From positions 11,562 through 75,561 of the forward strand of contig JAGXFS010000140.1 of NCBI GenBank assembly GCA_024637275.1: 64,000 nucleotides of DNA, written 5' to 3'. The notes beneath the pieces are model-generated. The model searched no databases, was not told the DNA's origin, and worked only from the letters and a program-made list of their open reading frames with translations. Made by a program: the position numbers and the translations under genes. Below are positions 1 to 64,000 of this stretch, in pieces (the first letter of the stretch is position 1; each line of letters starts with the position of its first letter). The DNA comes from Acidimicrobiia bacterium. Lineage in GTDB: Bacteria > Actinomycetota > Acidimicrobiia > Spongiisociales > JAENVV01.

Positions 1-497
1 CGAGCTGGTCATTCGAGCTCATCGTCAATTCCGCCCTGGCCGTATCAATCGCGGCGGGGCTCTGGTGGATGTACTTCGACAATATGGAGGGATCGGTCGT
101 CCGGCGGACGGGTGAACGTCCCAAAGCATGGAAACCGACTGCGTGGATCTATTCGCACATGCCGCTCGGCGCGTCCCTGGTAATCGTGGCGGTCGGGTTG
201 GAGCAAGCCGTTGCAAAACACCTCGATCACGGAGAGTTCTGGCTGACTTCAGGCGGGATGGCCGGTGCCCTGGGGTTTATGGCTTTGATTAATTTTGCCA
301 ATGAAAAAGACGGGACCCGGGGCATCAACAGTCAGCGCGCCGTACGCCGATTGATGGGCGCCGGAGCCGTACTAATCGCCGGGGCAGTGGTTCAGGTGCT
401 AGGCCCGCCCAATCCAACAGCATGGCTGATCGTGCTGCTCGTGGTTGCTGTAGTGCAGGTAGCGAGTGACCTGGTGCTCAACGCTCAGGAAGCCTGA
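1..497 (+). CDS. Polytopic membrane protein, possibly LtrA (low-temperature-requirement A) family. The 5' end is truncated by the window edge.
   Basis: The ORF track gives 69..497, but the same frame stays open and hydrophobic back to position 3 (SWSFELIVNSALAVSIAAGLWWM...). Several predicted TM helices. The LtrA assignment rests only on overall resemblance. Confidence 0.4.
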   Translation, partial: SWSFELIVNSALAVSIAAGLWWMYFDNMEGSVVRRTGERPKAWKPTAWIYSHMPLGASLVIVAVGLEQAVAKHLDHGEFWLTSGGMAGALGFMALINFANEKDGTRGINSQRAVRRLMGAGAVLIAGAVVQVLGPPNPTAWLIVLLVVAVVQVASDLVLNAQEA

Positions 498-844
498 TTG
501 CCCGCCAATTTGGCGAGGACCCCGTTTACGAAGCCACCCGACTTCTCGGTTGAGTACAGCTTGGCGAGTCGCACTGCCTCCGAAAGCACAACCGCGACCG
601 GCGTATCGCGTTCGTAAAGCAACTCGAAAGCGCCAAGTCGGAGTATCGCCCGGTCGACGGCCGGCATCCGTTCGGTTCGCCAGCCTTCGGCGACGGCATT
701 AATACGTTCATCAAGCTCCGCGAGATGCTCGGACACGCCCCGCACCAGCCGTTGGGCCTTGTCGGGTAAATCCGACGAGGCCATCTGGCCGTGCAAGTCG
801 ATGGCATACAAAGCGGTGAGCGCCGCGTCGCGAGGCTCGTTCAC
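485..844 (-). CDS. nusB: Transcription antitermination factor NusB
   Basis: 119-aa protein with the NusB fold signature (LYAIDLHGQ...RAILRLGAFELLYERDTPVAVVLSEAVRLAK). It lies directly downstream of efp, as in actinobacteria. Confidence 0.85.
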   Translation of the reverse strand: MNEPRDAALTALYAIDLHGQMASSDLPDKAQRLVRGVSEHLAELDERINAVAEGWRTERMPAVDRAILRLGAFELLYERDTPVAVVLSEAVRLAKLYSTEKSGGFVNGVLAKLAGNQAS

Positions 845-1398
845 ACGCGGGTCATGTATTCACCGGTGCGAGTGTCGACCTTGATCACATCTCCGGTTTC
901 GATAAAGAGCGGAACGTTGACGGTGCGTCCGGTTTGCACCGTGACGGGCTTGGTCCCACCAGAGGACCGATCACCTTTCACCCCAGGTTCGGCAAAGGTC
1001 ACTTCAAGCTCGACCGACGCGGGCAGCTCAACACCGATCGGTCGGGACTCGTGCAGTGGGAGAACGACGGTCGCCCCTTCCACAAGATACGTACCGGCGT
1101 CGCCGACATCCTCCTCCGATACGGCGAACTGGGAGAATTCCTCAAGATCCATGAAGTGAAATCCGAGGTCATCCTGATACAAGAACTGATGCTCCTTGCG
1201 GTCGATGACAGCACGATCGACATCCTCACCCGCCCGAAACGTCCGATCTATCACGGCGCCGGTCTCGGCGTTCTTCAACTTCAATCGGACGAACGCCTTG
1301 CCCTTGCCCGGTTTGACGTGCTGATACTCGATGATCGTAAAGAGACCGTTCTCAATGCTGATCGCCATTCCTGGCTTGACATCATTTGTCGAGATCAT
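841..1398 (-). CDS. efp: Elongation factor P
   Basis: 185 aa (MISTNDVKPGMAI...VKPGKGKAFVRLKLKN...). Typical EF-P KOW and OB domains. The stop overlaps the nusB start. Confidence 0.9.
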   Translation of the reverse strand: MISTNDVKPGMAISIENGLFTIIEYQHVKPGKGKAFVRLKLKNAETGAVIDRTFRAGEDVDRAVIDRKEHQFLYQDDLGFHFMDLEEFSQFAVSEEDVGDAGTYLVEGATVVLPLHESRPIGVELPASVELEVTFAEPGVKGDRSSGGTKPVTVQTGRTVNVPLFIETGDVIKVDTRTGEYMTRV

Positions 1399-1433
1399 CT
1401 GGTACTCCGGTCGGTGGCAGCATCCTAGTGGCG

Positions 1434-2462
1434 CTAGCCCAGCCCGATCGCATCTAGACCGAGAGCAACCTCGTCGGCGGTGACATAGTCAATTCGTGGC
1501 GATCCGACCGCATCAAGGAGAACCATTTTGAGGCCGTTGGCGTCACGCTTCTTGTCGAGCCAGATGAGTTCCTCAACCTGGCGTCGATCAGCGGTGGAGG
1601 TCACGGGCAAGCCCAGCGCTTTCAACACATCGCGCATCGGGTAATCGAAGCCGTACCTCCGCCGGGATAGGTCAGCAGCTGCGACCATCCCGATGGCTAC
1701 GGCTTCACCGTGGCTGATTCCTTGAGCGATCTCGACGCCATGACCGACGGTGTGACCGAAGTTGAGGATCATGCGTTGACCGGCTTCCCGGAAATCACCA
1801 TTCACGACATCAACCTTCACCGCAACCGCCCGCTCAACTACTTCGACCATCGGCGGGTTCTCGGGAAACTGCTCAAAGAGTGACACGAGGTCCGGATCTG
1901 CGATGAATCCGGCTTTGATGGCTTCGGCCCACCCCTCGCGCTTGATACCGGCGGGCAGCGCGTCGAGTACGTCGGTGTCGACGACAACCCGGGCTGGATG
2001 CGTGAAGGTGCCAACCAGGTTCTTGCCGGCCAGGTTGATGCCCGTCTTGCCGCCGATGGCCGCATCGATGGCCCCGAGCACCGTCGTAGGTACGTAGACG
2101 GCTTCGATACCTCGCAGCCAGGTCGATGCCACGAACCCGGCTACGTCAGTCAGGGCGCCGCCCCCCACCCCGACAATCGTGTCGTGGCGGCCGACCCCGA
2201 GACGGGCCAAGGATTCGTAGAGTTCAGCCACCAACTCCCAGCTTTTTGCTCCGTCCCGGTCGGGCAGTTCGACAACGGTGTGGTCAACGCGGAGGTTTGC
2301 TGCAATGCCGTCGGCGATGATCCTCGGCGTTCCCGGCTGGGTCAGCACGATGACCTGATGACGCCCGGCGCGATCAGGAAGGACCGGCTGAGTGGCCAGA
2401 CCCGGCCCGGCCACTATCTCAGTGGCGAGGACCCCGTTGGTGAGTACTTCAAAACGAGACAC
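1434..2462 (-). CDS. aroB: 3-dehydroquinate synthase
   Basis: 342 aa with a Gly-rich NAD-binding motif (VGVGGGALTDVAGFVASTW) and metal-binding His residues (GHTVGHGVE). Sits in the aro operon. Confidence 0.9.
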   Translation of the reverse strand: MSRFEVLTNGVLATEIVAGPGLATQPVLPDRAGRHQVIVLTQPGTPRIIADGIAANLRVDHTVVELPDRDGAKSWELVAELYESLARLGVGRHDTIVGVGGGALTDVAGFVASTWLRGIEAVYVPTTVLGAIDAAIGGKTGINLAGKNLVGTFTHPARVVVDTDVLDALPAGIKREGWAEAIKAGFIADPDLVSLFEQFPENPPMVEVVERAVAVKVDVVNGDFREAGQRMILNFGHTVGHGVEIAQGISHGEAVAIGMVAAADLSRRRYGFDYPMRDVLKALGLPVTSTADRRQVEELIWLDKKRDANGLKMVLLDAVGSPRIDYVTADEVALGLDAIGLG

Positions 2463-2480
2463 GATCTCTCTTCCGACTGG

Positions 2481-3623
2481 CTAGAAGCTACGAATCCGCT
2501 TCAGATAATTGGCAACGTTCGTCTGAAAATCACCAACGGTGTCGCCGCCGAACTGACGCTGAAGCTCCTGGGCGAGAACGACCGCCACCATCTGTTCTGC
2601 CACCACCCCGGCGGCAGGGACTGCGCACACGTCGCTACGTTCCCGGAACGCCACATCGGCCTCTTTGGTGTCGACGTCGACAGTATTCAATGGCCGCATA
2701 ACCGTCGATATCGGCTTCATCGCCGCCCGGACCCGCAATGGTTGGCCGGTCGTCATACCGCCTTCTGTGCCACCCGCCCGGTCGGTCTTGCGCACGAACT
2801 CGTCACCTTCACGGTAAATCTCGTCATGGGCAGCTGAGCCCCGCCGCCGAGCTGACTCGAACCCGTCGCCAACTTCAACGCCCTTGATCGCCTGGATCGA
2901 CATAAGGGCGTAGGCGAGACGAGCATCGAGTCGTCGGTCCCAATGGGTGTGCGAGCCAACGCCGACCGGCAGCCCATGGACAACGACCTCGACGACCCCA
3001 CCGAGGGTGTCACGATCCGCTTTGGCCGCTTCAATCTCGGCGATCATTCTGTCTTCGCCGCTCAGCGCCCGAACCGGCGAATCGTCGATGGCGGCGAGAT
3101 CTTCTGGCATTGGCAGAACCCCGTCAGATTGAGCCGTACCGATCTCGACGACATGGGAGAGCACCGCAACGCCAATGCAACTCAGGAGTTGCTTGGCAAC
3201 ATATCCGACCACGGTACGGGCGGCCGTCTCGCGGGCCGAGGCTCGTTCGAGAATATTGCGAGCATCATGCGTGTCGTATTTTTGCATCCCGACCAGATCG
3301 GCATGGCCCGGACGTGGGGTCGTAAGGGCTCGATCGGTTTCACCCGGGTCAGGAGACATCTCCTTCTCCCATCGCGGCCACTCTGTGTTGCGAATCAGAA
3401 CGGCGATTGGACTTCCGAGGGTCGACCCGTGGCGAACGCCTCCGAGGATCTCCAGGACATCTTTCTCGAGTTTCATCCGGTTGCCGCGCCCGTACCCGAG
3501 GCGACGCCGGGCCAGCTCGGCGCTCAACTCGTCACGCAGGAACGGTAAGCCGCTGGGGGCACCTTCAATCGTGGCGACCAGGCCAGGTCCGTGGGACTCG
3601 CCGGCGGTCAGGAAACGCAGCAT
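2481..3623 (-). CDS. aroC: Chorismate synthase
   Basis: 380 aa starting [26 protein letters not shown], the conserved chorismate synthase N-terminus. Confidence 0.9.
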
Positions 3624-3688
3624 CTGAACACTCTCGACATAGGAGCCGTAGCGTACACGAGATCAGTGTCCAGACCGACCGGCCCGGA

Positions 3689-4231
3689 TCACTTGAGGAT
3701 CTCTTGGCCCTCCACGACCTCGAACGCGTTGTCGCCGAACAGGAACACCGCTCGACCCAACGTGCCAGCACTCTCATCTGGCGGCGTGATCGAAATGACT
3801 TTGTACGACCCGGCGAACGTGTCGCCAACTCCAACGATATGGGTCGTTCCGTTCAGCACCACCTCAACAGTCAAAACCCCATCAGAGTCGGTCTGAATAT
3901 TGCTGACTTTGAAAGTGATCCCGTTGCGGCCACCCGATCCAGGCCCAAAATTGGCCGTTCCATCATCGAGAATCAGGGGACGGAAAGGGTCCCGGGGCTG
4001 GGAGGTTTGTAGGTTGGAAGCGACCACATCTCCAGCAACCAGCTGGGACACGTTGCCCGACGGTGCCGACTGAGGCGCAGCTTCGGCGATCAACGTTGCG
4101 TCGTATGGATTCGCTCCCGCCCCGAAGACCGCCGGAGCGATACCAAACCAGGCGACTGCCAGTCCAAGTCCGACCATGACGATCGCTAATGCGGTTGCCG
4201 ATCCAGATCCTCGCTTTTGCTTATGCATCAT
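3689..4231 (-). CDS. Type IV pilus-associated bitopic membrane protein (PilP-like, last gene of the pilMNOP block)
   Basis: 180 aa with one N-terminal TM helix (ALAIVMVGLGLAVAWFGIAPAVF) and an extracytoplasmic beta-rich domain. Its start overlaps the pilO stop. The assignment is by position only. Confidence 0.4.
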   Translation of the reverse strand: MMHKQKRGSGSATALAIVMVGLGLAVAWFGIAPAVFGAGANPYDATLIAEAAPQSAPSGNVSQLVAGDVVASNLQTSQPRDPFRPLILDDGTANFGPGSGGRNGITFKVSNIQTDSDGVLTVEVVLNGTTHIVGVGDTFAGSYKVISITPPDESAGTLGRAVFLFGDNAFEVVEGQEILK

Positions 4232-4878
4232 CCACCCACCGTGGTCGTGGTCGTCGAGGAATCTGGCGTCGTGGTCGTGGTCGTGGTCTCGTCGACCGGG
4301 ATATCCGGTTCTGCAACCTCTGGCGGGAGCGGAACGACAATCGCCCCCGTCGTGAACGCCATCGCGTTGATCGTAACTGTCAGGGTGTTGACGCCGGTCT
4401 CGCTGTCAATTGCAGGAGCTACGGTGATCCCGTCAACCCGAATCAGCCGATCCAATTCCGCAAGCCCGTACATGTATCCGAGCACTTCGAAATACTGGCC
4501 CGTAACGGTCATAGCGAGCGCCACCTCACGGACTCCGGTATTGCTCTGTTCGCCCGGAGTACTGAAACTGACAGCTTCCCAAACGACGTTGGCACGGTCA
4601 GCCAACACCGACAACTCATCCGTCAAACCGTCAATCTGCGGAAGTTCCGGGATAGACAACAGCATGTTGGCGTTGGCACGGTCATATTCGGGGAGCCGCT
4701 CATTAATCCGATTCAACTCGTTGAGACGTTGACGTAGCGCGTTCTCTTGGGCTTGGAGTGTTGACAGCTCCTGCTCCTGGATTGCGATGTCCTCGCCAAT
4801 CGGGGTCCACAGTAGGAAGTAGAAGGCTGCGCCAACCAAAAGCATCAGTGGAATCGCGATGAGCATGGCCCGTCTCAT
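4228..4878 (-). CDS. pilO: Type IV pilus assembly protein PilO
   Basis: The track ORF 4228..5025 overlaps pilN, so an internal Met (MRRAMLIAIPLMLLVGAAFYF...) was chosen as start. TM helix followed by a coiled coil (ELSTLQAQENALRQRLNELNRINERL). Thr-rich C-terminal tail. Confidence 0.6.
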   Translation of the reverse strand: MRRAMLIAIPLMLLVGAAFYFLLWTPIGEDIAIQEQELSTLQAQENALRQRLNELNRINERLPEYDRANANMLLSIPELPQIDGLTDELSVLADRANVVWEAVSFSTPGEQSNTGVREVALAMTVTGQYFEVLGYMYGLAELDRLIRVDGITVAPAIDSETGVNTLTVTINAMAFTTGAIVVPLPPEVAEPDIPVDETTTTTTTPDSSTTTTTVGG

Positions 4879-5504
4879 TCTGAAATCTCCACGATGCGGG
4901 TCGTCGACCGGTTCGAAAGTGCCTGAGTAGTGAGAGATGCCGACGATGAGAAGTCCACCGTCGAGAAATCGCCAATCGCGGCTTGGGTAATACTTGATAC
5001 CCAAGCACCCCCGAGTGCGGACCACTCAGTTGAGTCGAGGGTTCTAAACCAGGTTGAAGCATCCGGATAGTCAAAGGCGGTACCGGTAAACGTCACCGAC
5101 CCGTAAGTTGGGGTTTCACCGGTGTCGTCTTCGGGAGGAGCGGCGCCGGCCGTCAACGTTCCGACCCAGGTCCGCGGAGGTAAAACCCTCCCGAGGTCGT
5201 TCAAGAATCGACCCCAGTCGACGTCCACCGCCAGAGATTCAGTGATCTGCGAAGAGCGGCTTTCATAAAGATCAAGCGCTGCCGCTGCGTCGGACAACGC
5301 CGCAATGTCATTCTCAAGACGGGCGTTCGCCGCGCGCTGATTGTCGACGTTGTCAACGGCAGCGGACAGAGCCTGCGTTCGGAGGAACCACAACCCACCA
5401 AGGGCCACGAGAAAAATCACGAACAAGAGAACCACAAACGCGGAGCCACGCCGCTGCCGGGCAGCCCGTGCTTGCTCGGGAGGCAGGAGATTAATCGGCC
5501 GCAC
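4875..5504 (-). CDS. pilN: Type IV pilus assembly protein PilN
   Basis: 209 aa with the PilN hallmark N-terminus MRPINLLPPEQ (INLLP motif), then a TM helix and coiled coil. Abuts the pilM stop. Confidence 0.65.
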   Translation of the reverse strand: MRPINLLPPEQARAARQRRGSAFVVLLFVIFLVALGGLWFLRTQALSAAVDNVDNQRAANARLENDIAALSDAAAALDLYESRSSQITESLAVDVDWGRFLNDLGRVLPPRTWVGTLTAGAAPPEDDTGETPTYGSVTFTGTAFDYPDASTWFRTLDSTEWSALGGAWVSSITQAAIGDFSTVDFSSSASLTTQALSNRSTTRIVEISE

Positions 5505-6578
5505 TTATGCTTCTCCCCATAGTGCCAGACCAACCGCCACCGGCAGAACCGGTTGGGTCTGGTTGAGTTCCTCTTCGGTTAAGCCAGTCTTGCCTACGGA
5601 TAGTCGGTCGGAATTCAGCAACGCTACCGGTTGGAGCTGCATGTTGAGCTGGACCCGCATGCGGTTGGCGAGGTGCGGGAGACGCGCTCCGTTGCCAGCG
5701 ATCATGATGGTGTCGATCCCCCCGTCTTCGGCCGACGAAAGATAGAAATCAAGCGAACTGCGCACCTCATCGACCAGTGCGTCAGCCTGGCGGGTCAATG
5801 CAGCCATCGCTACGGCATCCGGGTCATTGCCAGTCGGCATTCCTTCGATAGCCACACCCAGACGCCGCTTCAACTGCTCAGCTTGATCCTGATCAATACC
5901 CAGAGCGTCCGTGACGCTCTGGGTGAAGTCGTTGCCGCCGTTGGGCACAATGCGCAAGAATCGCAACGTGCCGCCTTTGATGACGAGCACCTGCGTCAAG
6001 CTCGCGCCGATATTGACAATCGCCTTCGGGTTGGGACTCAGGTCGATGTCCCCACCGGTGGCCGCCCGCACCAGCGCAAACGCCTGGAGGTCAATAGCCT
6101 TGGGCTTGATGCCGGCTCCACCCAAAATCCGCACCACATCCGAAGCCATCTCCTTCTGGGCGGCCACGACCATGATCGACATGCGGGCTTCGCCTTCTGG
6201 CGTTGAAAACTCCTCCAACGGAACGAAATCCAGGATGGCTTCGTCGATGGGAATGGGAATATATTCTTGCGCTTGGAAAGCCAGCGACTCCGCCAGTTCG
6301 CTCTCCTGCATATAGGGCACAGAGATCTGGCGGACGATCACACGTTGATTGGCAATCCCGACAATCACATTCTTCTTGGGGATCTTCGCCTCTTTGAACA
6401 GCCGGGTTAGGGCGTCCTGGAGCACGGTTTCGTCGACGATCTCGCCGTTCTGAATTGCTCCGGGCGGCAACGCGACTTCTGCGAACTTCTTGAGGACCGG
6501 CGGACCCTTTTTCGAGGTCTCAACAAGCGCAGCTCGTACGGCACTCGTTCCGATGTCCAGACCGACATTGGCGGTCAT
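5505..6578 (-). CDS. pilM: Type IV pilus assembly ATPase-like protein PilM (actin-like fold)
   Basis: Start set at the internal Met of MTANVGLDIGTSAVRAALVE, the PilM/FtsA-like phosphate-1 motif. It is preceded by AAGGAG on the minus strand. The track ORF runs to 6608. Confidence 0.8.
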   Translation of the reverse strand: MTANVGLDIGTSAVRAALVETSKKGPPVLKKFAEVALPPGAIQNGEIVDETVLQDALTRLFKEAKIPKKNVIVGIANQRVIVRQISVPYMQESELAESLAFQAQEYIPIPIDEAILDFVPLEEFSTPEGEARMSIMVVAAQKEMASDVVRILGGAGIKPKAIDLQAFALVRAATGGDIDLSPNPKAIVNIGASLTQVLVIKGGTLRFLRIVPNGGNDFTQSVTDALGIDQDQAEQLKRRLGVAIEGMPTGNDPDAVAMAALTRQADALVDEVRSSLDFYLSSAEDGGIDTIMIAGNGARLPHLANRMRVQLNMQLQPVALLNSDRLSVGKTGLTEEELNQTQPVLPVAVGLALWGEA

Positions 6579-6691
6579 TCTTACGCTCCTTGGCGGCCAG
6601 CACCGCAATCCCTTGCCCGTAGGCTACAACATCGTAATTACAAACGTGTTGTTTTGGAAGCGTAGCCGCGTGCGAGCGATCGTCGCAAGAA

Positions 6692-7489
6692 CTAGCCGAT
6701 GCCGAGATAAGCCCGGGCGATCTCATTGCCGAACGCAATCGCCAGCCAGGCACCAGCAACCATCGATGGGCCAAAAGGAATTGCGTCCTTGCGACTAACT
6801 CGCCTGGTGATAAGGAGAAGAATCGACACTCCCCCACCGATGAAGACCGCCCCGAACACCGCTACAACCAAAGCCGCCCAGGACACGTATCCAACGAACA
6901 TACCGAGGAAAAACGCCAGCTTCACATCACCCATCCCGAAGCCGGCCGGTACGAGCAAAGCCAGGATGAGAAAACCACCAAAATATGCGAGTGCGGTGAT
7001 CCAGGATCGACCGTAGGAACCAAGCCCACCTTCCGCAACTGCCCCCGCCCCGAGCAGCAGAGCACCAACTAGTGCTCCCGGGAACAGAATCCGGTTGGGG
7101 ATCCGTTTGGTGTCAAAATCGATGAGCGCCAAGGCCAACGTAACGGCGGCAAACCACAAATAGGCGACGACCGTCCAGTCCAGACCGACGACGAGGTAGA
7201 CGCCGTAAAACAGCGCTGCATTGGCCGCCTCTACGAGCGGGTACCGCGCCGAAATAGGAGTGCGACAGGAACGGCATTTCCCGCGCAAGAGAAGCCAAGA
7301 CAGGACCGGGAGGTTGTCATACGGCTTGATCTCCGTCCCACAGTTCGGGCAAGCCGACGGCGGGCTGACCACAGACAGACCTGCCGGGATTCGATAGACG
7401 ACCACGTTCAGAAAAGAACCAACGACGAGCCCAACCACGATGAACAGATACGGCGCGACTAGCTCAAGGTTGTCCAAATACAGATCCAT
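6692..7489 (-). CDS. pilD: Prepilin peptidase (A24 family, PilD)
   Basis: Zinc-binding Cys tetrad (CPNCGTEI...CRSCRTPI) followed by about 8 TM helices and the DxxxxxG region. Start placed at the internal MDLYLDN; the track ORF extends to 7636 in an unlikely N-terminal extension. Confidence 0.8.
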   Translation of the reverse strand: MDLYLDNLELVAPYLFIVVGLVVGSFLNVVVYRIPAGLSVVSPPSACPNCGTEIKPYDNLPVLSWLLLRGKCRSCRTPISARYPLVEAANAALFYGVYLVVGLDWTVVAYLWFAAVTLALALIDFDTKRIPNRILFPGALVGALLLGAGAVAEGGLGSYGRSWITALAYFGGFLILALLVPAGFGMGDVKLAFFLGMFVGYVSWAALVVAVFGAVFIGGGVSILLLITRRVSRKDAIPFGPSMVAGAWLAIAFGNEIARAYLGIG

Positions 7490-7539
7490 GTGTCCTACTC
7501 GATCGGTCGTGGAGCCTACCCCAAGACCGATCAGTTCAA

Positions 7540-8007
7540 CTACCAACCATTCTGGCAATCGGCGAGTAGGCCGAAGGTCATCGTGGCATCCTGGCCAAAG
7601 TAGGTGCCGGCCGCAGAACCAGATCCCTCGTCCCACAAACAGAACCAGGTACCCGAGTTGCTTTGCGCGACGAACATCACAGCCTGGTCGGCCAGTCCAT
7701 CGGCATTGGCGAGGATCACAAATCCCACCTCGTCCGGGGTCGGCGCCAGCCCGGCGACATACGCGATCCCGGCGTGCACGCGGTCGAGTTCCGGTACTCC
7801 GAAGTTGTAGTCGGCGTTGGTATCGGCATAAATCACCTTGGCCGCAGACAAAGAGTTGCGTAGATCGCTCTGCACAGCTCGGTCCTAGGCCCTGACTCTG
7901 GCTCCTAAGAACGTTGGTATCGCAATGGCAATGAGAATGGCAATAATGAGAACCACCACCATCAGCTCTACCAACGTGAAGCCTTCTTCGTCATGTTTCA
8001 GACGCAT
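7540..8007 (-). pseudogene. Type IVa major-pilin paralog interrupted by an in-frame amber codon at 7885..7887
   Basis: Reading the minus strand from the ATG at 8005..8007 (preceded by GAGGAG) gives MRLKHDEEGFTLVELMVVVLIIAILIAIAIPTFLGARVRA-TAG-DRAVQSDLRNSLSAAKVIYAD..., all in one frame. The intact paralog at 8205..8720 has Gln at the aligned position (GARERAQDRAAQSNLRN). Confidence 0.6.
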
Positions 8008-8019
8008 GAGCTCCTCGCT

Positions 8020-8050
8020 TTCAAATTGTTATATATAGAGAGTTGTATCG
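8020..8050 (-). promoter_or_regulatory. AT-rich putative promoter (-10-like TATATA) for the downstream pilin/pilD transcription unit
   Basis: The stretch ttgttatatatagagagttgtat is strongly AT-rich in an otherwise ~65% GC window. It lies about 20-40 nt upstream of the pilin RBS and start, just after the upstream terminator. Confidence 0.25.
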
Positions 8051-8105
8051 GCGCCAGACAGCTGATGCTGTAGCTCCAAGACGGAGTAGCGGACGCCGGG
8101 TCGAG

Positions 8106-8140
8106 AGAGTATTGGCACCAACTCCACAAAAAAGGGACCG
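8106..8140 (-). terminator. Rho-independent terminator following the intact pilin gene
   Basis: Perfect hairpin aaagggaccgcc-cgaa-ggcggtcccttt. On the minus strand it is followed by a T-run (TTTTTTGTGG). It sits 65 nt downstream of the pilin stop. Confidence 0.55.
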
Positions 8141-8204
8141 CCCGAAGGCGGTCCCTTTCGAATCCGAGCTACCTGACGAATCAGGCAGATCTCAGTTTGG
8201 TTTC

Positions 8205-8720
8205 TTACCAGTCAGTGGCGGCGCACTCGGCCCGGGTGAAGCTCAAGTCGACACCGGTCAGGTCCGACCCGTAGGTGGTACCCGAACCGTACGTCCCGTT
8301 CGTCAACACATCTGAGATACAGAAGCTCGTGCCCGAGGCCGAGTCCGTCGTGAAGGTGATGACCTGACGGTCAGCTGCCGCACTGTTGTTCTCGACAACG
8401 TAGCCAACTTCGTTGGCTCCGACGGTGATGGCTCCAGCAACGAAGGTCAAGCTGGGCTCGATAGCGTTCAGGAGAGCCGGCGTAACATCGGCGGCAGCAC
8501 CATTGGAGAAGTCTTCTTCGTCGGTGTAGTGCACCTTGGCCGAAGTCAACGCGTTGCGAAGGTTCGACTGGGCGGCACGGTCCTGAGCACGCTCACGAGC
8601 ACCGAGGAAGGTCGGGATGGCGATGGCGATAAGAATGGCAATAATCAAAACAACGACCATCAACTCGACGAGGGTGAAACCCTCTTCTTTGTTCAGGCGG
8701 TTACGCATCCATGAAATCAT
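8205..8720 (-). CDS. pilA: Type IVa major pilin (class III signal peptide)
   Basis: 171 aa. Leader MISWMRNRLNKEEG, then FTLVELMVVVLIIAILIAIAIP (cleavage after Gly, Glu at +5). Two Cys near the C-terminus (FCISD...AECAATDW), probably a disulfide-bonded loop. AAGGAG lies 7 nt upstream of the ATG. Confidence 0.8.
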   Translation of the reverse strand: MISWMRNRLNKEEGFTLVELMVVVLIIAILIAIAIPTFLGARERAQDRAAQSNLRNALTSAKVHYTDEEDFSNGAAADVTPALLNAIEPSLTFVAGAITVGANEVGYVVENNSAAADRQVITFTTDSASGTSFCISDVLTNGTYGSGTTYGSDLTGVDLSFTRAECAATDW

Positions 8721-8888
8721 TATGGGACTCCTTATAAGTGTTCAATGTTCCCTGCAGGCCGTCTTGACCTACGTAGGTGTTATCGACGCCCCGGCGCCGA
8801 GACTTAAGAACTAATCCACGATTCTTTAACGAGCCAGGGACCCGCAAAAAGCGAATCCCTGTCTCCGGAATTGGACCGGTTAGCTGGT

Positions 8889-10115
8889 TTACTGGACGAG
8901 GTTGACGATATTGAACATCGGCATATAGAGGGCGATCAACATGCCACCCACGGTCGCACCCAAAACGACGATAAGGAGCGGCTCGATGAGGCTGGTGAGG
9001 CCTTCGACCATCGCCTCGACCTCAGAATCGTAGAAGTCGCCAACCTTCTCGAGCATCGTGTCGAGGGCACCCGTTTCCTCCCCGACGGCGATCATCTGAA
9101 CGACCATCGGCGGAAACACCGGATGATCTCTTAGTGGGGCCGCAATCGACTCACCTTCAGCGACGGACGCCTTGACATCCTGGACGGCTCGAGCCACCAC
9201 GGCGTTGCCGGCGGTGTCAGACACAATATCCATCGCCTGGAGGATTGGCACCCCGGTCTTGGTTAGCGCTGCCAGCGTGTGCGAGAACCGAGCAATAGCC
9301 GTCTTATGAATCAGATTTCCGAAGATCGGCAGCTTCAACTTGATGGCGTCGAAGGTAGATCGTCCACCGTCGGTGGCGATCCACCTCTTGAACGACACCA
9401 GCGAACCAACCGACACAATGATCACGGCCCACCAGTAGGTGGTGACCAGCTTCGAGAGGAGCAACAAGAACTTGGTTGCACCGGGGAGCTCTCCCCCGAG
9501 GTCCGCGTATAGCGCCTCGAACATCGGTACCACGAAGATGATCATGGCCGCGACGATGAAGATAACCAGTCCGAACACCGCGATCGGATACATCATGGCC
9601 GACTTGATTTTGGACCGCAGGGCGACCTGTGCCTCGAGAGTATCGGCGAGCCGCAACAGCGTGTCGTCGAGCACACCACCCACCTCACCAGCCTTCACCA
9701 TGGCGGTGTACAGCTGGTTGAAGGCCTTCGGGTGTTGTTCCATGGCCGCTGAGAGGCTCGTACCACGTTCGACGTCAGCTTTGACCAGGTCGATGATGTC
9801 GGAGAGTGCCTTGTTCTCGGTCTGGTCCGAGAGGATACTGAGCGACCGTAGCAGCGACAGGCCCGCATTGATCATCGTGGCGAACTGCCGCGAGAAAATC
9901 GCCACGTCCTTGGCCTTCACGCGATCGGTGAGGCCCGGAATCTTGATCTCTTTCTTCAAACCAGAGTTCGCCGCGGCCGTCTCGGACAGACTGAGCGGGC
10001 TCAGGCCCTTGCCCCGCAACGCTGTCGCGGCAGCCGTCTGCGTGGAGGCTTCGATCGTGCCCTTCTTGACTTTGCCGTCCGAGTCTTTGGCCCGGTATTC
10101 AAATGTTGTAGCCAT
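8889..10115 (-). CDS. pilC: Type IV pilus platform protein PilC (GspF family)
   Basis: 408 aa with two GspF-type repeats and three TM segments. Lies between pilT and the pilin gene. Confidence 0.85.
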   Translation of the reverse strand: MATTFEYRAKDSDGKVKKGTIEASTQTAAATALRGKGLSPLSLSETAAANSGLKKEIKIPGLTDRVKAKDVAIFSRQFATMINAGLSLLRSLSILSDQTENKALSDIIDLVKADVERGTSLSAAMEQHPKAFNQLYTAMVKAGEVGGVLDDTLLRLADTLEAQVALRSKIKSAMMYPIAVFGLVIFIVAAMIIFVVPMFEALYADLGGELPGATKFLLLLSKLVTTYWWAVIIVSVGSLVSFKRWIATDGGRSTFDAIKLKLPIFGNLIHKTAIARFSHTLAALTKTGVPILQAMDIVSDTAGNAVVARAVQDVKASVAEGESIAAPLRDHPVFPPMVVQMIAVGEETGALDTMLEKVGDFYDSEVEAMVEGLTSLIEPLLIVVLGATVGGMLIALYMPMFNIVNLVQ

Positions 10116-10125
10116 GCTCTATCTC

Positions 10126-11694
10126 CTAAGCCACGCGACCGACAAGTCGCTGTAGATCTTCCAGGTCAGAGCACCGCTCCGCGGCGAGCTCGTAGGTAAT
10201 AATGTTTCGTCGCACCAGGTCCGCCAGGGACTGGTCCATGGTTTGCATGCCCCACTTTCCGCCGGCTTGCATGGCGGTGGCGATCTGGTGGTTCTTTCCT
10301 TCGCGAATCAGGTTTCTAACCGCAGGGGTTGCGACCATCACTTCGATGGCTGGAACCCGGCCACGGCCGTCACGGGTAGGCAACAGTTGCTGGGTTACGA
10401 CCGCTTGCAGCGTGGCTGCCAGCTGAACCCGGACCTGGCCCTGCTGGTGCGAAGGGAACACGTCGATCATACGATCGATCGTCTGGGGGGCGTCCTGGGT
10501 ATGAAGTGTGGCAAAAACCAGGTGGCCGGTTTCGGCTGCGGTCAGGGCGGTAGAGATGGTTTCCAGATCTCGCAGCTCACCTACCAGGATTACATCGGGG
10601 TCCTGGCGGAGGGCATGGCGCAGCGCCATGTTGAACCCCATGGTGTCTGCGCCGACCTCACGCTGGTTGACGATCGCCTTCTGATGGTGGTGTAGAAACT
10701 CGATGGGATCTTCAACGGTAAGAATGTGGCAGGCGCGTCGGCGGTTGATGAGGTCGACGATCGACGCCAGGGTGGTCGACTTACCGGAACCGGTAGGTCC
10801 CGTGACGAGGACGAGGCCACGCGCATATTCTGCGAACTCACCGACGACGGTCGGCACACCGAGTTCCTCAAGCGGCTTGATTACGTCCGGAATGGCGCGG
10901 AACACCGCCCCAACCGCGTCACGTTGAAAGAAAACGTTAAGACGGAAACGACCTTTGCCCGGCAACGGATGTGAGGCGTCGAGTTCTAGCGACTCTTCCA
11001 GCTTCTCACGCTGCTTCTCAGTCAGGATCGCATAGATCATGCGCCGGATGTCTGCCGGCATCATGATGCCAAAGTCCGTGAGTTGCCGAAGCTCGCCGTT
11101 GACGCGGATCTGAGGAGACGAGCCAGCGGTGATGTGGAGGTCAGATCCACCCTGGTCGACCAGGATCGTGAGCAACGTGTTGACATGAAGTGCCGGCTCG
11201 GCGACCTCGATGTCCGGCACGGCGCCGCCCATGCCGGGGACCCGGGTAACCGGGATTTCCTCCGGTCCATGCATGAACGAGATGGCCCGCTGGATGGCTT
11301 CCTTGGTAGCCAGAGCGAGGGTGATCTTCTTACCGGTGATCTGTTCGAGGCGCCGATGGCGTTCGGCGTCGAAGGGGTCAGCGACCGCAACCGTGAGGAC
11401 GTTATCCACCAATCGGACGGGAATCGCCAGGAGGGCGGCGGAGTCGTCGCCACTCAAGGCGGCGATTGCCTCTGGGTCGAAAAGCTGATCGTCGAGTTCG
11501 ACGTATTCCATCCCGACCCGGGCAGCAACGGTTTTGAGGAGGTCTTCTTCACGCACGAGGCCGTCATCGGTAAGGATCTTCGCCATCGGCGTACCGGTGG
11601 TTTGCTCTTTGGCCAACACTGTCTCAAGCACATCTTTTGAGAGAAGGTGCCGGTCAACGAGGAGCTCGCCAAGTTTTCGCGATGCTGAGTTCAT
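10126..11694 (-). CDS. pilT: Pilus retraction ATPase PilT with an N-terminal GspE-N/MshEN-like extension
   Basis: The C-terminal ~350 aa carry PilT hallmarks: SDLHITAGSSPQIRVNGEL, Walker A GPTGSGKST, the Asp-box, His-box ATLHTQD and the PilT-specific AVRNLIREGKNHQI. The first ~170 aa contain two repeats resembling the GspE N-terminal domain (KLGELLVDRHLLSKDVLETVLAKEQ and MAKILTDDGLVREEDLLKTVAARVGMEYVEL). Confidence 0.8.
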   Translation of the reverse strand: MNSASRKLGELLVDRHLLSKDVLETVLAKEQTTGTPMAKILTDDGLVREEDLLKTVAARVGMEYVELDDQLFDPEAIAALSGDDSAALLAIPVRLVDNVLTVAVADPFDAERHRRLEQITGKKITLALATKEAIQRAISFMHGPEEIPVTRVPGMGGAVPDIEVAEPALHVNTLLTILVDQGGSDLHITAGSSPQIRVNGELRQLTDFGIMMPADIRRMIYAILTEKQREKLEESLELDASHPLPGKGRFRLNVFFQRDAVGAVFRAIPDVIKPLEELGVPTVVGEFAEYARGLVLVTGPTGSGKSTTLASIVDLINRRRACHILTVEDPIEFLHHHQKAIVNQREVGADTMGFNMALRHALRQDPDVILVGELRDLETISTALTAAETGHLVFATLHTQDAPQTIDRMIDVFPSHQQGQVRVQLAATLQAVVTQQLLPTRDGRGRVPAIEVMVATPAVRNLIREGKNHQIATAMQAGGKWGMQTMDQSLADLVRRNIITYELAAERCSDLEDLQRLVGRVA

Positions 11695-11821
11695 GGCTTC
11701 TAGTTCCCCTTATCGATCACATTTTGTGGGTCAATGTATCTTCGGCAGGCCTCGCGGCCGACTTAATGGATAATCGAGGTGGCTTGGAACTTTGACCCGG
11801 CGGTGGTCCCGGCGGGACGCG

Positions 11822-13504
11822 CTACACAGTAACGCGGAGGATCTCTTCGATCGAGGTATCTCCGCGACGTGCCTTGATGAGGCCGTCCTGGCGGAGCGGA
11901 CGCATACCTTCCTGCACGGCTACCTTCTTGATGGAGTCCGTGGTCGCCTGGTCTACGGCCATCCGCTCGATCGTTTCTGAGACGAGCATGAGCTCATGCA
12001 ACGCGAGTCGCCCCCGGTACCCGGTGTCACCACACCGTGCGCAGCCGCCCGGCTTGAACAGTTCGGGAACTTCGTCCCCAAACTCGTCGAACTGCCAACC
12101 AACCCTGGCCAAGGCGTCCTTGGTCGGTTGATAGGGGGTCTTGCACTCCCCACACAACCGGCGGGCCAGGCGCTGCCCGAGGACGGAATCGACAGCTGAC
12201 CCGACGAGGAATGGTTCGACGCCCATCTCGATCAGGCGGCTGATGGCCGACGGAGCATCATTGGTATGCATCGTCGAGAGCACCAGGTGACCGGTAAGAG
12301 CAGACTCGATGGCGATCTCGCCGGTCTCCTGGTCCCGGATCTCACCAACGAGCATGATGTCGGGGTCCTGACGCAAGAACGAGCGCAACGCCGACGCGAA
12401 GGTCAGGCCGGCCTTCTTGTTCACCTGGACCTGATTGATTCCGTTGAGGCGGTACTCGACCGGATCCTCACAGGTCACGATGTTGACGTCGGGCTGATTC
12501 AGCACATTCAGCGTTGAATAGAGCGTTGTTGACTTACCGGAACCAGTCGGGCCACAGCACAGGATCGTTCCATACGCCTTGTTATATGAGGAAGCATATC
12601 GCTCGAGGGTGTCTGGCTCGAAACCAAGTTGTTCCAGTTCGAGGGTGGCCGTTGAATTGTCGAGAATACGCATGACGATCTTCTCGCCGTAGATGGTGGG
12701 AAGGGATGAAACGCGCAAGTCGATCGTTTTCGTTCCTCCCACTCGCAGGCTGATACGACCGTCTTGGGGTCGACGTCGTTCCGCAATGTCCATGTCGGCC
12801 ATGATCTTCAAACGACTGACCACGGCGTTACTGACCGATCGCGGGGTCCGCATAATCTCGTGCAACACACCGTCCACCCGGAACCGCACCCGCAGGTCCT
12901 TGTCCGTTGGCTCGATGTGGATGTCAGACGCCCGCTCTGCCGCAGCCTTAGCGATAAGCATGTTGACCAATTTGACGATGGGAGCTTCTTCGGTGGACGC
13001 TTCGACCGCATTGAGGTCTTGCGTTTCCATCTCGTCTTCGCCAAAGCCGGCGAAGTCGGTGACCGAGTCGTCGAGGCCGGCATTGTTTGCAATGGCGTTT
13101 TCAACGTCGCTTCGTGTTGCAACCTTGGCGATGACGTCGCGACCCGAGATCGCCCGAATGTCATCGATCGCCAGCACATTGGCGGGGTCAGACAGCGCTA
13201 CGACGAGCTTATCGTCTTCAAAACCGATCGGGATAGCCGCATACCGGCGAGCGAGGGCATCGGGAATAAGCGCCGTAGCGGCGGGATCGATGGTGATTTC
13301 CTTGAGGTCGACGAACTCAACGCCGATCGCCTTCGCCAACGTGCGAACCAGGTCACGCTCGGAGACAATCTTCTCCTCGACCAGCACCCGCCCAAGCGGA
13401 CGGCCAGTCTCGGCCGCCATGGCCAGACCTTTCTCAAGGAGTTCCTGAGTTAGCAGCCCCTCCTCAAGGAGGAGGCTGGCGAGGTGTCCGCTATCACGAG
13501 TCAT
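11822..13504 (-). CDS. pilB: Type IV pilus assembly (extension) ATPase PilB, GspE family
   Basis: 560 aa. GspE-N domain at the N-terminus (LASLLLEEGLLTQELLEKGL...), Walker A GPTGSGKSTT, and the tetracysteine zinc motif (CGECK...CARCGDTGYRGR) typical of PilB/GspE. Confidence 0.85.
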   Translation of the reverse strand: MTRDSGHLASLLLEEGLLTQELLEKGLAMAAETGRPLGRVLVEEKIVSERDLVRTLAKAIGVEFVDLKEITIDPAATALIPDALARRYAAIPIGFEDDKLVVALSDPANVLAIDDIRAISGRDVIAKVATRSDVENAIANNAGLDDSVTDFAGFGEDEMETQDLNAVEASTEEAPIVKLVNMLIAKAAAERASDIHIEPTDKDLRVRFRVDGVLHEIMRTPRSVSNAVVSRLKIMADMDIAERRRPQDGRISLRVGGTKTIDLRVSSLPTIYGEKIVMRILDNSTATLELEQLGFEPDTLERYASSYNKAYGTILCCGPTGSGKSTTLYSTLNVLNQPDVNIVTCEDPVEYRLNGINQVQVNKKAGLTFASALRSFLRQDPDIMLVGEIRDQETGEIAIESALTGHLVLSTMHTNDAPSAISRLIEMGVEPFLVGSAVDSVLGQRLARRLCGECKTPYQPTKDALARVGWQFDEFGDEVPELFKPGGCARCGDTGYRGRLALHELMLVSETIERMAVDQATTDSIKKVAVQEGMRPLRQDGLIKARRGDTSIEEILRVTV

Positions 13505-13510
13505 GATGCC

Positions 13511-14545
13511 TTAGTGGGAGTCCTGAGTTTCGCCGAGTTCGCGAGCTAATGCGCTCAACCCGCCCCGGCGGCGGCTCAGATTGGCGGCCCGCTCACTGAG
13601 CGTGCCTTCGAGATCGTCTGTGGCATCGTAGTCGGAGGTGACAATCTCAACGGAGTCGTCGTCGCTCCCCGCCTCTCCGATAACTCCCGAGAGAACGGAC
13701 TGGAGCAGATCGTCGTCGTTGACGTCGTCACCATCGTTGGATGGGGCGTTGTCATCTTCGTAGACGAGGTCGGTTCGATTCATTGAGAACGTCCCTGACC
13801 CGCCCGAAGACGCCGACAATCCGAGATCGTCATCGCTATAGGTCGGGGCAGCCTCGAAACGTTCTTCGGTCACGGAAACAAGTTCCTGCCGGACCAGATT
13901 GGCCATCGCCTTGGCGACGACGAACTCTGACGTGCCGGTACGATGAGCTACTTCGGCGATTGTGCCGTGCCCACCCAACGCGGCCAGAAGCTTCCATGTT
14001 TCGATCTTGAGGGTCACATCACTGGCACCCTCTGGCAAGGTCTGCGCCATACGCAACCCGAACTTCGTTCCGGGGATGACCTCTTCAATATCAGCCCACT
14101 GCTCGGCCCGATGATCGGCGTCGGCAAGACAAATCTCGATGTCGACTACCTCTCCTGAGTCATAGCGCGGCGACACTTCATCGCCGAAGTCGAACGTACC
14201 CCGGCCAGGTCGGCCCAGGCGAAAAAGCACCTCGGTGCCCTGTTCGGCAAGGAAGTCGCGCAAGTCGGCGTGGGTGTGGCCTTCGATAAGCACCTCCGCC
14301 ACCGTCTGCTCGCGACGCTCAACCCGCATCCAGCCGTCCGTGTCCACGAATCCGGCATTGAGTAGATCGGTGCGCAGGTCTTCATCGCGTCGAGTGGTCG
14401 CATACGCGAGTTTCCCGCTCGATAAATAGATCTTTCCCTCAAGTCCACCGGCTTCAACGCGCAAACAGCCGGATTTCTGTGAGCGTGCCAGCATACGCAG
14501 CACCTCACTGAGAGGAATCGATTCGAGGCGTCCCGTCAGCGCCAT
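13511..14545 (-). CDS. DUF4388 (PATAN-like) domain protein with a long acidic low-complexity C-terminal tail
   Basis: The N-terminus GRLESIPLSEVLRMLARSQKSGCLRVEAGGLEGKIYLSSGKLAYA matches the DUF4388 signature (LxDxLQxL...KTGxL...GxIyfxxG). The C-terminal third is D/E/S-rich. The stop lies only 6 nt from the pilB start. Confidence 0.6.
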   Translation of the reverse strand: MALTGRLESIPLSEVLRMLARSQKSGCLRVEAGGLEGKIYLSSGKLAYATTRRDEDLRTDLLNAGFVDTDGWMRVERREQTVAEVLIEGHTHADLRDFLAEQGTEVLFRLGRPGRGTFDFGDEVSPRYDSGEVVDIEICLADADHRAEQWADIEEVIPGTKFGLRMAQTLPEGASDVTLKIETWKLLAALGGHGTIAEVAHRTGTSEFVVAKAMANLVRQELVSVTEERFEAAPTYSDDDLGLSASSGGSGTFSMNRTDLVYEDDNAPSNDGDDVNDDDLLQSVLSGVIGEAGSDDDSVEIVTSDYDATDDLEGTLSERAANLSRRRGGLSALARELGETQDSH

Positions 14546-14607
14546 GTTGTGACTCCTTAGTAGTCCTGCATCAATCTTCGGTAGATCGAGACAGCGCCTT
14601 GAGAGCT

Positions 14608-15393
14608 TTAGGGGCGACGAGCGGCGGCGGCCATGGCGTCATGGTCGGCCGATACGCCGGTCCAGATCGTGAATGCCGCCATTGCTTGCCCTATCAGCAT
14701 GTCGAGCCCAGGACTACAGGGGATTCCAAGTCGACCCGCTTCCAGCACTGCGGGGGTTGTCGCATCGCCATAAGGCATGTCGATGAATCCCGTGGCCGCG
14801 GCCAGGAGCCCGTCTGGCAGGTTTTCGCCGGCCATTCCGATGAGCGTCGCGTTAACGAGCACGGCCCCACTCACGGGTTTCTCCCACGGAACGAATACCG
14901 CATCGAGGTCGAGTTGCTCGAGCAGCAGTCGGGCGCGTCGCTCGTTGCGGGTGCTGACAGCCAAGTCGACGGATCCCGGATGAGCGTCAACAGCAACCAG
15001 GGCAGCCGCCGCCGCTCCACCAGCTCCGAGAACTACGACTGAATCAGACATTCCAATCCGATCAAAGGCGTACGCAACACCTGCGACATCGGTGTTTTCG
15101 GCTACGAGGGTTCCATCCGGTTCCCGCCACCAGGTGTTGGCTGCACCCAGGCGCTCGACCAGTTCGGAACGCCGATCGGCCAACGCAGCAGCCAGATGCT
15201 TATGGGGAGTGGTGATGTTCGCACCGGTCAAGGACCCGGACCGAACCTCGTCAGCTGCGGTCCGGAGGCCGTCACCATCAACCTGCCGGGCCGAATATTC
15301 GCCCGCGATCCCCGCCGCGCGTAGTCCGGCTCGGTGAATCGCCGGCGATCGAGAATGGCTGACCGGGTCGCCGAGAACGACCAATTTGATCAC
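14608..15393 (-). CDS. aroE: Shikimate dehydrogenase
   Basis: 261 aa (GDPVSHSRSPAIHRAGL...NITTPHK), the shikimate DH substrate-binding signature. Sits in the aro cluster. Confidence 0.8.
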   Translation of the reverse strand: MIKLVVLGDPVSHSRSPAIHRAGLRAAGIAGEYSARQVDGDGLRTAADEVRSGSLTGANITTPHKHLAAALADRRSELVERLGAANTWWREPDGTLVAENTDVAGVAYAFDRIGMSDSVVVLGAGGAAAAALVAVDAHPGSVDLAVSTRNERRARLLLEQLDLDAVFVPWEKPVSGAVLVNATLIGMAGENLPDGLLAAATGFIDMPYGDATTPAVLEAGRLGIPCSPGLDMLIGQAMAAFTIWTGVSADHDAMAAAARRP

Positions 15394-16460
15394 GGGAAGA
15401 GGCCCTCGGCCTTCGCCTGATCCTTCCAGGTCAGAAACTGGTTGTAGTCAGCCGTGAAACTGTGGGAGCCATCAGCGGCGGTTAGCACGTAATAGATGTA
15501 GTCGGTCTCCGGAGGATCGGCGATCGCCTCGAGCGACGCCAACCGGGGACCTCCGATGGGAGTGGGTGGGAGACCGAGGTTCTGATAGGTGTTGTACGGC
15601 GAGTCGAACTCGAGGTCGGCGAGCGTAAGTCCGATCCCCCGGGCGTCCATGGCGTACAGCACGGTGGCATCGATCTGGAGCGGCATACCAACGTCCATGC
15701 GGTTGACGATCACCGAAGCGACGTCGGGGCGATCGGCATCTACTTTTGTCTCGGCTTCGATAATCGACGCCGCGATCAAGCCTTCATAAATCGTATAGCC
15801 CCGGTCATTCCAGGCCGTCCAGTCGATCGACTCCACCCGACTCTCCATGGTACGCGCGAGTTTTCCGAGAATCGATGCAGCGCTGGCATCCGTCTCGAAT
15901 TCATAGGTGTCGGGAAAAAGCAAACCCTCCCAATCCTGAATCGACTCGGGAGGCAGTTCAAGGAGCGAGCTCTGGACTGCCCCACTGAGTAGGGCTTCTG
16001 CGAAGTCAGCTTCGCCATACGATGTCTGATTGGCTATCTCGGTGAGAACTTCCCCGATCCGCAAGCCTTCACGGACGGTGATTCGATAAGTCTCGAAGGC
16101 CGGGCCAGCCAGGAAGGCCGCGATGACGTCGTCGGTTGCCATCCCGGTGGTCAGCTCATACCGACCGGCGCCGAGACGCTGCGTATAGCCGCCGTCCTCG
16201 ACCGCGCTCTCAAACACCCGCGCCGACCCGATGACATCGGCCTCCTGGAGAAGGGAAGCGATGGTACGGGCCGATGCCCCGGCCGGGACTTCGACCGTCA
16301 CGGGAACTCCAACCGTCGCCGTCGCCTGTACGGTTGTCTCGGTAGGGGTAAACAGGTCCGAGAACATGGCTTTTCCGGCCAGACCGAGGCCTGCCAACGC
16401 AGCCAGGACCACTACGACGGCTAGAACGCTCCGATTCCGGGGTTCTTCAAACGAGGTCAT
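15390..16460 (-). CDS. mltG: Endolytic murein transglycosylase MltG (YceG family)
   Basis: 356 aa with an N-terminal TM helix followed by a YceG-like domain. Conserved position between ruvX and aroE. Confidence 0.8.
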   Translation of the reverse strand: MTSFEEPRNRSVLAVVVVLAALAGLGLAGKAMFSDLFTPTETTVQATATVGVPVTVEVPAGASARTIASLLQEADVIGSARVFESAVEDGGYTQRLGAGRYELTTGMATDDVIAAFLAGPAFETYRITVREGLRIGEVLTEIANQTSYGEADFAEALLSGAVQSSLLELPPESIQDWEGLLFPDTYEFETDASAASILGKLARTMESRVESIDWTAWNDRGYTIYEGLIAASIIEAETKVDADRPDVASVIVNRMDVGMPLQIDATVLYAMDARGIGLTLADLEFDSPYNTYQNLGLPPTPIGGPRLASLEAIADPPETDYIYYVLTAADGSHSFTADYNQFLTWKDQAKAEGLFP

Positions 16461-16863
16461 GACTATCTCCTACTGGTTGCGAGTCAAGCCAGCGCTGCAA
16501 CAGCACCGCCGCAGCTACTTTGTCAACGACCCCTTTTCGCTTTTCCCGTCTGACCCCTGACTCGATGAGAACCGACTGTGCTACGGCGGTGGTGTAGCGC
16601 TCATCGACCATCTCGACCGGGACGCCGGCGATCTCTCCAATTCGTTCCGCAAACTCGCTAGACGCCCGTGCTGCGGCGTCATTTCGGCCTTTGAGATGAG
16701 TCGGCAGGCCGACGACAATTCGCTCGACGTCCTGTTCCTCGACAATCTGGCGCACTTGTTCGTCGAACGCGCCAGCCTCAACCACCCGGAACGGTTGGGC
16801 AGTGATATGTAACTGATCAGAAAGGGCGACACCGATCCGGCTCGTGCCGTAATCGACGCCCAT
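16447..16863 (-). CDS. ruvX: Putative pre-16S rRNA nuclease / Holliday junction resolvase-like YqgF
   Basis: 138 aa (MGVDYGTSRIGVALSD...), the RuvX catalytic N-terminus. Directly downstream of alaS. Confidence 0.85.
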   Translation of the reverse strand: MGVDYGTSRIGVALSDQLHITAQPFRVVEAGAFDEQVRQIVEEQDVERIVVGLPTHLKGRNDAAARASSEFAERIGEIAGVPVEMVDERYTTAVAQSVLIESGVRREKRKGVVDKVAAAVLLQRWLDSQPVGDSHDLV

Positions 16864-16879
16864 AATGCGTCCCAGGGTT

Positions 16880-19507
16880 CTATACCTCCGCGAGGGTTCT
16901 TTCGGCGCTCTCCCTGGCTGCCTCCAGCGCCGCGCCTAAGTTGCTTCCATTCGGTCCGCCGGCTTGGGCCAGCTCTGGATCCCGACTGCCTCCCCCACCA
17001 AGGTAGCTGGCCCCGGCAGCTACCAGATCAGCCGCCGAAACTCCCCGTTCTACCTGGTCCTTTGTCACCAAACCAACCAGGGCACCTTTTCCACCGAGTG
17101 CCGAACCAATAAGGACTACTCCCGACGTCAACCGGTCCCGAATCGCCATAGCCAACAGCCGTAATTCGTCCGGCCGCAGATTACTTCGGTCGGCAACCAC
17201 CAACGATACCGCGCCTACTTTTGTCGCATCCGCAATCAGATCGGCAGCATCAGCTGACCGGGCCTGATCGGCCAGGGCAGCAAGCTCAGACTCAAGAGAC
17301 TGGTTCTTGTCCAATAAGGCTTCGATTCGCGCCGGAACGTCGCCAGGAGCCGCCCGCAGGGCTGCGCCTGCGCTATCCAAAAGCTGCCGCATCTTGGCCA
17401 GATAGGCATACCCGTCGCTGCCCGAGAACGCTTCGATACGTCGGACGTTCGACCCAACGGACGACTCGGCGGTCAGCACAACCGGACCGACCTGACCGGC
17501 ACTGGGGGTATGGGTGCCACCGCAAAGCTCTTTGGAGAACTCACCGATTCTGACCATACGGACAGTGTCGCCGTACTTGTCACCAAAGAACGCCAACGCT
17601 CCTTGGGCTTTGGCTTCATCCATCGAGGTAACCAACGTCTTGATATGAGAGTTGTGGATAATCTGCTCGTTGGTGATCCGCTCGATCTCGGCAATCTCGT
17701 CGTCGGCTAGCGGGGCGTGATGGTTGAAATCGAAGCGCAGTCGTCCGGGTTCCACTAGTGAGCCGGCCTGATGGGCCTGGTCGCCGATCACCTTGCGCAA
17801 TGCCGCATGCACGATGTGGGTACCGGTGTGGGATTTTCTGATCCGCTCACGCCGAGGCGAATCGATCGCCAGGTCGGCCGGCTGACCGGTCTGAATAAAC
17901 CCATCGGTCACCTTGCCCCGGTGTCCGTGGAATCCCTGGACAGCGTGTTTGGTGTCGAACACGGCGACGGTACCGGTCTCAGTCTTGATCGTTCCAGTAT
18001 CACCGACCTGGCCACCGCTCTCGGCGTAAAACGGGGTTGTGTCGAGAAACACCTCGACGGTTTGGCCCTTCTCGCCTCGTTCGACCTGGTCACCTTCCAA
18101 CAGCATCGCCAGCACCGTGCCTGAACTGGCTTCGGATTCATAACCGACAAAATTGGTTGGTCCGACAGCATCGAGGATCGAAAGGTACATCTGCCCGAGT
18201 GCCGCCTCGGCTCCCCCGGTGAAAGCCGCTTTCGCACGCGTCCGTTGAGCGGCCATCTCCGTGTCAAAGGCGTCGACATCCACCTCGAAGCCGGCTTCCC
18301 CAGCAATCTCCTTCGTCAGTTCGATGGGAAATCCGAACGTGTCGTGCAGCTTGAAGGCCACGGACCCCGGAAACGCCATGCCAGATTTGAGCGATGCGAG
18401 TGCTTCGGACATGAGACCCTGGCCGGCCTCGAGGGTCTTGCGGAACTGGCTTTCCTCCCGCTCGACCACGGTCATGAGCGTCTCACGCTTTTCGATGAGG
18501 TTGGGATGCCCACCCCCAAGCACGTCGATGACGACCTCGGTCAAACGCGGCATCAGCAAGCCCACGCCGCCTAGCTGCCACCCGTGGCGCACTGCCCGTC
18601 GCAGAATCCGGCGCAGCACGTAGCCCCGTCCAGCATTGGATGGAGTTACGCCATCGCCGACCAACATCGCCACGGTCCGAGCATGGTCAGCCATGATCTT
18701 CAAGGACACGTCGGTCGCGGCGTCCTCGCCAAATGTCACGGATCCGTAGGCGGCCGCCTCTTCGAGAACCGGACGGATGGTGTCAATTTCGAAAATCGAA
18801 CCGGCTTCCTGCATGACCATCGCCACCCGTTCGAGGCCCATACCGGTGTCAATACTCTTGGCCGGCAGGTCACCGATCACGTGGTAGGGCACGTCCTGGA
18901 TGTTCTGCATGAACACGAGGTTCCAGATCTCTACATAACGATCTTCGTCGCCACCGATCGGGCCACCTTCGGCTCCGAACTCGGGACCCCGGTCAAAAAA
19001 TATCTCGGAGGAAGGCCCACAAGGACCAGCCACTCCCATCTGCCAGAAATTGTCATTACCACCACGTTGCACCCGCTGCGGGTCAATGCCTTCCTGGTCG
19101 ATCCACAGAGCAGCGGCCTCGTCGTCGGTCTCGTAGACGGTGTACCACAGGCGCTCTTCAGGAAGCCCGAGCACCTCGGTTACAAACTCGTGCGCCCAGG
19201 CGATTGCCTCGGATTTGAAGTAATCGCCAAAGCTGAAGTTACCCAGCATTTCGAAGAAGGAAATGTGGCGATCGGTAGTCCCAATAATGTCTATGTCGAT
19301 GGTGCGGACGCACTTCTGCGGAGACACAGCTCGATCGAACGGGGCGGGCTCTTCACCGAGGAAATAGGGCTTAAAGGGCACCATCCCGGCGTTGGTCAAC
19401 AGCAAGGTGGGATCGATCGGGATGAGCGACGCTGACGGCCGCACCACGTGGGCGCGCGAGGCGAAGAAATCCACAAAGGCTTGGCGAATCTGATTGCTGG
19501 TTTCCAT
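16880..19507 (-). CDS. alaS: Alanine--tRNA ligase
   Basis: 875 aa with class II aaRS motifs, the editing domain HxxxH...CGGTH and a C-terminal DHHA1-like region. Confidence 0.95.
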   Translation of the reverse strand: METSNQIRQAFVDFFASRAHVVRPSASLIPIDPTLLLTNAGMVPFKPYFLGEEPAPFDRAVSPQKCVRTIDIDIIGTTDRHISFFEMLGNFSFGDYFKSEAIAWAHEFVTEVLGLPEERLWYTVYETDDEAAALWIDQEGIDPQRVQRGGNDNFWQMGVAGPCGPSSEIFFDRGPEFGAEGGPIGGDEDRYVEIWNLVFMQNIQDVPYHVIGDLPAKSIDTGMGLERVAMVMQEAGSIFEIDTIRPVLEEAAAYGSVTFGEDAATDVSLKIMADHARTVAMLVGDGVTPSNAGRGYVLRRILRRAVRHGWQLGGVGLLMPRLTEVVIDVLGGGHPNLIEKRETLMTVVEREESQFRKTLEAGQGLMSEALASLKSGMAFPGSVAFKLHDTFGFPIELTKEIAGEAGFEVDVDAFDTEMAAQRTRAKAAFTGGAEAALGQMYLSILDAVGPTNFVGYESEASSGTVLAMLLEGDQVERGEKGQTVEVFLDTTPFYAESGGQVGDTGTIKTETGTVAVFDTKHAVQGFHGHRGKVTDGFIQTGQPADLAIDSPRRERIRKSHTGTHIVHAALRKVIGDQAHQAGSLVEPGRLRFDFNHHAPLADDEIAEIERITNEQIIHNSHIKTLVTSMDEAKAQGALAFFGDKYGDTVRMVRIGEFSKELCGGTHTPSAGQVGPVVLTAESSVGSNVRRIEAFSGSDGYAYLAKMRQLLDSAGAALRAAPGDVPARIEALLDKNQSLESELAALADQARSADAADLIADATKVGAVSLVVADRSNLRPDELRLLAMAIRDRLTSGVVLIGSALGGKGALVGLVTKDQVERGVSAADLVAAGASYLGGGGSRDPELAQAGGPNGSNLGAALEAARESAERTLAEV

Positions 19508-19549
19508 GAAGGCGGCAGCTTAGCTTTCGGGAGGACTCGACCGAATCCG

Positions 19550-20893
19550 TTACTGCCCGGAGTCCGGTTCGGGGTCCGGCGACATCTGACCGCGTTGAAG
19601 CATGCGAGCCGCAATTTCGCCCTCACTCCCCTGCGAAGTCGGCTCGTAAAACCTGTCTCCGTTGAACGATTCGGGCAGGTACCGCTGCTCAATGTGATGG
19701 TCGGGGTGATCGTGGGGATATAGATAGGACGTCCCGTGACCCAAACGGGCGGCGCCTGAATAGTGGGCGTCCCGAAGATGAGCGGGAACCTCAGCGGATG
19801 GATGACTCGCAACAGCTTGTCGAGCCCGACCCATCGCTGACGTTACCGCATTCGATTTCGGAGCCGCCGCCAGGTAAATGACCGCTTGCGACAGGGCGAA
19901 GGCGGCTTCGGGCAACCCAACGACCTGGAGAGCTTGAAAAGCCCCGACAGCCTGGTTCAGTGCTCGAGGGTCGGCCAATCCAATGTCTTCGGAAGCAAGG
20001 ATGATCATGCGACGAGCAATGAACTCGGGATCCTCCCCGGCTTCGAGCATGGTGTGCAGCCAGTACAGAGAAGCGTCAATGTCCGATCCCCGCATGCTTT
20101 TGATGAACGCGGAGATCACGTCGTAGTGGTTGTCACCATCCTTGTCGTACTGAACGATCCGACGCCCCAGCGCCTCGGCAATATCGTCGAGCGTTATTGC
20201 CGCTTGACCGCGCCCCATCGCCACGATGGCGGCAGTCTCAAGCGCATTGAGCGCCAAACGACCGTCGCCACCCACGCGGTCAGCCAACGCTTCGACCGCG
20301 TCTTCGTCGATCGCCAAATCAAGATCTCCTAGTCCGACCGGATCACTGAGGGCCCGGTGTATGAGTAGGGCGATGTCGACGGCCTCAAGCCGATGGACCC
20401 TGAACAGGGTGCATCGGGAAAGCAGCGGTGAGTTCACTTCAAAGAACGGGTTTTCGGTCGTGGCACCAACCAGGATCACCGTCCCGTCCTCGACCCCCGG
20501 CAACAGCGCATCCTGCTGCGACTTGGAGAACCGGTGGATTTCGTCAAGAAAGAGCACGGTTCGACGCTCTTCGGTTTCGAGCCGGTAGCGGGCCGACGCC
20601 AGGATCGCCCGTACATCCTTGACCGACGCCGACGTTGCCGAAAGTGGCTCGAATGTCGCCGAAGACTCCGAAGCGACCAGTCGAGCCAGCGTGGTCTTGC
20701 CGGTTCCCGGTGGCCCGAACAAGATCATCGACACTGGCCGACCCTGTTCGACCATCGTTCGAAACGCCGCTCCTTCCCCAAGTAGCTGTCGGTGACCGAC
20801 CACTTCGGAGAGGCGCTGGGGTCGCATTCTGGCGGGCAAGGGGGCCGCCCGCATCCGGCGCTCAGCCTTTTCGGCGGAGAAAAGGTCCTCCAT
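19550..20893 (-). CDS. rarA: Replication-associated recombination protein A (AAA+ ATPase RarA/MgsA)
   Basis: 447 aa with Walker A (LFGPPGTGKTTLARLVA), Walker B (VLFLDEIHRF) and the MgsA C-terminal domain. Confidence 0.85.
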   Translation of the reverse strand: MEDLFSAEKAERRMRAAPLPARMRPQRLSEVVGHRQLLGEGAAFRTMVEQGRPVSMILFGPPGTGKTTLARLVASESSATFEPLSATSASVKDVRAILASARYRLETEERRTVLFLDEIHRFSKSQQDALLPGVEDGTVILVGATTENPFFEVNSPLLSRCTLFRVHRLEAVDIALLIHRALSDPVGLGDLDLAIDEDAVEALADRVGGDGRLALNALETAAIVAMGRGQAAITLDDIAEALGRRIVQYDKDGDNHYDVISAFIKSMRGSDIDASLYWLHTMLEAGEDPEFIARRMIILASEDIGLADPRALNQAVGAFQALQVVGLPEAAFALSQAVIYLAAAPKSNAVTSAMGRARQAVASHPSAEVPAHLRDAHYSGAARLGHGTSYLYPHDHPDHHIEQRYLPESFNGDRFYEPTSQGSEGEIAARMLQRGQMSPDPEPDSGQ

Positions 20894-22671
20894 CAGTCCT
20901 CGGCGGCTTCTTTCGCCAGCTTGGCCTTGACTTCCGGTCGTAGGTCCACCCCGAGTTCGCGCAGTTGCACGTCGGTGACCCTCGTCGGCGAACTGGTCAT
21001 GGGGTCGATGCCTCGCTGCGTCTTCGGGAACGGAATGACGTCCCGAATCGACTCGCGCTCGAGCAGGATTGCCAGGAGACGATCCACTCCGACCGCAAAT
21101 CCGGCATGAGGAGGGGTTCCATAGCGAAGTGCCCGGATGAACCAGCCGAACCGAGATTGTGCTTCCTCGTCGGAGATCCCGAGCACCTCGAAAACTTTCG
21201 CCTGAACTTCCGGGTCGTGGATTCGTACGCTCCCTGAGCCGAGCTCAGAACCGTTCAGCACGAGGTCGTAGGCCTGGGCGATGGCGGTTTCGGGTCGTTC
21301 GACCATGTCCTCGAGGCTGACCGGTTGGGTAAAGGGGTGGTGGGCCGGTGCCAGAGACCCATCCTCATTGATGTCGAACACAGGAAAATCCGTGACCCAG
21401 GTGAAGGCCAGCTCCTCGTGCCCTTCGGGCCGACCCAATTGAAGGCGAAGAGATCCGAGGACCGCTCCAGCCAGCTTGGCGGTGTCGGCGACGAGCAAGA
21501 CGGTATCGCCCGGCTTGGCGTCGAATCCTGCCAGAAGACCGTCCAGTTCAGCTTCGGAGAGGAACTTGGCAATGGGCGACCGCCAGGTGCCATCATCCTC
21601 AACCACCAGCCAGGCCAGGCCTTTAGCTCCCAGGGCCTGGGCATCTGCAACCAGACCGTCGAGTCCACCACGCGAGAGACCAAGCGACCCTCCGTTGATC
21701 CCCCGGACGACTCCTCCCGCGTCGAGTGCTCCCCCGAACCCTTTGAACTCTGTCACAGCGAACACGGACGAGACGTCAATGATCTCCATGCCGAAACGAA
21801 GGTCGGGCTTGTCCGATCCGAAGCGATCTAGGGCGTCGGAGTAGGTGAGCCTCCCGAAAGGCAGTGATACGTCGAGGCCACGAACCGCCTTGACGGCCGC
21901 AGCTATCGCCGTCTCGATAGTTGACTGCACGTCGGCGGCAGTCCAAAACGAACCTTCGATGTCCAGTTGGGTGAACTCGAGCTGGCGATCTGATCGGAAG
22001 TCTTCATCCCGATAGCACCGGGCAATCTGGTAATACCGATCGACCCCACCCACCATCAGCAATTGTTTGAAAAGCTGGGGCGATTGGGGGAGGGCATAAA
22101 ACTCGCCCTGGCGAAGCCGACTCGGAACAAGCATGTCCCGGGCACCCTCGGGCGTTGACGCAATGAGCGTCGGAGTTTCGACCTCGAGAAATCCCCCGTC
22201 AGCCATCGCAGACCGCATGGCGTGTACAGCAGCGCCACGAGCGCGCAAGGCAGCTGCCATTGGCGCCCGCCGAAAATCGAGATAGCGATATTCGAGGCGG
22301 ATGAGCTCATCGGCGTCAGCCCGGTCGTCGATCATGAACGGAAGCGGATCGGAAGCGCTCAAGACCGTAATCTCAGTGACTCCGACTTCGACAGCCCCGG
22401 TTGGCATATCGGGATTCTCAGTTCCCTCCATACGCGGGCGGACCTCGCCGACCAACGAGACGCAGTACTCCATGCGAAGTTCATGGGCCGCGGGAATCTC
22501 GGTTGGATCGATGACCACCTGGACGATGCCTTTAACGTCGCGCAGGTCTACGAAAACCACGCCGCCGTGGTCACGCCGCTTGGCTACCCATCCAGCCAGC
22601 CGGACCGTGTCGCCGATTCGATCGGCTGCCAGTTCGCCGGCATAGTCAGTTCTCAGTGGCTCTTGAGCCAT
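20893..22671 (-). CDS. aspS: Aspartate--tRNA ligase
   Basis: Start set at the internal MAQEPLRTDYAGEL...; the track ORF extends to 22749. OB-fold anticodon-binding domain plus class II core motifs, including the GGGID-like motif 3 (FAVGVDRL). Confidence 0.9.
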   Translation of the reverse strand: MAQEPLRTDYAGELAADRIGDTVRLAGWVAKRRDHGGVVFVDLRDVKGIVQVVIDPTEIPAAHELRMEYCVSLVGEVRPRMEGTENPDMPTGAVEVGVTEITVLSASDPLPFMIDDRADADELIRLEYRYLDFRRAPMAAALRARGAAVHAMRSAMADGGFLEVETPTLIASTPEGARDMLVPSRLRQGEFYALPQSPQLFKQLLMVGGVDRYYQIARCYRDEDFRSDRQLEFTQLDIEGSFWTAADVQSTIETAIAAAVKAVRGLDVSLPFGRLTYSDALDRFGSDKPDLRFGMEIIDVSSVFAVTEFKGFGGALDAGGVVRGINGGSLGLSRGGLDGLVADAQALGAKGLAWLVVEDDGTWRSPIAKFLSEAELDGLLAGFDAKPGDTVLLVADTAKLAGAVLGSLRLQLGRPEGHEELAFTWVTDFPVFDINEDGSLAPAHHPFTQPVSLEDMVERPETAIAQAYDLVLNGSELGSGSVRIHDPEVQAKVFEVLGISDEEAQSRFGWFIRALRYGTPPHAGFAVGVDRLLAILLERESIRDVIPFPKTQRGIDPMTSSPTRVTDVQLRELGVDLRPEVKAKLAKEAAED

Positions 22672-23876
22672 GTGGCGATCTCCTCGCGTGCAATAGTTTC
22701 TTGTGAGCCGTCGTCTAGTCGTTTGACGACTACCTGGCCCGTTTCCCATTCGTCGCCGACCACCACTACCGCCCGAGCCCCCCGCCGATCCGCCGCTTTG
22801 AACTGAGCCTTCAGCGACCGTTGATCAGGCAGGTTATCGGACCTGATGCCCGAGCTTCGCAGCTCACCCAGCATAAGCAACGCCTCGGCCCGCCGGGTGT
22901 CCGTGTTTGCGACGAACACGTCGATCGCCGGCAGCTCTGGGTCCGGAACCGATAAGACGATTCGATCGATACCAAGGGCCAGACCGACCCCCGGGACCGG
23001 TGGACCACCAAGCACTTCCGCCAGACCGTCGTAGCGGCCACCACCGCCTAAGGCGGTTTGGGCCGAGTCGAGGGCCGAACCGACGTACTCAAAGGCAGTC
23101 CGCGTGTAGTAATCGAGGCCACGCACCAGCCGCGGGTCAAGGAGGTACCGAACTCCGTCCGCAACCAGCCGTTCCTGAACCGACGCGAAATGTGCCTGAC
23201 AGGCGTCGCATAGTGAATCCACCGGCGACGGTGCCTCGGCGACAACGTCAGCGCAGATTTTGCAGTCCAACACTCGCATCGGGTTGAGGTCGAGGGTTTG
23301 CTGGGAATCCGCACAAAGAAGTGACCGCCGATCTTCGAGCCACGAACGAAGTATCTCGACGTAGGCTGGGCGGCATGCGGCATCGCCGAGTGAGTTCAGG
23401 CGCACGGTCACGTCAGGCACCCCCGCCGATGTGAGATAGCGGTACCCGAGTTCGATGACTTCGGCATCTGCGTCAGGCTCTGGTGACCCGAGATACTCAA
23501 GGCCAACCTGATAAAACTGCCTCCGCCGGCCGGCCTGGGGCCGCTCGTAGCGAAACATGGGGCCGGAGTAGGAAACCTTCATAACCCCTTGTGCACCAGC
23601 TTGGAGGAACGCCCGAACGACGCCTGCGGTACCTTCAGGGCGGAGGGTCAGCGACCGCCCTCCCTTGTCGTCGAAGGTGTACATCTGCTTTTGGACCACC
23701 TCAGATGACTCACCTACCCCTCTGCTGAACACCTCAGTCATCTCAAAGATCGGCACCATGATGAGGTCATAGCCGTAGACCTCCGCCATCTGCTCCCAGG
23801 CGTTGAGCAGCCGCCGCCAAACGCGCGAAGCGGGCGGAAGGATATCGTCGGTGCCCTTGGGGGCGCGCAAACTCAT
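22653..23876 (-). CDS. hisS: Histidine--tRNA ligase
   Basis: 407 aa (MSLRAPKGTDDILPP...RPEGTAGVVRAF), with HisRS motifs 1 and 2 and a C-terminal anticodon-binding domain. Confidence 0.9.
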   Translation of the reverse strand: MSLRAPKGTDDILPPASRVWRRLLNAWEQMAEVYGYDLIMVPIFEMTEVFSRGVGESSEVVQKQMYTFDDKGGRSLTLRPEGTAGVVRAFLQAGAQGVMKVSYSGPMFRYERPQAGRRRQFYQVGLEYLGSPEPDADAEVIELGYRYLTSAGVPDVTVRLNSLGDAACRPAYVEILRSWLEDRRSLLCADSQQTLDLNPMRVLDCKICADVVAEAPSPVDSLCDACQAHFASVQERLVADGVRYLLDPRLVRGLDYYTRTAFEYVGSALDSAQTALGGGGRYDGLAEVLGGPPVPGVGLALGIDRIVLSVPDPELPAIDVFVANTDTRRAEALLMLGELRSSGIRSDNLPDQRSLKAQFKAADRRGARAVVVVGDEWETGQVVVKRLDDGSQETIAREEIATWLKSH

Positions 23877-24520
23877 GGTGTCAGTCCTTGCAAAAACGGG
23901 TTGGTACGACGTTCACGCCCAACGGTAGTAGCCGGCCCGTGACCGGGAAAAACAATTACTTCATCATCGAGCGTCAGCACTTTCTTCGCCATGCTGTCCA
24001 TTAGCTGTTGGTAGCTGCCCCCGGGGAGGTCTGTCCTACCGATCGACCCGGCGAACAACTGATCACCAGAGAAGAGGACACCCTCCTCGGCGACCCGGAA
24101 ACAGACGTGACCAGGCGTATGGCCGGGCGTGTGGACTACGTCAAAGTCAATATCGGCGAGCCGAACCCGCTGCCCATCGGCCAGCGGCTCGAACTCCGGC
24201 ACGTGAATGGGGTCGGCGAGCCTGATACCCATCAGAGCTTCGACCTGTTGAGTCGGATTTAGGCTCAGGTAGTCGTCGTCGGGGTGCACGTACGCTTTGA
24301 TCCCGTACCTATTGACCACCTGCCCGGCCGCTCCACCGTGGTCCACGTGTCCATGGGTGACAAGCAGCGCCACGGGGGAGACTTCGAGGGCAGCGACGAG
24401 GGCGACGATCGCGTCGATATCGGGTGGTGCGTCGATGATGACCCCCGGTCCTCCCGTTTCCCGGGCAACCACATATGTGTTGGTCTGCGCAACCCATAAC
24501 GAGCGAGATTCAATAAGCAA
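23873..24520 (-). CDS. MBL-fold metallo-hydrolase (glyoxalase II-like), TTG start
   Basis: 215 aa with THGHVDHGG and later HTPGH and PGHG motifs. Co-linear with the conserved actinobacterial MBL gene downstream of hisS. An MLI N-terminus with a TTG start is supported by resemblance to the mycobacterial orthologue. Confidence 0.75.
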   Translation of the reverse strand: MLIESRSLWVAQTNTYVVARETGGPGVIIDAPPDIDAIVALVAALEVSPVALLVTHGHVDHGGAAGQVVNRYGIKAYVHPDDDYLSLNPTQQVEALMGIRLADPIHVPEFEPLADGQRVRLADIDFDVVHTPGHTPGHVCFRVAEEGVLFSGDQLFAGSIGRTDLPGGSYQQLMDSMAKKVLTLDDEVIVFPGHGPATTVGRERRTNPFLQGLTP

Positions 24521-24578
24521 AGAAGCGACCTTCTATCTTGGAAGGTCGCTTCTTGCTAGATCAACTTCGAAGTTGATC
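24517..24578 (-). terminator. Tandem hairpins downstream of the prepilin module. The first overlaps the MBL gene SD and start.
   Basis: Hairpin 1 (about 24517-24556) is gcaaagaagcgaccttc-tatcttg-gaaggtcgcttcttgc, a 16-17 bp stem. Hairpin 2 (24559-24578) is the perfect 9-bp palindrome gatcaacttcgaagttgatc. A T-rich stretch follows on the minus strand (TTGCTTATTG). Confidence 0.45.
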
Positions 24579-24619
24579 AATGCGGCCTCCGCGTGAAGGC
24601 CAGCAGGTTAGTAGTGAGA

Positions 24620-26122
24620 TTATGGCGTGCAGTAGGCCGTGACTGGCTCCGAGTTCGGAGATACATCCCGCCAGTCGCCTGGCTCAGGAATGAACGAGTC
24701 AGCGAGTGCCGGGTCAAACGTGAATCCCTGGATAACCCCTTCAGTCGGAGGACGGAAGTGGATTTCCAGGCGGTTACCCGTCTGGTCCTTGTAGCCATAC
24801 ATGGCACCGTAGATCACCGACTGGTTGGTTGACGTCACGATGCCGCTTGAGAAGACCAGGTGGTGCACCTCGCCGGGCACCGACTGGAAGTTCTGGCCAA
24901 GCGTCAATGTTCCGGTAGCTTTTTTCATGACGATGATTACGGAGGCCGGTTCGCCCGAGGGAGTCGAGCCCTTCTTCGGTGTGCCTCGAATCTCAAACGA
25001 GCCATCAACGATCAGAACGAAGTTGTCCGTGAAGGTGTTCTGATGGAAGTTGACGACACTTCCGTCCCCCGCCGCGACCACATGGACACCTTTGAGGTTA
25101 TTGCCGTTGGCCGCCACATAAGCACGGAAGTCCGCCAGGTTGGCATAGTAAGTGATCGTATAGCCCACGTAGTCACCTGCGTTGAAAGTGAAGACCGGGA
25201 GCGACACGTCTGGCACCGGCTGCATGTCATTGGCGTTCGGGATCAAAGTGGCGCCACCAATGTTCGATCCAGCCTTGAGAGCTAGGTCAGCAATCTTGAC
25301 TTCGCCACCGAGCACCGTCGCTTTCTTGAAGTATGAGTTCAGATAGGACGAGATGGTGCCGTCGGACCGGATTTGCACAGTCGACCCATATTGGGTTGAC
25401 GCAGACAGATCGTTGACACGACCTTGCACGTTGACATCCGATTGAACGAACACGTTCGAACCGCTGTCGATAGTCAGGTCACCGTATACCGTCATGGTGC
25501 CCTCGCCGCGATAGGGGTCATCGTTCTTGAAGATACTGGTTTGAGCCGAAATCGTGACGTCTTCACCCGAGTAGGCGTCACCGTAGATCGTCTTGAAGTT
25601 CGCTCCGACGATTCCACCCTTGGCTGCAAAGAGCGCATTGGTGAAGCCACCAAGAGGCACCAATTCGACGTCAAGCAACACCTTCTTGGCGACTCCCTTC
25701 GACGAGGTGCGGCTTGGTGCCCACCCCCACGACTCGAGGTGGTACTTAAGGTTATCGACCTTGGTGACTGCCACCCAATATTCGCCCTGACCCTCCACGA
25801 CGCCTTCGGCAACCGTCTCCAGGGTCTGCACGTCGCAGATCCCACCGGCCAGGATCCCCGAGGAGGCAAACCCGACGCTCTGCGCGTCCGTGCGCCAGCT
25901 GTCGACGTCGTAGGTGAGCAAAGCCATCGCTTCTTTCGCTCCTGCCTCGGCGACGTTTAACGCCTGAGTACGGTTACGGTCGAACGAGACCTCATCCAGT
26001 TCGTGAACCGCCAACGAATACCATGTGGCACCGAGCGCAAACACGATGAACGACACCGACAGAGCGGTGATAATACCGATGCCATCCTCGTCAGATCTCA
26101 GTTGTTCGATGAATTTGCGCAT
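24620..26122 (-). CDS. PilX/TadG-like pilus-associated protein (N-terminal PilX_N-like TM segment, large beta-rich extracellular region)
   Basis: 500 aa. N-terminus DEDGIGIITALSVSFIVFALGATWYSLAV resembles the PilX N-terminal domain. The remainder is rich in G/S/T/N/D/V repeats, suggesting a beta-helix-like fold. Last gene of a three-gene prepilin operon. Confidence 0.5.
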   Translation of the reverse strand: MRKFIEQLRSDEDGIGIITALSVSFIVFALGATWYSLAVHELDEVSFDRNRTQALNVAEAGAKEAMALLTYDVDSWRTDAQSVGFASSGILAGGICDVQTLETVAEGVVEGQGEYWVAVTKVDNLKYHLESWGWAPSRTSSKGVAKKVLLDVELVPLGGFTNALFAAKGGIVGANFKTIYGDAYSGEDVTISAQTSIFKNDDPYRGEGTMTVYGDLTIDSGSNVFVQSDVNVQGRVNDLSASTQYGSTVQIRSDGTISSYLNSYFKKATVLGGEVKIADLALKAGSNIGGATLIPNANDMQPVPDVSLPVFTFNAGDYVGYTITYYANLADFRAYVAANGNNLKGVHVVAAGDGSVVNFHQNTFTDNFVLIVDGSFEIRGTPKKGSTPSGEPASVIIVMKKATGTLTLGQNFQSVPGEVHHLVFSSGIVTSTNQSVIYGAMYGYKDQTGNRLEIHFRPPTEGVIQGFTFDPALADSFIPEPGDWRDVSPNSEPVTAYCTP

Positions 26123-26140
26123 GTTGGTTTTTTTCGCTTT

Positions 26141-26776
26141 CTAACAGTTGGCTGCGTTGGGGGTCCAAATATTGCGACCTGCTACTTCGGTTGATTCCAG
26201 GCGAGGGCTGATCCGGTCCAACGGACTCCGATCGATCCACACTGAGATCCGGACAACTTTGCCGTAGCTCGGCGAGGCCGACGGAAGGCCAGTGTTGTTG
26301 ATCTCGTTTCTGCCCTGGTTTTCAAACAGGAACTGGGGCGTGCCCAGGTCGACCGCAACAATCTCGTTGACGACGGTTTCGTTGACGGTTATAAACGTCA
26401 GGCCGCCATCACCGGATCGCTGCAGGTCCGTGTTGGCCCCGTCACCATCGACGTCAACCAACCGATAGATGATATGACGGGTGTCAGCCGGCGGGATCGG
26501 ATTGGAACGAGTAATGAACGACAGCGTGTTGGAAGCATCGCCAGGTGCGGGGATGCAAATCGTCTCGGCGCCGCGGAGCTCTCTATCCACCCTCTCCAAA
26601 ATCAAACGAATATCGTCGTTGGTCCTCGCCGAGTTTTCAATATCACGGGTAGCTCGCAACGAGGACGACAGCACGTTCGAGAACACGATGCTCACGATGG
26701 TCAACAGGAAGATGGCAACCATCAGTTCCGTGAGGGTGAGACCCCGTTCGTCGGTCTTGAGGCGGTCGAAGATCAT
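26141..26776 (-). CDS. Minor pilin / pseudopilin with a prepilin-type N-terminal cleavage-methylation domain
   Basis: Start at the internal MIFDRLKTDERG, then LTLTELMVAIFLLTIVSIVF (class III signal peptide, Glu at +5). The track ORF extends to 26809. The start overlaps the stop of the upstream giant pilin. Confidence 0.65.
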   Translation of the reverse strand: MIFDRLKTDERGLTLTELMVAIFLLTIVSIVFSNVLSSSLRATRDIENSARTNDDIRLILERVDRELRGAETICIPAPGDASNTLSFITRSNPIPPADTRHIIYRLVDVDGDGANTDLQRSGDGGLTFITVNETVVNEIVAVDLGTPQFLFENQGRNEINNTGLPSASPSYGKVVRISVWIDRSPLDRISPRLESTEVAGRNIWTPNAANC

Positions 26777-26777
26777 G

Positions 26778-28832
26778 TCAGTCCGCCGATGGGTCAATGT
26801 AGACAGCATTTACGTTGAGCTTCTCAGATTCGTAATGAAGGCCGAGGTCGTAGAGAACGATCCGCCCCCCATCCTGTGCGTAAACGAGGCGCGGTGGGGT
26901 GAGGCTGCCAAATCCTCCCGCTTCCAGTCCGTACTCCACGACCTTGTAGTCGAGGTCGACCGTGACCATCGGCAGCTTCGTCTCAAACCAGGTGCGCGAG
27001 CGTGCGGCCAGGCCGTCCACCGTGGACCCGGTACACCAGCCATTGACCGTCACCGAACCCGACACGGTGTACTCAAGGCGCGGTCGCCCTGGAGAAGAGA
27101 TCGTACTCGTGATCGGAACACCGCCCCAGAGTTGGACCGTGTTGGCAATGTTGGTACCGCTGCCGCAATTGGAGCCGTAGTTGGCACGGTAGTCAACAGC
27201 AGACGCAGTCCCGTTCGGATTCACGACCACATACCTACGAAGGGCGGGATCCCATTGTTTGATGATCATGGTGGTCATGATCGGGTTCGGGTTGGCGATG
27301 ACGCCCTGTCCGGCAAGCACGTTGACCTGCACGTCGGGCATGGTGACAACCACCCAACCGTGAAAGTCGCCGGTTCCGCCGTTATCCGGATACGCCGTAT
27401 CGTCAAAGAAGTGAAGGTTTCCGCCGTCGTAGTTGTCGAGTGACGCAGCGATCTGCTGATACCCGTCGATTGGGGTGTCATCACGATCGACGGTCCCGCC
27501 GAAGACGATGGCCGAGGTTGGGAAGCTGGGGTTCTCCCGCCGGAACATATCGAACTTGTAGGAAGCGGCGTCAAGCGCAGAGACCCAGTTGCTATACATC
27601 ACACGTAATGACGATGGCGTGGTCTCGGTGTATTCGGTGAACCCAACGGCCATCTTGGCGGGGAACTTTGTCGTCGTCGCCAACTGAGCGAAGGGAAACT
27701 TGTCGTCGGGTGGTGGCGCGGCCGGAACCGGGTCGACCTCAGTAAACAGGTAGCCATTGATCGCGTAGTCCGAAGTTTCCGTGATCTGGAGATCCTGATC
27801 AGCCGGTCCGGCGTAGTTGAGTCTCGCCAACGGTTGATTGAAAAGGACGCCGTTCGCCCCGAACTGCAGTGGCGGAATGGTGCTGGCGTCGTCGTCGCTA
27901 AGAAACTCCGTCTTCGCCGCGGGCAGTGTGAGGACCGGGTCGTCGAGCGTACCGTATAAGCCATCGGGACCTTCCCACTGGAGGCGCGACGAGTCGGTAC
28001 CAGAAACCCGAATTGATGACCCGGACACGAAGTCCGATGTAGCGCTCACCGTGGCGATTGGGAAGTTCACCGATGCATCAAACTGCTGGCGTTCATTTAT
28101 GGTCGACCAGAAGATCTCTGGAAGACCACCCGGTTGCGTCCAGGTCTCAACGTCGGTTCCGTGCGCATACGCACCGGCATAGACCCCGGACTTCGACGGC
28201 CCAATCCGCAGGGCGCCACCAGCCATATTCACCGTACCTGAAACGAACGGCTGGGACGGTTCCTGATACTCGGACACAATCGTCTCAAGCCGTACTTCTT
28301 TGCGGAAACCACCCGGCGGGACCCATTGCACGATCGCTGTTAGCCGGCGAGCAATCTCGTCGCCGGTCACCGGGTTTTCGATCGACGTCACGAACAGATA
28401 TCTGTCGTACACGGAGGTGTCGCGCTGCACCGATTCGTAGAAGTTCAAGAATGGGCGGAACGTGTCGGCATTCGAGAACACGACTGTCTCGCCGCCGAAG
28501 ATGTACTCATCCGCGACACCGTCGTAGATGAGATCACCGGCAGTGAACGGACTCCCGATGTAGCACCCGACTTGCTCGGTGGCGCAGCTATTACCACGAG
28601 TTGAAGTGGCAAGACCCATGTGTTCCCACTCCAACGCCTGGCCTCGTTCGATTAGCTCGGAGGCGAACGCCGAGGCAACCGCCTGCTTGCGGGTTTCCAC
28701 GATGACCCTGGTACCGGAGTCGAAGGTACGCAACAGCACAACCATGAGACCAAAGATGATCACAAGCGAGACCATGGCTTCGACAAGGGTGAAGCCCCTG
28801 TCATCATTCGGAACGCGGTGCAGTAAACGCAT
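26778..28832 (-). CDS. Giant (~685 aa) prepilin-type protein: a minor pilin with a large C-terminal module
   Basis: Leader MRLLHRVPNDDRG, then FTLVEAMVSLVIIFGLMVVLL (class III signal peptide, Glu +5). It is followed by more than 600 aa of soluble, G/T/S/N/Y-rich sequence. The track ORF begins at a TTG at 28841 and the ATG at 28832 is preferred. Confidence 0.65.
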   Translation of the reverse strand: MRLLHRVPNDDRGFTLVEAMVSLVIIFGLMVVLLRTFDSGTRVIVETRKQAVASAFASELIERGQALEWEHMGLATSTRGNSCATEQVGCYIGSPFTAGDLIYDGVADEYIFGGETVVFSNADTFRPFLNFYESVQRDTSVYDRYLFVTSIENPVTGDEIARRLTAIVQWVPPGGFRKEVRLETIVSEYQEPSQPFVSGTVNMAGGALRIGPSKSGVYAGAYAHGTDVETWTQPGGLPEIFWSTINERQQFDASVNFPIATVSATSDFVSGSSIRVSGTDSSRLQWEGPDGLYGTLDDPVLTLPAAKTEFLSDDDASTIPPLQFGANGVLFNQPLARLNYAGPADQDLQITETSDYAINGYLFTEVDPVPAAPPPDDKFPFAQLATTTKFPAKMAVGFTEYTETTPSSLRVMYSNWVSALDAASYKFDMFRRENPSFPTSAIVFGGTVDRDDTPIDGYQQIAASLDNYDGGNLHFFDDTAYPDNGGTGDFHGWVVVTMPDVQVNVLAGQGVIANPNPIMTTMIIKQWDPALRRYVVVNPNGTASAVDYRANYGSNCGSGTNIANTVQLWGGVPITSTISSPGRPRLEYTVSGSVTVNGWCTGSTVDGLAARSRTWFETKLPMVTVDLDYKVVEYGLEAGGFGSLTPPRLVYAQDGGRIVLYDLGLHYESEKLNVNAVYIDPSAD

Positions 28833-28948
28833 ACCTACCAAGTATCGGTCAGACTGCCCGTCAACCTTGACCTTTTTCGGGCCTGGCGGCCGGTCTAACC
28901 CCGCCTGCCACGATGAGACTAGTTACCCAGGGGTTCTCGCCTGCCTGG

Positions 28949-31135
28949 TTACTCGGTTCCGTCACCCTTCGGCACGATCCGGAATGCGTCATATACCCCA
29001 TCAACCGACCGAAGCATGTTCTGGATGCGGGCGACGTGGCCCGGATCAGACAACTCGACCTCATACCGGAGAACGGCCACCCGATCACGCCCGGTAGCCG
29101 ACGATGACGCAACAATATTCCCACCGACGTCAGTGAATACCCCGGTCACATCTCGAAGCAAGCCGGCCCGGTCGAACGCCTCCACCTGGATCCAGACGGC
29201 GAACCGCCCGACCCGGTCAGGTGACCAGGAGACATCGATCATTCGATCCCGCTGATCGGTCAGAACCGCCAGGTTCGTGCAATCGGATCGATGTACTGAG
29301 ACTCCTCTGCCAACGGTTACGAACCCGACAATCTCGTCACCGGGAACCGGCGCACAACATTGAGCAACCCGAACCAGGACATCGTCCAAACCTTCGACGA
29401 TGATGCCAGGACCGGTCGAACGCACGGTTCGTTGACGAGGCGGAGAAATGAGATCGTCTGACTCCGCGTCAATCTCGGGACGCACTTCGCGCGTTATCCG
29501 ATGAGCAACGTTGGTGGCGCTCGCCCCGCCCTCACCAACTGCCACAAAAAGCGACTCTGTGGAGGCGTGGCCAAGTTCCTGGGCGACAGTTTCGAGAAGC
29601 TGGTCTCGACGACTGGCATTGAGTCCCAGTCCTTCCTTCCGAAGCGCTTCGAAGACGGCTTCCTTGCCGTCGGTGATCGCGGCCTCCCGACGCTCCTTCG
29701 AGAACCATTGGCGGATCTTTGCTTTGGCTCGCGAGCTGCGGACGAACTTCAGCCAATCCCGGCTCGGTCCCGCGTCTGGCGCCTTGGACGTCAGGATTTC
29801 GACGAGATCGCCCGAGTTCAACTGCGTGTCTAGCGCGACAAGCCGACCGTTCACTTTGGCGCCAGTGCACCGGTGACCGACCTCCGTGTGCACGACATAG
29901 GCAAAATCAACCGGGGTGGCTCCGCGAGGCAACGAGTAGACACGCCCACGGGGCGAAAGCACAAAGACCTCGTCCTGGTACAGATCGAGCTTGAGATGGG
30001 TCAGGAACTCCTCGGGTTCGGCGTATTCGTCCTGGAGTCGCCGGATGTCAGCCATCCACGGCAGCGAATCAGAATCAACCCGCTCCTTGTATCGCCAGTG
30101 CGCCGCTATGCCGAACTCGGCGCGCTCATGCATTTCGTGGGTGCGGATCTGCACCTCGAGTGGCTTACGGTCGGGTCCAATAACCGTCGTATGAATCGAT
30201 TGATAGAGGTTGAATTTTGGCATGGCGATGTAATCCTTGAACCGGCCCTGGACCGGTGGCCACAAGGTGTGGATCAGCCCAAGCGCGCCGTAACAAGCTT
30301 GCACGTCGGCGACGATGATTCGGATGCCGATCAGATCGTGAATATCTTCGAATTGCTGGCCTGACTCCACCATCTTCTTATAGATCGAATAGTGATGTTT
30401 GGGTCGCCCCGAAACGAGCGCCGGTATGCCCGCTTCACCCAGAACCCCGTCGACCTCGCCGATGGCCTTGTCGATAATCGCCTCCCGTTGCGGAGATCGA
30501 TAGGCGATCAGCTCCGAGATCTCCTCGTACCGTTTGGGATAGAGCACGGCGAAACAACGGTTTTCCATCTCATGTTTGATCTCCTGGACACCAAGTCGGT
30601 GGGCCAGCGGCGCGTAGATTTCGAGGGTCTCAACGACGACTCGCTGCTGCTGTTCGGGAGACAGAAAGTCGATAGTTCGGATGTTGTGCAGTCGATCGGC
30701 AAGTTTGATGAGCAACACTCGCACGTCCTGAGCCATTGCCACGACCATTTTGCGGATCGTGGCCGCCTGGGCTTCTTCGCGACTATCAAAATGGACTCGA
30801 TCGAGCTTGGTCACTCCGTCGATAAGGGCAGCCACCGTTGATCCAAACTGAGCGGTGATGTCCTCAATGGTCGTGCTCGTGTCCTCGACCGTGTCATGCA
30901 AAAGCGCCGCCACGAGTGTGTCACGATCCATCCCGTATCCAGCCAGGATCTCCGTCACCGCGACCGGATGGGTGATGTACGGCAGGCCGGACTTGCGCAC
31001 CTGTCCGGCGTGCTGACGATCGGCAAGCTCATAAGCCTCCACCAGGAGCTCCAGATCATGGGGTTCCCAGTGGCGATCACCAACTACGTGATCGAGCGCT
31101 GCGGGCACGGCACCCGGTCCGCTAGGCATAAACAA
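28949..31135 (-). CDS. relA: Bifunctional (p)ppGpp synthetase/hydrolase Rel
   Basis: 728 aa with the HD hydrolase domain (HD motif in YITHPVAV), the RelA/SpoT synthetase domain, and TGS and ACT domains. Conserved apt-relA arrangement. Confidence 0.9.
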   Translation of the reverse strand: MFMPSGPGAVPAALDHVVGDRHWEPHDLELLVEAYELADRQHAGQVRKSGLPYITHPVAVTEILAGYGMDRDTLVAALLHDTVEDTSTTIEDITAQFGSTVAALIDGVTKLDRVHFDSREEAQAATIRKMVVAMAQDVRVLLIKLADRLHNIRTIDFLSPEQQQRVVVETLEIYAPLAHRLGVQEIKHEMENRCFAVLYPKRYEEISELIAYRSPQREAIIDKAIGEVDGVLGEAGIPALVSGRPKHHYSIYKKMVESGQQFEDIHDLIGIRIIVADVQACYGALGLIHTLWPPVQGRFKDYIAMPKFNLYQSIHTTVIGPDRKPLEVQIRTHEMHERAEFGIAAHWRYKERVDSDSLPWMADIRRLQDEYAEPEEFLTHLKLDLYQDEVFVLSPRGRVYSLPRGATPVDFAYVVHTEVGHRCTGAKVNGRLVALDTQLNSGDLVEILTSKAPDAGPSRDWLKFVRSSRAKAKIRQWFSKERREAAITDGKEAVFEALRKEGLGLNASRRDQLLETVAQELGHASTESLFVAVGEGGASATNVAHRITREVRPEIDAESDDLISPPRQRTVRSTGPGIIVEGLDDVLVRVAQCCAPVPGDEIVGFVTVGRGVSVHRSDCTNLAVLTDQRDRMIDVSWSPDRVGRFAVWIQVEAFDRAGLLRDVTGVFTDVGGNIVASSSATGRDRVAVLRYEVELSDPGHVARIQNMLRSVDGVYDAFRIVPKGDGTE

Positions 31136-31643
31136 CCAGCGCCGACAGCGGGGTGCCGTTCAGACGGGACGCTCCCGCCAGAAACGCCAATTCGACATAA
31201 ACCGAGAGGCCGACCACGGTGGCGCCTAGCTCCTCAATCAGTTGGATGGCCGCCGCAGCGGTGCCGCCGGTAGCGATGACATCGTCCACTACCAGAACCC
31301 GATCGCCTGGACCGACTGCATCGGCATGGAGTTCGAGCACGTCGGTTCCGTACTCGAGCTCGTAGGACACCGAGCGAGTTGCAGCTGGCAGCTTTCCGGG
31401 CTTGCGGACGGGGACAAAACCGAGTCCGAGCCGGTCAGCTACCGCGGTGGCCAGGATGAATCCCCGCGCCTCGATCCCCGCAACGTGGGTCAGCCCCTGC
31501 CCAACATAAGGTGCGACCATATCGGTGATCACCGACTGGAACGCTGCGGCATCCGCGAGCACCGGGGTGATGTCCTTGAAGACAATTCCCGGTGTCGGGA
31601 AGTCGGGGATGTCGCGAATGAGGTCGATCGAAGAATGGGGCAC
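31122..31643 (-). CDS. apt: Adenine phosphoribosyltransferase
   Basis: 173 aa with the PRPP-binding motif VLVVDDVIATGGT. Confidence 0.9.
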   Translation of the reverse strand: MPHSSIDLIRDIPDFPTPGIVFKDITPVLADAAAFQSVITDMVAPYVGQGLTHVAGIEARGFILATAVADRLGLGFVPVRKPGKLPAATRSVSYELEYGTDVLELHADAVGPGDRVLVVDDVIATGGTAAAAIQLIEELGATVVGLSVYVELAFLAGASRLNGTPLSALVVYA

Positions 31644-31688
31644 GGATTGAGTCTACTGCGACCCTTCCCCAGTAGGGGGCACCGGCGG

Positions 31689-32768
31689 CTAGCGGCGCTT
31701 CTTTTTTGGCGGGCGTGGGGCGCCTGAGCTGGAAATGGGACGCCGTGAATCGAACGATCCGCCTGCGACACTACGGGGTGCTCCGGTTTCCTCTTCTGGC
31801 ACTTCTTTGACTTTCGTCGGCCGTTTGGGCGGCTCGGCATCAACCTTGGGAACCCGCAAGTGCAGGGCAGCGACCAGTGGCGACGCGATGAAGATCGACG
31901 AGTACGTACCAGCGGCGATTCCAACGAATAGCGCAAGGGCGAAGTCGGTAAGCGTGCCGGCACCCAACAAGAGCGATCCGACGATGAGTACCGACCCAAC
32001 CGGGATCAGCGAGGTAAGGGAGGTAAAGATTGACCGCATGAGAACCAGGTTCATAGCCCGGTTGACGACCTCCCCGTAGTCGAGGCGAGCTTCCTCTGTC
32101 TCGATCTCTTTGATCTTGTCATACACGACGACCGTGTCATACAGGGAATACCCCAAGATGGTAAGAACCGCCACCACTGTCGAGGGCGTCACTTCAAACC
32201 CCGACAGCGAATAGAGCCCGGCCGTAATGACGAGGTCGTGGAAGAGTGCCGCAATCCCGCCGATCGCCATTCGCCACTCAAAACGCCAGGCGATGAAGAG
32301 GCTGACAACCCCAACAAATACCGCCAGTGCCAGCAAAGCCCGACTGGCGATCTGAGCTCCGAACGTTGGACCGACCGATCGGTAGTCAATGGCGTCGGAG
32401 GCAACCCCCACCGCTTCGGAAATTGTGGAAACCACTTCGCTCCGCTTGTCCTCGGTCAGGGTCTCGGTGCGAATCCGGAAGGTTTGCCCGTCGCCCAATT
32501 CCTCAATCCGAACAGCAGTCAAACCGAGCGGTTCTATTCTGGACCGGAGCTCGGGGATCGACAGACCCGCAATGTTCTCGACCTGGATCGACGAGCCACC
32601 TATGAAGTCAATGCTCAGGTTCAGGCCCAGCTCGCCGGGGCCTTGACGAAGCCCGAGACTCAGCAGCGAAATGGCGATGATGATCGCTGAAATCGTAAAC
32701 CAACGCCGACGCGGACCGACGAAGTCGATATCAGCGGTGCCGTTACGAAGTTCTGTAAATTTGCTCAT
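31689..32768 (-). CDS. secF: Protein translocase subunit SecF with a basic, Pro-rich C-terminal tail
   Basis: 359 aa with six TM segments of the SecF fold. A C-terminal ~60-aa tail (PPKRPTKVKEVPEE...APRPPKKKRR) is atypical for SecF. Confidence 0.85.
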   Translation of the reverse strand: MSKFTELRNGTADIDFVGPRRRWFTISAIIIAISLLSLGLRQGPGELGLNLSIDFIGGSSIQVENIAGLSIPELRSRIEPLGLTAVRIEELGDGQTFRIRTETLTEDKRSEVVSTISEAVGVASDAIDYRSVGPTFGAQIASRALLALAVFVGVVSLFIAWRFEWRMAIGGIAALFHDLVITAGLYSLSGFEVTPSTVVAVLTILGYSLYDTVVVYDKIKEIETEEARLDYGEVVNRAMNLVLMRSIFTSLTSLIPVGSVLIVGSLLLGAGTLTDFALALFVGIAAGTYSSIFIASPLVAALHLRVPKVDAEPPKRPTKVKEVPEEETGAPRSVAGGSFDSRRPISSSGAPRPPKKKRR

Positions 32769-34300
32769 TTTCCCGCGAACCCCCGGATCGAGAAGGCCCC
32801 ACCGTCGCCCAATTTCGTCTCAGACATGATCCTCACGGCGTGACGGGTGAACCATCGGGCCACAATCAAGTCGAGGATTGTCGCAACTCCGAGCGCCAGG
32901 GCGAAGCCCTTCACCCGGTCAACGGCCAGCGTGTACAACAGGAAAGCTCCCATGAGGGACACGAAGTCGGCTGTCAAGATGGTTCGGTACGCCTTCTTGA
33001 AACCTTCGGTCACGGCTGCGTACATAGGCGCGCCGCCGCGCAACTCTTCCTTTATTCGTTCGAAATAGACGATATAGCTATCAGCGGTGATCCCGACCGA
33101 CACGACGATGCCGGTCACGCCGGCCAGCGTCAATGAAAGGCCGCGCACGCTTCCCAACAAGGTGTACGACAGAATGAGTAAGGACCCGAACACCGTGAGA
33201 CCTACGACCGCAACGACGCCCAGCGAGCGGTAGTAGGCAAGCAGCACGATGGCCACAATCGCCAGACCAATTATCCCCGCGGTGATCGCCGACTGCAACG
33301 AATCGGCGCCAAGTGTCGCGGAGACCTTCTCAACGTTGCCAACTTCGAGCGAGATCGGCAGGGCTCCGTAACGCAGAACGATCGTCAGCTGGGCAGCTTC
33401 GGCCGCCGCAGCGTCGTCGGTACCTCCGATTCCGATAGACGCTCGACCACCGGAGATCCCGATGGCCGGATCGACGCTGGCGGCCACCGGCGGAGCCGTA
33501 AGAATTTCGCCGTCGAGCACGATGGCGATCCGGCGGCTCGGATGCACGATGATGCTCGAGAGCCCGTTGGGTAGACAGGTAGCGGCGTCCTTGGTGAGTT
33601 GCGTGAAAGCGCCTTCGCCTTCGGAATTGAGGGTTAGCGAGACGCTCCAACCAGCGTCGGCAGCAGAGTTTCCTTGAAGTTGCGCCAGGGCGTCTCCGAT
33701 ACCGGTTCCCATCAACTGAGCGGGGCCGACGAGGTATTGGGCGGTGACGGCTCCCGTGTCATCGTGCACCGGGAGCCAGGCTGCCTGATCGGGATCATCG
33801 GGCGTAGTGAACCCTTCGGCGTCAACCGGAGGGGTCGGGAACGGCTGACTATCGACGTCGTACACCGCCGGGCACGGCCCGAACGTATCCACTGCCGACG
33901 AACCGTCGGCCAGACGTTCGTCGTAGACGGCCCGAAACGACAGCTGGCCCGTCTGTCCGAGGACATTCAAGGCCTCGTCCAGGTTCTCGACACCCGGCAA
34001 CTGCACCAGCACGTCAAGGTTGTCCGAGTCTCCGACGACCGTTATCTCTGGTTCCTGAACGTTTCCAATTCCCTCAATTCGGGCCCGGAGAACATCGACG
34101 GCGACGTCGAGCACATCGGGGTCGGTACCGGGGGGAGACGTCAGAAGCGCTTCAACGCCGCCACGCAAGTCCAGTCCAAGCAGCGGGTAGCTGCCGTTTG
34201 AAAAGCTGTAGGCAATGCCTCCCCAAGCGATCACCAGGATGATCGCCAGACGGATAATGCTACGACGCATTGCCATCTCCGAGGCGTTGGGCGATGGCAC
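32765..34300 (-). CDS. secD: Protein translocase subunit SecD
   Basis: 511 aa with an N-terminal TM helix, a large periplasmic-type P1 domain and a C-terminal 5-TM bundle. The stop overlaps the secF start. Confidence 0.85.
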   Translation of the reverse strand: MPSPNASEMAMRRSIIRLAIILVIAWGGIAYSFSNGSYPLLGLDLRGGVEALLTSPPGTDPDVLDVAVDVLRARIEGIGNVQEPEITVVGDSDNLDVLVQLPGVENLDEALNVLGQTGQLSFRAVYDERLADGSSAVDTFGPCPAVYDVDSQPFPTPPVDAEGFTTPDDPDQAAWLPVHDDTGAVTAQYLVGPAQLMGTGIGDALAQLQGNSAADAGWSVSLTLNSEGEGAFTQLTKDAATCLPNGLSSIIVHPSRRIAIVLDGEILTAPPVAASVDPAIGISGGRASIGIGGTDDAAAAEAAQLTIVLRYGALPISLEVGNVEKVSATLGADSLQSAITAGIIGLAIVAIVLLAYYRSLGVVAVVGLTVFGSLLILSYTLLGSVRGLSLTLAGVTGIVVSVGITADSYIVYFERIKEELRGGAPMYAAVTEGFKKAYRTILTADFVSLMGAFLLYTLAVDRVKGFALALGVATILDLIVARWFTRHAVRIMSETKLGDGGAFSIRGFAGK

Positions 34301-34565
34301 GTCGATCGAATTCGGCTTGACCCTCCGTCAGGCGCAAGACGACTGTGTCGTCGGTTACCGCGACGACCGTCCCATGCAACCCGGACGCTGTCCTAACTCG
34401 GTCGCCGACCTCGACGGCGCGGGCCAGGGCGAGCCTTTCCTGCTGACGCCGCCGCTGCGGACGCACAAAGAGGAAGTAATAGACGACGAACATGCCGCCG
34501 AATAACAAGATGGTGCTGAGCCCACCAGAGGATGGGGCAGGCTCAGTTTGGAAAGCCAATAACAT
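34260..34565 (-). CDS. yajC: Preprotein translocase subunit YajC
   Basis: 101 aa with a single TM helix (ILLFGGMFVVYYFLFVRPQRRR) and the YajC C-terminal beta domain. Confidence 0.8.
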   Translation of the reverse strand: MLLAFQTEPAPSSGGLSTILLFGGMFVVYYFLFVRPQRRRQQERLALARAVEVGDRVRTASGLHGTVVAVTDDTVVLRLTEGQAEFDRRAIAQRLGDGNAS

Positions 34566-34582
34566 TTGAGACGCTCCGAGTC

Positions 34583-36729
<2,147 letters not shown>

Positions 36730-36761
36730 CAGCGGCGCAGATTAGGCATCAGCGGCGCAGG

Positions 36762-37784
36762 TTAGGACAGCAGCATGCCCTGCCCGCCGGGCGGGTCGAC
36801 TCCCAGGTGTGCGTACGCGGCAGGCGTTGCAACGCGGCCCCGCGGGGTGCGGCGCAACAACCCGCTTTGCATGAGGAAAGGTTCGTAGGCGTCTTCTACC
36901 GTTTCCGGTTCCTCGCCAACGGCGATCGCCAACGTTGAAAGACCGACTGGCCCACCGCTAAAGGTCGTGACAATCGCCTGCAGAATCGCCCGGTCGACCT
37001 TGTCGAGGCCCAGCTCATCAACTTCAAACACCTTCAGTGCCGCCTGAGCCGTCTCCTCATCAACGACACCGTCAGCGCGAGCCACCGCATAGTCATGCAT
37101 CCGAGCCAGCAGTCGGTTGGCGATGCGGGGAGTTCCTCGACTCCGGCTCGCTACTAATCCACTTCCGCTCGGTGTGATTTCGACGTCGAGCAAGCTGGCC
37201 GACCGTTGGATGATCTGATCGAGCTCATCGGCATCATAGAAATCGAGCTTGTCGACGATCCCGAATCGGTCGCGCAACGGGGCTGCGACCTTGCCTTTGC
37301 GGGTGGTTGCCGCGACCAAAGTGAACCGTGGCAGGTCCAATCGGAGTGACTGGGCGCCGGGGCCTTTTCCGACCACCAGGTCAAGCTGGAAGTCCTCCAT
37401 CGCCGGATACAGCACTTCTTCGACAACCCGAGGGAGCCGATGGATTTCGTCAATGAAGAACACATCACGCTCGTCAAGATGCGTGAGGATCGAAGCCAGG
37501 TCTCCTGGTCGCTCGAGCGCTGGACCCGAGGTAACCCGAAGGCGCGAACCGAGTTCGTTGGCCACGATCTGGGCAAGGGTGGTCTTCCCGAGACCCGGCG
37601 GGCCGGACAGCAAGACATGATCGAGTGGTTTACCAAGTGTCGCGGCTGCTTCCAACGAGATCATCAGCCGTTCTTTGAGTTTCGCCTGCCCAACAAAGTC
37701 CTGGAGCGTTTGGGGCCGAAGCGTTACCTCGGTGACCAGGTCATCCTCGATGGGCGCCGCTGTTAACACACTCTCTTCCCTCAT
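36762..37784 (-). CDS. ruvB: Holliday junction branch migration helicase RuvB
   Basis: 340 aa with Walker A ([13 protein letters not shown]) and Walker B ([10 protein letters not shown]), plus a winged-helix C-terminus. Confidence 0.95.
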
Positions 37785-38356
37785 ACGCTTCCTCCCAGCA
37801 GTCGCAACGCCTGGCGAATCTGCTCTTCGGTCGTTTCGTTATGCGGGAGCGAGCCCACCACGTCACGGATCTCCGCCGTCGTGTACCCGAGTCCTTCAAG
37901 AGCATCCCGGACATGCTGGGTGACGCCCGCTGAGCCGACGACCGCCACGTCGAGCCCCGCCAGTTTCGGTTTGAGTTCAAGGATGATTTTCTGTGCGGAT
38001 CGCTTGCCGATTCCCGGCACAACGGTCAAGCCGTCGGCGTCCTCGGACAGGATGATTCGATTGATCTCCTCCGTCGAAAGCGACGAGATCATCGCGAGCG
38101 CCACTTTGGGGCCAACCCCGGGAGCGCCCAGTAGCAGTCGGAACATGTCGAGGGCCGATTCGTCGCTAAACCCGTACAACACCATGGCGTCCTCTCGAAC
38201 GTGCAGATGGGTGTGGAGGACTACCTCTTCGCCAACTCCTGGGAGATCGCGAGCCGTCGAGGTGGGGACCGAAACCGAGTAGCCAACTCCCCCGACTTCG
38301 ACCAGCACCCGGTCGGGTCGGTGACTCACCAAGGTTCCGCGCAGTCGCTCGATCAT
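37781..38356 (-). CDS. ruvA: Holliday junction DNA helicase subunit RuvA
   Basis: 191 aa ([10 protein letters not shown]...) with an OB fold and HhH motifs. Confidence 0.9.
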
Positions 38357-38838
38357 TGGGCAACTCGCAACCGGGCCGACTGCAGATGGCAGAGCGCCAC
38401 GGCGACGGCGTCAGCCGCATCGGCCGGCTGGGGTGCGGCAGCTAGGTCGAGGCGCCGCATAATCATGTGCTGCACTTGCTCCTTGGTAGCCGAGCCGTAT
38501 CCGCAAACGGCTGACTTGACTGCAGAAGGGGTGTACTCGAACATTGGAATCCCCCGCTCGGCTGCGACCAGGATGATCACCCCGCTGGCCCTGGCTACCG
38601 ACATGGCCGTTTGGAGATTCTGGTTCACGAACACCGACTCGAGGGCGAGCACTTCGGGCTCATGATCAGATACCACCGCAGAGAGGTCTCGATAGAGCTC
38701 GGCCAAGCGCTCACTGAGCGTGTCCTGTCGGGTCGTGCGGATGACTCCAACCGACCGCAGCGACGGTTTGTGGCCGTGATCGGACAACACGGCATAGCCG
38801 GTGCGCGTCAGACCGGGATCAACGCCTAATACGAACAT
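38353..38838 (-). CDS. ruvC: Holliday junction resolvase RuvC
   Basis: 161 aa starting MFVLGVDPGLTRTGYAVL, which carries the RuvC catalytic Asp. Confidence 0.9.
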   Translation of the reverse strand: MFVLGVDPGLTRTGYAVLSDHGHKPSLRSVGVIRTTRQDTLSERLAELYRDLSAVVSDHEPEVLALESVFVNQNLQTAMSVARASGVIILVAAERGIPMFEYTPSAVKSAVCGYGSATKEQVQHMIMRRLDLAAAPQPADAADAVAVALCHLQSARLRVAQ

Positions 38839-38899
38839 ATGTTTGGGTACTGTAGCGGGTGCGCCCCGTCAATTGTGGCATCACCGGGTGATCCACGAG

Positions 38900-39640
38900 C
38901 TAGACGTCAAGCGTTGCCATGACCTCGTCAGACATGTCAAAGTTGCAGTAAACCGTCTGCACATCGTCTACGTCGTCGAGGGCATCGATAAGCCGCAGCA
39001 CCTTGGGAGCAGTCGACTCGTCGACCGGGACCGAGGTTGATGGCAACTGCGTGACCTCGCCTGATTCGATGGCGATCCCGGCCCCTTCCAAGCCAGCCCG
39101 CACCGTCGTGTAGTCACCCGGTGCGGTGATCACCTCGAACTGGCCACTGGACGGGCGAATATCCTCGGCTCCGGCTTCGAGCGCGGCCATCATGATTTCG
39201 TCTTCATCGCCATCGACGATCATGTACCCCTTCTGCTCGAACAAGTACGCCACCGAACCTGGCTCCCCGAGGTTCCCACCATTGCGACTGAACGCGGCAC
39301 GAACATCCGATGACGCCCGGTTCCGGTTGTCGGTCAGGATATGGACGAGCAACGCGACACCGCCTGGCCCGTAGCCTTCATAGAAGAACTCTTCGTAATG
39401 CGCGCCTTCGATGTCACCGATGCCTCGTTTGATGGCTCGTTCGATGTTGTCGCTCGGCAGCGATTGAGCCTTGGCTTTGTCGATGGCGGTCGTAAGAGCA
39501 GCGTTGGCTGACGGGTCGCCACCACCCGCCCGAGCGGCTGCTTCAATCGCTTTGACCAGCTTGGCGAACAACTTGCCGCGGGCTGCGTCTTGACGCCCTT
39601 TGCGGTGCTTGATGTTCGCCCATTTGGAATGGCCTGCCAT
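38900..39640 (-). CDS. yebC: YebC/PmpR family DNA-binding transcriptional regulator
   Basis: 246 aa starting MAGHSKWANIKHRKG, the invariant YebC N-terminus. Confidence 0.85.
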   Translation of the reverse strand: MAGHSKWANIKHRKGRQDAARGKLFAKLVKAIEAAARAGGGDPSANAALTTAIDKAKAQSLPSDNIERAIKRGIGDIEGAHYEEFFYEGYGPGGVALLVHILTDNRNRASSDVRAAFSRNGGNLGEPGSVAYLFEQKGYMIVDGDEDEIMMAALEAGAEDIRPSSGQFEVITAPGDYTTVRAGLEGAGIAIESGEVTQLPSTSVPVDESTAPKVLRLIDALDDVDDVQTVYCNFDMSDEVMATLDV

Positions 39641-39641
39641 C

Positions 39642-40208
39642 TCAGCTCTCTTTCGTCATCGTGATAAACAAGTGGTGGATTCGCTCATCCTTCGTCAGTT
39701 CGGGATGAAAGGCCGTGGCGAGGATATGCCCTTGCCGGACCATCACCGGATGACCGTCCCAGGTGGCCAGCACGTCGACTTCGTCCCCAAACGACTCTAT
39801 CCACGGTGCGCGGATGAAGACCGCGTGGAACGGATCGTGCAGGCCTGTCACGTCCAGGTCGGCCTCAAATGAATCGTTCTGGTTGCCGAAAGCATTGCGG
39901 CGAACGGAAACATCCAGGGCACCCAACAGCGGTTGCGAGCCTTCTGACAGTCGCTCGGCGAGCAAGATCATTCCTGCGCACGTTCCGTAGGTGGGCAGTC
40001 CCGCCGCAATGGCATCGCGCAATGGGTCGATGAGGCCATAGAGTGTCGCGAGTCGCCCGATGGTGGTGGATTCACCTCCGGGGATGATCAAGCCTTCAAG
40101 GCCGTCCAGGTCTTTGGGCAGGCGAACCTGTCTGGTTGACACGCCAAGGACCTGGAGCATCGCCTCGTGCTCCCGCACATCTCCCTGGAGCGCGAGGACA
40201 CCAATCAT
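39642..40208 (-). CDS. pdxT: Pyridoxal 5'-phosphate synthase glutaminase subunit PdxT
   Basis: 188 aa ([14 protein letters not shown]...) with the catalytic Cys in GTCAGMILL. Confidence 0.9.
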
Positions 40209-41090
40209 CTACCAACCTCGTTTATCGAACCGCTCGGTTTCGCTCAACGTGTCAATTTCGATCCCGACCATTGGCTCGCCGAGGTTTCGAGAAACCTTCG
40301 CCACAATGGCCGGATCCTGATAGAACGTGGTCGCTTCAACGATCGCTTTGGCTCGCAAGGCCGGGTCACCGCTCTTGAAGATACCCGAACCCACGAACAC
40401 GCCATCGCAGCCGAGCTGCATCATCAGCGCGGCATCCGCAGGTGTAGCGAGACCACCGGCGGCGAAGTTGACGACCGGCAACTTGCCGTTCTTTGCTACT
40501 TCCTGGACCAGGTCGAATGGCGCCTGCAAATCGCGCGCTGCCCGCATGAGCTCTTCAGACCCCATCGTCGATAGCGCCCGAATGTCGCTCGTGATTTGGC
40601 GCATGTGGCGGACCGCCTCGACAACGTTGCCGGTACCGGCTTCGCCCTTGGTGCGGATCATGGCGGCCCCTTCGCCAATCCGGCGGAGCGCTTCTCCGAG
40701 GTTCCTGGCCCCGCAGACAAACGGCGTGGTGAACTGCCACTTATCGATGTGATTTTCTTCGTCGGCAGGTGTCAAAACTTCGGATTCGTCAACGTAGTCG
40801 ACGCCGATCGCCTGGAGGACTTGAGCCTCGACAAAGTGACCGATCCTGGCTTTGGCCATCACGGGAATGGAGACTGCGGCGATGATCTCATCGATCATCT
40901 CAGGGGCGGACATACGCGCCACTCCCCCGTCTTTGCGGATATCAGCGGGAACCCGCTCAAGAGCCATAACTGCCACGGCGCCAGCGTCCTCGGCGATCTT
41001 GGCTTGCTCGGCGTTAACGACGTCCATGATGACGCCGCCTTTGAGCATCTCAGCTAATCCTCGTTTGACTCGATCCGTCGCCTGTTCCAT
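40209..41090 (-). CDS. pdxS: Pyridoxal 5'-phosphate synthase lyase subunit PdxS
   Basis: 293 aa. (beta/alpha)8 barrel with a conserved Lys region (GGVIMDV...) and overall PdxS resemblance. Confidence 0.9.
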
Positions 41091-41114
41091 CGGCTCTCCT
41101 CGTTTCCCGTAAGT

Positions 41115-42134
41115 CTAGTTCCAGCTTGTCGGCCGGCCATTCGGTACAACTTCAATCCAGGTTGTACCGGGTCCGAGCGGAATCTGGTTCCCGTTTTCAT
41201 CCACAAATGCGAACAGATCTGCGGTCGTTGAACGCTGCCAGGTACCTTCGATGACCTGGCCATCCCGGAAAACGGCAGCACTTCCCGATCCGACGACGTC
41301 GTAGTCCGGAACCGGCGATCCCGCCGAGTCGGTTCGGCCTGTCGGAATCTGGTCCACGAAGACTACGGCGACGTTTGTGGCCGTTATCTGCTCGTCGGTT
41401 GCGTCAAGGTGAGGTTCTCCTCCGACCGAGCGCTCATACGTGCCATTCGCATAGACGTAGCCCACTTCGTTGAGATCCGAAAGACTCAACGTGATCTCGG
41501 AAGCTGGTTCACCGACTCCCTCGGGGAGATCGCCGAACAGCAAAGCCGCCGGCAACCCAAGCGATTCGGTGTCGATCACGTCGACTGTGCGCAAGATGAC
41601 ATCGTAGGGCGCTGGCCGGTCAGCAGACCGGTAATAAGCAGCGTCACCCAACCGCGGAAAACCAACATCAGTGGCGACCGATCTGACCCGGGTAACGACA
41701 AAATCCTGACCACCTGAGTACGAGAAGAGCGCTCCGAATGGTTCGATGATCTTCGGGTCGACTTCCCGGGCACTCCTAATGGGTCCGATCTCGTCGGGGA
41801 CGTTGGATTGGTACACCGCTAGAAATCGCGACACACCACCCTCGACGAGCACATCGAAGACAACATCGGCTCCCGCCAATCCCGACTGGGGGCGCGACGA
41901 TACGGTGTTGTCGATCTTGACGATCAAAACCGGAGCGGTTGTGGCATCCACACCATCCGTTGGCAGGCCGGTGAGCGGCCATACGGCCTGATCAACCAGC
42001 ACCGGGGGTAGCGACGTCGTAGTCGTCGTATCACCAGCAATAGCCGCCCCGGTGGTCGTCGTCGGCTCGTCGCCTGACGAGCAGGCACCAATCACCATGA
42101 GGAAAGCGAGCAAAACGAACATACTGCGACGCAT
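41115..42134 (-). CDS. DUF3048-like secreted lipoprotein
   Basis: Start at the internal MRRSMFVLLAFLMVIGACSS (lipobox). Thr-rich linker followed by a DUF3048-like domain. The family assignment comes from memory of its general composition. Confidence 0.45.
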   Translation of the reverse strand: MRRSMFVLLAFLMVIGACSSGDEPTTTTGAAIAGDTTTTTSLPPVLVDQAVWPLTGLPTDGVDATTAPVLIVKIDNTVSSRPQSGLAGADVVFDVLVEGGVSRFLAVYQSNVPDEIGPIRSAREVDPKIIEPFGALFSYSGGQDFVVTRVRSVATDVGFPRLGDAAYYRSADRPAPYDVILRTVDVIDTESLGLPAALLFGDLPEGVGEPASEITLSLSDLNEVGYVYANGTYERSVGGEPHLDATDEQITATNVAVVFVDQIPTGRTDSAGSPVPDYDVVGSGSAAVFRDGQVIEGTWQRSTTADLFAFVDENGNQIPLGPGTTWIEVVPNGRPTSWN

Positions 42135-42187
42135 CGGACATCCTTGAAGAGAGCTTGGGCGAACCATGCCAAGTTAGCGCTACTTGG

Positions 42188-43186
42188 TTACTTTACCGAG
42201 TCGATCTGATAGAGCTCCACGTACGCATCGGTAACCCTATCCCAGCTGTAGTTGTCCGCTGCTTCCTTAACTCGCAAGCCGAGCCGCTGCGTACCATCGG
42301 GGTCGTCGAGAAGGTTGATCAACTGGCGCGCCAGCGCAGCCGAATCGCCCCTGGGAAACCAGATACCGGCGTCGGCCAATACGCCTCGAAAGGCTGGCAG
42401 GTCCGAGGCCGCTACGGCACAGCCGGCACTCATCGCCTCGACAACGGTTATCCCAAAACTCTCACCACCCAGATTTGGAGCACAAAAGACCGCCGATGCT
42501 CCCAGATGGACGTCCTTGGTCGCTTCGTCAACCCTGCCAAGAAACGAGATTCCTGGCCTGGCTTGTCGTGAAGCCCCCATCACGATCAGCCGAGCGTCGG
42601 GATGAGACGTAAGCACTGTCGGCCAGGCAGCCAGGAGGACGTCGAGCCCCTTGCGCGGCTCATCGCGACCGAGAAAGCTGACTTGTTTGGCGATCCGCTG
42701 ACCGGCGGGGCGAATCTTCCTGACTCCGTTCGGAATGATGTGTACCTCATCGATCCAATCGAGAGCTGATGCAGCGGTCGGCGATACCGCCACAACCGCG
42801 GTATCGGACCCGAGCGCCCACTTCGGCCGAACCCTCCGATACGCCCGACGCATCGCACCCGACGGATCGGCGTGAAACGTCACAACTCTTCGCGGCGCTG
42901 CAACCGACAGGGCGGCCCACGAAACCAAGGGCATCATCGGTTCGTGGATGTGGATCACGTCGAATCCGGCGAGAGCCGTTCGCACCGCGCTAACACTCCT
43001 CGGATCGAGCGAGATCGGAGCTACCGAGCCGTTCGCCCGCCACCGCATGATCCGGCCGTATCGTCGGTCGTCGATCGCTGGCCCTACGACCGCGACCTCG
43101 AACCCTCGCTGGCGGAGTTGACCGGCGAGGCCGAGAACCTGATCTTGCACCCCGCCCGGAACATCCAGGGCGTAGGGGGAGACCAT
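42188..43186 (-). CDS. GT4 glycosyltransferase, PimA-like phosphatidylinositol mannosyltransferase
   Basis: GT-B fold with the EX7E-like C-terminal motif. The position (acyltransferase and pgsA just upstream) matches the actinobacterial pgsA1-acyltransferase-pimA operon. Confidence 0.6.
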   Translation of the reverse strand: MVSPYALDVPGGVQDQVLGLAGQLRQRGFEVAVVGPAIDDRRYGRIMRWRANGSVAPISLDPRSVSAVRTALAGFDVIHIHEPMMPLVSWAALSVAAPRRVVTFHADPSGAMRRAYRRVRPKWALGSDTAVVAVSPTAASALDWIDEVHIIPNGVRKIRPAGQRIAKQVSFLGRDEPRKGLDVLLAAWPTVLTSHPDARLIVMGASRQARPGISFLGRVDEATKDVHLGASAVFCAPNLGGESFGITVVEAMSAGCAVAASDLPAFRGVLADAGIWFPRGDSAALARQLINLLDDPDGTQRLGLRVKEAADNYSWDRVTDAYVELYQIDSVK

Positions 43187-43197
43187 GGCAATCCTGG

Positions 43198-44076
43198 TCA
43201 CGGGCGAACTCGTCGGTCGGACGGCCAGTTGGGTTGCACCATATGCCACTGTTCCGGCGCCTCCCGGATCAAGTCCTCAAGAGCTCTCCCAACTTTTACC
43301 GTGAGAGAAGCAACATCGTCGTCGGCCGCGACCGGAACCGGGGCTTTGATGGACACCCGATGGCCACGGCCATCTTGAAAAAATGACCCAACCGGAACGA
43401 TCGGAGCGCCTGTCTCGAGCGCCAACCGGGCGGGACCGACCGGAAGTCGTGTTTCTTCTCCAAAAAACGAAACGAGTACGCCGCGTCCCGACAGGTTGCG
43501 GTCAGCCAGGAGCGCAACCGCCGCATTACGGCGCAATGCGTCAGAGCAGGTTTCGAACACTTTCTCCCGGCCAGTCGCAATCACGACATCAATCCCGAGT
43601 TCTTTGCGCAGACCGACGAACCAGTCGACGATTCGCTCGTCTTTGAGCTTTTCTGCAACGGCCAACAGTTCGGCCCCTTCAGCAATTGCCACCGTCCCGG
43701 CGACTTCCCAATTACCGACATGGGGAAGCGCAAAGATGACTCCGGTACCGTTGGCCAACGCATGGCGAAAGTGCTCGATGCCTTCGACCTCGATGTGCTT
43801 GCCGATCGAGGCGACCCGCCGGGGACGGATCCAGAAGGTCTCTGCCCAGTAGCGACCGTAGGACTCGAATAGCGAGCGCGCCCGATCGACTGATTGTGAA
43901 CTCGGCTGATCCGGCATCTCTCCCATGACCCTGGCCATAGCCCTGGTGGCGTTGTGCCTGCGCTGCTTAGCCCGGATCCAGGCGATCCGACCCAGTACCA
44001 GCCCGAGGCGTCGCACGGCCCACTCCGGGAGCACACCAAAGACAGTGGACGCCACCCGGAACGCCGAGTAGTTCAT
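43198..44076 (-). CDS. Lysophospholipid/PIM acyltransferase (HtrB/LpxL-like LPLAT)
   Basis: The HX4D acyltransferase motif region (ALPHVGNWE) is present. Start at the internal MNYSAFRV. Conserved position between pgsA and pimA. Confidence 0.55.
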   Translation of the reverse strand: MNYSAFRVASTVFGVLPEWAVRRLGLVLGRIAWIRAKQRRHNATRAMARVMGEMPDQPSSQSVDRARSLFESYGRYWAETFWIRPRRVASIGKHIEVEGIEHFRHALANGTGVIFALPHVGNWEVAGTVAIAEGAELLAVAEKLKDERIVDWFVGLRKELGIDVVIATGREKVFETCSDALRRNAAVALLADRNLSGRGVLVSFFGEETRLPVGPARLALETGAPIVPVGSFFQDGRGHRVSIKAPVPVAADDDVASLTVKVGRALEDLIREAPEQWHMVQPNWPSDRRVRP

Positions 44077-44657
44077 GGGGTTCCGTGTTCGAGCTGCCGC
44101 CAGCTGATGTAAAAGCGCTGCAATACGGTTAGCCAGGTCAACGCCGCCATCGCCCACAACATGACTTCGACGTACTCAATGAAGAGCAGTCCCAAGGTCA
44201 TGAGAATGATCCGCTCGGCCCGACCCATGATGCCTCCCCGCCCGTCGGCACCAAGACTCTCCGCTTTGCCGCGGACATAGGAAACAAGTAGGGAAGCCCC
44301 GAGGCTCAGTACGCACAGGAGGCTCAGCCGTGCCGAGTCAGACAGGGCAAATACCAGCCCGGCCCACATGGCGGTCTCTCCCATCCGGTCGGCAACCGAA
44401 TCCAACAACGCTCCTGACAATGAAGCGGAGCCGCGGGCTCGCGCCACCGATCCATCAAGTCCGTCGAGCGCCGCGCCGACGAGAGCCACCAACGCTCCGG
44501 CGACGAACGCTTCGCGAGCAACCAGAACGGCACCAACGACCGTCACGCTCAGGCCGACCATCGTCAACCAGGTTGGCGTCACTCCGATCCGAGCCAGGCC
44601 ACGTCCGATCGGATTGACCAATCGATCAACGCGCTTTCGAACTCGCAGTTCGATCAT
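44073..44657 (-). CDS. pgsA: CDP-alcohol phosphatidyltransferase (phosphatidylinositol-phosphate synthase-like)
   Basis: Start at the internal MIELRVRKRV. CDP-OH phosphatidyltransferase motif DGxxAR...G...D...D (ALDGLDGSVARARG...DSVADR). The long N-terminal part of the track ORF is discarded. Confidence 0.6.
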   Translation of the reverse strand: MIELRVRKRVDRLVNPIGRGLARIGVTPTWLTMVGLSVTVVGAVLVAREAFVAGALVALVGAALDGLDGSVARARGSASLSGALLDSVADRMGETAMWAGLVFALSDSARLSLLCVLSLGASLLVSYVRGKAESLGADGRGGIMGRAERIILMTLGLLFIEYVEVMLWAMAALTWLTVLQRFYISWRQLEHGTP

Positions 44658-44760
44658 GGCACTCTCTCTCCGGTCAGAAAACCGGTCCGTTCGTCCCTTA
44701 TTTGAAGGTGTGATCAGCGAGTAGGCTACAGGACCGACACCAACCGTTTGGAAGGATGAC

Positions 44761-46044
44761 ATGCAGGAAGCTTCACTCACCATTGGAGACCGTACCGTTA
44801 CCCTGCCAATTACGGTCGGCTCCGAAGGCGAAATGGCCATCGATATCAGTAACCTCCGCAAGGAGACCGGTTTCACCACGTTTGACCGCGGGTTCGGCAA
44901 CACCGCCGAAACGAAGTCGGCCATCACGTTCATCGACGGCGAAAAAGGCATCCTTCGCTATCGCGGCTACCCCATCGAGCAGCTGGCGGAGAACGCCGAC
45001 TTCCTGGAGGTCGCCTGGTTGCTATCGAGTGGCGAACTCCCCACCCGGCCCCAACTGGAAACCTTCACGGAGGAAATCACCTCTCACTCGCTGGTTCGAG
45101 AAGACATGAAACACTTGTTCGAAGCGTTTCCCCACGCGGCTCACCCCATGCAGATACTCGCATCGGAAGTTTCGGCGATGGCCTCCTATTACCCGGACGC
45201 TCTCAATCCAAACGACGAGGAGGCCGTGCGGATTTCGACGACCCGGCTGATCTCCAAGGTGATCACGATGGCCGCCTGGTCTTACAAATACCGGGTACAT
45301 CAACCGTATGTGTATCCGCGCAACGACCTGGATTATTCGAGTCGATTCCTCCATATGATGTTTTCGGTCCCGGCCGAGGAGTACGAACCCGACCCGGTCA
45401 TTTCGAATGCCCTGAACACACTGTTCATTTTGCATGCGGACCACGAGCAAAACTGCTCGGCGTCAACGGTGCGAATCGTCGGCTCGGGGCAGGCGAATCT
45501 CTTTTCTAGCATCGCCTCAGGGATTCACGCCCTTTCAGGCCCGCTCCACGGCGGAGCCAACCAATCTGTCGTCGAGATGCTCACCGAGATGGTTGAGCAA
45601 CCCGGTGACGTCGGTCATTGGGTCGAGCGTGCCAAGGACAAGGATGACCCTTTCCGGCTGATGGGATTCGGGCACCGCGTCTACCGCAATTTCGACCCGC
45701 GGGCAATGATCATCAAAAAAGTCGCCCAGGACGTACTCGATATGCTCGGCCTGGACGATCCGCTGCTGGACATGGCGATGGAACTGGAGAAAATCGTCCT
45801 CGACGACGAATACTTCGTAAGCCGCAAGCTCTACCCGAATGTCGACTTCTACTCCGGGGTCATCTATCGGGCGATGGGTTTCCCGACGGACATGTTCACC
45901 GTGCTGTTCGCCATCGGCCGGATGCCGGGGTGGATCGCCCAGTGGAATGAAATGCACCGTGATCCCACGACCCGCATCGGCCGCCCCCGTCAGATTTACA
46001 CCGGTGAGACCGAGCGGAACTACCCGGGCATCGACGGTTCGTAA
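44761..46044 (+). CDS. gltA: Citrate synthase
   Basis: 427 aa with the citrate synthase signature GFGHRVYRNFDPRA and catalytic His/Asp regions. GGAAGGA lies upstream of the ATG. Confidence 0.9.
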   Translation: MQEASLTIGDRTVTLPITVGSEGEMAIDISNLRKETGFTTFDRGFGNTAETKSAITFIDGEKGILRYRGYPIEQLAENADFLEVAWLLSSGELPTRPQLETFTEEITSHSLVREDMKHLFEAFPHAAHPMQILASEVSAMASYYPDALNPNDEEAVRISTTRLISKVITMAAWSYKYRVHQPYVYPRNDLDYSSRFLHMMFSVPAEEYEPDPVISNALNTLFILHADHEQNCSASTVRIVGSGQANLFSSIASGIHALSGPLHGGANQSVVEMLTEMVEQPGDVGHWVERAKDKDDPFRLMGFGHRVYRNFDPRAMIIKKVAQDVLDMLGLDDPLLDMAMELEKIVLDDEYFVSRKLYPNVDFYSGVIYRAMGFPTDMFTVLFAIGRMPGWIAQWNEMHRDPTTRIGRPRQIYTGETERNYPGIDGS

Positions 46045-46505
46045 AGCGGTTCCACGTAAATCTCTCTAACAAGCTGCCCGGACTGGGCATCAATTTGGAC
46101 CAGGGCTCGCTGGGTGGGCGGCGAGGCAGCGTCATAAACGAGCACGTTCCACACAGGCTTGGCAAACAGGCCCTCAAAGCGAAGCGCCGCCGACGCATGA
46201 CCGACGGCGGCCTCAGTGTTGCGAGCCGCAATCGCCAGTGCCTCTGCATCCGATACAACCAGCGGATGTGCCGATCTGGTGTGGTGCAAAGCCAGTAGAC
46301 CCAGCCCTCCCGCCAGCACCCACATTCCACCCGGAAGCCCGCTAACGGCACCGGCGGCGGCGACGAATGCGCCGACCGCATAGATGCGGGCAGCGATGCG
46401 TCGCCTGACGGGAGACGCGAATAGATATGGGCCGGTGACGTTGGCGTTCAGGTCCTCAGGTACACCTTCGGCGTCAGCCAACTCTTTGGGGATCTCAATG
46501 TCCAC
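46020..46505 (-). CDS. Hypothetical membrane protein encoded immediately downstream of thrS
   Basis: 161 aa with two TM helices and a C-terminal soluble domain. Its start abuts the thrS stop and its 3' end overlaps gltA convergently. No family recognised. Confidence 0.35.
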   Translation of the reverse strand: MDIEIPKELADAEGVPEDLNANVTGPYLFASPVRRRIAARIYAVGAFVAAAGAVSGLPGGMWVLAGGLGLLALHHTRSAHPLVVSDAEALAIAARNTEAAVGHASAALRFEGLFAKPVWNVLVYDAASPPTQRALVQIDAQSGQLVREIYVEPLYEPSMPG

Positions 46506-48443
46506 TTAAGTCTCCTCGCCTGGCAGGACAGCTGCCGACGTTAGACGGTCCGTCGCGTCAGCCAACCCAACGCCACGTTCTTCGTCAAGTCCGCGCATCC
46601 GGAATCCGACAGTGCCATTGGCTACATCGTCGTCGCCAACTACCACCACCGCAGGGATCTTGGAAGTCATCGCCCGTCGGATCTTTTCGCCGACCGTCGC
46701 ATCAGCCAAATCTGCTTCAGCCCGCAACCCCATCGACTTGAAATGACCAACGACAGCCTCTGCGTAGTCATTGTGTCGGTCGGCAACCGGGATCACCTCG
46801 GCTTGGACCGGGGCTAACCACATCGGAAAGGCACCGGCGTAATGCTCAAGCAGCACCCCGAAAAACCGCTCGATCGATCCTGCTTTGGCCGAATGGATCA
46901 TGACCGGACGCTGTCTTTGATTTTCGGCATCGACGTAGTCGATCCCGAAGTTCTCTGGCAGGGCGAAGTCGACCTGAATCGTCGACATCTGCCACCGGCG
47001 GCCAATGGCGTCTTTGATATGGACGTCGATCTTCGGGCCATAGAACGCCCCGTCTCCCTCGGCGATCCGATAAGGAATGTCGGCCAGTTTGAGCGCATCT
47101 TCGAGCGAACGTTCGGCAATGGTCCACAACTCCTGGTCCCCCACCGACTTTTCAGGCTGGGTTGACAAGTCCGCTTCGAACTCGGTAAACCCGAAATCGC
47201 GCAGCCAGGTCAGGACAAAATCCAGGTGCATCGCCAGTTCGTCGTCAACTTGATCGCGTCGACAAAACGTATGGCTGTCGTCCTGGGTGAACCCCCGCGC
47301 TCGCATCATCCCGTGAATGACACCTGACCGCTCGTTCCGATAGACCGCCGCGAGTTCAGACAGTCGGATCGGCAGATCACGGTAGCTTCGACCCCGGCTG
47401 CGGTAGATGAGCACGTGCATCGGACAGCTCATCGGCTTCACCCGGTATTCCTGGCCGCCGTCCATCTCGATGCCCGGGTACATGTTCTCGGCATAAAAAC
47501 TCAGGTGCCCCGAGGTTTCCCACAGGTCGGCCTTGGCAAGATGCGGCGAAAACACAAAGTCGAAACCGAATCGTTCGTGGAGTCGTCGACTGTGATCTTC
47601 CATGATCTTACGAATGACCCCTCCTTTGGGGTGCCACAACACGAGCCCCGATCCCAGTTCGGGCGGCGACGAGAACAGATCTAGTTCGGGCCCTAGTTTG
47701 CGATGATCGCGCAGTTCGGCTTCCTCAAGGCGATGCAAATACTCTTCGAGCGCTTTCTTGGACTCCCAGGCTGTTCCGTAAATCCGTGCCAACTGCGGAT
47801 TGTTCTCATCACCGCGCCAATAGGCGCCGGCCGCTCGGGTCAGCTTGAACGCCTTCAAACGACCCGTGCTCGGCAAATGAGGTCCCCGACACAAATCGAC
47901 AAACGCGTCATTTCGATAGGCCGAGATCACTCCTGAAGACCCGTCAACCTCGCTGTCGTCGACCGATTTCACTATCTCGACTTTGAACTTGTGGTCGGCG
48001 AAAACCTCGAGCGCCTCGTCAGGAGTCAGCTCGAAGCGTTCGAAGGGTTGATCGGCGGCGACAATCTCGGCCATCCGCGCCTCGATCGCCTCGATGTCGT
48101 CGGGGGTGAAGCCTCGACCTATGTCGAAGTCGTAATAGAACCCGTTCTCGATTGCCGGACCGATCGCGAAGGTCGATCCGGGGTACAGACCCAGGACCGC
48201 CTGGGCCATAATGTGAGCCGCCGAATGTCGAATGATGTGGCGACCGGCCTCCGTGGAGTCGGTGATCACCGACAACGAGCCGCTCGGTAGGGCCCGGCTG
48301 AGGTCATATTCGGCTCCGTCAACCGAAACAGCCACCGCCGCCTTGGCAAGCCGTGAGCCGATTGACTCGGCCACTTCAAGACCCGTCGTGCCGTCCTCGA
48401 ACGAATGGGACGAGCCGTCGGGGTAGAGCAGATGTATCGACAC
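46506..48443 (-). CDS. thrS: Threonine--tRNA ligase
   Basis: 645 aa with a TGS domain, the editing-domain HxxxH...CRGPH zinc motif, class II core and an anticodon-binding domain. Confidence 0.95.
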   Translation of the reverse strand: MSIHLLYPDGSSHSFEDGTTGLEVAESIGSRLAKAAVAVSVDGAEYDLSRALPSGSLSVITDSTEAGRHIIRHSAAHIMAQAVLGLYPGSTFAIGPAIENGFYYDFDIGRGFTPDDIEAIEARMAEIVAADQPFERFELTPDEALEVFADHKFKVEIVKSVDDSEVDGSSGVISAYRNDAFVDLCRGPHLPSTGRLKAFKLTRAAGAYWRGDENNPQLARIYGTAWESKKALEEYLHRLEEAELRDHRKLGPELDLFSSPPELGSGLVLWHPKGGVIRKIMEDHSRRLHERFGFDFVFSPHLAKADLWETSGHLSFYAENMYPGIEMDGGQEYRVKPMSCPMHVLIYRSRGRSYRDLPIRLSELAAVYRNERSGVIHGMMRARGFTQDDSHTFCRRDQVDDELAMHLDFVLTWLRDFGFTEFEADLSTQPEKSVGDQELWTIAERSLEDALKLADIPYRIAEGDGAFYGPKIDVHIKDAIGRRWQMSTIQVDFALPENFGIDYVDAENQRQRPVMIHSAKAGSIERFFGVLLEHYAGAFPMWLAPVQAEVIPVADRHNDYAEAVVGHFKSMGLRAEADLADATVGEKIRRAMTSKIPAVVVVGDDDVANGTVGFRMRGLDEERGVGLADATDRLTSAAVLPGEET

Positions 48444-48527
48444 TTAGTAACCGTTTCTGTTGATGCTGGGGCTAGGCTATCAAGCAGAAACGCAGCAGAG
48501 AAGTTGATTACCCAAGGAGTCCACACA

Positions 48528-49361
48528 ATGGACGCAGTCCAGCTGGCCAGGGGCTTGGCGGACGGGGGGCGGGTTAACCAACTTGGAACACCGGGGGATG
48601 CCACCCACACGTTCCGAGTGCACTCGCCGGCCGGGCCATACATCCTGAAAATTTATGAACGTGAAAGCTATGCGAGGCGTGAGGAACGCTCGTTTACCGT
48701 ACTCGACGGGGCCCCAGGCACTCCGGCGATTTTCGAACGAGGCGACACGGACGACACCCATTGGGTGAAGTTCCGCGACCCGGGGGCTTGGACGATGGCG
48801 ACGCTTCCCGAGAATGCCACTGCGGCCGCTAACTGCGGGAGAATCGTGCGAGCGATCCACCAACTCGATACCGCAAACGTCACCAATCTTCATGGGGGTA
48901 TGACGGCCGAGCAGGTGGCCTCTGACTATGAATCCACCTTCCAACGGTTGAATCGGTTCCGTGGCCGACTCAACATAGGCGCCGATGTCATCGAAGCCGC
49001 GATGGCCGTCCCGCCGCCTCGATGCAGCGCACCGACCTTCTCGCACAACAACCCGTCTGCCACGAACTTCTACGTCAACGACTCGGCCGAAGTCACCCTG
49101 TTCGATTGGACATGGGCCACGTTGACGCCGCCCGAGTGGGACTTCACGTTGGCGTATTGGTCGCTCGGGTCGGCGGCGGGTGACAGCGCATCGGCTGCCT
49201 TTGCAGAGGGGTACGGCGCGAACCTGGCCGACGATGATCTCCGGCCATGGATCATTTATCACATCGCGTCGTATCTCATCCGGGAAGCTGAAACATCGAG
49301 CGGTCGGCTTGAGCAGCTCCGTAAGTACGTCGACCAACTGGCGGCCTACGCCACGCTGTAA
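48528..49361 (+). CDS. Phosphotransferase-family protein (APH/choline-kinase fold) with an atypical catalytic loop
   Basis: Start at MDAVQLARGL, preceded by AAGGAG; the track ORF starts at 48405 inside thrS. Kinase-like fold with a DWTWA metal-binding Asp. The Brenner motif reads HNNPSATNF, with Asn where the catalytic Asp is expected. Confidence 0.55.
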   Translation: MDAVQLARGLADGGRVNQLGTPGDATHTFRVHSPAGPYILKIYERESYARREERSFTVLDGAPGTPAIFERGDTDDTHWVKFRDPGAWTMATLPENATAAANCGRIVRAIHQLDTANVTNLHGGMTAEQVASDYESTFQRLNRFRGRLNIGADVIEAAMAVPPPRCSAPTFSHNNPSATNFYVNDSAEVTLFDWTWATLTPPEWDFTLAYWSLGSAAGDSASAAFAEGYGANLADDDLRPWIIYHIASYLIREAETSSGRLEQLRKYVDQLAAYATL

Positions 49362-49429
49362 GCCCCGAAATCCACCAAAACATGCGCTCGTCCGCTTAAC
49401 CTTTAACGAGACGAGGAAAGGACGTACGC

Positions 49430-49627
49430 ATGTTTGGTGTTTTTGGCAATCGATCAGACGGAAACCGGACGGCACATACCAGCCTCTTCTCTTCGGGTGG
49501 AACGGCGACCTACGACCTGGCTGTGGCGGATCTGCCGTGCCCATGGTGTCACGCCCAAACCTCCGATCAGGACACTTCTTGCCCTTCCTGTGGGCGCAGC
49601 TTCGGTGCCGCCGAACTCCAGCTCTAG
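49430..49627 (+). CDS. Small zinc-ribbon protein (65 aa)
   Basis: CPWCH...CPSCG Cys4 pattern. AAAGGA lies upstream of the ATG. It is the only ORF in a 380-bp gap before the patatin gene. Confidence 0.3.
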   Translation: MFGVFGNRSDGNRTAHTSLFSSGGTATYDLAVADLPCPWCHAQTSDQDTSCPSCGRSFGAAELQL

Positions 49628-49738
49628 GTAGCCAACGCGTCGTCGTATCTCAGGCGTCGATCCTTCCCCAACGCTTCGTGGCGGCATTTTTAGTCCCAGA
49701 GATCATCGCAAAGGGCCCGGGGTAGTAGCCTGACGTCC

Positions 49739-50698
49739 ATGAGCAGGGTAGGACTGGTCCTCGGTGGTGGGGGCGTTACTGGTGCGTCGTACGAAATGGC
49801 GGCGCTCATGGCTATTGAGATGGCAACCGGCTGGGACCCCAATAGCTCTGACGTCATTGTCGGTACGTCAGCAGGCGCTTTTGTCGGTGGCATCGTCCGA
49901 TCTAACCGGTTGGATTTATCCAGTGTGGTAAAACCCGGCGACAACCATGGCGACGTCGCAGCCCGCATCTCCAAGCAGTTGTTCCGGCCGACCCGATCGG
50001 GTGCCGGTGTCAGCCGCTGGGTCCGGCATGGAATCGTTCCCGGGCTCCGCCGCCCCGGCTTGCGGTTAATCCTCGGGTCACCCGGCATGTTTGATTCAAA
50101 CGCCATCGCCGAGTGGATGGAATTCCACGTCGAAGACGCCGCCCACCATTGGCCAGACCGACCACTCCTCATCGCCGCGTATGACCTCGAGCGAAAACGA
50201 CGGGTCGTTTTTGGATCGGACGAATCGGAAAAAGTCACCCTGGGCCAGGCGGTCGCCGCATCCTCGGCGGTTCCCATGATCTTTTCTCCCTACAGTGTGA
50301 ACGGTTCCACCTACGTCGATGGCGGGGTCCTATCAGGTACCCACGCCGATCTGGTCCTCGGTAGCCCCGCTCCCCTCGATCTCGTCCTGATTTTGGCCCC
50401 GATGGCTGCCACCGAGAAACGAATCCGAGCCACACCCATCGAAACCCTCCTTGATCGAGTCGGGCAGACAGCCCTTGAGTCGGAACTTGCCACGATTCGC
50501 GAGGCATGGCCAAACACCGACATCGTGGTGTTGCGACCCGAACCGGACGTACTCGCCAAGATGCGCCCGAATCCGATGAAACCTGAGTTGGCGGTTCCTA
50601 GCTTCGTTCAGACACTTACTTCGATGACAACCAAACTGGCCCACTCAAGTGTCTGGGACAAACTCCACCGGCACCTGCAGGCCGGAAGAGTCGCCTAA
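49739..50698 (+). CDS. Patatin-like phospholipase
   Basis: 319 aa with the oxyanion motif GGGGVTG, the nucleophile elbow GTSAG and a DGG catalytic Asp region. Confidence 0.8.
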   Translation: MSRVGLVLGGGGVTGASYEMAALMAIEMATGWDPNSSDVIVGTSAGAFVGGIVRSNRLDLSSVVKPGDNHGDVAARISKQLFRPTRSGAGVSRWVRHGIVPGLRRPGLRLILGSPGMFDSNAIAEWMEFHVEDAAHHWPDRPLLIAAYDLERKRRVVFGSDESEKVTLGQAVAASSAVPMIFSPYSVNGSTYVDGGVLSGTHADLVLGSPAPLDLVLILAPMAATEKRIRATPIETLLDRVGQTALESELATIREAWPNTDIVVLRPEPDVLAKMRPNPMKPELAVPSFVQTLTSMTTKLAHSSVWDKLHRHLQAGRVA

Positions 50699-50707
50699 CG
50701 GCGGGCC

Positions 50708-51598
50708 TTAGCGGCCGTTACGGCTGAAGTGCATCCAGTCCTTGAGCGACGACCAGTCCCCACCCCAACCCCACCCGATCGACCGAAACGCCTCCGTAAC
50801 AGCATCGTCATCTGCGATTATCCCGGCTGCGCCGGTTGTCCGATCTGTGTAGTAGTCCGCCAGTTCAGGCAACACGAGGTCGCCCTTCCAATAGGGATTT
50901 TGAAATGGGTTGACGTCGATCGCCAGACCATAGGCATGCTGGGACCAATTGGTTCCGCCGGTGGCCGGCCGGCATACGAAGACGGTCGTGTTGTTACCGT
51001 CGCCGGTCGGGGCCAGGTCCAGTTCTGGCGCCGAAACCACCCGCATTTCCTCAATTGGATACCGCGCGGCAAACAACGACTCGAACACCTTCACCATCTC
51101 TGGGGCGGCGCTCTGATTCACCACCAGCTCACCGGTATGCAGGAGGCCATCGAACCCCAGGTGGCTCACCGTCACATACGAGAGATCATCGACATCAACC
51201 GGACAGCCTTCGTTCCAGGTTGAACGGGCAAGGACCTCGCCGGGTACCGGGCCAATCGCGAACTGGAATTCTGCGCTCGTAGGTGGTGCGAGCGTGTCGA
51301 CGGTCCCAAATGCTCGTCCGATGAGCTCGGGAGGCGTCGGGCGCACCTCGCCGAACCCTCGCTCGTCAACGGGCAGGACAATCGTTCCCAACCACACCGG
51401 CCGCCCATACGCATCGACGAGCGGCATGCGCGTTGTGCTCGTGGTCGATGGCGCGACGGTGGTGATGGTTGAGGACCCGACGGGAGGAACTGCAGCAACG
51501 GTGTTACTGGTTGCCGGCGAGAACAAGCTCGTCGCAACCGGTTGGCTAAGCGCTGTGGAGCAAGCCGTCAGAACGAGAACGAACCCGAGATAGCGCAC
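50708..51598 (-). CDS. M15-family (VanY / D-Ala-D-Ala carboxypeptidase-like) zinc peptidase lipoprotein
   Basis: Signal peptide with lipobox (VLVLTACST), an S/T/P-rich linker, and a C-terminal region with HAYGLAIDVN and WGGDW...DWMHF motifs typical of the M15 / Hedgehog-peptidase fold. Confidence 0.55.
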   Translation of the reverse strand: MRYLGFVLVLTACSTALSQPVATSLFSPATSNTVAAVPPVGSSTITTVAPSTTSTTRMPLVDAYGRPVWLGTIVLPVDERGFGEVRPTPPELIGRAFGTVDTLAPPTSAEFQFAIGPVPGEVLARSTWNEGCPVDVDDLSYVTVSHLGFDGLLHTGELVVNQSAAPEMVKVFESLFAARYPIEEMRVVSAPELDLAPTGDGNNTTVFVCRPATGGTNWSQHAYGLAIDVNPFQNPYWKGDLVLPELADYYTDRTTGAAGIIADDDAVTEAFRSIGWGWGGDWSSLKDWMHFSRNGR

Positions 51599-51739
51599 TA
51601 TGTCAGATTACTACCGTCGCTGCCGGGTCACCCGACAGGATTCGCTCACGAAGACTAGGTTGCACGGAGACATCACCGACAACGGTGAGTCGTTCGCCGA
51701 GAGCGGTTTGCTGCGCGGTCTTTCCGTCCGAGAAGAGGA

Positions 51740-52579
51740 GTGAGCATGGGCACGAGGTCCAAACTATTCGTGGCGTTATTCGCCTTGCTGGTAATGCTGG
51801 CAGCCGCAGTCCCGGCCATCGCCATCACCGACGGCGAACCCACTACCGACCATCCGGAGGTCGTTCTGATCCTCATGGAAGTTGAGGGGCAACCGGCGTT
51901 TCGTTGCTCGGGCGCTCTGATGAGTCCGACCATCGTCTTGACAGCCGGACACTGCGCCGGCGCGCCAGGCGAGTTCTCGGGGATGCGGGTCTACACGGAG
52001 GCAGATGTCCAGAATGGCGAGAATAGTTATCCATTCGCCGGCGCCAACTCCATCGAAGCTGTCAACTGGGCTGCCCATCCCGCCTACCCATTCGGTCCAT
52101 TCTTCCTGAATGACGTCGGCATGATCGAACTGGAAGGTCCTGGCGCCCACTGGATTGAAGCCGAAAACTTCGCCAAGCTTCCAGGCGTGGACTCACTAGA
52201 CAAGCTCAAGACGCGACGCGGTAAGCAAGACGTCACCTTCAATGCGGTTGGATACGGACTTCAGCAGATCAATCCTGTCTTTGTCCAGGCGGATCTGGTC
52301 CGGTACGAAGCGCGTCCAAAGCTCAACCAGATCAACGTCCCGGGTTTTACCGGGAACTTCTCGCTCTTGCTGTCAAACAATCACTCGACCGGTGGAACGT
52401 GTTTCGGCGACTCTGGTGGACCGAACTATCTCGGCGACGGTGAATCTCGAGTAGTCGGAGCGGTAACGTCGTTCGGCATCAACGGCAACTGTGCAGGCAC
52501 CGGCGGGGTCTTCAGGGTTGATCGCCAAAACGTTCAGGATTTTGTGAACGCTTTCATCGACTCCCCGTACACTCCGTAA
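51740..52579 (+). CDS. Secreted trypsin-like serine protease (S1 family)
   Basis: Signal peptide, catalytic His (LTAGHCAG), Asp and Ser (GDSGGP) motifs, and Cys pairs for disulfides. Confidence 0.8.
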   Translation: MSMGTRSKLFVALFALLVMLAAAVPAIAITDGEPTTDHPEVVLILMEVEGQPAFRCSGALMSPTIVLTAGHCAGAPGEFSGMRVYTEADVQNGENSYPFAGANSIEAVNWAAHPAYPFGPFFLNDVGMIELEGPGAHWIEAENFAKLPGVDSLDKLKTRRGKQDVTFNAVGYGLQQINPVFVQADLVRYEARPKLNQINVPGFTGNFSLLLSNNHSTGGTCFGDSGGPNYLGDGESRVVGAVTSFGINGNCAGTGGVFRVDRQNVQDFVNAFIDSPYTP

Positions 52580-52598
52580 CCAAAAGAAACCAGAATCC

Positions 52599-52624
52599 TT
52601 GGAGGGACCTTCGGGTCCCTCCAA
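52599..52624 (+). terminator. GC-rich hairpin, putative intrinsic terminator after the trypsin-like protease gene
   Basis: ttggagggacc-ttcg-ggtccctccaa, a perfect 11-bp stem with a tetraloop, 20 nt after the stop. No U-tract follows, as is common for actinobacterial I-shaped terminators. Confidence 0.35.
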
Positions 52625-52731
52625 CGCGTGCCCCGACCGTCTCCAGGGCTCTCATACCCATGACTTACGCGGTAGGCGAGTATCGTCCAGCCCGTATCGG
52701 GTTAACGACCTTGGGCTGAGGACGGAGAAAC

Positions 52732-53541
52732 ATGGGCAGAATCCGCAATACCATCGCACTAGCCAAAGCGTCGTGGCAGGTGCTCCTCTCCGACAAGGAA
52801 CTGATCTGGCTCCCGGTCCTCTCGGGTATCGCCGCAATCATCATGGGGGCTACGTTCATCCTGCCCGTCGTACTCACGTCTAGTGACGGACCATTGGGGT
52901 GGATCGCAGCCGCCGCCTTCTACTTCACCACCAGCTTCGTCGTGATCTTCTTCAATACCGCCCTCGTCAGCGCCGCCCATGAGCGACTCGCTGGTGGCGA
53001 CCCCACGATCAAATCGGCAATCGGCGCGGCCGTCTCCCACCTACCAGCCATCGCCGGTTGGGCGGCTATCAGCGCCACCGTATCGGCCATCCTCAAAGCC
53101 ATTGAGGAACGGGCCGGGATTGTCGGGTCGATCGTGTCCTCGATTGCAGGCCTGGCCTGGACATTGGTGACGTTTCTCGTCATCCCCGTATACGTCATTG
53201 AGGGCGGAGGAGTCGTCCCTGCCATCAAACGATCAGCCAACCTTTTCAAAGCTACCTGGGGAGAAAACATGGTGGCCAACGTCGGGTTCGGCATCATCGG
53301 TTTCCTAGCCATGCTGCCGTTCATCCTTCTCGCGATTCTGGCAATCATGAGCCAGGTCGGGGGACTGGCCGTAGCCGGGATCATTGTCGCCGTTGTCGGG
53401 ATTGTGGCGGTCACCATTGTGATGTCGACACTTTCGGGCATCTTTCAAACCGCTCTCTACATGTACGCATCGACCGGTACGGTGCCTGCAGCGTTTGCGT
53501 CGGCCGATCTGCCGGGAGCGTTTCGCCCCAAGCGTCGCTAG
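52732..53541 (+). CDS. Polytopic membrane protein of unknown function
   Basis: 269 aa with about 6 TM helices. No recognisable catalytic motif. Confidence 0.4.
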   Translation: MGRIRNTIALAKASWQVLLSDKELIWLPVLSGIAAIIMGATFILPVVLTSSDGPLGWIAAAAFYFTTSFVVIFFNTALVSAAHERLAGGDPTIKSAIGAAVSHLPAIAGWAAISATVSAILKAIEERAGIVGSIVSSIAGLAWTLVTFLVIPVYVIEGGGVVPAIKRSANLFKATWGENMVANVGFGIIGFLAMLPFILLAILAIMSQVGGLAVAGIIVAVVGIVAVTIVMSTLSGIFQTALYMYASTGTVPAAFASADLPGAFRPKRR

Positions 53542-53864
53542 TCACTCTCGGGGCGGTCGACCCGGCGATGGCCCGGTTTGCGTCGGACGAGAAATCCGAA
53601 GGCAGAAATCAAAGCTGACAAGGCAAATCCCCAGAGGATCAGGCGCGGAGCCAATACGAGGAACAGCGCGAAAGACCCAATGCCCGCCCAGACGGCACGA
53701 TTCACGTGCCCGGCGCTCGGCAGCACGAACCATATAGCTCCAAGGACAACACTGGCCCGGATGAACACGCCACCCAGGTCCCCTTCTCCACCGGCAGTTG
53801 CCATCATGGAGCTGCCGACAATGAAGAGAACGAGCGAGACGATGCCGAGAGCGGTACGGTTCAT
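53538..53864 (-). CDS. Small membrane protein (3 TM) of unknown function
   Basis: 108 aa and hydrophobic. Convergent with, and overlapping by 4 nt, the upstream membrane protein gene. Confidence 0.3.
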   Translation of the reverse strand: MNRTALGIVSLVLFIVGSSMMATAGGEGDLGGVFIRASVVLGAIWFVLPSAGHVNRAVWAGIGSFALFLVLAPRLILWGFALSALISAFGFLVRRKPGHRRVDRPESD

Positions 53865-53962
53865 GTCGCTACCCTACGGCCTGCCAGGGCCCGCGTATTT
53901 CAATCTCGCAAAAGAGACTCTTGCAACGGTCGCTTCGCGCAGAAGACACCAAGGAGAGCACT

Positions 53963-54916
53963 GTGAAAGTTGGCTTCATTGGACTCGGGAACGTCGGCTC
54001 AAAGCTGGCTGGAAGTCTGGTTCGTAACGGGTTCGACGTCATCGTTCGAGACCTCGACCTGACGGCGATGACCCCGCTCATCGCCGCGGGTGCGACTGCG
54101 GGAACATCCCCGGCCTCGATGGCCCGACTCTGCGACGTTGTGATCACTTGTCTGCCCAGCCCATCCATTTCTGCGGCGGTGGTGGAGGGAGACGGCGGCC
54201 TGATCGAGGGGCTCTCAGCCGGGAAGATCTGGGCGGAAATGTCGACAACGGACCAGACAGAAGTTCTCCGCCTCGGAGAGAAAGTCATGGCGACAGGAGC
54301 TTCTGCCATCGACTGCCCGGTGTCGGGCGGCTGCCATCGGGCGGCCACAGGGAACATCTCGATCTTCGGAGGTGCCGAACGCTCTACATTCGAACAGATG
54401 CTGCCCTTGTTGACAGCGATGGGCCGGGAAGTACTTCACACCGGTCCCCTGGGATCAGCGTCGGTTCTCAAGGTGGTCACCAACTATTTGGCGACCGCCA
54501 ATCTTGTTTCCCTCGCAGAGGCGCTCGTGACGTCACAAATGGCGGGAATGGACCTCAACACCACGTACGAGGGGATCCGCATCTCGTCGGGGAACTCATT
54601 CGTGCACGAGACGGAAAGCCAGGTCATCCTTAACGGCTCCCGGGACATCAACTTCACGATGGACCTGGTCGTGAAAGACATTTCGCTGTTCCAATCGGTG
54701 GCGGACCGGGCAGGTGTACAACTTGAACTCTCGCCGCTCCTTCTCAGGATATTCCAGGAGGCCGAGCAAACCTACGGGCCGCGGGAATGGTCGCCAAACA
54801 TCATCCGTCGGCTCGAGGAGCCGCTCGGGATTCGTGTAACCGCTCCGGGTTTTCCGGCCGAAATGACCGACGACGAGCCAGAAGTCGCCGGGCACGAGAT
54901 TCATCCGAGGCGCTGA
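53963..54916 (+). CDS. NAD(P)-dependent oxidoreductase, 3-hydroxyisobutyrate / 6-phosphogluconate dehydrogenase-like
   Basis: GTG start preceded by AAGGAG (VKVGFIGLGNVGSKLA is a Rossmann GxGxxG motif). Catalytic Lys region. The track ORF starts at 53921. Confidence 0.7.
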   Translation: MKVGFIGLGNVGSKLAGSLVRNGFDVIVRDLDLTAMTPLIAAGATAGTSPASMARLCDVVITCLPSPSISAAVVEGDGGLIEGLSAGKIWAEMSTTDQTEVLRLGEKVMATGASAIDCPVSGGCHRAATGNISIFGGAERSTFEQMLPLLTAMGREVLHTGPLGSASVLKVVTNYLATANLVSLAEALVTSQMAGMDLNTTYEGIRISSGNSFVHETESQVILNGSRDINFTMDLVVKDISLFQSVADRAGVQLELSPLLLRIFQEAEQTYGPREWSPNIIRRLEEPLGIRVTAPGFPAEMTDDEPEVAGHEIHPRR

Positions 54917-54937
54917 CCAGACCGCCGCTGGCTCCAG

Positions 54938-55663
54938 CTAAATCGCCTCAATCGCATACGGAGTAAGCCGCTCGTAGTGCGCGAGGCATACGTCAAGTAA
55001 GTCTCGCAGATGATCCGGGACCGCTTGACGCTCGGGACGCGGCGCACCAAATCCGGTCGTGGCGTGGACACTGGCATACCAGTGCGACGCCCAGACGCCG
55101 TCTTCGGGTTTTGGGCCGGCCGGCCAGTGCAACATGGCAGGCTCCCACGCAATGTTTAGGCGCTCGCACAGGGCCTTGAGGACGCCCTCAGGGTTCGCCA
55201 GAACCGCCGGAGCGACAACCACGATCGGCTCCTGGCCGTTGGCGAGCATCCAGTCCAATATCGCGGTCTGATAGGTGTAGCCGGTATCGCGAACCGTTGG
55301 CGTGGCCGTCATCCCCTCATCGAGCGACACCAGCTGATCGGCCGGAGGGCGACAGAGAATGAAATTCTGAAGACTGCTCAGTAGATCAAGGTTCAATCCA
55401 TCCGTGTGATGGGCCATGTTTTTGAAAAACCGCACGTCATCTGTCGTGTCGCGGGCCATGTCGGCCAGGACTGAATCAACGTCACAGTCCATGTCGTCGA
55501 TAACGTCTTGAACTCCGGGATGAGCGACATCGTCGACTCGCGTGAGGTACGCCCCGTACAGTGGTTCGTCATAGACCCGCGTATCTGACCGTTGTCCGAA
55601 CGAGTACATCATGGCAGTCGAAATGTTCCGGGGGCCCGACCACATCGAAATCTTCTGGCTCAT
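54938..55663 (-). CDS. Sulfotransferase-like / P-loop-containing hypothetical protein
   Basis: 241 aa. N-terminal WSGPRNISTAMMY resembles a sulfotransferase PAPS-binding loop. 4-nt overlap with the upstream aminotransferase gene. Weak assignment. Confidence 0.3.
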   Translation of the reverse strand: MSQKISMWSGPRNISTAMMYSFGQRSDTRVYDEPLYGAYLTRVDDVAHPGVQDVIDDMDCDVDSVLADMARDTTDDVRFFKNMAHHTDGLNLDLLSSLQNFILCRPPADQLVSLDEGMTATPTVRDTGYTYQTAILDWMLANGQEPIVVVAPAVLANPEGVLKALCERLNIAWEPAMLHWPAGPKPEDGVWASHWYASVHATTGFGAPRPERQAVPDHLRDLLDVCLAHYERLTPYAIEAI

Positions 55664-56583
55664 GGCGTTTTCCTCGTGGCGATATCCGCTGAGACGGCCT
55701 TTTCGTACAGATCGGTAAGTGCGGACGTTATCGGTCCGGCGTTCCCGTCCCCGAACTCGATACCGTCGACCGATCGAACCGGCGTGATTCCACCGAAGGT
55801 ACCTGTGACGAACGCCTCATCGGCTCCGTGCACGAGGTCAAGCGGGAAGTCGGCCACGTTGATCGGCATCTCGGATCCGCGACAGACTTCGATAACGACC
55901 TCACGGGTGATTCCGGGGAGGCAGTACTCCCCCGTTGACGTCCACACTTCACCGTCAGTGATTGCGAAGAAGTTCGTGGCGTTACAGGTCGCGACGTGGC
56001 CATTTACGTCAAGCATGAGCGCCTCGTCACATCCAGCCTCAACGGCCTCAATCAAGGCCATGACCTCGTGCAGTTTGGAATGACAGTTGATGCGCTGATC
56101 AAGCGTGTTCGGCGGGGGCCGACGAACGGAGGAAGTATGCAGGGTCACGCCCGACCGAGCCACTGACGGGTCAGCTTGTTTGTACTCGGGAATGATCACG
56201 ATCGTAGGCCCGGAGACCAGGTTCGAAGGATGCTGGGAAGGCGTCTTTTTGCGACCGCGTGACACCATCAGACGGACGTGCACCCCGTCGACCATCTCGT
56301 TGCGCTGCAGGACTTCCTCAAGCAGGCTGGTCATTCCCGCTCGGTCCATGCCGAGGTCTATCCCCGTGCGTGCTGATGCCGAGAACAACCGATCGAGATG
56401 GCGATCCAGGAAGGCCAGCTGGCCGTCATGCAATCGGATGCCTTCCCAGATGCCGTCACCCACCAAAAAGGCCGAGTCGAACACCGATACCTTCGCTTCG
56501 TGCCGTAGGGAGTACTCCCCGTCGACGTAAATAAGAATGTGTTCATTTCGTTCGTCGGCAAGCGCTTGATGAGTCGAAGGCAT
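55660..56583 (-). CDS. Class IV aminotransferase (branched-chain / D-amino acid aminotransferase or aminodeoxychorismate lyase family)
   Basis: 307 aa with fold-type IV PLP motifs (catalytic Lys region, ...EAFVTGT... near the C-terminus). Confidence 0.7.
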   Translation of the reverse strand: MPSTHQALADERNEHILIYVDGEYSLRHEAKVSVFDSAFLVGDGIWEGIRLHDGQLAFLDRHLDRLFSASARTGIDLGMDRAGMTSLLEEVLQRNEMVDGVHVRLMVSRGRKKTPSQHPSNLVSGPTIVIIPEYKQADPSVARSGVTLHTSSVRRPPPNTLDQRINCHSKLHEVMALIEAVEAGCDEALMLDVNGHVATCNATNFFAITDGEVWTSTGEYCLPGITREVVIEVCRGSEMPINVADFPLDLVHGADEAFVTGTFGGITPVRSVDGIEFGDGNAGPITSALTDLYEKAVSADIATRKTP

Positions 56584-56632
56584 GCTGTCACGCTAGCGCT
56601 GATGCCCGGACCCAGACCGGCCGATCGCACCG

Positions 56633-57229
56633 TCACATACCGGGCAAACCTACGGCAATTGCCGCGAACACGGCCATGGCGCTTATCGGCAGTGCGATGA
56701 GCGCCTTTTTGACTTTGCTTGGGACCGGAGCGCCGTCGACCGCTGGAGCGAAAACGACCGAAAAGGCCCATGCTTCGATCACCAGCATCGGAGCGTACCA
56801 ACCGACCGCCAGGACCGACCCGAGGGCACTGAGGGTCGACCCTCCAAGAATGCTCTCTTGGACCACGGGAACCTGTGCCGCTACCGCGGCCAGCCCAAGA
56901 ATGCCCCGGAGCCAGATGGGCCGCGGACGACCAATGGCAGCCGCCCCGAAGACAACCGACGGCCACATGACCGCCCCGCCACCTCCCAACAACATGAGCG
57001 AAATGATGGACGTACGCCACCAACCCACTCCCCCAGCCATGCGACGGGTGCGCGCCAGTCCCAGCGTGGCTCCAACGATGGTTGCCGCCAGCAGAATGAA
57101 GAACGTACCGCTCCAACTGAATTCGGGGCTACCCGAAATGAAGCGCATCCAGGTCCGCAGAACTGCCCCCCACAGCAGTCCGAGAAGAGCGCCGGCCACA
57201 ATGGGCCGGCGCTTCATCAGCGACATCAT
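56633..57229 (-). CDS. Polytopic membrane protein translationally coupled to the upstream SodC-like gene
   Basis: 198 aa with about 6 TM helices. Its start codon overlaps the stop of the SodC-like ORF. Confidence 0.35.
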   Translation of the reverse strand: MMSLMKRRPIVAGALLGLLWGAVLRTWMRFISGSPEFSWSGTFFILLAATIVGATLGLARTRRMAGGVGWWRTSIISLMLLGGGGAVMWPSVVFGAAAIGRPRPIWLRGILGLAAVAAQVPVVQESILGGSTLSALGSVLAVGWYAPMLVIEAWAFSVVFAPAVDGAPVPSKVKKALIALPISAMAVFAAIAVGLPGM

Positions 57230-57723
57230 TAGAACTCCAATGGAATGCAGCCCAACCTCGCCCCGGCAAACCCGGTCGATTGGGTCTCAAGCGCATGCAC
57301 CATGATGGATTGCGCCGCCCCGGGGGCGATTTCAAACGGAACGACGGCCGTGGCATGGCCCGTCCCGCCATTGGTGATCGTAAAGTCCAACCAAACCTCC
57401 GTTTCTGGCGAGGCTACGGCACCAGCCACCTTGTAGTGGCCGAGAGCGGCAGCTCCGTTCTCTGCGACACACGGACCGATGTGGACGTGGGCGCCGAGGC
57501 GCCGGCCCGCCTCACTGCGGTCGAGATCCTTCACGTTCAGCACCACTGAGGTCCGGCCGTCGCTGACCTTCGCCGATGCCACTGCCCATGCCCCGTCTGT
57601 CGGGTCAGCAAGCGAGCTGACATCCGATAAAGGCGCCTTTGAGAAAATAGCGTTTCCGGCCGCAGTCGAGACCAGCCCCAATGCGAGTATTGCAACCATG
57701 ACCATCGAACGATGGGTGTTCAT
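57229..57723 (-). CDS. Cu/Zn superoxide dismutase-like (SodC family) secreted protein, possibly Cu-only
   Basis: Signal peptide. GAHVHIGPC (Cu His pair), MVHALETQ (His120-like) and C-terminal GARLGCIPL resemble SodC motifs. The Zn-loop His/Asp ligands are not evident. Confidence 0.5.
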   Translation of the reverse strand: MNTHRSMVMVAILALGLVSTAAGNAIFSKAPLSDVSSLADPTDGAWAVASAKVSDGRTSVVLNVKDLDRSEAGRRLGAHVHIGPCVAENGAAALGHYKVAGAVASPETEVWLDFTITNGGTGHATAVVPFEIAPGAAQSIMVHALETQSTGFAGARLGCIPLEF

Positions 57724-57849
57724 CGGACCCTCCTTTTGTTATTTGATCCGCTAACCCACAGACGGGCAAGGTGGCGAATCCGGGTGACGCGGAAAGAAAA
57801 TATTTTCTCGTGTCACCCGAAGGGGTCCGCTCGTCCGTCTGTAGGCGCG

Positions 57850-58419
57850 ATGGTGTTAAACATGCGTGCTTCCCGAACGACCTTTTCGTCGGCGACGCCG
57901 TTAGCCCACACAGAGACCGGCGAAGTCAACTCGCTGGTAGGACGCCTCTTCGCCGAGGAGGCCACCAACCTCGTACGGTTGGCGCGCTTTTTCGTCGACG
58001 ACCGCACCGCCGCCGAAGATCTCGTCCAGGAAGCCTTCATCAGGCTGTCTCGGTCCATTCATCGAATTCACGACGAGGAAAAGATTAAGCCGTATCTGCG
58101 CTCCATCGTTCTCAATCTGGCCAGGGACCACAACCGACGCGGCCTAATGTCGCTAAGACACCGGCCCCCGGCCGACCCCGACCCGCCGGGCATCGACGAC
58201 CAAGCAGTCCTTGACGACGACCGACGGTTGGTCATCGCCGCGCTCCGAGAACTCGCTCCCGGACAACGCAATGTGCTCGTGCTTCGCTACTACATGGAAC
58301 TGTCCGTCGCTGAAACTGCTGCCACGCTTGGCGTCTCAACCAACACCGTGAAAACCCAACAGCGGCGCGGCTTGGCTGCCCTGGAGCAACGGTTGGAGGC
58401 CGATCATGACCACGCTTGA
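57850..58419 (+). CDS. ECF-type RNA polymerase sigma factor
   Basis: Sigma-70 region 2 (DLVQEAFIRLSRS...) and region 4 (NVLVLRYYMELSVAETAATLGVSTNTVKTQQRRGLAALEQ). Start at the internal ATG at 57850; the track ORF starts at 57712. Confidence 0.8.
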   Translation: MVLNMRASRTTFSSATPLAHTETGEVNSLVGRLFAEEATNLVRLARFFVDDRTAAEDLVQEAFIRLSRSIHRIHDEEKIKPYLRSIVLNLARDHNRRGLMSLRHRPPADPDPPGIDDQAVLDDDRRLVIAALRELAPGQRNVLVLRYYMELSVAETAATLGVSTNTVKTQQRRGLAALEQRLEADHDHA

Positions 58420-59023
58420 ACAGCGCCTCCACAACGCCCTGATAGGAAACGCAGTGATGACGGAGCCATCACCTGACCTGTTCGCCCGGGTGCGTGGCTC
58501 GATCGCCGACGACCGTCTGCGAAGGACCCGATTGCGGGCCCGCCTCGGAACAGTCGCGCTTCTGCTCGGGGCTCTGATCTCGGTTATCTATGGAACATCC
58601 ACGTACGAACAAGGGAGATTGCTCATGGAATGGTGGGTACTTGAGGCCATCACCACGGTCGTGCTCATAGGGCTTGCCCTATGGCTCGGCCCGTTCATCA
58701 AACGTTTTGGGCGCGCGTATGCGGCGGACGTGTTCAAGGCCAACCCGGCCACCGGCAAGAGCTTTATCTTGCTTGCCGATATTGTCTACTACCTGATTTT
58801 CGGCGCCTACATCTTGTTCTCGGTTCGCTTTCAACAGGAACGGGAATGGACGGATACTGTTGGAGCGGCACAGCTGCAGTGGGAAGTCGGTCGACTCGGA
58901 GGCATCCTTCTGATTATCGGCGTCCTGCACGGCGCCAACATCATCCTGATGCCCGTAATCGGCCGGCTCTTCTCGCTCAACCGACGCCTGGACGCCGAGC
59001 CGATCTCATCTGGCGATGAGTAA
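58406..59023 (+). CDS. Putative membrane-anchored anti-sigma factor
   Basis: Its start overlaps the sigma factor stop. A cytoplasmic N-terminal ~50 aa is followed by 4-5 TM helices. Assignment is by position and topology only. Confidence 0.45.
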   Translation: MTTLEQRLHNALIGNAVMTEPSPDLFARVRGSIADDRLRRTRLRARLGTVALLLGALISVIYGTSTYEQGRLLMEWWVLEAITTVVLIGLALWLGPFIKRFGRAYAADVFKANPATGKSFILLADIVYYLIFGAYILFSVRFQQEREWTDTVGAAQLQWEVGRLGGILLIIGVLHGANIILMPVIGRLFSLNRRLDAEPISSGDE

Positions 59024-59285
59024 CGAACGGGTCGGTTGGGAAGGCTGGGCCATTGCGTTCATCGCCGTAGTCGCGATCCCCGTGGGGCTCCTGTTCCTGC
59101 CCATCGTGGGCGGGGTCGGCGGCACCTCACACGCCCGTTTTCCACCCATAAATGCTCCGGCTCCTCCGATCGACCCGGTACGCCTGACCGTCGGCCTTGT
59201 CATCGCCGTGCTCCTCGTGGTGGCCGCCGCCTGGCTCATCCACACGACCGCTTGGGAGACGTCGGCTCAGACGGACGATCGGTAG
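59016..59285 (+). CDS. Small 2-TM membrane protein
   Basis: 89 aa. Overlaps the anti-sigma stop (coupled). Two hydrophobic helices. Confidence 0.3.
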   Translation: MSNERVGWEGWAIAFIAVVAIPVGLLFLPIVGGVGGTSHARFPPINAPAPPIDPVRLTVGLVIAVLLVVAAAWLIHTTAWETSAQTDDR

Positions 59286-60226
59286 CCGAGTCGTTTGTCG
59301 ATGACATTCTGTAACGGCTGCCCGACCCGATACCGGGCAAGGTTCTCGAGAAATAGCGCGGCGACCCGCTCGGCATAGTCGTCAAGATCGCCGGCATGGT
59401 GCGGCGTGATGATGACGTTCTCCATCTGCCACAGAAGTGAATCGGACTGCAGTGGCTCGGTTTCGAATACGTCGAGACCCGCTCCTGCTAGCTCGCCTCC
59501 GCTCAACGCCGCGACGAGGGCGGCTTCATCCACGCTTGCGCCCCGACCGATATTGACGAGCACGGCGCTCCGAGGCAGCTCGGCAAGCACGCCAGCATCG
59601 ATGATTTGTCTCGTGGATGGTGTCAACGGCGCCGCGACAACTAACCAGTCAGCTCGGGACAATTCCCGGTCCGCCCATGCGGTCACGCTGCCGAACTCAT
59701 CGTCGGGTCTCGTTGATGTGCCGATCAGGGTCACATCGACCCCGACCATACCGAGCAGCCGGGCAATGGCTCGTCCGATACCTCCGGCACCCAAGACCAC
59801 CGCCGCGGTGCCTCGCAGCGGCCTGACGGTTTGATACAGCCATGTTGACTCAAGTTGATTGCGGATTGCATCCGGTAGGCGTTTGGTATGGGCCAGCATC
59901 AACGCGAGGACGTGTTCGGCGATCGCCTCGTCATAAATACCCCCGGCATTGGTTACCAGCACATCGGAGTTCACGAGCTCCGGAAATAGCAAGGCGTCGA
60001 CGCCGGCCCCTGCCCATTGGATCCATCGAAGACCGGACGCTTCCTTCCACGCCTGGGGCAACATCTTGCCTTTGAAGTCAAATCCGAACAGGACCTCGGC
60101 GCCAGGGAGAGCTAGGCGAAGCTCGTCAACGGTACGGGCGAGTCGCACGTCGACCCCGTCCGGGATTCTCCCAAGGACTAATCCTGGCGTCGGACCTGAT
60201 TGAACGACGACGGTGATTGGTTCCAT
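59267..60226 (-). CDS. D-isomer-specific 2-hydroxyacid dehydrogenase (PGDH/glyoxylate reductase-like)
   Basis: 319 aa with NAD-binding GAGGIGRAIARLL and the catalytic R...E...H triad region (PHHAG). Confidence 0.8.
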   Translation of the reverse strand: MEPITVVVQSGPTPGLVLGRIPDGVDVRLARTVDELRLALPGAEVLFGFDFKGKMLPQAWKEASGLRWIQWAGAGVDALLFPELVNSDVLVTNAGGIYDEAIAEHVLALMLAHTKRLPDAIRNQLESTWLYQTVRPLRGTAAVVLGAGGIGRAIARLLGMVGVDVTLIGTSTRPDDEFGSVTAWADRELSRADWLVVAAPLTPSTRQIIDAGVLAELPRSAVLVNIGRGASVDEAALVAALSGGELAGAGLDVFETEPLQSDSLLWQMENVIITPHHAGDLDDYAERVAALFLENLARYRVGQPLQNVIDKRLGYRSSV

Positions 60227-60257
60227 TCGCAGAGCTTACGCACCACGCTGACGCCAC

Positions 60258-60890
60258 TTAGGGAGTTACGGTGATCGTCGCCGAGCCACTCATCGACTCC
60301 GCTCCGGTCGATGCCGTATAGGTCGCCGTGAACTTCACGACATAGTCGCCAGGAGCAGCGGAGGTTGTATCTACGAAGATCGCCGCGAAGTCTGTTTCAC
60401 CAGCGGTCAGCCGTGCGTCTCGCTGGAAGCTCGTTGAGCTGCGGTCCGACGGATACGAAATCAAGAGACCGGCCGCGTCATCGATCACCAGGGAGAAGTC
60501 TGACGTCGCGGGAGCGTGACCCGTAAAGGCCATGGATACCCATCCACTGGCATAGGCGGGAACGGCAGCATCCGTTGATACCTGCGAGAGCGCCTGGCCC
60601 GTGTAGATCACGACCGGTACTTTGACCTTCACCTTCTCGCTACGTGGTCTCCCATCGACCGCGTACGAAACCTCTAAGTCAAGCTTGACGTCTTTGCCAC
60701 GATATCCGGCCGGAACGGAAACCTTCATCGCCGAGAAGTCAATCTCGTCGACCAGAAGTTCGTGACCACCCATGAGGCCGGTCCAGGACCCCAAGTTGGC
60801 TGGATAGCTCACTGAAACTCCGTCCGTAAGCTTTGTCGCTATCACCTGGAAGTCGGTCACATCTTCAAAAGCCGTCCAGTTGAGAACCAA
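60258..60890 (-). CDS. Secreted beta-rich hypothetical protein. The N-terminus may be disrupted by a frameshift.
   Basis: 210-aa ORF with no signal peptide. A signal-peptide-like ORF (MKSFGRLLMALLVAVPTLLVQAS...) lies 140 nt upstream in another frame (ATG about 61028..61030), and the main reading frame remains open back to it. Confidence 0.35.
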   Translation of the reverse strand: MVLNWTAFEDVTDFQVIATKLTDGVSVSYPANLGSWTGLMGGHELLVDEIDFSAMKVSVPAGYRGKDVKLDLEVSYAVDGRPRSEKVKVKVPVVIYTGQALSQVSTDAAVPAYASGWVSMAFTGHAPATSDFSLVIDDAAGLLISYPSDRSSTSFQRDARLTAGETDFAAIFVDTTSAAPGDYVVKFTATYTASTGAESMSGSATITVTP

Positions 60891-61072
60891 CCAGGCATCT
60901 GCCCCGGCTGTAACCGCGGCGGTCGTTCTTGTCAGCAGATCGACTCCCGGATTGGCCCTCGCGACGCCTGGACAAGCAACGTTGGAACCGCGACCAGGAG
61001 TGCCATCAAGAGGCGACCAAAAGACTTCATGTAAGTTCTATCGACGGACGGACACCCAAAACTTGAATCAAG

Positions 61073-61504
61073 TCACGAACAATTGGCAATAAACAGGTCC
61101 AAAATCTGTTTCCTTGCGACGGCATTGTCGGTCAACCCGGCCTTGAATGTGTCGTAGTCGCCCCTGGCTAAACCGGTCTCGCCGAGCCTGGCATTGAGCG
61201 TCTCATCCACCGCTCCCGGAGAGTCGAATGTCTGGCGTTGCGCTTCACACAACCAGAGCGCTTCAAACTCGATGAGCTCGGCGTCAGGACCCGTCGCCCC
61301 GAGCTCCTCGGTAGTCGGGGCTGACTCAGGACTGTCGATCTCGGCGATCGACTCGAAGGTCGTGGACGTAATCACGGATGTTGTGGTGGGCGGCCCAATG
61401 GAAGCTGGCACGACAGTACCCGCTGGCTCGGCGGGAGCATTGTCAGTAGAAACGGGACCACCACAAGCCACGACGACCACGAGCAATAGCATGGCGAATC
61501 TCAT
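61073..61504 (-). CDS. Small lipoprotein of unknown function
   Basis: 143 aa. Signal peptide with lipobox LVVVVACGG, then a T/P-rich linker and a small acidic domain. Confidence 0.45.
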   Translation of the reverse strand: MRFAMLLLVVVVACGGPVSTDNAPAEPAGTVVPASIGPPTTTSVITSTTFESIAEIDSPESAPTTEELGATGPDAELIEFEALWLCEAQRQTFDSPGAVDETLNARLGETGLARGDYDTFKAGLTDNAVARKQILDLFIANCS

Positions 61505-61637
61505 CCAGTTGTATCGACCCCTCCGTTCGGCAGCTAAACGGGTTCTGCCTGAGACGTGGATTGGCTGCCGAACATCGCCGTCGGATGGGCTGTAGCATCC
61601 CGGGGATCATGAGCACTCGGCTGCGATATCACGGGCA

Positions 61638-62516
61638 ATGAATCATCGAACCCGAAGTATCTTGTCGTTTCTGGGGATTGTCGCCTCCCTTGCGGTCGTA
61701 TGGGAGGCGTACAAGTGGATGGGTCAGACCACGGGCGGCACATGGCCCTCCACATCCGTGCGACTGCCAGTCCGCACGAACAACCGCTCGATGCCCCACC
61801 TCTGGGACATCGCACAGTCCCTTTTCCAGCCCGCACGACGCGGTGGAGAAGATATTCTCCTGGTTATCTTGCTTCGCGCCGGTTGGTTCACTTTCCGATC
61901 TGCCGTGGGGGGATTCGTGGTTGGAAGCGCCTTCGGCTTCGGCCTGGGAATCCTTTTTGTCCGGTCATCCGTCGCTGAACGCGGACTCATGCCCTATGTC
62001 GTTGCCTCCCAAACCGTCCCGGTAATCGCTCTAGCGCCGATCCTGGTGATCTGGGGCGGCAAGCTTGGCCTCCCCCAGGCCGTACAGGTCGCCGTCATCG
62101 CTGCATACCTGGCGTTTTTTCCGGTCGCCATCAATACCCTGCGCGGTCTCCGCTCTCCGGCCGCAACAGCAACCGAGCTCCTCCGCTCGTACGCGGCAAG
62201 TCCCAGCCAACAGCTGTGGAAGCTGCAGGTGCCCGCTGCCTTGCCGTACTTGTTCCCGGCCTTGAAAATCGCTGCGACGGCCTCAATCATCGGGGCGATC
62301 GTGGGTGAGCTCCCGGCTGGCCTCTCCCGGGGCTTAGGGAGGGCCATCCTGGGCTTCGCGTCGTCGTTCTCCAGCGCACCCGAGAAGCTGTTTGCATCGG
62401 TGGCCGTTTCGGCTCTGGTTGGTATCTTGTTCGTAGGATTGGTCGCCCTGGTCGAACGATCAGTCGTCCCCGCCACCCGCCGGGTCACGGTTGACGCCGA
62501 ACGGCCGCTCGCATGA
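61638..62516 (+). CDS. ABC transporter permease (NitT/TauT nitrate/sulfonate/bicarbonate family)
   Basis: 292 aa with 6 TM helices and an EAA-like loop (ATELLRSYAASPSQQLWKLQVPAALPY). Confidence 0.8.
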   Translation: MNHRTRSILSFLGIVASLAVVWEAYKWMGQTTGGTWPSTSVRLPVRTNNRSMPHLWDIAQSLFQPARRGGEDILLVILLRAGWFTFRSAVGGFVVGSAFGFGLGILFVRSSVAERGLMPYVVASQTVPVIALAPILVIWGGKLGLPQAVQVAVIAAYLAFFPVAINTLRGLRSPAATATELLRSYAASPSQQLWKLQVPAALPYLFPALKIAATASIIGAIVGELPAGLSRGLGRAILGFASSFSSAPEKLFASVAVSALVGILFVGLVALVERSVVPATRRVTVDAERPLA

Positions 62517-63292
62517 CATCGACCATTTCGCTCGACAACGTATCGATGGTCTTCGGATCAGGTATCGACGCAGTCAAAGCGTTGGAGTCGATCGATCTTG
62601 ACGTCCAGCCGGGCGAGTTCGTGTCCCTGATTGGCCCATCCGGATGCGGTAAGTCAACCATGTTGCGGGTCATCGGTGACCTGATCTCACCGTCGGCCGG
62701 GACTCCGCAGGTGAACGGCAAAAGCCCGCATCAGGCCCGGTTGGATCGGGACTATGGAATGGTCTTTCAAAGTGCCACGCTCCTCGATTGGCGAACGGTA
62801 CTTGAAAACGTTGCACTGCCACTTGAGATCATGGGGATCGATCGACCCGAACGAGACGCCGTTGGCCGAAAGATGCTCGAGCTGGTTCAACTTGATGGGT
62901 TTGCCAGCCACTATCCGTGGCAGCTGTCGGGCGGGATGCAGCAACGAGTGTCAATCGCTCGGGCGTTGAGCTTCCAACCGTCCATTCTGTTGATGGATGA
63001 GCCGTTCGGCGCACTCGACGAGATGACCCGGGAACGAATGCAAATGGAATTGCTGAGAATCTGGGAAGAAACCGAAACCACTGTTCTGTTCGTCACGCAC
63101 AGCATCGCCGAAGCGGTGTTTCTTTCGACGAGGGTGATCGTGATGTCACCCCGACCCGGACGAATTGTCGACCGAATCGACGTTGATCTACCTCAACCAC
63201 GCGGGTTCGACACCCGCGAACACCAGCGCTTCTTCGAACTGATCACCAGGGTGCGCGAAGCCCTCCGGGCGATAGAAGACGAACCCGCATGA
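62513..63292 (+). CDS. ABC transporter ATP-binding protein (NitT/TauT family)
   Basis: Walker A GPSGCGKST, signature LSGGMQQRVSIARAL, Walker B LLMDEPFGALD and an H-loop. Coupled to both permease genes. Confidence 0.9.
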   Translation: MTSTISLDNVSMVFGSGIDAVKALESIDLDVQPGEFVSLIGPSGCGKSTMLRVIGDLISPSAGTPQVNGKSPHQARLDRDYGMVFQSATLLDWRTVLENVALPLEIMGIDRPERDAVGRKMLELVQLDGFASHYPWQLSGGMQQRVSIARALSFQPSILLMDEPFGALDEMTRERMQMELLRIWEETETTVLFVTHSIAEAVFLSTRVIVMSPRPGRIVDRIDVDLPQPRGFDTREHQRFFELITRVREALRAIEDEPA

Positions 63293-64000
63293 AGAACGTG
63301 CGGTCATATGGTCCAGCCATCGTGATCTTTGTGGGCGGGCTAGCCATCTGGGAACTCGTCGTGCGTCTCTTCAACATCCAGGGGTTCATCCTTCCCGCCC
63401 CGACGGCGATCCTGTCGGCCTTCGCTGCGGAGGCACCGACATTGTGGCGTGCGGGCCTGGCCACGTTCGTGTCAGCCGTATCAGGATTGGCGGTCGGGGC
63501 AACAGGTGGAGTTCTCGCAGGAATGGCCGCCTCTCGCTTCACGCTTATCCGCGAGGGTGCGATGCCGTTGGCGATCGCCGCCAACTCAACGCCCATCATT
63601 GTGCTCGCTCCCGTTGCCAACGCCTGGTTCGGACTGACGAGTCCGATCGGCACGGTGGTGGTCGTAGCGGTGCTCGTCTTCTTTCCGGTGATGATCAACC
63701 TCGTCCGGGGACTGTTATCGGCCGAGGCTCAAGAACTGGAGCTGATGGCAAGCTACGCCGCCACCAGAGGAACAGTTTTACGCAAGCTCCGCCTTCCGGG
63801 CGCTCTCCCCTACTTCTTCTCGGCCATGAAGATCGCCTCAGCTCTGGCGCTCATTGGAGCCATCATCAAAGAGTATTTCGGAGGACCACAAGAGCGGCTG
63901 GGCCAATACATCACGCTCAAGGCTGGTTTGTTTCAGTTCGAAGAGGCATGGGCGGCAATCCTCCTCGCTTCGGCCTTCGGCATCGGGATGTATGGTCTGA
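63289..64000 (+). CDS. Second ABC transporter permease (NitT/TauT family), 3' end beyond the window
   Basis: The ATG at 63289 overlaps the ATPase stop. MKNVRSYGPAIVIFVGGLAIWELV... has TM helices and an EAA-like motif (ELELMASYAATRGTVLRKLRLPGALPY). There is no stop before the window end. Confidence 0.75.
   Translation, partial: MKNVRSYGPAIVIFVGGLAIWELVVRLFNIQGFILPAPTAILSAFAAEAPTLWRAGLATFVSAVSGLAVGATGGVLAGMAASRFTLIREGAMPLAIAANSTPIIVLAPVANAWFGLTSPIGTVVVVAVLVFFPVMINLVRGLLSAEAQELELMASYAATRGTVLRKLRLPGALPYFFSAMKIASALALIGAIIKEYFGGPQERLGQYITLKAGLFQFEEAWAAILLASAFGIGMYGL

Follow-up and report, generated by a model that had tools for sequence, protein, structure and literature searches.

Type IVa pili (T4aP) of monoderm bacteria are known from Firmicutes such as Streptococcus sanguinis, Clostridium perfringens and C. 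difficile, in which clustered genes encode PilB, PilC, PilD, PilM, PilN, PilO, the retraction ATPase PilT and several pilins, and no secretin is present (PMC6916266). PilO is enlarged in S. sanguinis, and PilP has been stated to be absent in monoderms (reviewed in PMC6916266). In Proteobacteria, the pilMNOPQ genes stand next to the shikimate genes aroK and aroB (hofMNOPQ in E. coli; V. cholerae and others), a linkage reported to hold for T4aP secretin loci in general (PMC7545093). In Actinobacteria, experimental work on type IV pili has been confined to the Tad/Flp kind (Micrococcus luteus, Bifidobacterium breve; PMC6916266). T4aP have been detected computationally in this phylum (Denise et al. 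2019, PMC6668835), and pilABCEMOTY1 are already listed for free-living UBA5794 Acidimicrobiia genomes (PMC12008989). The portions of these two papers that concern such pili give gene lists only, and a PilP-like protein, a fusion of an MshEN domain to PilT and a linkage to aro genes are not described in those portions.

Here, a window of 64,000 nt from the MAG-like genome of an uncultured, Gram-positive Acidimicrobiia bacterium was analyzed; all features given with coordinates below lie on its minus strand. Between aroE (14608-15393; Pfam Shikimate_dh_N and SDH_C) and aroC (2481-3623; Pfam), the ORF listing contains exactly eleven ORFs on the same strand, with outer limits at 3689 and 14545, so the eleven co-oriented genes and the limits given in the first-pass annotation were borne out. 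They encode a PATAN/DUF4388 protein, PilB, PilT, PilC, two pilins, PilD, PilM, PilN, PilO and a protein of 180 aa. On one side, aroE is preceded by mltG, ruvX and alaS (Pfam); on the other, aroC is followed by aroB (1434-2462; Pfam) and then by efp and nusB. In the clade of the window, aroK is absent between aroC and aroB, and the gap between the two is 15-50 nt; in other Acidimicrobiia, it is about 500-590 nt, with aroK inside. The window also carries PI/PIM-type genes, namely a pgsA-type CDP-alcohol phosphatidyltransferase, a lipid acyltransferase and a GT4 glycosyltransferase. These genes support its assignment to Actinomycetota, as do the named homologues of its PilD and the nearest genome, which is an Acidimicrobiia MAG.

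The locus has the components of a T4aP: PilB, PilT, a single PilC with two repeats, PilD with class III pilins, PilMNO and, outside 3689-14545, minor pilins. The earlier assignments of PilB, PilT, PilC, PilD, PilM, PilN and PilO all passed the homology searches in Pfam and NCBIfam, and the system was correctly called T4aP rather than Tad/Flp. Tad/Flp systems share with it the prepilin filament, the processing by a prepilin peptidase and the phylum. However, a Tad/Flp (type IVc) identity was rejected: the TadA-family model reaches only 43-51 bits (cutoff 373), TadA/CpaF is not the best match for its ATPases, a TadB/TadC pair is missing, and the pilins, at 155-171 aa, are not short Flp pilins, whereas PilT, PilMNO and a single PilC are present. 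Neither the locus nor the scanned ORFs of the window nor any related locus yielded a PilQ secretin, in line with what had been noted from the letters. A PilQ secretin is a defining part of diderm T4aP systems only. The region is thus very probably the core of a retractable, apparently functional T4aP of monoderm Acidimicrobiia, encoded by an ancient and vertically inherited locus. T4aP genes of Acidimicrobiia had been noted before in MAG studies, and the pilus is of an ordinary kind that keeps a PilP-like part. Compared with the monoderm T4aP of Firmicutes, only the Acidimicrobiia locus has a PilP-like HR-domain protein, an MshEN-like N-domain on PilT, a PATAN gene before pilB and, in the clade of the window, detached minor pilins.

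The extension ATPase PilB (11822..13504, 560 aa) matches Pfam T2SSE at 9.5e-137 and, at its N-terminus, MshEN at 2.6e-20. Its best NCBIfam model, TIGR02538, scores 652 bits, slightly under the equivalog cutoff of 675.65. The retraction ATPase PilT (10126..11694, 522 aa) carries the PilT-type motif VRNLIREGK and matches TIGR01420 (pilT_fam) over residues 171-510 with 478 bits (cutoff 319). Its N-terminus is a fused MshEN-like domain of about 165 aa (Pfam MshEN 7.7e-15, residues 61-139), and every Acidimicrobiia locus, as well as the related loci L092-L094, retains this fusion. The c-di-GMP motif domain model NF053729 (cutoff 38) scores 44.6 bits on PilB and 38.3 bits on residues 7-57 of PilT. 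The platform protein PilC (8889..10115, 408 aa) is the only one of the locus; its two T2SSF repeats (PF00482) match at 4.7e-68, and the NCBIfam PilC models reach 432 and 414 bits, which is under their equivalog cutoffs.

In the known MshEN receptors MshE, PilB and PilF (PMC5013675, PMC11731258), as in both motors of this locus, an N-terminal T2SSE_N/MshEN domain contains two 24-residue motifs with a spacing of 5 residues. The published pattern is a tandem of [RKPN]hGxxhhxx[GAS]hhxxxxhxxxhxx[QNKRYWST] (PMC5013675). The Acidimicrobiia locus differs from these receptors in that PilT also bears the domain and in that the motifs are degenerate. The tandem motifs of the two motors agree with the pattern at 17-18 of the 22 constrained positions and do not match its published relaxed form; position 10 of motif I is H or R in place of G/A/S, and position 3 of motif II is A in place of G. 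Because of this degeneracy, and because the window showed no GGDEF/EAL motif, control of PilB and PilT by c-di-GMP through their MshEN-like domains is speculative. To our knowledge, gating of PilT by an MshEN domain has not been described.

Directly upstream of pilB lies the gene for the PATAN/DUF4388 protein (13511..14545, 344 aa; PF14332, DUF4388/PatA_N, 7e-18). The domain occupies residues 4-150 and is followed by an acidic tail. Only part of the Acidimicrobiia loci have such a gene, and two distant loci, L093 and L094, have it as well. In Synechocystis, PATAN domains bind PilB1 and PilC (bioRxiv 10.1101/2021.06.11.447907), and in the cyanobacterial proteins PixE and PixG, a PATAN/DUF4388 domain is likewise linked with the extension motor of a type IV pilus. 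Such binding is known only for cyanobacterial proteins. Unlike these, the protein described here is stand-alone and has no CheY-like receiver domain; it is a candidate regulator of PilB.

There are two pilin genes in the locus, and both products match N_methyl. PilA1 (8205..8720, 171 aa; Pfam N_methyl 4.5e-8; TIGR02532) has the leader MISWMRNRLNKEEG, which is followed by FTLVE, and two Cys near its C-terminus; it is the probable major pilin. The leaders of PilA1 and PilA2 (14 and 9 residues) end in Gly at -1, with Phe at +1 and Glu at +5, as is characteristic of class III, and the enzyme that would process them is PilD (6692..7489, 265 aa, start MDLYLD), which contains both prepilin peptidase domains (A24_N_bact 4e-35; Peptidase_A24 5e-14). 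PilD homologues carry the name prepilin peptidase in Acidimicrobiia MAGs. The second pilin gene, pilA2 (7540..8007, ATG at 8007), comprises 155 codons and is interrupted at codon 41 by an in-frame TAG (7885-7887). L088 and L089, separate short-read assemblies, both have the identical TAG, and relatives (L003, L004, L005 and L010) have CAG at this site and an intact gene for 155 aa. The TAG is a real nonsense codon, so at least one part of the locus is decaying or dispensable.

After pilA1, about 45 nt past its stop codon, an intrinsic terminator was found at 8127..8159. It reads AAAGGGACCGCC-UUCG-GGCGGUCCCUUU, then UUU, so that a stem of 13 bp is capped by a UUCG loop and followed by a U-run. 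The folding energy of the 91-nt region is -44.3 kcal/mol (z = -5.4), a value that none of 200 shuffles attains. The core of the hairpin does not vary among relatives with PilD identities as low as 70%, and the adjacent spacer diverges. The first-pass annotation was right that a terminator follows the first pilin, and the hairpin is real and conserved, but its true position differs from the 8106-8140 given there. The terminator is missing from the output of a consensus scan, probably because its stem can extend into the U-run. A consensus scan for sigma-70-like promoters returned none in 3000-15500, so the promoter proposed at the second pilin, which in the first-pass annotation would also drive pilD-pilMNOP, has no support.

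The locus had been described as complete, and this has to be corrected, as its minor-pilin genes lie about 10 kb away in a detached module at 24620..28841, recognized by the prepilin signature (motif scan) and by N_methyl matches. The module encodes prepilin-type proteins of 687 aa (26778-28841) and 222 aa (26141-26809), with N_methyl matches in the two at 9.6e-5 and 2.1e-5, and a membrane-anchored protein of 500 aa (24620-26122). In L092 and L094, a three-gene module (a large pilin, a pilin of about 220 aa and a DUF7305 protein) is located between the pilP-like gene and aroC. It resembles the module of the window in gene order and sizes, and weak BLASTP links connect the two (5e-13 for the 222-aa protein; 8.6e-4 for the 500-aa protein against the DUF7305 protein).

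The PilM-PilN-PilO assembly sub-complex is encoded after pilD. The actin-like cytoplasmic component PilM (5505..6578, 357 aa) matches PilM_2 at 9.7e-51 and TIGR01175 with 209 bits (cutoff 133). PilN (4875..5504, 209 aa; Pfam PilN 9.9e-6) and PilO (4228..4878, 216 aa; Pfam PilO 3.4e-11, with weak T2SSM and T2SSM_b matches) are of similar size, in contrast to the enlarged PilO of S. sanguinis, and the start of pilO overlaps the stop of pilN by 4 nt. The Pfam matches of PilM, PilN and PilO all exceed the gathering scores. The INLLP motif of PilN binds PilM. A reading of the N-terminus of the window PilN gives the similar RPINLLPPE, and PilM would bind PilN at this end.

As proposed here, PilD would cleave and methylate PilA1, and PilB, acting through PilC, would polymerize it from the membrane, with the detached minor-pilin module at 24620-28841 priming the process; PilT would depolymerize the fiber. 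The strong, conserved terminator after pilA1 may allow more of the major pilin to be made than of the machinery. Candidates for control are the PATAN protein and the MshEN-like N-domains of PilB and PilT, which may respond to c-di-GMP. The biological output may be adhesion, twitching or DNA uptake, between which the sequence cannot decide. It is conceivable, and to us rather unlikely, that the machine serves neither adhesion nor motility but solely DNA uptake, as a competence pilus, or that it is a pseudopilus which secretes protein through the wall, a reading that competes on function only and leaves the identity of the machine untouched. Natural transformation is driven in many bacteria by T4aP machines with PilT, the syntenic hofMNOPQ genes of E. 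coli are annotated as DNA utilization genes, and the pilin of L092 has a weak ComP_DUS match. Nevertheless, comEA, comEC and dprA were not found among the annotated genes of the window, ComG-type models fall far short of the scores of the PilB and PilC models, the size of the 687-aa pilin-like protein hints at a tip adhesin, and PilT speaks against a static pseudopilus.

The last gene of the locus, directly after pilO in all loci, encodes the PilP-like protein (3689..4231, 180 aa). A transmembrane helix spans residues 10-36, and an HR-type beta domain takes up the C-terminal residues 105-180; the protein also has the conserved motif QxSQPRDPFRPLI and a linker rich in Gly. The beta fold of an HR domain was found in this protein, and the tentative PilP-like label that it had received holds on this ground. 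The RDPF motif is common to the protein and HofP. Sequence links are weak: among its relatives, 14 of 45 family members in one set and 8 of 52 in another match T2SSB (best E 5.6e-5), and four of the 52 distant members match Pfam PilP, with E >= 0.039. The N-terminal transmembrane helix is the arrangement of the bitopic proteins GspC and GspB. It is improbable that the protein is instead a small membrane protein of beta-sandwich type, without relation to PilP, that follows pilO by chance. This alternative would agree with the window protein having no Pfam match (PilP PF04351 included) and no significant NCBIfam or PDB sequence match, with Foldseek E-values that are all above 0.01, with the weak hhalign alignment of the family profile to HofP (probability 12.6%) and with a transmembrane anchor in place of the lipoprotein signal of classical PilP, which is absent from a protein with zero Cys. 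Classical PilP binds PilN/PilO and the N0 domain of the secretin. As a PilP-like component, the membrane-anchored protein would stabilize PilN and PilO, and since a secretin partner is absent, it would act in the inner-membrane or cell-wall portion of the machine.

The likeness to the proteobacterial pilMNOPQ loci extends from the order pilM-pilN-pilO-pilP, followed by shikimate genes, to PilN and PilO of equal size, the position and HR fold of PilP and the RDPF motif shared with HofP. The Acidimicrobiia locus differs from them in that PilQ and its accessory outer-membrane proteins are absent, the PilP-like protein is transmembrane-anchored and not a lipoprotein, aroC and not aroK comes next, and pilB, pilT, pilC, pilA and pilD are in one cluster.

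The pilus genes had been thought to be spliced into the aro operon, and a comparison of the aroE-aroC junction had been proposed to date this insertion. The comparison points the other way. All Acidimicrobiia loci with enough flank keep the identical position and gene order, and about 35 loci of the class, with PilD identities as low as about 50%, have every gene of the set intact. The median identity of PilB, PilT and PilC (61-63%) is higher than that of AlaS, MltG, AroE and AroB (47-53%). For all tested components except PilD (Spearman 0.34, p = 0.055), divergence is correlated between the pil genes and the housekeeping genes on the flanks (Spearman 0.5-0.73). A Nitriliruptorales MAG and two further MAG/metagenome contigs with distant PilP-like family members also have the locus linked to aroC-aroK-aroB, so the linkage reaches other Actinomycetota, and it parallels Proteobacteria, where pilMNOPQ-aroK-aroB was also seen here in E. 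coli (hofMNOPQ). The locus is an ancient, vertical part of the actinobacterial backbone alaS-ruvX-mltG-aroE...aroC-(aroK)-aroB-efp-nusB. That a cargo island was recently inserted at this junction by horizontal transfer is largely refuted and retains very little probability: the T4P genes do break up a run of housekeeping genes, and the locus can move, as a related one in Microbacteriaceae lies upstream of rpsL-rpsG-fusA-tuf (two loci examined, L045 and L079), but the constant position and order, the distant aroC linkage, the parallel in Proteobacteria, the divergence that tracks housekeeping genes, a GC content with no anomaly and the lack of any integrase, tRNA or repeats noted at the borders all argue against it.

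The equal size of PilN and PilO, the membrane-anchored PilP-like HR-domain protein and the pilMNOP-aro linkage shared with Proteobacteria may be vestiges. On this basis, it can tentatively be suggested that the T4aP of Actinomycetota is a diderm-type machine minus only the secretin, inherited vertically from a double-membraned ancestor, with an HR domain that works independently of a secretin and with both motors gated by nucleotide-binding MshEN domains. This is possible rather than probable. If it is true, the HR domain might stabilize PilN and PilO or form a collar through the cell wall.

Actinobacterial T4aP are built unlike the monoderm model of Firmicutes, in that a PilP-like HR-domain protein is retained without a secretin and the retraction motor PilT bears a putative signaling domain. 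Work on minimal synthetic machineries reportedly raised the question of a PilP role in filament assembly itself, and the retained PilP-like protein bears directly on this question. The related loci of cultivable Microbacteriaceae (Curtobacterium, Leifsonia) could give experimental access to the core machine, though not to the PilP-like protein. The link between pilMNOP and shikimate genes in a distant monoderm phylum suggests an arrangement that is very old or has been selected repeatedly, and it may serve as a marker when the changes that envelope-spanning machines underwent with the loss or gain of outer membranes are reconstructed.

The minus strand between aroE (14608–15393) and aroC (2481–3623) carries an unbroken chain of genes, and the ORF list contains exactly eleven of them at 3689–14545, in agreement with the first-pass annotation down to the outer limits. 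The gene families were assigned by model searches against Pfam-A and NCBIfam. In the direction of transcription, the genes encode a DUF4388/PatA_N (PATAN) protein (13511–14545; Pfam 7e-18), PilB (11822–13504; T2SSE 9.5e-137, with TIGR02538 as the best model at 652 bits), PilT (10126–11694; TIGR01420 at 478 bits, cutoff 319), PilC (8889–10115; two T2SSF repeats), a first pilin, PilA1 (8205–8720; N_methyl), a second pilin, PilA2 (7540–8007; N_methyl), PilD (6692–7489; A24_N_bact and Peptidase_A24), PilM (5505–6578; PilM_2 1e-50 and TIGR01175 above its cutoff), PilN (4875–5504; Pfam PilN), PilO (4228–4878; Pfam PilO), and a PilP-like protein of 180 aa without a family match (3689–4231). The last four genes follow one another without a gap or with a 4-nt overlap. 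Upstream, the cluster is bordered by alaS, ruvX, mltG, and aroE, and downstream by aroC, aroB, efp, and nusB. Tad/Flp and ComG systems were ruled out since their NCBIfam models score far below those of PilB, PilT, and PilC; the PilM, PilN, PilO, PilC, and PilD assignments proposed earlier are supported by Pfam and NCBIfam as parts of a type IVa pilus (T4aP). An exact sequence look-up of PilC found no record, and no Rfam family reached its threshold in the window.

The pil genes had been described as spliced into an aro operon. This was examined using 80 loci from a PilD-profile scan, with one genome per species, against which all window proteins were run by tblastn. The Acidimicrobiia share the order alaS-ruvX-mltG-aroE-(PATAN)-pilB-pilT-pilC-pilA-(pilA2)-pilD, followed by pilM-pilN-pilO-pilP-like-aroC-(aroK)-aroB-efp-nusB, and this order, including the pil genes, is kept in every Acidimicrobiia locus with enough flanking sequence. 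The PATAN gene occurs in only part of the class, and pilA2-type accessory pilins were found by tblastn in only some lineages among the related loci. The conservation of PilB, PilT, and PilC equals or exceeds that of the housekeeping proteins encoded on either side. The divergence of the pil components tracks that of the housekeeping proteins (Spearman 0.5–0.73 for all tested components except PilD, for which it is 0.34, p = 0.055), and the GC content is flat over the locus. Further away, the PilP-like genes of a Nitriliruptorales MAG and of two other contigs (0.18–1.6 Mb) lie in the same type of locus, directly upstream of aroC and aroK; L094, the only one of the three to reach further, continues with aroB-aroQ-pepQ-efp-nusB. 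In E. coli K-12, aroK-aroB follows hofMNOPQ, and a survey of T4aP secretins found pilMNOPQ with aroK and aroB downstream as a rule, “consistent with literature precedent” (PMC7545093). Because the linkage is kept in Acidimicrobiia, in distant Actinomycetota, and in Proteobacteria, it is better read as old, conserved, and common to several phyla than as an insertion. Neither the window nor the loci closest to it have aroK at the aroC/aroB junction (2462–2481), where the gap is 15–50 nt; most other Acidimicrobiia loci have aroK in a gap of ~500–590 nt, and tblastn found no aroK match in the 64-kb window. As for the lone prepilin peptidase gene suggested for the same junction in mycobacteria, the only entry found was in an expression table, which gives Rv2551c a mass of 13.8 kDa and four transmembrane segments; such a protein could be a short A24-type peptidase, but the entry does not establish this. 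Literature searches that paired prepilin peptidases with aro genes gave nothing relevant.

A word-indexed search returned 158 homologues of the 180-aa protein, all unnamed, and an exhaustive profile search returned 1278 cluster representatives of the family at E <= 1e-3. Its members start with an N-terminal transmembrane helix, after which come the segment QxSQPRDPFRPLI, which hardly varies, a linker rich in Gly and Thr, and a C-terminal beta domain. An AlphaFold2 model built with 45 sequences reached a pLDDT > 90 over residues 105–180, and its sole high-TM Foldseek match was a GspC chain. The protein is concluded to have the predicted HR fold, the beta fold of PilP, GspC, and GspB, and its gene lies at the PilP position of the locus. 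The sequence-level evidence is weaker and points in the same direction. Pfam T2SSB (GspB) weakly matches 14 of 45 close and 8 of 52 distant family members, and Pfam PilP weakly matches four; some homologues carry a precomputed PF16537 annotation, and one was named PilP by JGI. When the family profile was compared with PDB sequences, N. meningitidis PilP came second and third at E ~0.6, which is not significant alone. The mature part of the PilP homologue HofP of E. coli starts with RDPFKPP; when the profile was compared by hhalign with HofP on its own, the alignment fell on the region expected and was not significant. By score, the protein falls outside Pfam PilP, and it is anchored by a transmembrane helix instead of being a lipoprotein. 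A review (PMC6916266) describes PilP as lacking in monoderms and yet notes that a minimal synthetic assembly machinery needed it. Unlike in S. sanguinis, PilO is here not bigger than PilN (216 vs. 209 aa).

Between the two pilin genes there is a terminator, whose 13-bp stem is capped by a UUCG loop and followed by a U-run. The folding energy of its region (91 nt) is -44.3 kcal/mol (z = -5.4). Relatives down to 70% PilD identity share the hairpin core unchanged, whereas the spacer around it has diverged. The existence of the terminator noticed in the first pass is thus borne out by its folding and conservation, and its position is corrected from 8106–8140 to 8127–8159. A strong terminator directly 3′ of the first pilin gene fits with a role of PilA1 as the major subunit, expressed at a high level. 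A consensus scan of 3000–15500 found no sigma-70-like promoters. The AT-rich stretch at 8018–8040 was not endorsed as a promoter because its conservation is lost in a relative with 70% identity (L005). The proposed transcription-unit model, in which the locus would be split into at least two units, is a plausible hypothesis.

The second pilin gene, just upstream of pilD, has 155 codons, and codon 41 is TAG (7885–7887). Four relatives have CAG at this position and an intact gene. An assembly error was ruled out as the source of the stop since two further short-read assemblies of the same population (SRR13628065 and SRR13628066; 99.9% identity to the window) carry the identical TAG. The stop is a genuine strain-level nonsense allele of an accessory pilin. 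Broken genes of another kind were noticed in L005 (1912–5530), a 372-kb ENA contig on which both aroE and pilB are fragmented into several short ORFs; a Logan assembly that spans pilA2 to aroB of this locus is intact there, and the fragments probably reflect frameshift errors of long reads, not pseudogenes.

The cluster cannot be called complete, as it was initially, since more prepilin-type genes are located at 26141–28841. A scan for class III leader motifs found two of them, encoding proteins of 687 aa (26778–28841) and 222 aa (26141–26809), and they are followed by a 500-aa membrane-anchored protein without a family match (24620–26122). This minor-pilin module (24620–28841, minus strand) lies between relA/spoT (28949–31135) and an MBL-fold hydrolase with hisS. 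In distant relatives, a trio of similar order and size (a large pilin, a pilin of ~220 aa, and a DUF7305 protein) lies between the pilP-like gene and aroC; the BLASTP links between the two modules are weak.

The motors carry candidate regulatory domains. PilT (522 aa) has a full PilT core at residues 171–510 and an MshEN/T2SSE_N-type domain at residues 1–165 (Pfam 7.7e-15; NF053729 38.3 bits, cutoff 38). Every Acidimicrobiia PilT homologue has this fusion, and so do the distant Nitriliruptorales-like loci, with 50–56% identity over the full length; the PilT of Microbacteriaceae has a different, Pro-rich extension and no MshEN fusion. In both PilB and PilT, two motifs of 24 residues, of a degenerate c-di-GMP type, are set 5 residues apart. 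They match only 17–18 of 22 constrained positions and do not fit the published relaxed pattern, so c-di-GMP binding by these domains is a speculative suggestion. No GGDEF or EAL motifs were found in the window. In the literature searched, the only proteins discussed as bearing MshEN domains are extension ATPases and glycosyltransferases. In Synechocystis, PATAN domains bind PilB1 and PilC (bioRxiv 10.1101/2021.06.11.447907), and by analogy a similar role may fit the stand-alone PATAN protein encoded upstream of pilB. Other neighbours were seen in the distant actinobacterial T4aP loci L092, L093, and L094. In L093, a 465-aa PatA_N protein and then a Ras/Arf-like small GTPase (195 aa) are encoded upstream of pilB (1–907). 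The GTPase is reminiscent of the MglA-type polarity GTPases by which Myxococcus controls its T4P. Between pilD and pilM there is a small HTH_17 (excisionase/MerR-like) gene in L092 (7357–7572), L093 (7460–7672), and L094 (7424–7606); the pilD-pilM gap in the window is 113 nt and has no such gene.

PilD homologues with 55–96% identity are named as proteins of Acidimicrobiia MAGs, and the closest species representative is Acidimicrobiia MAG MFD03551.bin.2.75, with a PilD identity of 95%. The remaining window is a conserved actinobacterial backbone (relA, apt-like, secDF, tgt, queA, ruvAB, yebC, pdxST, and thrS), whose order we take to match that of the M. tuberculosis chromosome. It also holds genes for a GT4 glycosyltransferase, a lipid acyltransferase, and a CDP-alcohol phosphatidyltransferase, which adjoin thrS (41115–44951, minus strand) and presumably resemble the pgsA1-acyltransferase-pimA phosphatidylinositol-mannoside cluster of Actinomycetota.

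As a system, the T4aP is not new, because T4aP in monoderm Actinobacteria was detected computationally in 2019 (PMC6668835) and a gene list for Acidimicrobiia MAGs includes T4aP genes (PMC12008989). In the literature searched, no description was found of a secretin-less machine with a conserved PilP-like HR-domain protein, of the MshEN-PilT fusion, or of pilMNOP-aro linkage reaching Actinomycetota. Outside the class, a related locus with the order pilB-pilT-pilC-pilA-(minor pilins, ~4 kb)-pilD-pilM-pilN-pilO is found in Microbacteriaceae such as Curtobacterium and Leifsonia. In Curtobacterium pusillum (L045) and Leifsonia aquatica (L079), it lies upstream of rpsL-rpsG-fusA-tuf, without aro linkage; none of the ORFs of at least 90 aa in these two loci has the RDPF motif, and tblastn with the PilP-like protein of the window was empty. 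Homology and structure prediction support the T4aP family assignments and the predicted HR fold, and the pilus would work in the manner of known T4aP systems. It is a tentative and rather unlikely idea that this is a diderm-type machine minus its secretin, with the HR domain in a secretin-independent role. The pilus may serve either adhesion or twitching, or else DNA uptake, and the cultured Microbacteriaceae may provide an experimental model for actinobacterial T4aP.

Follow-up and report, generated by a model that had tools for sequence, protein, structure and literature searches.

Tandem pilin paralogs, in arrangements of the pilA1/pilA2 type, are known in the type IV pilus clusters of Gram-positive bacteria and actinobacteria. 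The accessory genes of bacterial surface structures also give rise to ordinary nonsense pseudogenes, in which a single transition turns a conserved sense codon into a premature stop; such lesions are restricted to a lineage, leave the paralog and the machinery intact, and carry no signal for recoding. An in-frame UAG may also be decoded, through programmed readthrough or amber suppression (by a supE-type tRNA-Gln(CUA) or with pyrrolysine). For Geobacter and its relatives, it is proposed that a pilin gene, at first full-length, was split into adjacent genes encoding its N- and C-terminal parts, with the fission in the loop after the helix, and the split is conserved across the clade (PMC5174107). 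A search of the literature for pilin genes interrupted by nonsense mutations brought up nothing directly relevant.

The window (the whole stretch of 64,000 nucleotides that was analysed) shares something with each of these. It carries a pilus cluster in which two adjacent pilin genes, here called pilinA and pilinB, lie between pilC and pilD, with the same alpha1-N and divergent globular domains, an arrangement conserved across related species. Unlike pairs of the pilA1/pilA2 type, however, one of the two pilins is interrupted. The interruption of pilinB is an in-frame TAG where Gln is ancestral, the feature that recalls readthrough and suppression, but here the stop is not conserved, no stimulatory structure accompanies it, TAG is a normal terminator, and no suppressor tRNA or Pyl genes are found in the window. 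It also leaves helix and globular part as two adjacent ORFs, as in Geobacter. In pilinB, however, the break is one stop inside alpha1 and is confined to a single population, no export signal accompanies the downstream piece, and the gene is undivided in all relatives; pilinB is not a member of the PilA-N/PilA-C split-pilin kind. With ordinary nonsense pseudogenes, pilinB shares every feature named above, differing only in that it seems to have been caught unusually early, with no secondary decay and with an omega after the stop equal to that of functional orthologues. The nonsense mutation is itself of an ordinary and well-known type, and pilinB is very probably a young nonsense allele, or nascent pseudogene, of a second and probably accessory pilin, with no sign of unusual decoding.

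The whole pilinB locus, including the premature stop, occupies 7540-8007 on the minus strand. Its translation from the ATG at 8007 reads MRLKHDEEGFTLVELMVVVLIIAILIAIAIPTFLGARVRA, a stop, and then DRAVQSDLRNSLSAAKV...ADCQNGW up to a further stop. The first of these is a single in-frame TAG at 7887-7885 (codon 41), after 40 sense codons; the second, the normal terminator, is likewise TAG (7542-7540) and lies in the same frame as the ATG. The part of the gene 5' of the interruption (7885-8007, ending with the premature TAG) encodes MRLKHDEEG, a class III signal peptide, followed by alpha1-N, a hydrophobic helix. The prepilin motif, MRLKHDEEG/FTLVELMVVVLIIAILIAIAIP, has a short leader that is charged and ends in Gly, followed by Phe+1, Glu+5, and the hydrophobic helix, and PF07963 (N_methyl) matches it with E=1.4e-8 and a score of 34.4 against a cut-off of 21.2, so the pilin N-terminus described in the earlier reading is confirmed by profile. 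The remainder (7540-7884) contains 114 sense codons, D42 to W155, which complete alpha1 and supply the globular domain, in which two Cys residues are conserved, and aligns without gaps to intact orthologues. The sequence-only reading had counted 111 further codons, but that number belongs to the ORF that ORF callers produce mechanically from a GTG (Val45) at 7873-7875. The conceptual read-through product shows no gap against the four closest intact orthologues of 155 aa. C123 and C151 are invariant, JGI gives the name PilA to more distant homologues, and the gene is found with a prepilin peptidase and assembly genes (it is flanked by pilB, the pilB-like gene, pilC, pilD, pilM, pilN, and pilO). 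By every sequence criterion tested, pilinB is a type IV pilin.

The signals for its translation are in place. A Shine-Dalgarno sequence, the GAGGAG that the earlier reading had seen before the ATG, lies at 8016-8011, three bases 5' of that codon, and belongs to a conserved 5' region (8008-8050, minus strand) that also includes a TAACAA/TTGAAAGC block. Alignment of seven orthologous upstream regions shows the region to be intact in the window, with ribosome-binding site and conserved block both unchanged relative to the orthologues.

An oddity of codon usage lies just 5' of the TAG, in codons 30-39 (7891-7920, minus strand), where four of the rarest codons in the genes of the window occur within ten codons: ATA (5% of Ile codons), TTA (1.7% of those for Leu), and the Arg codons AGA (3.4%) and AGG (4%). 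The orthologous locus L003 has an identical cluster, most of which also persists in L004 and L012, while pilinA has common codons for the same residues. It may represent a conserved translational slow-down or a signature of low expression.

On the minus strand, the pilus cluster runs in the order DUF4388/PatA_N protein, pilB (11822-13504), a second, PilB-like ATPase of 522 aa (10126-11694), pilC (8889-10115), pilinA (8205-8720), pilinB, pilD (6692-7489), pilM, pilN, and pilO (the three together at 4228-6578), and an ORF of 180 aa (3689-4231). The genes were identified through Pfam, and the synteny of pilB, the PilB-like gene, and pilC is conserved. The prepilin peptidase PilD, 265 aa from the ATG at 7489, matches A24_N_bact and Peptidase_A24 and has orthologues of 265 aa; 3' of it, pilM, pilN, and pilO are all intact, equal in length to their orthologues and with no internal stops. 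The sequence-only reading had placed pilD-pilMNOP downstream of the interrupted pilin. The first four of these genes are there, but for the ORF after pilO, which is 179-180 aa in all syntenic loci and has no Pfam match, the name pilP is tentative. The cluster sits between aroE and aroC-aroB-efp in a backbone of actinobacterial housekeeping genes (ruvCAB, queA, tgt, secDF, apt, relA, hisS, aspS, rarA, alaS, mltG), and the G+C fraction of the window is about 0.60 throughout.

The paralog, pilinA, is an intact gene on the minus strand encoding 171 aa, with 171-aa orthologues in all syntenic loci and an omega of 0.04-0.08 among close relatives. The observation that started this work, that one pilin gene has an in-frame TAG where its intact paralog has CAG, is borne out by translation and by nucleotide alignment of the two genes, pilinA being uninterrupted. 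The proteins are identical from G(-1) to mature R28 and part at mature residue 29 (E vs V), so the identity is shorter than the 31 mature residues originally given. The synonymous divergence reported along with it does hold, however, with differences at 20 of 29 identical-residue codons.

An intrinsic terminator lies 3' of pilinA (8124-8159, minus strand), consisting of a 13-bp GC-rich hairpin and then a U-tract (fold -44.7 kcal/mol, z=-4.4). It was found by direct folding and conservation, a consensus scan for promoters and terminators having missed the hairpin, and its stem is kept in all seven loci aligned. The conserved terminator puts pilinA and pilinB in separate transcription units, so that pilinB begins a new one. 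The earlier reading had given pilinB its own promoter-like region. A scan of 7300-8950 for the sigma-70 consensus found no promoter match, and what survives of the proposal is a conserved AT-rich block 5' of the pilinB ATG, with the terminator 5' of that block. At the other end of the gene, pilD lies only 49-50 nt downstream, and alignment of the pilinB-pilD junction shows no terminator-like T-run. From its intactness, strong conservation, and strong terminator, pilinA is probably the major pilin; pilinB, with its conserved cluster of rare codons and its place at the head of the pilD-pilMNO unit, is probably an accessory or alternative one.

The spacer between pilinB and pilD (7491-7539, minus strand) also contains an inverted repeat, GATCGGTC...GACCGATC, whose arms of 8 bp enclose a loop of 16 nt. 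It is kept in close relatives, again with no T-run after it, and could form a hairpin for RNA processing or attenuation.

How old is the stop, and what did it replace? Codon 41 is CAG, within an intact 155-aa gene, in all 21 orthologous DNA loci (76-91.5% nucleotide identity). The sister lineages represented by these loci (L003-L016 and L097-L101) number four or five. Identity to the window is about 87% for L003 and L004-L011, about 76% for L012-L016, about 86% for L097 and L098, and 89.5-91.5% for L099-L101. Gene order is identical to that of the window wherever the orthologous contigs are long enough. At the level of protein, Gln41 is present in 18 of the 18 sequences aligned with pilinB (its 17 closest orthologues and the pilinA of its own genome), inside an invariant RAQDRA. 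When the read-through sequence was used as a query, the matches were pilins in their thousands, and the closest to it are uninterrupted proteins of 155 aa, with identities of 95%, 95%, and 82%, followed by others at 70-78%. Those relatives of the pilins that carry names are MAGs of Acidimicrobiia, the nearest being of Acidimicrobiia/Ilumatobacteraceae. One cluster member, P0133, differs from the conceptual pilinB product by three residues, and the best intact protein is 98% identical to that product, although the DNA of its locus is only 91.5% identical. Neither the protein database nor a JGI metagenome scan yielded an uninterrupted allele from the species of the window itself. That scan, which was indifferent to the allele, brought up only two contigs, each with CAG and each belonging to a sister lineage of about 86% identity, and a contig scan matched mainly the generic pilin N-terminus (GFTLVELM, VVVLIIAIL), returning only pilins of 46-48% identity.

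Since CAG and an intact gene are found in every orthologous locus, the TAG is derived and restricted to this lineage, the product of a C-to-T transition. The change lies at 7887 on the coding strand (G-to-A on the plus strand), within the CAG codon for Gln, which upholds the earlier reading of the stop as a single C-to-T change in a Gln codon. Gene conversion from pilinA was also considered as a source of the TAG and was ruled out; the pertinent codons are GCT CAG GAC CGT in pilinA and GCC TAG GAC CGA in pilinB.

If pilinB had been out of use for long, the codons after the stop should have begun to drift. The ratio omega was calculated from Nei-Gojobori counts for codons 42-155, and against the nearest intact relative (L099) it is 0.051, from 16 synonymous and 3 non-synonymous differences at a dS of 0.23. 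Against L101 and L003, the values are 0.079 and 0.071, and comparisons of intact orthologues with one another give 0.05-0.063. Neutral evolution along the whole path from the window to L099 is rejected (P about 5e-8). The window's own branch carries five synonymous changes, the nonsense change, and, at positions that are variable, two missense changes (P100A and one giving L147); two or fewer missense changes among seven has P=0.011 under neutrality. By a simple Poisson bound (95% upper), less than roughly 10% of the path between the window and L099 was neutral, and the dS accumulated since inactivation would be below about 0.02. The region after the stop shows no frameshift, no second stop, and no relaxed selection. 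An omega of about 0.05 in a region free of further lesions argues that pilinB was under purifying selection until very recently. The sequence-only reading had proposed long-term purifying selection with a very recent inactivation, or none at all, from comparison of the two paralogs; comparison with orthologues upholds the proposal and is the stronger ground for it. The undecayed state of the region would fit a very recent inactivation or continued selection alike, but the former appears far more probable, because there is no recoding signal and the stop is not conserved.

Divergence is distributed unevenly along the gene. Among pilinB and its orthologues in L003, L004, and L012, dS is 0.07-0.28 in codons 1-40 and 0.55-2.2 in codons 42-155. 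The low values at the N-terminus contrast with the synonymous differences at 20/29 codons seen between the paralogs of the same genome, and suggest constraint at the level of nucleotides or recombination in this segment. Also, the dS of pilinB against L099 (0.22) is well under that of the adjacent pilD (0.55).

Other accounts of the TAG may be imagined. The most mundane, and one that the earlier reading had allowed for, is that the true base is C and the TAG an error of sequencing or assembly that entered the consensus, and a difference of one base, where every other sequence has CAG, is much what such an error would look like. Exact-protein look-ups, however, found the same split ORFs of 40 aa and 111 aa on contigs from the SRA runs SRR13628065 and SRR13628066, whose identities to the window are 99.89% and 99.96% and which differ from it by three SNPs and one SNP, respectively, all in pilM. 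The TAG is present, then, in three assemblies, the window and two separately assembled runs (though all three may share one study or site), and no homopolymer or repeat surrounds 7887-7885. Since two independently assembled runs, each with SNPs of its own, agree on the base, random error in assembly or consensus is judged unlikely from these sequences, while an artefact of a systematic sort, or CAG as the allele of a minority, is formally possible at 7887; altogether, an artefact is a very improbable source of the stop. Still less credence, in fact almost none, can be given to a change in the genetic code or recoding of the pyrrolysine type, in favor of which there is nothing beyond the in-frame TAG itself. 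The sequence-only reading had suggested checking whether other genes end in TAG. They do: the terminator is TAG in 15 (27%) of 56 long non-overlapping ORFs of the window, TAA in 19, and TGA in 22. The TAG terminators of pilB, the PilB-like gene, pilD, aroC, and pilinB occupy the same positions, and give the same protein lengths, in two sister species, and at the end of pilC, TAA in two species is exchanged for TAG in a third. Housekeeping genes that end in TAG (alaS, pdxS, and yebC, for example) match Pfam models end to end. The other ten of the 11 cluster genes have no internal stop of any kind, TAG included, when compared with orthologues in length and stop position; within the annotated portion of the window (approximately 1-42 kb), nothing resembles Pyl genes or a tRNA; and orthologues have Gln at codon 41, not Lys or Pyl. 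Amber reassignment in this organism is rejected on these comparisons. (A GC3-filtered scan for other in-frame stops gave some 100 candidates and left the pilin site unflagged, but in this DNA, GC3 does not tell frames that are coding from those that are not.)

A more interesting thought is that the TAG is real, is an ordinary stop codon, and yet lets some pilinB through, with the allele tolerated or regulated. The UAG might be decoded by a suppressor tRNA encoded elsewhere or, most plausibly, by the near-cognate tRNA-Gln(CUG). Near-cognate readthrough of UAG most likely inserts Gln, which in pilinB would restore the wild-type protein. The absence of decay after the stop and the intact 5' signals are in keeping with such low-level function, but lack of decay is equally expected of a very young null allele. 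Against it, the stop is found in none of the 21 orthologous loci, with no hint of selection for it; the structure of the RNA in the 121 nt around and after the TAG is no better than that of shuffled sequences (z=0.01); the 64-kb window contains no tRNA, hence no suppressor tRNA, and no match to Rfam; and TAG is a frequent and positionally conserved terminator, pilinB's own included. Since the stop is absent from relatives and has neither a stimulatory structure nor a suppressor tRNA in the window, programmed readthrough, one of the options raised by the earlier reading, finds no support in the sequence, and residual function in general seems unlikely. A stronger version, that the TAG allele is not merely young but maintained, with near-cognate insertion of Gln attenuating expression or with the machinery making use of a 31-residue stub, is very unlikely; were it true, it would be an unusual means of tuning pilin stoichiometry in an actinobacterium. 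Then there is nascent fission of the gene, in which the 40-aa helix and the 111-aa globular fragment from the GTG at 7875 would cooperate in the style of the Geobacter PilA-N and PilA-C. Gene callers report both ORFs, an AGGA lies 7 nt 5' of the GTG, and the adjacent N- and C-terminal pilin genes of Desulfuromonadales provide a precedent (PMC5174107). AGGA and GTG, however, are both present already in intact CAG alleles and are not new signals, and the 111-aa product, as read from the sequence, has no signal peptide or hydrophobic segment and would stay in the cytoplasm. For these reasons, the 111-aa ORF gives no evidence of an independent gene. The break, moreover, falls at mature residue 32, inside alpha1, not in the loop after the helix where the Geobacter gene was divided (PMC5174107), and the split is limited to one population. 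Fission is thus a highly improbable account.

We favor, then, the nascent pseudogene, and its consequences may be sketched. A single C-to-T transition would have turned the CAG of the invariant Gln41 into TAG. With standard decoding, translation would stop after 40 residues, and cleavage by PilD would leave a hydrophobic helix stub of 31 residues, the transmembrane half of alpha1 with no globular domain, from which a normal pilus subunit could not be made. The allele would effectively be null, judging the loss of function from the sequence of the product. With the machinery and pilinA intact, the cell probably still makes pili, minus the pilinB subunit. A polar effect of the stop on pilD-pilMNO, of the sort suggested in the earlier reading, is also conceivable, given some 345 nt of untranslated message and no terminator or recognizable promoter before pilD. 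The untranslated stretch is not rich in C over G (99 C, 110 G).

If this is correct, then 7540-8007 would properly enter annotation as one locus, a pilin pseudogene or null allele, and not as separate ORFs of 40 and 111 aa. It would also be a clean case of a pseudogene caught at birth, before any decay, in an Acidimicrobiia-like lineage that apparently can do without one of two strongly conserved tandem pilins. Should the allele prove polymorphic, it could serve as a population marker; should readthrough be demonstrated, the locus would be a modest curiosity. On two Logan contigs (L001, 823-1290, and L002, 537-1004), gene callers make of the interrupted pilin two 'genes' of 40 aa and 111 aa, and the 111-aa fragment in this way becomes an unannotated orphan in protein databases.

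Some minor observations concern the rest of the window. Between relA and the genes for a metallo-beta-lactamase-fold protein and hisS lie three consecutive large ORFs (24620-28841, minus strand; 500, 222, and 687 aa) with no Pfam match at E<=1e-6. Within the pilus cluster, there is no obvious PilT retraction ATPase. The PilB-like ATPase at 10126-11694 has an MshEN domain and a partial match to T2SSE (profile positions 136-284 of 370), and its length is the same in all syntenic relatives.

Follow-up and report, generated by a model that had tools for sequence, protein, structure and literature searches.

A PilT-type ATPase with an N-terminal GSPII/MshEN domain in the type IV pilus operon of Acidimicrobiia

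A PilT-type ATPase of 522 amino acids, in which a complete PilT core is preceded by a genuine GSPII/MshEN domain (residues 1-144), is encoded in a 64-kb stretch of DNA (the whole 64,000 nucleotides analyzed, hereafter the window) from an uncultured Acidimicrobiia bacterium. The absence of an N1/GSPII domain has been treated as defining retraction motors, and its presence as a hallmark of extension motors (PMC11656802). A retraction-type ATPase with an N1 domain contradicts this textbook rule, and the architecture was rightly called unusual in a preliminary description of the locus. The searched literature, limited to what is accessible without subscription, contains no description of a PilT-type ATPase that bears an MshEN/GSPII domain. 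The explanation tentatively preferred for the whole, and held with some reserve, is that an intact PilT-type ATPase carries a tethered and remodelled N1 domain which would act as a docking or regulatory handle.

The gene lies in a Gram-positive-style type IVa pilus operon, the features of which are listed below in window coordinates.

13511..14545, minus strand: PATAN (DUF4388/PatA_N) protein, immediately 5' of pilB (PF14332, 65.2 bits)
11822..13504, minus strand: pilB, 560-aa extension ATPase with its own N1/MshEN domain (TIGR02538, PF05157, NF053729)
11705..11711, minus strand: likely ribosome-binding site AAGGGGA, about 11 nt 5' of the ATG of the fused pilT (from sequence reading)
10126..11694, minus strand: pilT, PilT-type ATPase with N-terminal GSPII/MshEN domain, 522 aa (ORF list, TIGR01420, PF05157, AlphaFold2)
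10126-10128, minus strand: stop codon of the fused pilT
8889..10115, minus strand: pilC platform protein, 408 aa (PF00482, 227 bits; PilC NCBIfam models, 414-432 bits)
4228..8720, minus strand: remaining pilus operon (Pfam matches), with the following five genes
8205-8720, minus strand: pilin (Pfam N_methyl)
6692-7636, minus strand: prepilin peptidase pilD (Pfam A24_N_bact/Peptidase_A24)
5505-6608, minus strand: pilM (Pfam PilM_2)
4875-5504, minus strand: pilN (Pfam PilN)
4228-5025, minus strand: pilO (Pfam PilO)

In the ORF listing the 522-aa frame runs from ATG to stop, 127 nt past the pilB stop, and the pilC start follows 10 nt past its own stop. The pilB product scored 652 bits with TIGR02538, just below the cut-off of 675.65, as well as 72.6 bits with PF05157 and 44.6 bits with NF053729. 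Its N1 domain is 31% identical to the N-domain of the fused PilT and colinear with it from residue 1 (BLASTP). The gene order PATAN-pilB-pilT-pilC-pilin-pilD-pilM is shared by the window and two divergent loci (L018, L019), so that a PATAN gene adjoins pilB in all three of these Acidimicrobiia contexts; the PATAN protein is a candidate regulator of the motor ATPases. In Leifsonia, a single negative example, there is no PATAN gene 5' of pilB and the PilT is without MshEN. A weak PilT-like match at 62.5 kb of the window was set aside as an irrelevant ABC-transporter ATPase.

The PilT core occupies the C-terminal two thirds of the protein, as had been described, and all the peptides previously quoted were found in the 522-aa translation.

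10129..11196, minus strand: complete PilT core (N2 domain and C-terminal ATPase domain), residues 167-522 (TIGR01420; pLDDT mostly >85)
10777..10800, minus strand: Walker A GPTGSGKS, residues 299-306 (motif scan)
10300..10323, minus strand: PilT-signature motif AVRNLIRE, residues 458-465 (motif scan)

The NCBIfam model TIGR01420 (PilT/PilU family) matched residues 171-510 with 477.9 bits (cut-off 319.1), the alignment spanning positions 2-340 of the 343 in the profile, and all of the 64 family members searched were matched as well. The motif scan also located the Asp box with its catalytic Glu (EDPIE, residue 328), Walker B (VILVGELRD, residue 368) and the His box (TGHLVFATLH, residue 389). 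The catalytic motif residues are invariant across the family alignment, in which the signature motif, which separates PilT from PilU, varies as A/G-I/V-R-N-L-I-R-E. The tetracysteine motif (C..C...C..C) typical of PilB/GspE was not found in the fused protein by the same scan, while the adjoining PilB has one. By the state of its motifs the fused protein is predicted to be a catalytically intact PilT-type ATPase; retraction activity is presumed, based upon homology and operon context.

Compared with canonical PilT (P. aeruginosa, A. aeolicus, G. metallireducens; about 345 aa), the fused protein has the same N2D and CTD core, all catalytic boxes, an AIRNLIRE-type motif, no zinc tetracysteine motif and a gene situated between pilB and pilC. 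It differs by the addition of a folded 144-aa N1/GSPII domain and a linker, the 343-position TIGR01420 profile beginning only at residue 171. The fused PilT has more than the two domains (N2D and CTD, without N1) of the PilT family, which is its one departure from that family.

The N-terminal region was delimited by profile searches and an AlphaFold2 (AF2) model of the full-length protein (mean pLDDT 85.9; 81 for the N-domain).

11515..11694, minus strand: four-helix bundle (MshEN_N or "alpha-clip"), residues 1-60 (AF2, NF053729)
11263..11514, minus strand: alpha/beta subdomain (MshEN_C, equivalent to the GspE N1E-type fold), residues 61-144 (PF05157, AF2)
11197..11262, minus strand: disordered linker of about 22 residues, 145-166 (pLDDT <50, low conservation)

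In the model the four-helix bundle (helices 3-14, 20-33, 37-43 and 49-60) is followed by a three-stranded sheet (strands 90-96, 99-104 and 123-128) with flanking helices, and the alpha/beta subdomain holds a conserved VAVADPF segment with D106-P107. The Pfam MshEN model PF05157 matched residues 61-139 with 55.1 bits (cut-off 23.1). The NCBIfam model NF053729 "c-di-GMP_motif" matched residues 7-57 with 38.3 bits, barely above its cut-off of 38; of the 64 family members 63 matched it at E <= 1e-3, the best E being 9e-18. Sequence matches of the N-terminal 170 aa to solved domains were led by Thermus PilF (9.3e-30), followed by several PilBs (about 1e-9) and MshE 5HTL (6e-7). When the predicted N-domain was compared with the PDB by Foldseek, all of the top 20 were GSPII/MshEN domains, with TM 0.78 and rmsd 2.6 A for MshE 5HTL, TM 0.77-0.79 for GSPII-B and TM 0.69-0.72 for the X. 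citri PilB-N:PilZ complex 7LKM. The alpha/beta subdomain weakly and partially matched the complexes 2BH1 and 4PHT, of EpsE-N with EpsL and of GspE with GspL (about 62-64 residues, E > 0.1). The assignment of the N-terminal 170 aa or so to the GspE-N/MshEN type in the preliminary description was thereby borne out, both by the profile searches and by sequence and structural matches. The domain shares with known MshEN/GSPII domains the fold, the two-subdomain layout, the 24+5+24 arrangement of two motifs, the leucine clusters, the DP segment and a motif I that opens with R/K-L-G; it differs from them in being joined to an ATPase core of PilT type and not of PilB type.

The fusion was kept in 223 full-length homologue clusters, all labelled ones being from MAGs of Acidimicrobiia/Actinomycetota. 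A survey of homologues for the same fusion found PF05157 together with PF00437 in 119 of the 120 best clusters (down to 57% identity), mostly in proteins of 500-550 aa, and every Acidimicrobiia pilT sampled here has the fused form. Mean pairwise identity was 57% in the bundle, 40% in the alpha/beta subdomain and 19% in the linker (residues 145-170, with many gaps). Judged by sequence comparison, the MshEN-PilT fusion is probably old. A recent copy of the N-domain of the adjoining pilB was rejected as its source: PilT N-domains share 27-38% identity with PilB N-domains from their own lineage, and are no closer to these than to PilB N-domains from other phyla.

A search of representatives with the N-domain by itself brought up mainly fragments of genes and PilF-like proteins with several GSPII domains, besides divergent fragments and one further protein; full-length fused proteins were absent among these representatives, and the search is unsuitable for a count of the family. 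The further protein (P0241) is a singleton PilT-family protein of 887 aa with two canonical MshEN modules (NF053729, 100 bits). It was not accepted as proof of a wider class of c-di-GMP-binding PilTs, being confined to a single assembly and having given no orthologue in a dedicated search.

The two repeats noticed in the preliminary description correspond to two 24-residue MshEN motifs in the bundle.

11605..11676, minus strand: motif I, residues 7-30, KLGELLVDRHLLSKDVLETVLAKE (sequence, family counts)
11518..11589, minus strand: motif II, residues 36-59, PMAKILTDDGLVREEDLLKTVAAR (sequence, family counts)

The consensus of Wang et al. 2016 is RLGxx[LVI][LVI]xxG[LVIF][LVI]xxxxLxxxLxxQ in both motifs, and the relaxed form is [RKPN]hGxxhhxx[GAS]hhxxxxhxxxhxx[QNKRYWST], in which the Gly at position 3 remains fixed. 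Motif I of the window protein has a canonical K-L-G start and departs from the consensus at position 10 (His for Gly) and position 24 (Glu for Gln), while motif II departs at position 3 (Ala for Gly), position 7 (Thr) and position 24 (Arg for Gln). Even the relaxed form is violated, in motif I by the residues at positions 10 and 24 and in motif II by those at 3 and 7. None of 114 members fitted the relaxed 53-residue motif; the known nanomolar binder GSPII-B fails it too, and the regular expression was dropped as a classifier. Because of this imperfection reliance was placed on counts at each position and on published mutagenesis.

Across the family the spacer between the motifs is exactly 5 aa in 223 of 223 members, preserving the 24+5+24 layout, and the R/K-L-G start of motif I is kept, with Gly at position 3 in 222. 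Position 10 of motif I is Lys, Arg or His in 221 members and the turn Gly occurs in none; position 24 is Glu in 214. At position 3 of motif II Ala (102), Ser (67) or Pro (40) was found in 209 members and Gly in one, and position 24 is Gln in 130 and Arg in 80. The hydrophobic leucine-cluster positions and D106 are retained. All known c-di-GMP binders examined have the position-3 Gly in both site-forming motifs, unlike the fused PilT family, in which it is missing from motif II.

The mutagenesis concerns homologous domains. In MshE, G11L and G40I each abolished c-di-GMP binding (PMC5013675). In GSPII-B of PilF the exchange Q190E lowered the affinity 158-fold and Q190E with Q218E abolished binding, although single Gln-to-Glu mutants kept binding at 0.46-0.95 uM (PMC11731258). 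Ala for Gly at motif II position 3 (A41) reduced the affinity 10-fold and altered the binding mode, and GSPII-A gained binding only with H33Q, S39R and R62Q together, R62 being the Arg at motif II position 24 (PMC12002112). At three of the positions known from this work (motif I 24, motif II 3 and motif II 24) the residues of the window protein are Glu, Ala and Arg, respectively. Thermus PilF GSPII-A is also the best sequence and Foldseek match of the N-domain (31% identity, E = 5e-11), and its motif II departs from the consensus in the same way, through Ala at 3 and Arg at 24. It differs in being one of three tandem copies on an extension ATPase and in its motif I, near-perfect except for His24, where the fused PilT has Glu24 and a basic position 10; an N-cap-stabilised helix and an intersubdomain lock are features of GSPII-A itself.

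On these grounds the proposal of a c-di-GMP-sensing motor is supported only in part, and not in the form first given. The 24+5+24 layout and the canonical first half-site agree with it, as does the spacing of the repeats when set against the 24-residue motif; positions 10 and 24 of motif I and position 3 of motif II are altered family-wide, and the relaxed consensus fails in the window protein as in the family. Canonical c-di-GMP binding by the fused PilT N-domain is accordingly the less likely case by analogy with the mutagenized domains. Since the site is altered, docking of partners would be more likely than sensing of c-di-GMP.

That the Acidimicrobiia PilT MshEN module is a working small-molecule sensor, for c-di-GMP at micromolar affinity or for another nucleotide, seems doubtful. 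The ligand would be read via the canonical first half-site together with the family-specific Glu30, the basic residue 16 and Ala/Ser/Pro38. If this were true, a second messenger would have a direct effect on pilus retraction, something not known for any PilT.

In its c-di-GMP form, with a working receptor that tunes the retraction motor directly and perhaps reciprocally with PilB, the proposal is judged unlikely. It draws on the NF053729 matches in the window protein and in nearly all members, on the invariant spacing, the motif I Gly, the leucine clusters and the motif II Gln24 of 130 members, and on the bundle being the most conserved portion of the N-domain. Both MshE and GSPII-B in their c-di-GMP-bound forms superpose with the predicted fold, the binder GSPII-C likewise has Pro at motif II position 1, the submicromolar binding of the single Gln-to-Glu mutants of GSPII-B is in keeping with it, and the canonical motifs of the 887-aa singleton suggest that the concept exists in nature. 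Against this, the motif II Gly is lost in all members except one, at a site where G40I abolishes binding and Ala costs 10-fold. The Glu at motif I position 24 corresponds to the 158-fold loss in the best known binder, the motif II Arg24 of the window protein is a residue that had to revert to Gln for binding by GSPII-A, the turn Gly of motif I is absent throughout the family, the relaxed motif fits none of the 114 members, and the closest solved homologue is the non-binder GSPII-A. In the 64-kb window no GG[DE]EF motif was present in ORFs of at least 80 aa and no Rfam c-di-GMP riboswitch was present, a weak test given the small region.

Binding of another ligand by the remodelled module (c-di-AMP, cGAMP, pGpG, another (di)nucleotide, or a GMP-like moiety at the first half-site) is considered quite improbable. 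In that case Glu30, the basic residue 16 and Ala/Ser/Pro38 would be adaptations to the ligand. The substitutions are fixed in the family and not scattered, which resembles a new constraint and not decay; the conservation of the bundle exceeds that of the alpha/beta subdomain; and MshEN interacts discernibly with cGAMP, if more weakly (PMC5013675). However, c-di-GMP alone is established as a ligand of GSPII domains in the literature searched, and a protein-protein interface accounts for the conservation equally well.

A docking or regulatory handle is taken as the most likely function of the N-domain, with partners proposed by analogy. On this view a PilB-type N1 domain consisting of bundle and alpha/beta subdomain would be attached to the PilT-type core by a flexible tether of some 22 residues, and its two-motif nucleotide module has putatively been remodelled (motif I Gly10 to Lys/Arg/His and Gln24 to Glu; motif II Gly3 to Ala/Ser/Pro). 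The PilT hexamer would present six such tethered N1 domains. Candidate partners are those of the extension-ATPase N1, namely the PilM/PilN platform, the N-domain of PilC and/or the PATAN regulator whose gene lies just upstream, and at the pilus base the retraction motor may be recruited, retained or excluded in competition with PilB.

Precedents for such contacts come from several systems. The GSPII N-terminus of GspE/XpsE is the GspL-binding part; PilMN stimulation of the PilF ATPase needs GSPII-C, although PilMN binding by PilF requires no GSPII domain (PMC6325625). PilZ is bound by the X. citri PilB N-domain (PDB 7LKM). PilB1, through its N-terminal part, and PilC, through its N-domain, are bound by PATAN domains; the N1-less PilT1 and PilT2 are not (preprint 10.1101/2021.06.11.447907). 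The docking N1 domains of GspE/EpsE with GspL/EpsL (2BH1, 4PHT), of X. citri PilB with PilZ-FimX (7LKM) and of Synechocystis PilB1 with PATAN regulators have the same fold as the N-domain described here, and the operon of the fused pilT also codes for a PilM and a PATAN protein. All these N1 domains are on extension or secretion ATPases, and the fused PilT is likened to them from sequence and predicted fold; in Synechocystis, moreover, PATAN regulators bound neither of the PilTs, both of which are without N1. The link between PATAN and the fused PilT is a candidate one, drawn from gene adjacency and the one negative example, Leifsonia.

Some observations run counter to docking. The nucleotide-binding bundle (as in MshE) is better conserved than the GspL-binding alpha/beta part (as in GspE), and for this conservation a small-ligand site is as good an explanation as a protein interface. 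The NF053729 matches and the retention of the first half-site, the leucine clusters and D106 also speak against it. No N1 is needed by canonical PilTs to engage the machine, and a need for docking is not obvious.

There is a small chance that the N-domain acts instead within the same protein, docking back on the PilT hexamer or pairing with the PilB N1 and so gating the ATPase or the oligomer state. The flexible tether permits back-docking, the N-domains of PilT and PilB are colinear homologues, and in PilF deletions of GSPII domains alter complex formation and GSPII-C relays the PilMN signal to the ATPase domain (PMC6325625).

A second extension motor, or a bidirectional motor, despite the PilT-type core is very improbable. 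The N1 domain is elsewhere diagnostic for extension ATPases, and V. cholerae PilT can promote MSHA pilus extension (reviewed in PMC11656802). Against its 478 bits on the PilT model, though, the fused protein reached only 186.9 bits with the PilB equivalog TIGR02538 (cut-off 675.65) and 139.8 bits with TIGR02533 (cut-off 630.25), both below cut-off. AVRNLIRE is present in it and a tetracysteine motif is not, and the adjoining gene codes for a full PilB.

The annotated start of the 522-aa protein is genuine, and the extension is not a start-codon artefact because the fusion is kept across homologue clusters; a start at an internal Met had been named earlier as the point on which the fusion could fail. 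An artefact of annotation (internal Met start, chimera or assembly error), for which in-frame Met residues at 37, 62, 141 and 155 and one homologue called at 356 aa (P0098, the sole exception among the best 120 clusters) could be cited, is of negligible probability: the N-domain is conserved at the protein level in 223 clusters from many independent assemblies and its fold is confidently predicted, the 90% cluster of P0098 includes a 522-aa member, and a 345-aa PilT would need a Met near the domain boundary, where there is none.

For annotation, the fused family is a warning that an "MshEN + T2SSE" architecture does not equal PilB and that an MshEN match does not equal c-di-GMP binding. The dynamics of type IV pili hinge on the exchange of PilB and PilT at a shared platform. 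The locus offers a natural experiment, in which two opposing motors from a single operon bear one kind of handle beside a conserved PATAN regulator, and three hypotheses for N1 (docking module, regulator handle, nucleotide sensor) are directly testable with recombinant proteins. As PilT bears N1 across the Acidimicrobiia sampled, the direction in which a motor works would not be set by N1.

The core of the 522-aa fused protein is, by every sequence test, a PilT family member. TIGR01420 (PilT/PilU family, NCBIfam) matched residues 171-510, corresponding to profile positions 2-340 of 343, scoring 477.9 bits where the curated cut-off is 319.1. On the NCBIfam equivalogs of PilB and GspE the protein fell far short (187 bits against 675.65 and 140 bits against 630.25, respectively). 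In a motif scan the Walker A, EDPIE, Walker B and His boxes and the PilT-signature AVRNLIRE were all intact, bearing out the proposal that the C-terminal two thirds are PilT; the zinc tetracysteine motif of PilB/GspE was not found in this protein, whereas the neighbouring PilB has one. The peptides quoted in the preliminary description were all present in the translated ORF. All of the genes concerned are on the minus strand, in the order alaS, ruvX, mltG/yceG, aroE, PATAN (DUF4388) protein, pilB, fused pilT, pilC, pilin, prepilin peptidase, pilM, pilN, pilO, 180-aa ORF, aroC, aroB and efp.

Features of the pilus locus
841-19507, minus strand: housekeeping block alaS-ruvX-mltG-aroE ... aroC-aroB-efp with the pilus operon embedded in it
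13511-14545, minus strand: PATAN (DUF4388/PatA_N) gene
11822-13504, minus strand: pilB, 560 aa, with its own MshEN domain
10126-11694, minus strand: fused pilT, ATG to stop, 522 aa
3689-4231, minus strand: 180-aa ORF right after pilO, with no Pfam or NCBIfam match

A putative Shine-Dalgarno sequence (AAGGGGA) was read about 11 nt 5' of the fused pilT ATG, and 127 nt separate the gene from the stop codon of the upstream gene. The N-terminal extension is not a mis-called start, as the N-domain is kept in 119 of the 120 best homologue clusters; the sole exception, of 356 aa, sits in the same 90% cluster as a 522-aa member.

The N-domain belongs to the GSPII/MshEN fold family, as had been suggested from the sequence. 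MshEN (PF05157, Pfam) was assigned to residues 61-139, its 55.1 bits exceeding the gathering score of 23.1. Sequence search of residues 1-170 against solved domains gave Thermus PilF (9.3e-30 for its three domains taken together, among which GSPII-A matched best), followed by PilBs (about 1e-9) and MshE 5HTL (6e-7). The full-length AlphaFold2 model, based on 64 homologues, had a mean pLDDT of 85.9; residues 1-144 (helices 3-14, 20-33, 37-43 and 49-60, then a small alpha/beta unit) and the PilT core were confident, and the linker at residues 145-166 was disordered (pLDDT <50). When the N-domain was modelled alone (pLDDT 81) and compared with the PDB, the best 20 matches were all GSPII/MshEN domains: PilF GSPII-A (E = 5e-11), c-di-GMP-bound MshE (TM 0.78, rmsd 2.6 A), c-di-GMP-bound PilF GSPII-B (TM 0.77-0.79), the X. 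citri PilB N-domain:PilZ complex (TM 0.69-0.72) and the XpsE N-domain were among them. The alpha/beta half matched the GspL-binding N1E of EpsE/GspE (2BH1, 4PHT) weakly (E > 0.1).

PF05157 and PF00437 occurred together in 119/120 best clusters, down to 57% identity and mostly at 500-550 aa; the organisms named by the sources are all Acidimicrobiia or Actinomycetota MAGs. A search from the divergent fragment P0141, whose N-domain is 41% identical to that of the fused PilT, added about 110 clusters with the same architecture and taxon labels. In a search of the genome collection, an uncultured Acidimicrobiia MAG matched the window at 99%. Among all loci fetched, an in-frame N-domain and PilT core were found in nine, all Acidimicrobiia. 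The fusion was not found in the fetched loci of Leifsonia, Solirubrobacterales, Lentisphaerae, Kiritimatiellia, Chromatiaceae, Clostridia and two unclassified MAGs. In Leifsonia kafniensis (L007, 7077-9113) the predicted pilT ORF of 678 aa, between pilB and pilC, begins 40 nt past the pilB stop and carries a probably disordered Ala/Pro-rich region of about 300 aa ahead of the PilT core in place of MshEN. In the Solirubrobacterales MAG (L016, 7864-9045) the pilT-like region matches the query as two pieces in different frames with no clean ORF; it looks frameshifted, by long-read assembly error or as a pseudogene, and its N-terminus cannot be judged. Mean pairwise identity among 114 full-length members was 57% in the four-helix bundle (residues 1-60), 40% in the alpha/beta subdomain (residues 61-144), 19% in the linker, 64% in the PilT N2 domain and 75% in the ATPase domain. 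These values indicate purifying selection on the N-domain, most of all on the bundle.

The same gene order, including PATAN directly upstream of pilB, surrounds members only 57-63% identical in two divergent Acidimicrobiia loci (L018, L019), which also share the insertion point of the pilus operon in the housekeeping block. The PATAN proteins of the three loci are 340-576 aa long (genes at 5199-6221 in L018 and 4515-6245 in L019); in that of the window the Pfam match is confined to the first 150 residues, and there is no NCBIfam match. The 180-aa ORF, for which L018 has an unannotated 230-aa gene at the equivalent position, may encode a component of the pilus that is specific to this lineage. 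Within the 64-kb window no further PilT or PilB was found, and an Rfam scan of both strands at gathering thresholds found nothing, not even a tRNA. The N-domains of the fused PilT and the neighbouring PilB are colinear from residue 1 (31% identity, one gap). Origin as a recent copy of the PilB N-domain is not supported: the N-domain is no nearer to PilB N-domains of its own lineage than to those of other phyla, so the fusion is old. The MshEN motifs of the PilB itself (residues 7-59) are also non-consensus: motif I has HLASLL...A, and motif II has PLGRVL, with Lys and Ala at positions 10 and 24. This PilB still reaches 44.6 bits on NF053729. Acidimicrobiia PilB motifs vary (QLGALL, ELGSLL, and PLARYL in motif II).

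Two 24-residue motifs, RLGxx[LVI][LVI]xxG[LVIF][LVI]xxxxLxxxLxxQ, lying five residues apart, make up the MshEN site (PMC5013675). In the fused PilT these are residues 7-30 (KLGELLVDRHLLSKDVLETVLAKE) and 36-59 (PMAKILTDDGLVREEDLLKTVAAR).

Motif positions in 223 full-length members
Spacer of five residues: 223/223
Motif I position 1: R 130, K 68
Motif I position 2: L 215
Motif I position 3: G 222
Motif I position 10: K/R/H 221, never Gly
Motif I position 24: E 214, Q 1
Motif II position 1: P 210
Motif II position 3: A 102, S 67, P 40, G 1
Motif II position 24: Q 130, R 80

Leucine-cluster positions 2, 17 and 21 of both motifs were hydrophobic throughout these members. The spacer is kept and the first half-site, in the repeat noted earlier as fitting loosely, is fully canonical; the fused PilT has Glu at motif I position 24, Ala and Arg at motif II positions 3 and 24, and lacks the turn glycine, and its N-domain departs from the consensus defining the c-di-GMP-binding MshEN subset. 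The relaxed 53-mer of Wang et al. fitted 0/114 members, a result not relied on because the nanomolar binder GSPII-B fails the same expression.

That the N-domain functionally binds c-di-GMP is unlikely, although the canonical first half-site speaks for it and NF053729 ("c-di-GMP_motif", a 53-residue NCBIfam model) scores marginally above its cut-off at residues 7-57 (38.3 bits, cut-off 38) and is matched by 63/64 members (best E = 9e-18). Mutagenesis of homologous domains at positions 3 and 24 speaks against it. MshE binding is abolished by G11L and by G40I (PMC5013675). In PilF GSPII-B the KD goes from 6 nM to 950 nM with Q190E (motif I position 24), and no binding is left with Q190E+Q218E; single Gln-to-Glu mutants, in favour of binding, keep a sub-micromolar KD (PMC11731258). 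Motif II of the non-binder GSPII-A (SLAEVLVDMGLLSERRIAQTIEDR) carries the same residues as the fused PilT at positions 3 (Ala) and 24 (Arg). There, any binding required H33Q, S39R and R62Q together; putting Ala back in place of Gly at position 3 weakened binding 10-fold (1.8 to 19 uM) and altered its mode, and even a perfect consensus bound only once an N-cap-stabilised helix turn and intersubdomain contacts had been taken out (PMC12002112). With Glu, Ala and Arg combined and the turn glycine gone, canonical high-affinity binding is unlikely; of the c-di-GMP-sensing retraction motor first proposed, the architecture stands and the sensing is doubtful. Also in favour of binding, the substitutions are fixed and not dispersed over the family, a pattern that looks more like new constraint than decay. 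Binding of some other small ligand appears improbable.

Ahead of its core, an 887-aa PilT-family ATPase (P0241, L017 6106-8769; TIGR01420 408 bits) has two MshEN modules whose c-di-GMP motifs are nearly canonical (NF053729 100 bits). Its gene adjoins a TPR protein gene outside any pilus operon. The protein is known from a single Logan assembly, and a search of 5.8 billion clusters turned up no orthologue.

N1/GSPII domains are docking hubs. GspE/XpsE bind GspL via the GSPII domain, and GSPII-C of PilF is required for PilMN stimulation of the ATPase (PMC6325625); the X. citri PilB N-domain binds PilZ (7LKM). The PATAN domains of Synechocystis bind PilB1, in its N-terminal part, and the N-domain of PilC; they do not bind PilT1 or PilT2, neither of which has N1, and the PATAN "alpha-clip" insert is similar to the repeats opening N1 domains (preprint 10.1101/2021.06.11.447907). 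The operon studied here encodes a PATAN protein, PilM and PilC beside two motors, each with an N1 domain. A shared docking handle for both motors is the best-supported mechanism, and is favoured tentatively. Through tethered N1 domains the retraction hexamer would have the handle that the extension motor uses, by which either could be recruited to or kept off the PilM/PilC platform; control by the PATAN protein would likewise reach both, and together these could govern their exchange. We infer this mechanism by analogy, for organisms that are uncultured; that the bundle is better conserved than the GspL-type subdomain would suit a ligand site and a protein interface equally.

The architecture table of the MshEN paper lists MshEN-T2SSE with PilB, MshE and GspE representatives only and never mentions PilT (PMC5013675), and in a 2023 review PilT appears only as a c-di-GMP non-binder. 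No published MshEN/GSPII-PilT fusion was found in the searchable literature, that is, outside subscription-only sources, and public annotation of the fused proteins reads "PilT/PilU family type 4a pilus ATPase" and no more. According to a 2024 review, the N1 domain tells extension from retraction ATPases (PMC11656802). Across its clade the fused PilT departs from this rule, which the pilus field uses, and it provides a clean way to learn the role of N1 domains.

Follow-up and report, generated by a model that had tools for sequence, protein, structure and literature searches.

A PATAN gene directly precedes pilB in a type IVa pilus cluster

The minus strand of the 64,000-nucleotide stretch of DNA analyzed here (the window) carries a pilus gene cluster headed by a gene for a protein with a PATAN domain, a winged-helix-like domain (wHTH) and an acidic tail (Table 1). 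As the original prediction held, the open reading frame encodes 344 residues, its stop codon lies 6 nt from the pilB start and it heads the pilus unit, with a promoter-like element conserved across loci directly upstream; the peptide strings quoted in that prediction were all found in the translation. The reading frame begins at an ATG preceded by AAGGAG, of which AGGAG is retained at the equivalent place in related loci. At its other end, an AAGG overlaps the stop codon and could serve as the Shine-Dalgarno sequence of pilB. The gap between the two genes is short in related loci as well (about 1–35 nt). Given this 6-nt spacing and the Shine-Dalgarno-like sequence over the stop codon, translational coupling of the PATAN gene and pilB is plausible.

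Table 1. Features of the PATAN-pilB locus, numbered from the first letter of the window
Feature	Position	Strand	Details
Promoter-like element CTCAAG-N16-CCGAA (CTCAAG-N16-CCGAAGAT)	14577..14603	-	32 nt upstream of PATAN start codon
Shine-Dalgarno AAGGAG	14553..14558	-	7 nt before ATG at 14545
PATAN-wHTH-acidic-tail protein CDS, stop included	13511..14545	-	344 aa
PATAN (DUF4388/PatA_N) domain	14048..14545	-	residues 1-166
Alpha-helical insertion ('alpha-clip') inside PATAN domain	14213..14389	-	residues 53-111
Winged-helix-like domain	13859..14047	-	residues 167-229
Acidic C-terminal tail, predicted disordered	13514..13858	-	residues 230-344
Tail motif 1, DDDLLQSVLSGV (DDDLLQSVLSG at residues 277-287)	13682..13717	-	residues 277-288
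Tail motif 2, C-terminal helix, LSERAANLSRRRGGLSALARELG (LSERAAxLxRRRGxLxALAREL)	13532..13600	-	residues 316-338
PATAN stop / pilB start junction	13505..13513	-	TAA (13511-13513), GGCATC, pilB ATG at 13504
pilB, extension ATPase	11822..13504	-	560 aa; N-terminal MshEN domain; Pfam T2SSE E = 9.5e-137, MshEN E = 2.6e-20
Second promoter-like element, ATTAAG-N16-CCGAA	11741..11767	-	pilB-pilT spacer
pilT, retraction ATPase	10126..11694	-	522 aa; extra N-terminal MshEN domain; TIGR01420 478 bits, cut-off 319
pilC platform protein	8889..10115	-	Pfam T2SSF twice, E = 4.7e-68
Third promoter-like element, TTAAG-N16-TCGATA	8781..8807	-	upstream of pilA
pilA, major pilin candidate	8205..8720	-	N_methyl motif and pilin models
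Rest of pilus cluster	3689..8007	-	the six genes below
Second pilin	7540-8007	-	
pilD	6692-7636	-	Pfam A24_N_bact and Peptidase_A24
pilM	5505-6608	-	Pfam PilM_2
pilN	4875-5504	-	Pfam PilN
pilO	4228-5025	-	Pfam PilO
180-aa ORF	3689-4231	-	no family matched

The type IVa pilus cluster is complete: PilB, PilT, PilC, a prepilin, a prepilin peptidase and PilM/N/O are all present. PilT, PilM, PilN, PilO, T2SSF, N_methyl and A24 scored above their cut-offs, and the PilB equivalog model TIGR02538 fell just under (652 bits, cut-off 675.65). Both ATPases exceed the cut-off of 38 bits of the MshE-type c-di-GMP motif model NF053729 (PilB 44.6 bits, PilT 38.3 bits); in PilT, the Pfam MshEN match covers residues 61–139.

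Homologues of the PATAN protein numbered 47 close ones in one search and 110 in another; where the source is named, it is an Acidimicrobiia or Actinomycetota metagenome-assembled genome. Among clusters at 50% identity, 376 match the protein at E ≤ 1e-30 and 8037 match the PATAN profile.

The PATAN domain carries a helical insertion and is not joined to a receiver

Residues 4–150 match Pfam PF14332 (DUF4388, now PatA_N) with E = 7.1e-18 (65.2 bits, cut-off 25) over profile positions 1–121 of 122; the DUF4388 identity first read from the sequence thus survives a profile search. A precomputed PF14332 label is found on all but two of 111 homologues. The AlphaFold2 model is confident over residues 1–230. 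A Pfam search returned no Response_reg (CheY-like receiver) match in the protein at E ≤ 0.1; it is a PATAN form without a receiver, and hence not a PatA-type PATAN-REC response regulator. The gene encodes a genuine PATAN protein and, in this uncultured actinobacterium, lies directly before the gene for the pilus extension motor.

Within the PATAN domain, the model places four insertion helices at residues 56–64, 69–76, 82–85 and 92–111. Using hhalign, residues 50–103 aligned with the first 60 residues of PilB (probability 80%, E = 1.5e-5) and with PilT (probability 58%, E = 1e-4), a resemblance of the insertion to the helical hairpins at the N-termini of both ATPases. Some relatives encoded upstream of other pilB genes lack exactly this segment. 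The PATAN family has an optional insertion, the alpha-clip, described as paired helical hairpins like those at the start of GspE/PilB N-domains (10.1101/2021.06.11.447907, citing Makarova et al. 2006). The modelled helices, the hhalign results and the insertion-less relatives all agree with that description.

One reading of this resemblance is a c-di-GMP-responsive switch, in which an MshEN-related insertion would bind c-di-GMP or pair with the MshEN domains of the ATPases and so choose between extension and retraction. The hhalign ties to the PilB and PilT N-termini and the NF053729 scores of both ATPases favor it, as does the c-di-GMP-controlled RsiG-WhiG switch under which actinobacterial pilus clusters have been reported to stand (PMC8325347). 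However, profile searches of the PATAN protein gave no match to Pfam MshEN (PF05157) or to NF053729, while PilB and PilT of the same window match both. In the hhalign register, a nearly invariant Asp56 occupies the place of the first Arg of the c-di-GMP motif (RLG). Additionally, across loci the presence of the insertion did not correlate with an MshEN domain on the (long) PilT. We regard such a switch as very improbable. Canonical c-di-GMP binding by the insertion was itself not supported, given the missing MshEN and NF053729 matches and the Asp at the Arg position.

The winged-helix-like domain appears poorly suited to DNA binding

Residues 167–229 are modelled as a winged helix, and profile support was below threshold throughout (Rrf2, 15.2 bits against 30; HTH_27, 13.7 against 22.2); the best PDB sequence match had E = 0.005. 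The modelled fold would fit a DNA-binding transcription factor whose winged helix sits on the pil promoter region while the PATAN domain senses a signal, making the operon autoregulated. The sub-threshold profile matches argue against this, and so, indirectly, does charge: the segment has a net charge of −1 and the whole protein −34, and K212 and R219 are the only basic residues in the putative recognition helix. Inspection by eye of the aligned upstream spacers, likewise indirect evidence, revealed no conserved palindrome, the only conserved element being arranged in two boxes like a promoter. DNA binding by PatA-type proteins is also held to be unlikely by the authors of the PixE study (10.1101/2021.06.11.447907). 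We consider a transcription factor improbable. The winged-helix-like domain, the four-helix insertion and the upstream promoter-like element were absent from the original prediction.

The tail is an acidic linker with two conserved helical motifs

Residues 229–344 contain 20 Asp, 8 Glu, 16 Ser, 7 Arg and no Lys, giving a net charge of −21 with 24% D+E and 38% D+E+S. The tail had been called poly-acidic. It is indeed acidic and predicted to be disordered, with model pLDDT below 50 at residues 236–274 and most of 291–307, but its longest acidic run is DDD, it contains two conserved helical motifs and its end is basic, in the form of an RRR helix. The acidity is a conserved property rather than chance: across 84 homologues, the tail ranges from 65 to 351 residues and its net charge from −9 to −79 (median −28). 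Conservation in the linker columns of the same homologues is 0.26–0.29, against 0.54–0.71 in the core.

Motif 1 stands out from this linker with a conservation of 0.59 and an occupancy of 1.00. Its L281 is invariant in the 84 sequences, the model has a helix at 278–288, and distant orthologues have FLESVFS. In motif 2, R326 and R327 are nearly invariant; the whole segment is modelled as a helix (pLDDT 64–68), and distant orthologues have GLLRRRRMG. When this C-terminal helix was considered as a possible membrane-targeting helix, its hydrophobic moment (0.5–0.8) was similar to that of the FtsA helix of E. coli but did not exceed the highest value reached in the folded core; its amphipathicity is no greater than that of folded-core helices. 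All of the PATAN+wHTH proteins examined upstream of pilB share this layout, in which a long low-complexity linker joins the core to a C-terminal helix that is short and conserved. The helix sequence varies between subfamilies, and the linkers of related subfamilies are rich in Pro, Lys and Ala rather than acidic.

These features bear on the suggestion in the original prediction of a chaperone with a polyanionic tail, here taken as a chaperone or holdase for PilB whose tail would keep the ATPase soluble or mimic nucleic acid. The tight coupling to pilB and the acidic tail in 84 of 84 homologues would suit such a role. Against it, profile searches returned no chaperone-family match, and the five-fold range in tail length with poor conservation outside the two short motifs is typical of a linker with docking peptides, not a functional polyanion; the non-acidic linkers of related subfamilies point the same way. 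We saw an acidic disordered linker with conserved docking-type motifs and no sign of chaperone activity, and a chaperone role is highly improbable.

Conservation of the PATAN-pilB neighborhood

The order aroE-PATAN-pilB was present in 15 of the 15 Acidimicrobiia genome loci with downstream DNA, at PATAN identities down to 49% (PilB 74%), and PATAN was paired with pilB in 9/9 metagenome loci where PilB is at least 65% identical. The pairing is therefore not fortuitous. There are roughly 45 syntenic loci. Upstream DNA of at least 1 kb was available for 53 metagenome PilB loci, and 27 of these have a same-strand PATAN+wHTH gene upstream, directly adjacent in 17. Such genes also lie upstream of pilB in far more distant loci, some not linked to aroE, and the full cluster recurs at 43% identity (L021) and in a 1.7-Mb genome (L104).

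The idea of a dedicated PilB partner fared less well. While adjacency holds in every close Acidimicrobiia locus examined, seven of the eight distant orthologues are found in aroE-PATAN-pilD-aroC loci with no pilB, pilT or pilC nearby, and therefore the protein cannot depend on an adjacent PilB. Conversely, some syntenic aroE-pilB loci (L038, L071, L084, L089 and L105) lack the PATAN gene, so the pilus machine can do without its product. The reduced aroE-PATAN-pilD-aroC loci are also without pilins and pilMNO, and their pilD is often short (164–186 aa, Peptidase_A24 only). Assemblies with reduced loci include GCA_035544575.1, the ERZ25039600 bin with contig_6391 and the JGI 3300076001 bin. Their PATAN proteins retain the core and both tail motifs, and the promoter-like element is retained as well.

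Each of these properties of the reduced loci, together with the aroE-pilB loci lacking the gene, would fit a general regulator of polarity, division or envelope, or a regulator of another type IV filament (Tad/Flp or competence pili), whose ancestral position and promoter class are merely shared with the pilus genes and for which PilB is not the specific target. Consistent with a role in division, PatA of Anabaena has been found to interact with ZipN and SepF, which belong to the divisome (PMC7380572). However, in the close clade the gene abuts pilB wherever pilB is at the locus, and the PATAN+wHTH genes that precede pilB in far more distant loci, some of them unlinked to aroE, likewise count against this reading. 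Retention by pilD, which every type IV filament requires, still indicates filament biology. We consider a regulator of this general kind unlikely, if well short of negligible.

A conserved two-box element precedes the PATAN gene

The 62-nt spacer between aroE and the PATAN gene houses the element CTCAAG-N16-CCGAA, which has one exact match in the window. Over 103 loci there were 30 matches, all with N16; in 29 of these cases the match immediately precedes the PATAN gene on the same strand, in pilB-containing and reduced loci alike. Nearly all relatives have the element before the gene. Among 27 related loci, 17 have a relaxed form between pilB and pilT, and a related promoter-like element, at 28844–28870, also occurs before a distal pilin cluster.

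The WhiG/sigma-28 consensus for actinobacterial pilus clusters has TAAA at −35 and GCCGATAA at −10, and three WhiG-type promoters have been mapped in the Rubrobacter pilus cluster (PMC8325347). The elements described here read T(C/T)AAG-N16-(G)CCGA(A/T), 2–3 mismatches from this consensus. The element before the PATAN gene, which is very strongly conserved, resembles and approximates a WhiG/sigma-28 promoter, and we treat it as a candidate only. WhiG/FliA (sigma-28 class) pilus clusters of Rubrobacter radiotolerans, R. xylanophilus and Actinoplanes missouriensis comprise several transcription units with a flagellar-type promoter before each (PMC8325347); the similar two-box elements before PATAN-pilB, pilT, pilA and the distal pilin cluster, recognized from sequence alone, suggest a comparable arrangement. 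Besides the mismatches, the present cluster differs in its PATAN gene, which is not mentioned for the Rubrobacter and Actinoplanes clusters (PMC8325347). No sigma-factor gene was identified in the window, and a scan of 8000–15600 for consensus sigma-70 promoters and intrinsic terminators was uninformative, returning no promoter-like sites and no minus-strand terminators.

Relation to known PATAN proteins and motor accessory factors

DUF4388 had been described as lacking a defined biochemical function and the putative PilB partner as unexplored. DUF4388 is the PATAN domain, and the PATAN domain of Synechocystis PixE binds the N-terminal half of PilB1 and the N-domain of PilC (10.1101/2021.06.11.447907). 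Because of this published binding, a PATAN partner for PilB is not unexplored in principle; the protein adds a new form, lacking a receiver, to a regulator type whose binding to the motor has already been demonstrated in cyanobacteria, and is not a new principle. Inner-membrane localization with PilB/PilC binding is established only for Synechocystis PixE and its relatives, DUF4388-GspE_N fusions have been noted, and PATAN proteins are needed for Myxococcus social motility (10.1101/2021.06.11.447907).

[quoted passage not shown] Unlike them, it has no receiver; its C-terminus is instead an acidic tail, predicted to be disordered, that contains two conserved helices. Its gene is the first cistron before pilB, whereas theirs lie in chemotaxis-like or photoreceptor operons, and its host belongs to the Actinomycetota rather than the Cyanobacteria.

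Stand-alone and multi-domain PATAN proteins of Myxococcus xanthus and other environmental bacteria, such as SgnC, MXAN_3211 and MXAN_4965, likewise lack a receiver and are linked to motility that depends on pili. Social motility requires SgnC (10.1101/2021.06.11.447907). MXAN_3211 and MXAN_4965 were flagged as candidates in the SgmX/SopA study. As described, these proteins are set apart from the present one in that they are not reported as pilB-adjacent first cistrons. We know of no biochemical characterization of any of them.

Accessory proteins of other kinds act on the PilB N-terminus in other bacteria, as in the Xanthomonas FimX-PilZ-PilB complex and, as reported, with SgmX, FrzS and SopA of Myxococcus. 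The PATAN protein is proposed to resemble these as a cytoplasmic factor that would stimulate or localize the extension ATPase. Their folds are unrelated, and none of them is known to be encoded as a translationally coupled cistron upstream of pilB. To our knowledge, the type IV pili of Actinomycetota have barely been studied and the control of their motors is undescribed.

A possible receiver-less adaptor of the pilus motor

We propose that the protein is a receiver-less PATAN adaptor that is made together with PilB and docks on the pilus motor, a proposal that in our judgment has about an even chance of being correct. Counted in its favor were the domain identity, the linkage to pilB, the breadth of occurrence, the shared layout, the promoter-like elements and the resemblance to the motor. 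By analogy with the PATAN domain of Synechocystis PixE, the folded residues 1–230 would bind, at the base of the pilus, to the PilB N-terminal region, the cytoplasmic N-domain of PilC or both, and this docking would determine if, or at which site, the extension ATPase engages the platform. As the evidence from cyanobacteria was obtained with PATAN-REC proteins of another phylum, binding may not carry over. Since orthologues are retained next to pilD in loci where pilB is not a neighbor, the target is probably some feature shared by type IV filament machines and not this particular PilB.

Further steps are suggested by anatomy. The 6-nt stop-start spacing could lead to roughly matched synthesis of the PATAN protein and PilB and, because synthesis would be matched, the protein may be a constitutive partner and not a switch under the control of phosphorylation. 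A flexible spacer is the likely role of the acidic linker, which with the C-terminal helix would extend to a second partner or to the membrane. The C-terminal helices LLQSVLSG and RRRG-L-ALAREL could be docking peptides for a second partner, the membrane or, in an autoinhibitory manner, the protein's own core; these roles are guesswork.

A further reading gives the insertion a part of its own, as a decoy or partner copy of the PilB/PilT MshEN hairpins that would pair with either ATPase or share c-di-GMP. With the C-terminal helix anchored elsewhere, the protein would be a c-di-GMP-dependent selector of extension or retraction, acting above c-di-GMP-controlled WhiG-type transcription. We rate this selector as distinctly improbable. 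If it were true, retention beside pilD after local loss of pilB would reflect service to any MshEN-bearing secretion ATPase.

Mechanistic data on PATAN domains and pili have so far come mainly from cyanobacterial PATAN-REC regulators. In the family described here, a minimal PATAN protein without a receiver occupies a constant place in the operon, next to its likely target, and its confidently modelled 230-residue core and two short, mutable peptides make it a convenient system for PATAN action on PilB and PilC. The conserved WhiG-like elements would extend the published link between WhiG and pili in Rubrobacter and Actinoplanes to the Acidimicrobiia. Lastly, the reduced aroE-PATAN-pilD loci raise a possible role beyond the classical pilus.

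The PATAN gene, its upstream element and its junction with pilB

The original prediction placed a DUF4388 protein with a poly-acidic tail at the head of a pilB-pilT-pilC-pilin unit. The DUF4388 signature survives a profile search, with residues 4-150 scoring 65 bits on PF14332 (DUF4388, PatA_N in current Pfam; cut-off 25, E = 7.1e-18). The domain had been described as lacking a defined biochemical function, which is outdated: DUF4388 is the PATAN domain, and in Synechocystis that of the PATAN-REC regulator PixE binds PilB1 (N-terminal half) and PilC (N-domain); PixE localises to the membrane and reverses phototaxis (10.1101/2021.06.11.447907). Additionally, DUF4388-GspE_N fusions exist and Myxococcus social motility requires a PATAN protein (10.1101/2021.06.11.447907). 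Divisome proteins are also contacted by Anabaena PatA (PMC7380572). Our literature search found no published mention of PATAN proteins of Actinomycetota or of the PATAN-wHTH-acidic-tail architecture.

An AAGGAG motif sits 7 nt 5' of the PATAN gene ATG. Between its TAA stop and the pilB ATG at 13504 lies GGCATC, so that the predicted 6-nt gap can be read directly in the sequence; an AAGG overlapping the stop codon could be the pilB ribosome-binding site. The genes that follow on this strand are pilB, pilT (a long form with an additional N-terminal MshEN domain), pilC, pilA, a second pilin, pilD, pilM, pilN, pilO and an unassigned ORF. This pilus cluster is inserted between aroE and aroC within the block alaS-ruvX-mltG-aroE ... 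aroC-aroB-efp-nusB. The closest relatives are metagenome-assembled genomes of Acidimicrobiia.

Upstream of the gene is a promoter-like element, CTCAAG-N16-CCGAA. Across 103 loci it has 30 matches, all with a 16-nt spacer; 29 lie directly 5' of a PATAN gene on its strand and the thirtieth 5' of a pilT. The conserved element supports the predicted position of the PATAN gene as first in its own unit, together with pilB. The promoter-like elements of the window resemble the WhiG/sigma-28 consensus of actinobacterial pilus clusters (PMC8325347): WhiG-type promoters (-35 TAAA, -10 GCCGATAA) drive three transcription units of the Rubrobacter pilus cluster, and Actinoplanes pilus genes are stated to be transcribed by WhiG-like sigma factors (Schumacher et al., PMC8325347). 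The four elements of the window form one class, T(C/T)AAG-N16-(G)CCGA(A/T).

Features of the PATAN gene and protein and of the pilus-related genes in the window
Feature	Position	Strand	Remarks
PATAN gene ORF	13511-14545	-	344 residues, ATG start, TAA stop
CTCAAG-N16-CCGAA	14577-14603	-	32 nt 5' of PATAN start codon; found by aligning upstream spacers
Related element before pilT	11741-11767	-	also in 17/27 related pilB-pilT spacers
Related element before pilA	8781-8807	-	TTAAG-N16-TCGATA
Related element before distal pilin-like gene	28844-28870	-	TCAAGG-N16-ACCGATAC; 10 nt before ATG; gene 14 kb away
PATAN domain	residues 1-166		beta-rich core, split by four-helix insertion at residues 53-111
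Winged-helix-like domain	residues 167-229		overlooked in the original prediction
Acidic linker	C-terminal to winged-helix-like domain		predicted disordered
Conserved helix 1	residues 277-287		DDDLLQSVLSG
Conserved helix 2	residues 316-338		LSERAAxLxRRRGxLxALAREL
PilT	10126-11694	-	522 aa
Second pilin	7540-8007	-	codon 41 at 7885-7887
Second pilin-related cluster	24620-28831	-	14 kb from main pilus locus
ORF closing the pilus cluster after pilO	3689-4231	-	180 aa

Anatomy of the PATAN protein

The protein comprises a PATAN domain, a winged-helix-like domain, an acidic linker and two conserved helices, as judged from 84 aligned homologues and from an AlphaFold2 model with a mean pLDDT of 81.5 (>90 for residues 1-230). 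Sequence and fold searches found no solved structures resembling the PATAN domain. Its four-helix insertion agrees with the published description of the alpha-clip (10.1101/2021.06.11.447907), and in profile-profile comparison matches the first 60 residues of the window's PilB (probability 80%, E = 1.5e-5) and PilT (58%, E = 1e-4). The insertion could serve as a c-di-GMP-linked switch, which we regard as very unlikely. Where the MshEN motif has its first Arg, this comparison aligns a nearly invariant Asp56, and neither MshEN model matches the PATAN protein in profile searches, so that c-di-GMP binding by this protein is not supported.

For the winged-helix-like domain, sequence and fold searches gave nothing beyond weak matches to MarR/ArsR/SmtB-type proteins. 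Regulation by DNA binding through this domain is improbable given the acidity of the protein and the sub-threshold level of these matches.

From residue 229 the tail carries a net charge of -21, with no lysine and 24% D+E, and the tails of all 84 homologues (65-351 residues) are net negative (-9 to -79). The original observation was real and its interpretation is partly supported, yet "poly-acidic" overstates the case, as the tail is no homopolymer, is basic at its very end and contains two conserved helices. Linker columns are poorly conserved (0.26-0.29), while the two tail motifs (0.53-0.59) match the folded core (0.54-0.71). Such a pattern typifies a flexible spacer bearing docking peptides, not a functional polyanion.

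Pairing with pilB is conserved in the close clade and frequent beyond it

The order aroE-PATAN-pilB is found in all 15 Acidimicrobiia genome loci with downstream DNA (of 16 loci), with PATAN-pilB gaps of 6-35 nt; PATAN identity falls to 49% across these loci while PilB is still at 74%. A PilB-seeded metagenome scan yielded 80 loci, of which 53 with at least 1 kb upstream were used for counts. A PATAN+wHTH gene lies upstream of pilB on the same strand in 27/53, directly adjacent in 17, and its frequency follows PilB identity (9/9 at >=65%, 6/10 at 56-64%, 12/34 at 49-55%). The predicted pairing is therefore conserved in the close clade and, more broadly, frequent but not universal.

Some of these metagenomic proteins lack the helical insertion, some have Pro/Lys/Ala-rich linkers in place of acidic ones, and some have other C-terminal helices (e.g. 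NRGLLLKFLSSVR), indicating that the plan of a PATAN-wHTH core, a long disordered linker and a short C-terminal helix extends beyond the family of the window protein. In a full-library profile search with the PATAN family, 8037 clusters matched at E <= 1e-3, 376 of them at E <= 1e-30. Much larger PATAN-wHTH proteins (630 to >1100 aa) are encoded 1-2 kb 5' of other pilB genes in three loci (L042, 1536-3425; L054, 1174-3330; L088, 3-3443). Their linkers are very long and rich in Glu/Pro/Ala, and their conserved C-terminal helix is of another kind (e.g. ...RIIEGIQKL, ...KKIIDDLKKM). Such genes are separated from pilB by an intervening gene, which is aroE in L088 and L099.

PATAN and pilB each occur in loci without the other

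We inspected the contigs of eight more distant orthologues, whose cores are 38-47% identical. In seven the locus reads aroE (or mltG)-PATAN-pilD-aroC, and contig inspection found no pilB, pilT, pilC, pilins or pilMNO there; only one lies in a full pilus cluster. In loci L017, L018, L019, L020, L022 and L023 (aroE-PATAN-pilD-aroC), the PATAN gene and prepilin peptidase are all that is left of the cluster, and the peptidase of reduced loci is often short (164-186 aa). Deriving a reduced locus from a full cluster would take two separate deletions. The reduced-locus proteins look functional, since they keep the core and both tail motifs (as FLESVFS and GLLRRRRMG) as well as the upstream element, whose retention supports continued membership in a pilus-type regulon. 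Because pilD, needed by all type IV filaments, is retained, this suggests that a filament ATPase may be encoded elsewhere in these genomes. The reduced loci lend some weight to a broader role for the PATAN protein, be it in cell polarity or with a different filament system, which we consider possible though doubtful.

Conversely, absence of the gene from otherwise syntenic pilus loci (mltG-aroE-pilB-pilT-pilC), the observation that the original prediction had set against itself, occurs in L038, L071, L084, L089 and L105. In the first four, the aroE-pilB gap of ~100-300 nt is too small for a PATAN gene and a family model search found no PATAN ORF. In L105, tandem repeats occupy 311 nt between aroE and pilB; no PATAN remnant is left there, but the promoter motif is. 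At 7690-8000 of that locus, ~8 tandem copies of a 12-nt unit (GCCGGCCGAGAA / GCCAGCCGAGAA) precede the conserved motif. Both uncouplings make the PATAN gene an accessory at the pilus locus: the locus can do without it, and it does not strictly depend on an adjacent pilB.

A proposed receiver-less adaptor for the extension motor

Our favoured reading, at about even odds, is a receiver-less PATAN adaptor that docks on PilB and/or PilC. Expression from a WhiG-like promoter would yield it alongside PilB; its folded core would dock on the PilB N-terminal region and/or PilC and control engagement of the extension motor. Through the acidic linker, the conserved helices at the C-terminus would extend to a second site, which could be a further pilus protein, the membrane or the core of the protein itself. 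What is observed of this adaptor reading is limited to anatomy, linkage and the conserved upstream element; core docking is carried over from cyanobacterial work, and we infer what the tail does. A chaperone, as an alternative, seems hardly credible, ranking by weight below the c-di-GMP-linked switch, the DNA-binding regulator and, heaviest, the broader role. As a putative PATAN-domain pilus regulator that lacks a receiver domain and has a fixed operon position in Acidimicrobiia, the protein is a new form of a principle already known, and a useful minimal system for studying PATAN-motor coupling.

Other pilus-related observations

The extra N-terminal MshEN domain of PilT scores a marginal 38.3 bits on the MshE-type c-di-GMP motif model (cut-off 38), on which PilB scores 44.6 bits; thus, the retraction ATPase may also be c-di-GMP-responsive. 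PilT in related loci takes either the long MshEN form or a short ~387 aa form.

At codon 41 the second pilin gene reads TAG in frame. PilA and the close relatives L005 and L006 have CAG (Gln) there, and the aligned N-terminal 70 residues of these relatives are otherwise 100% identical. The TAG is either a nonsense mutation making a pseudogene or an assembly error.

Two ORFs of the distal pilin-related cluster, 222 aa and ~683 aa long, carry N_methyl prepilin motifs; the larger truly starts at ATG 28831 (leader MRLLHRVPNDDRG/FTLVEA). Next comes a 500-aa ORF that matched no Pfam family. The cluster probably encodes minor pilins or a tip adhesin. Lastly, the 180-aa ORF after pilO matched no Pfam/NCBIfam family, and from its hydrophobic N-terminus may be PilP-like or another component of the alignment complex.
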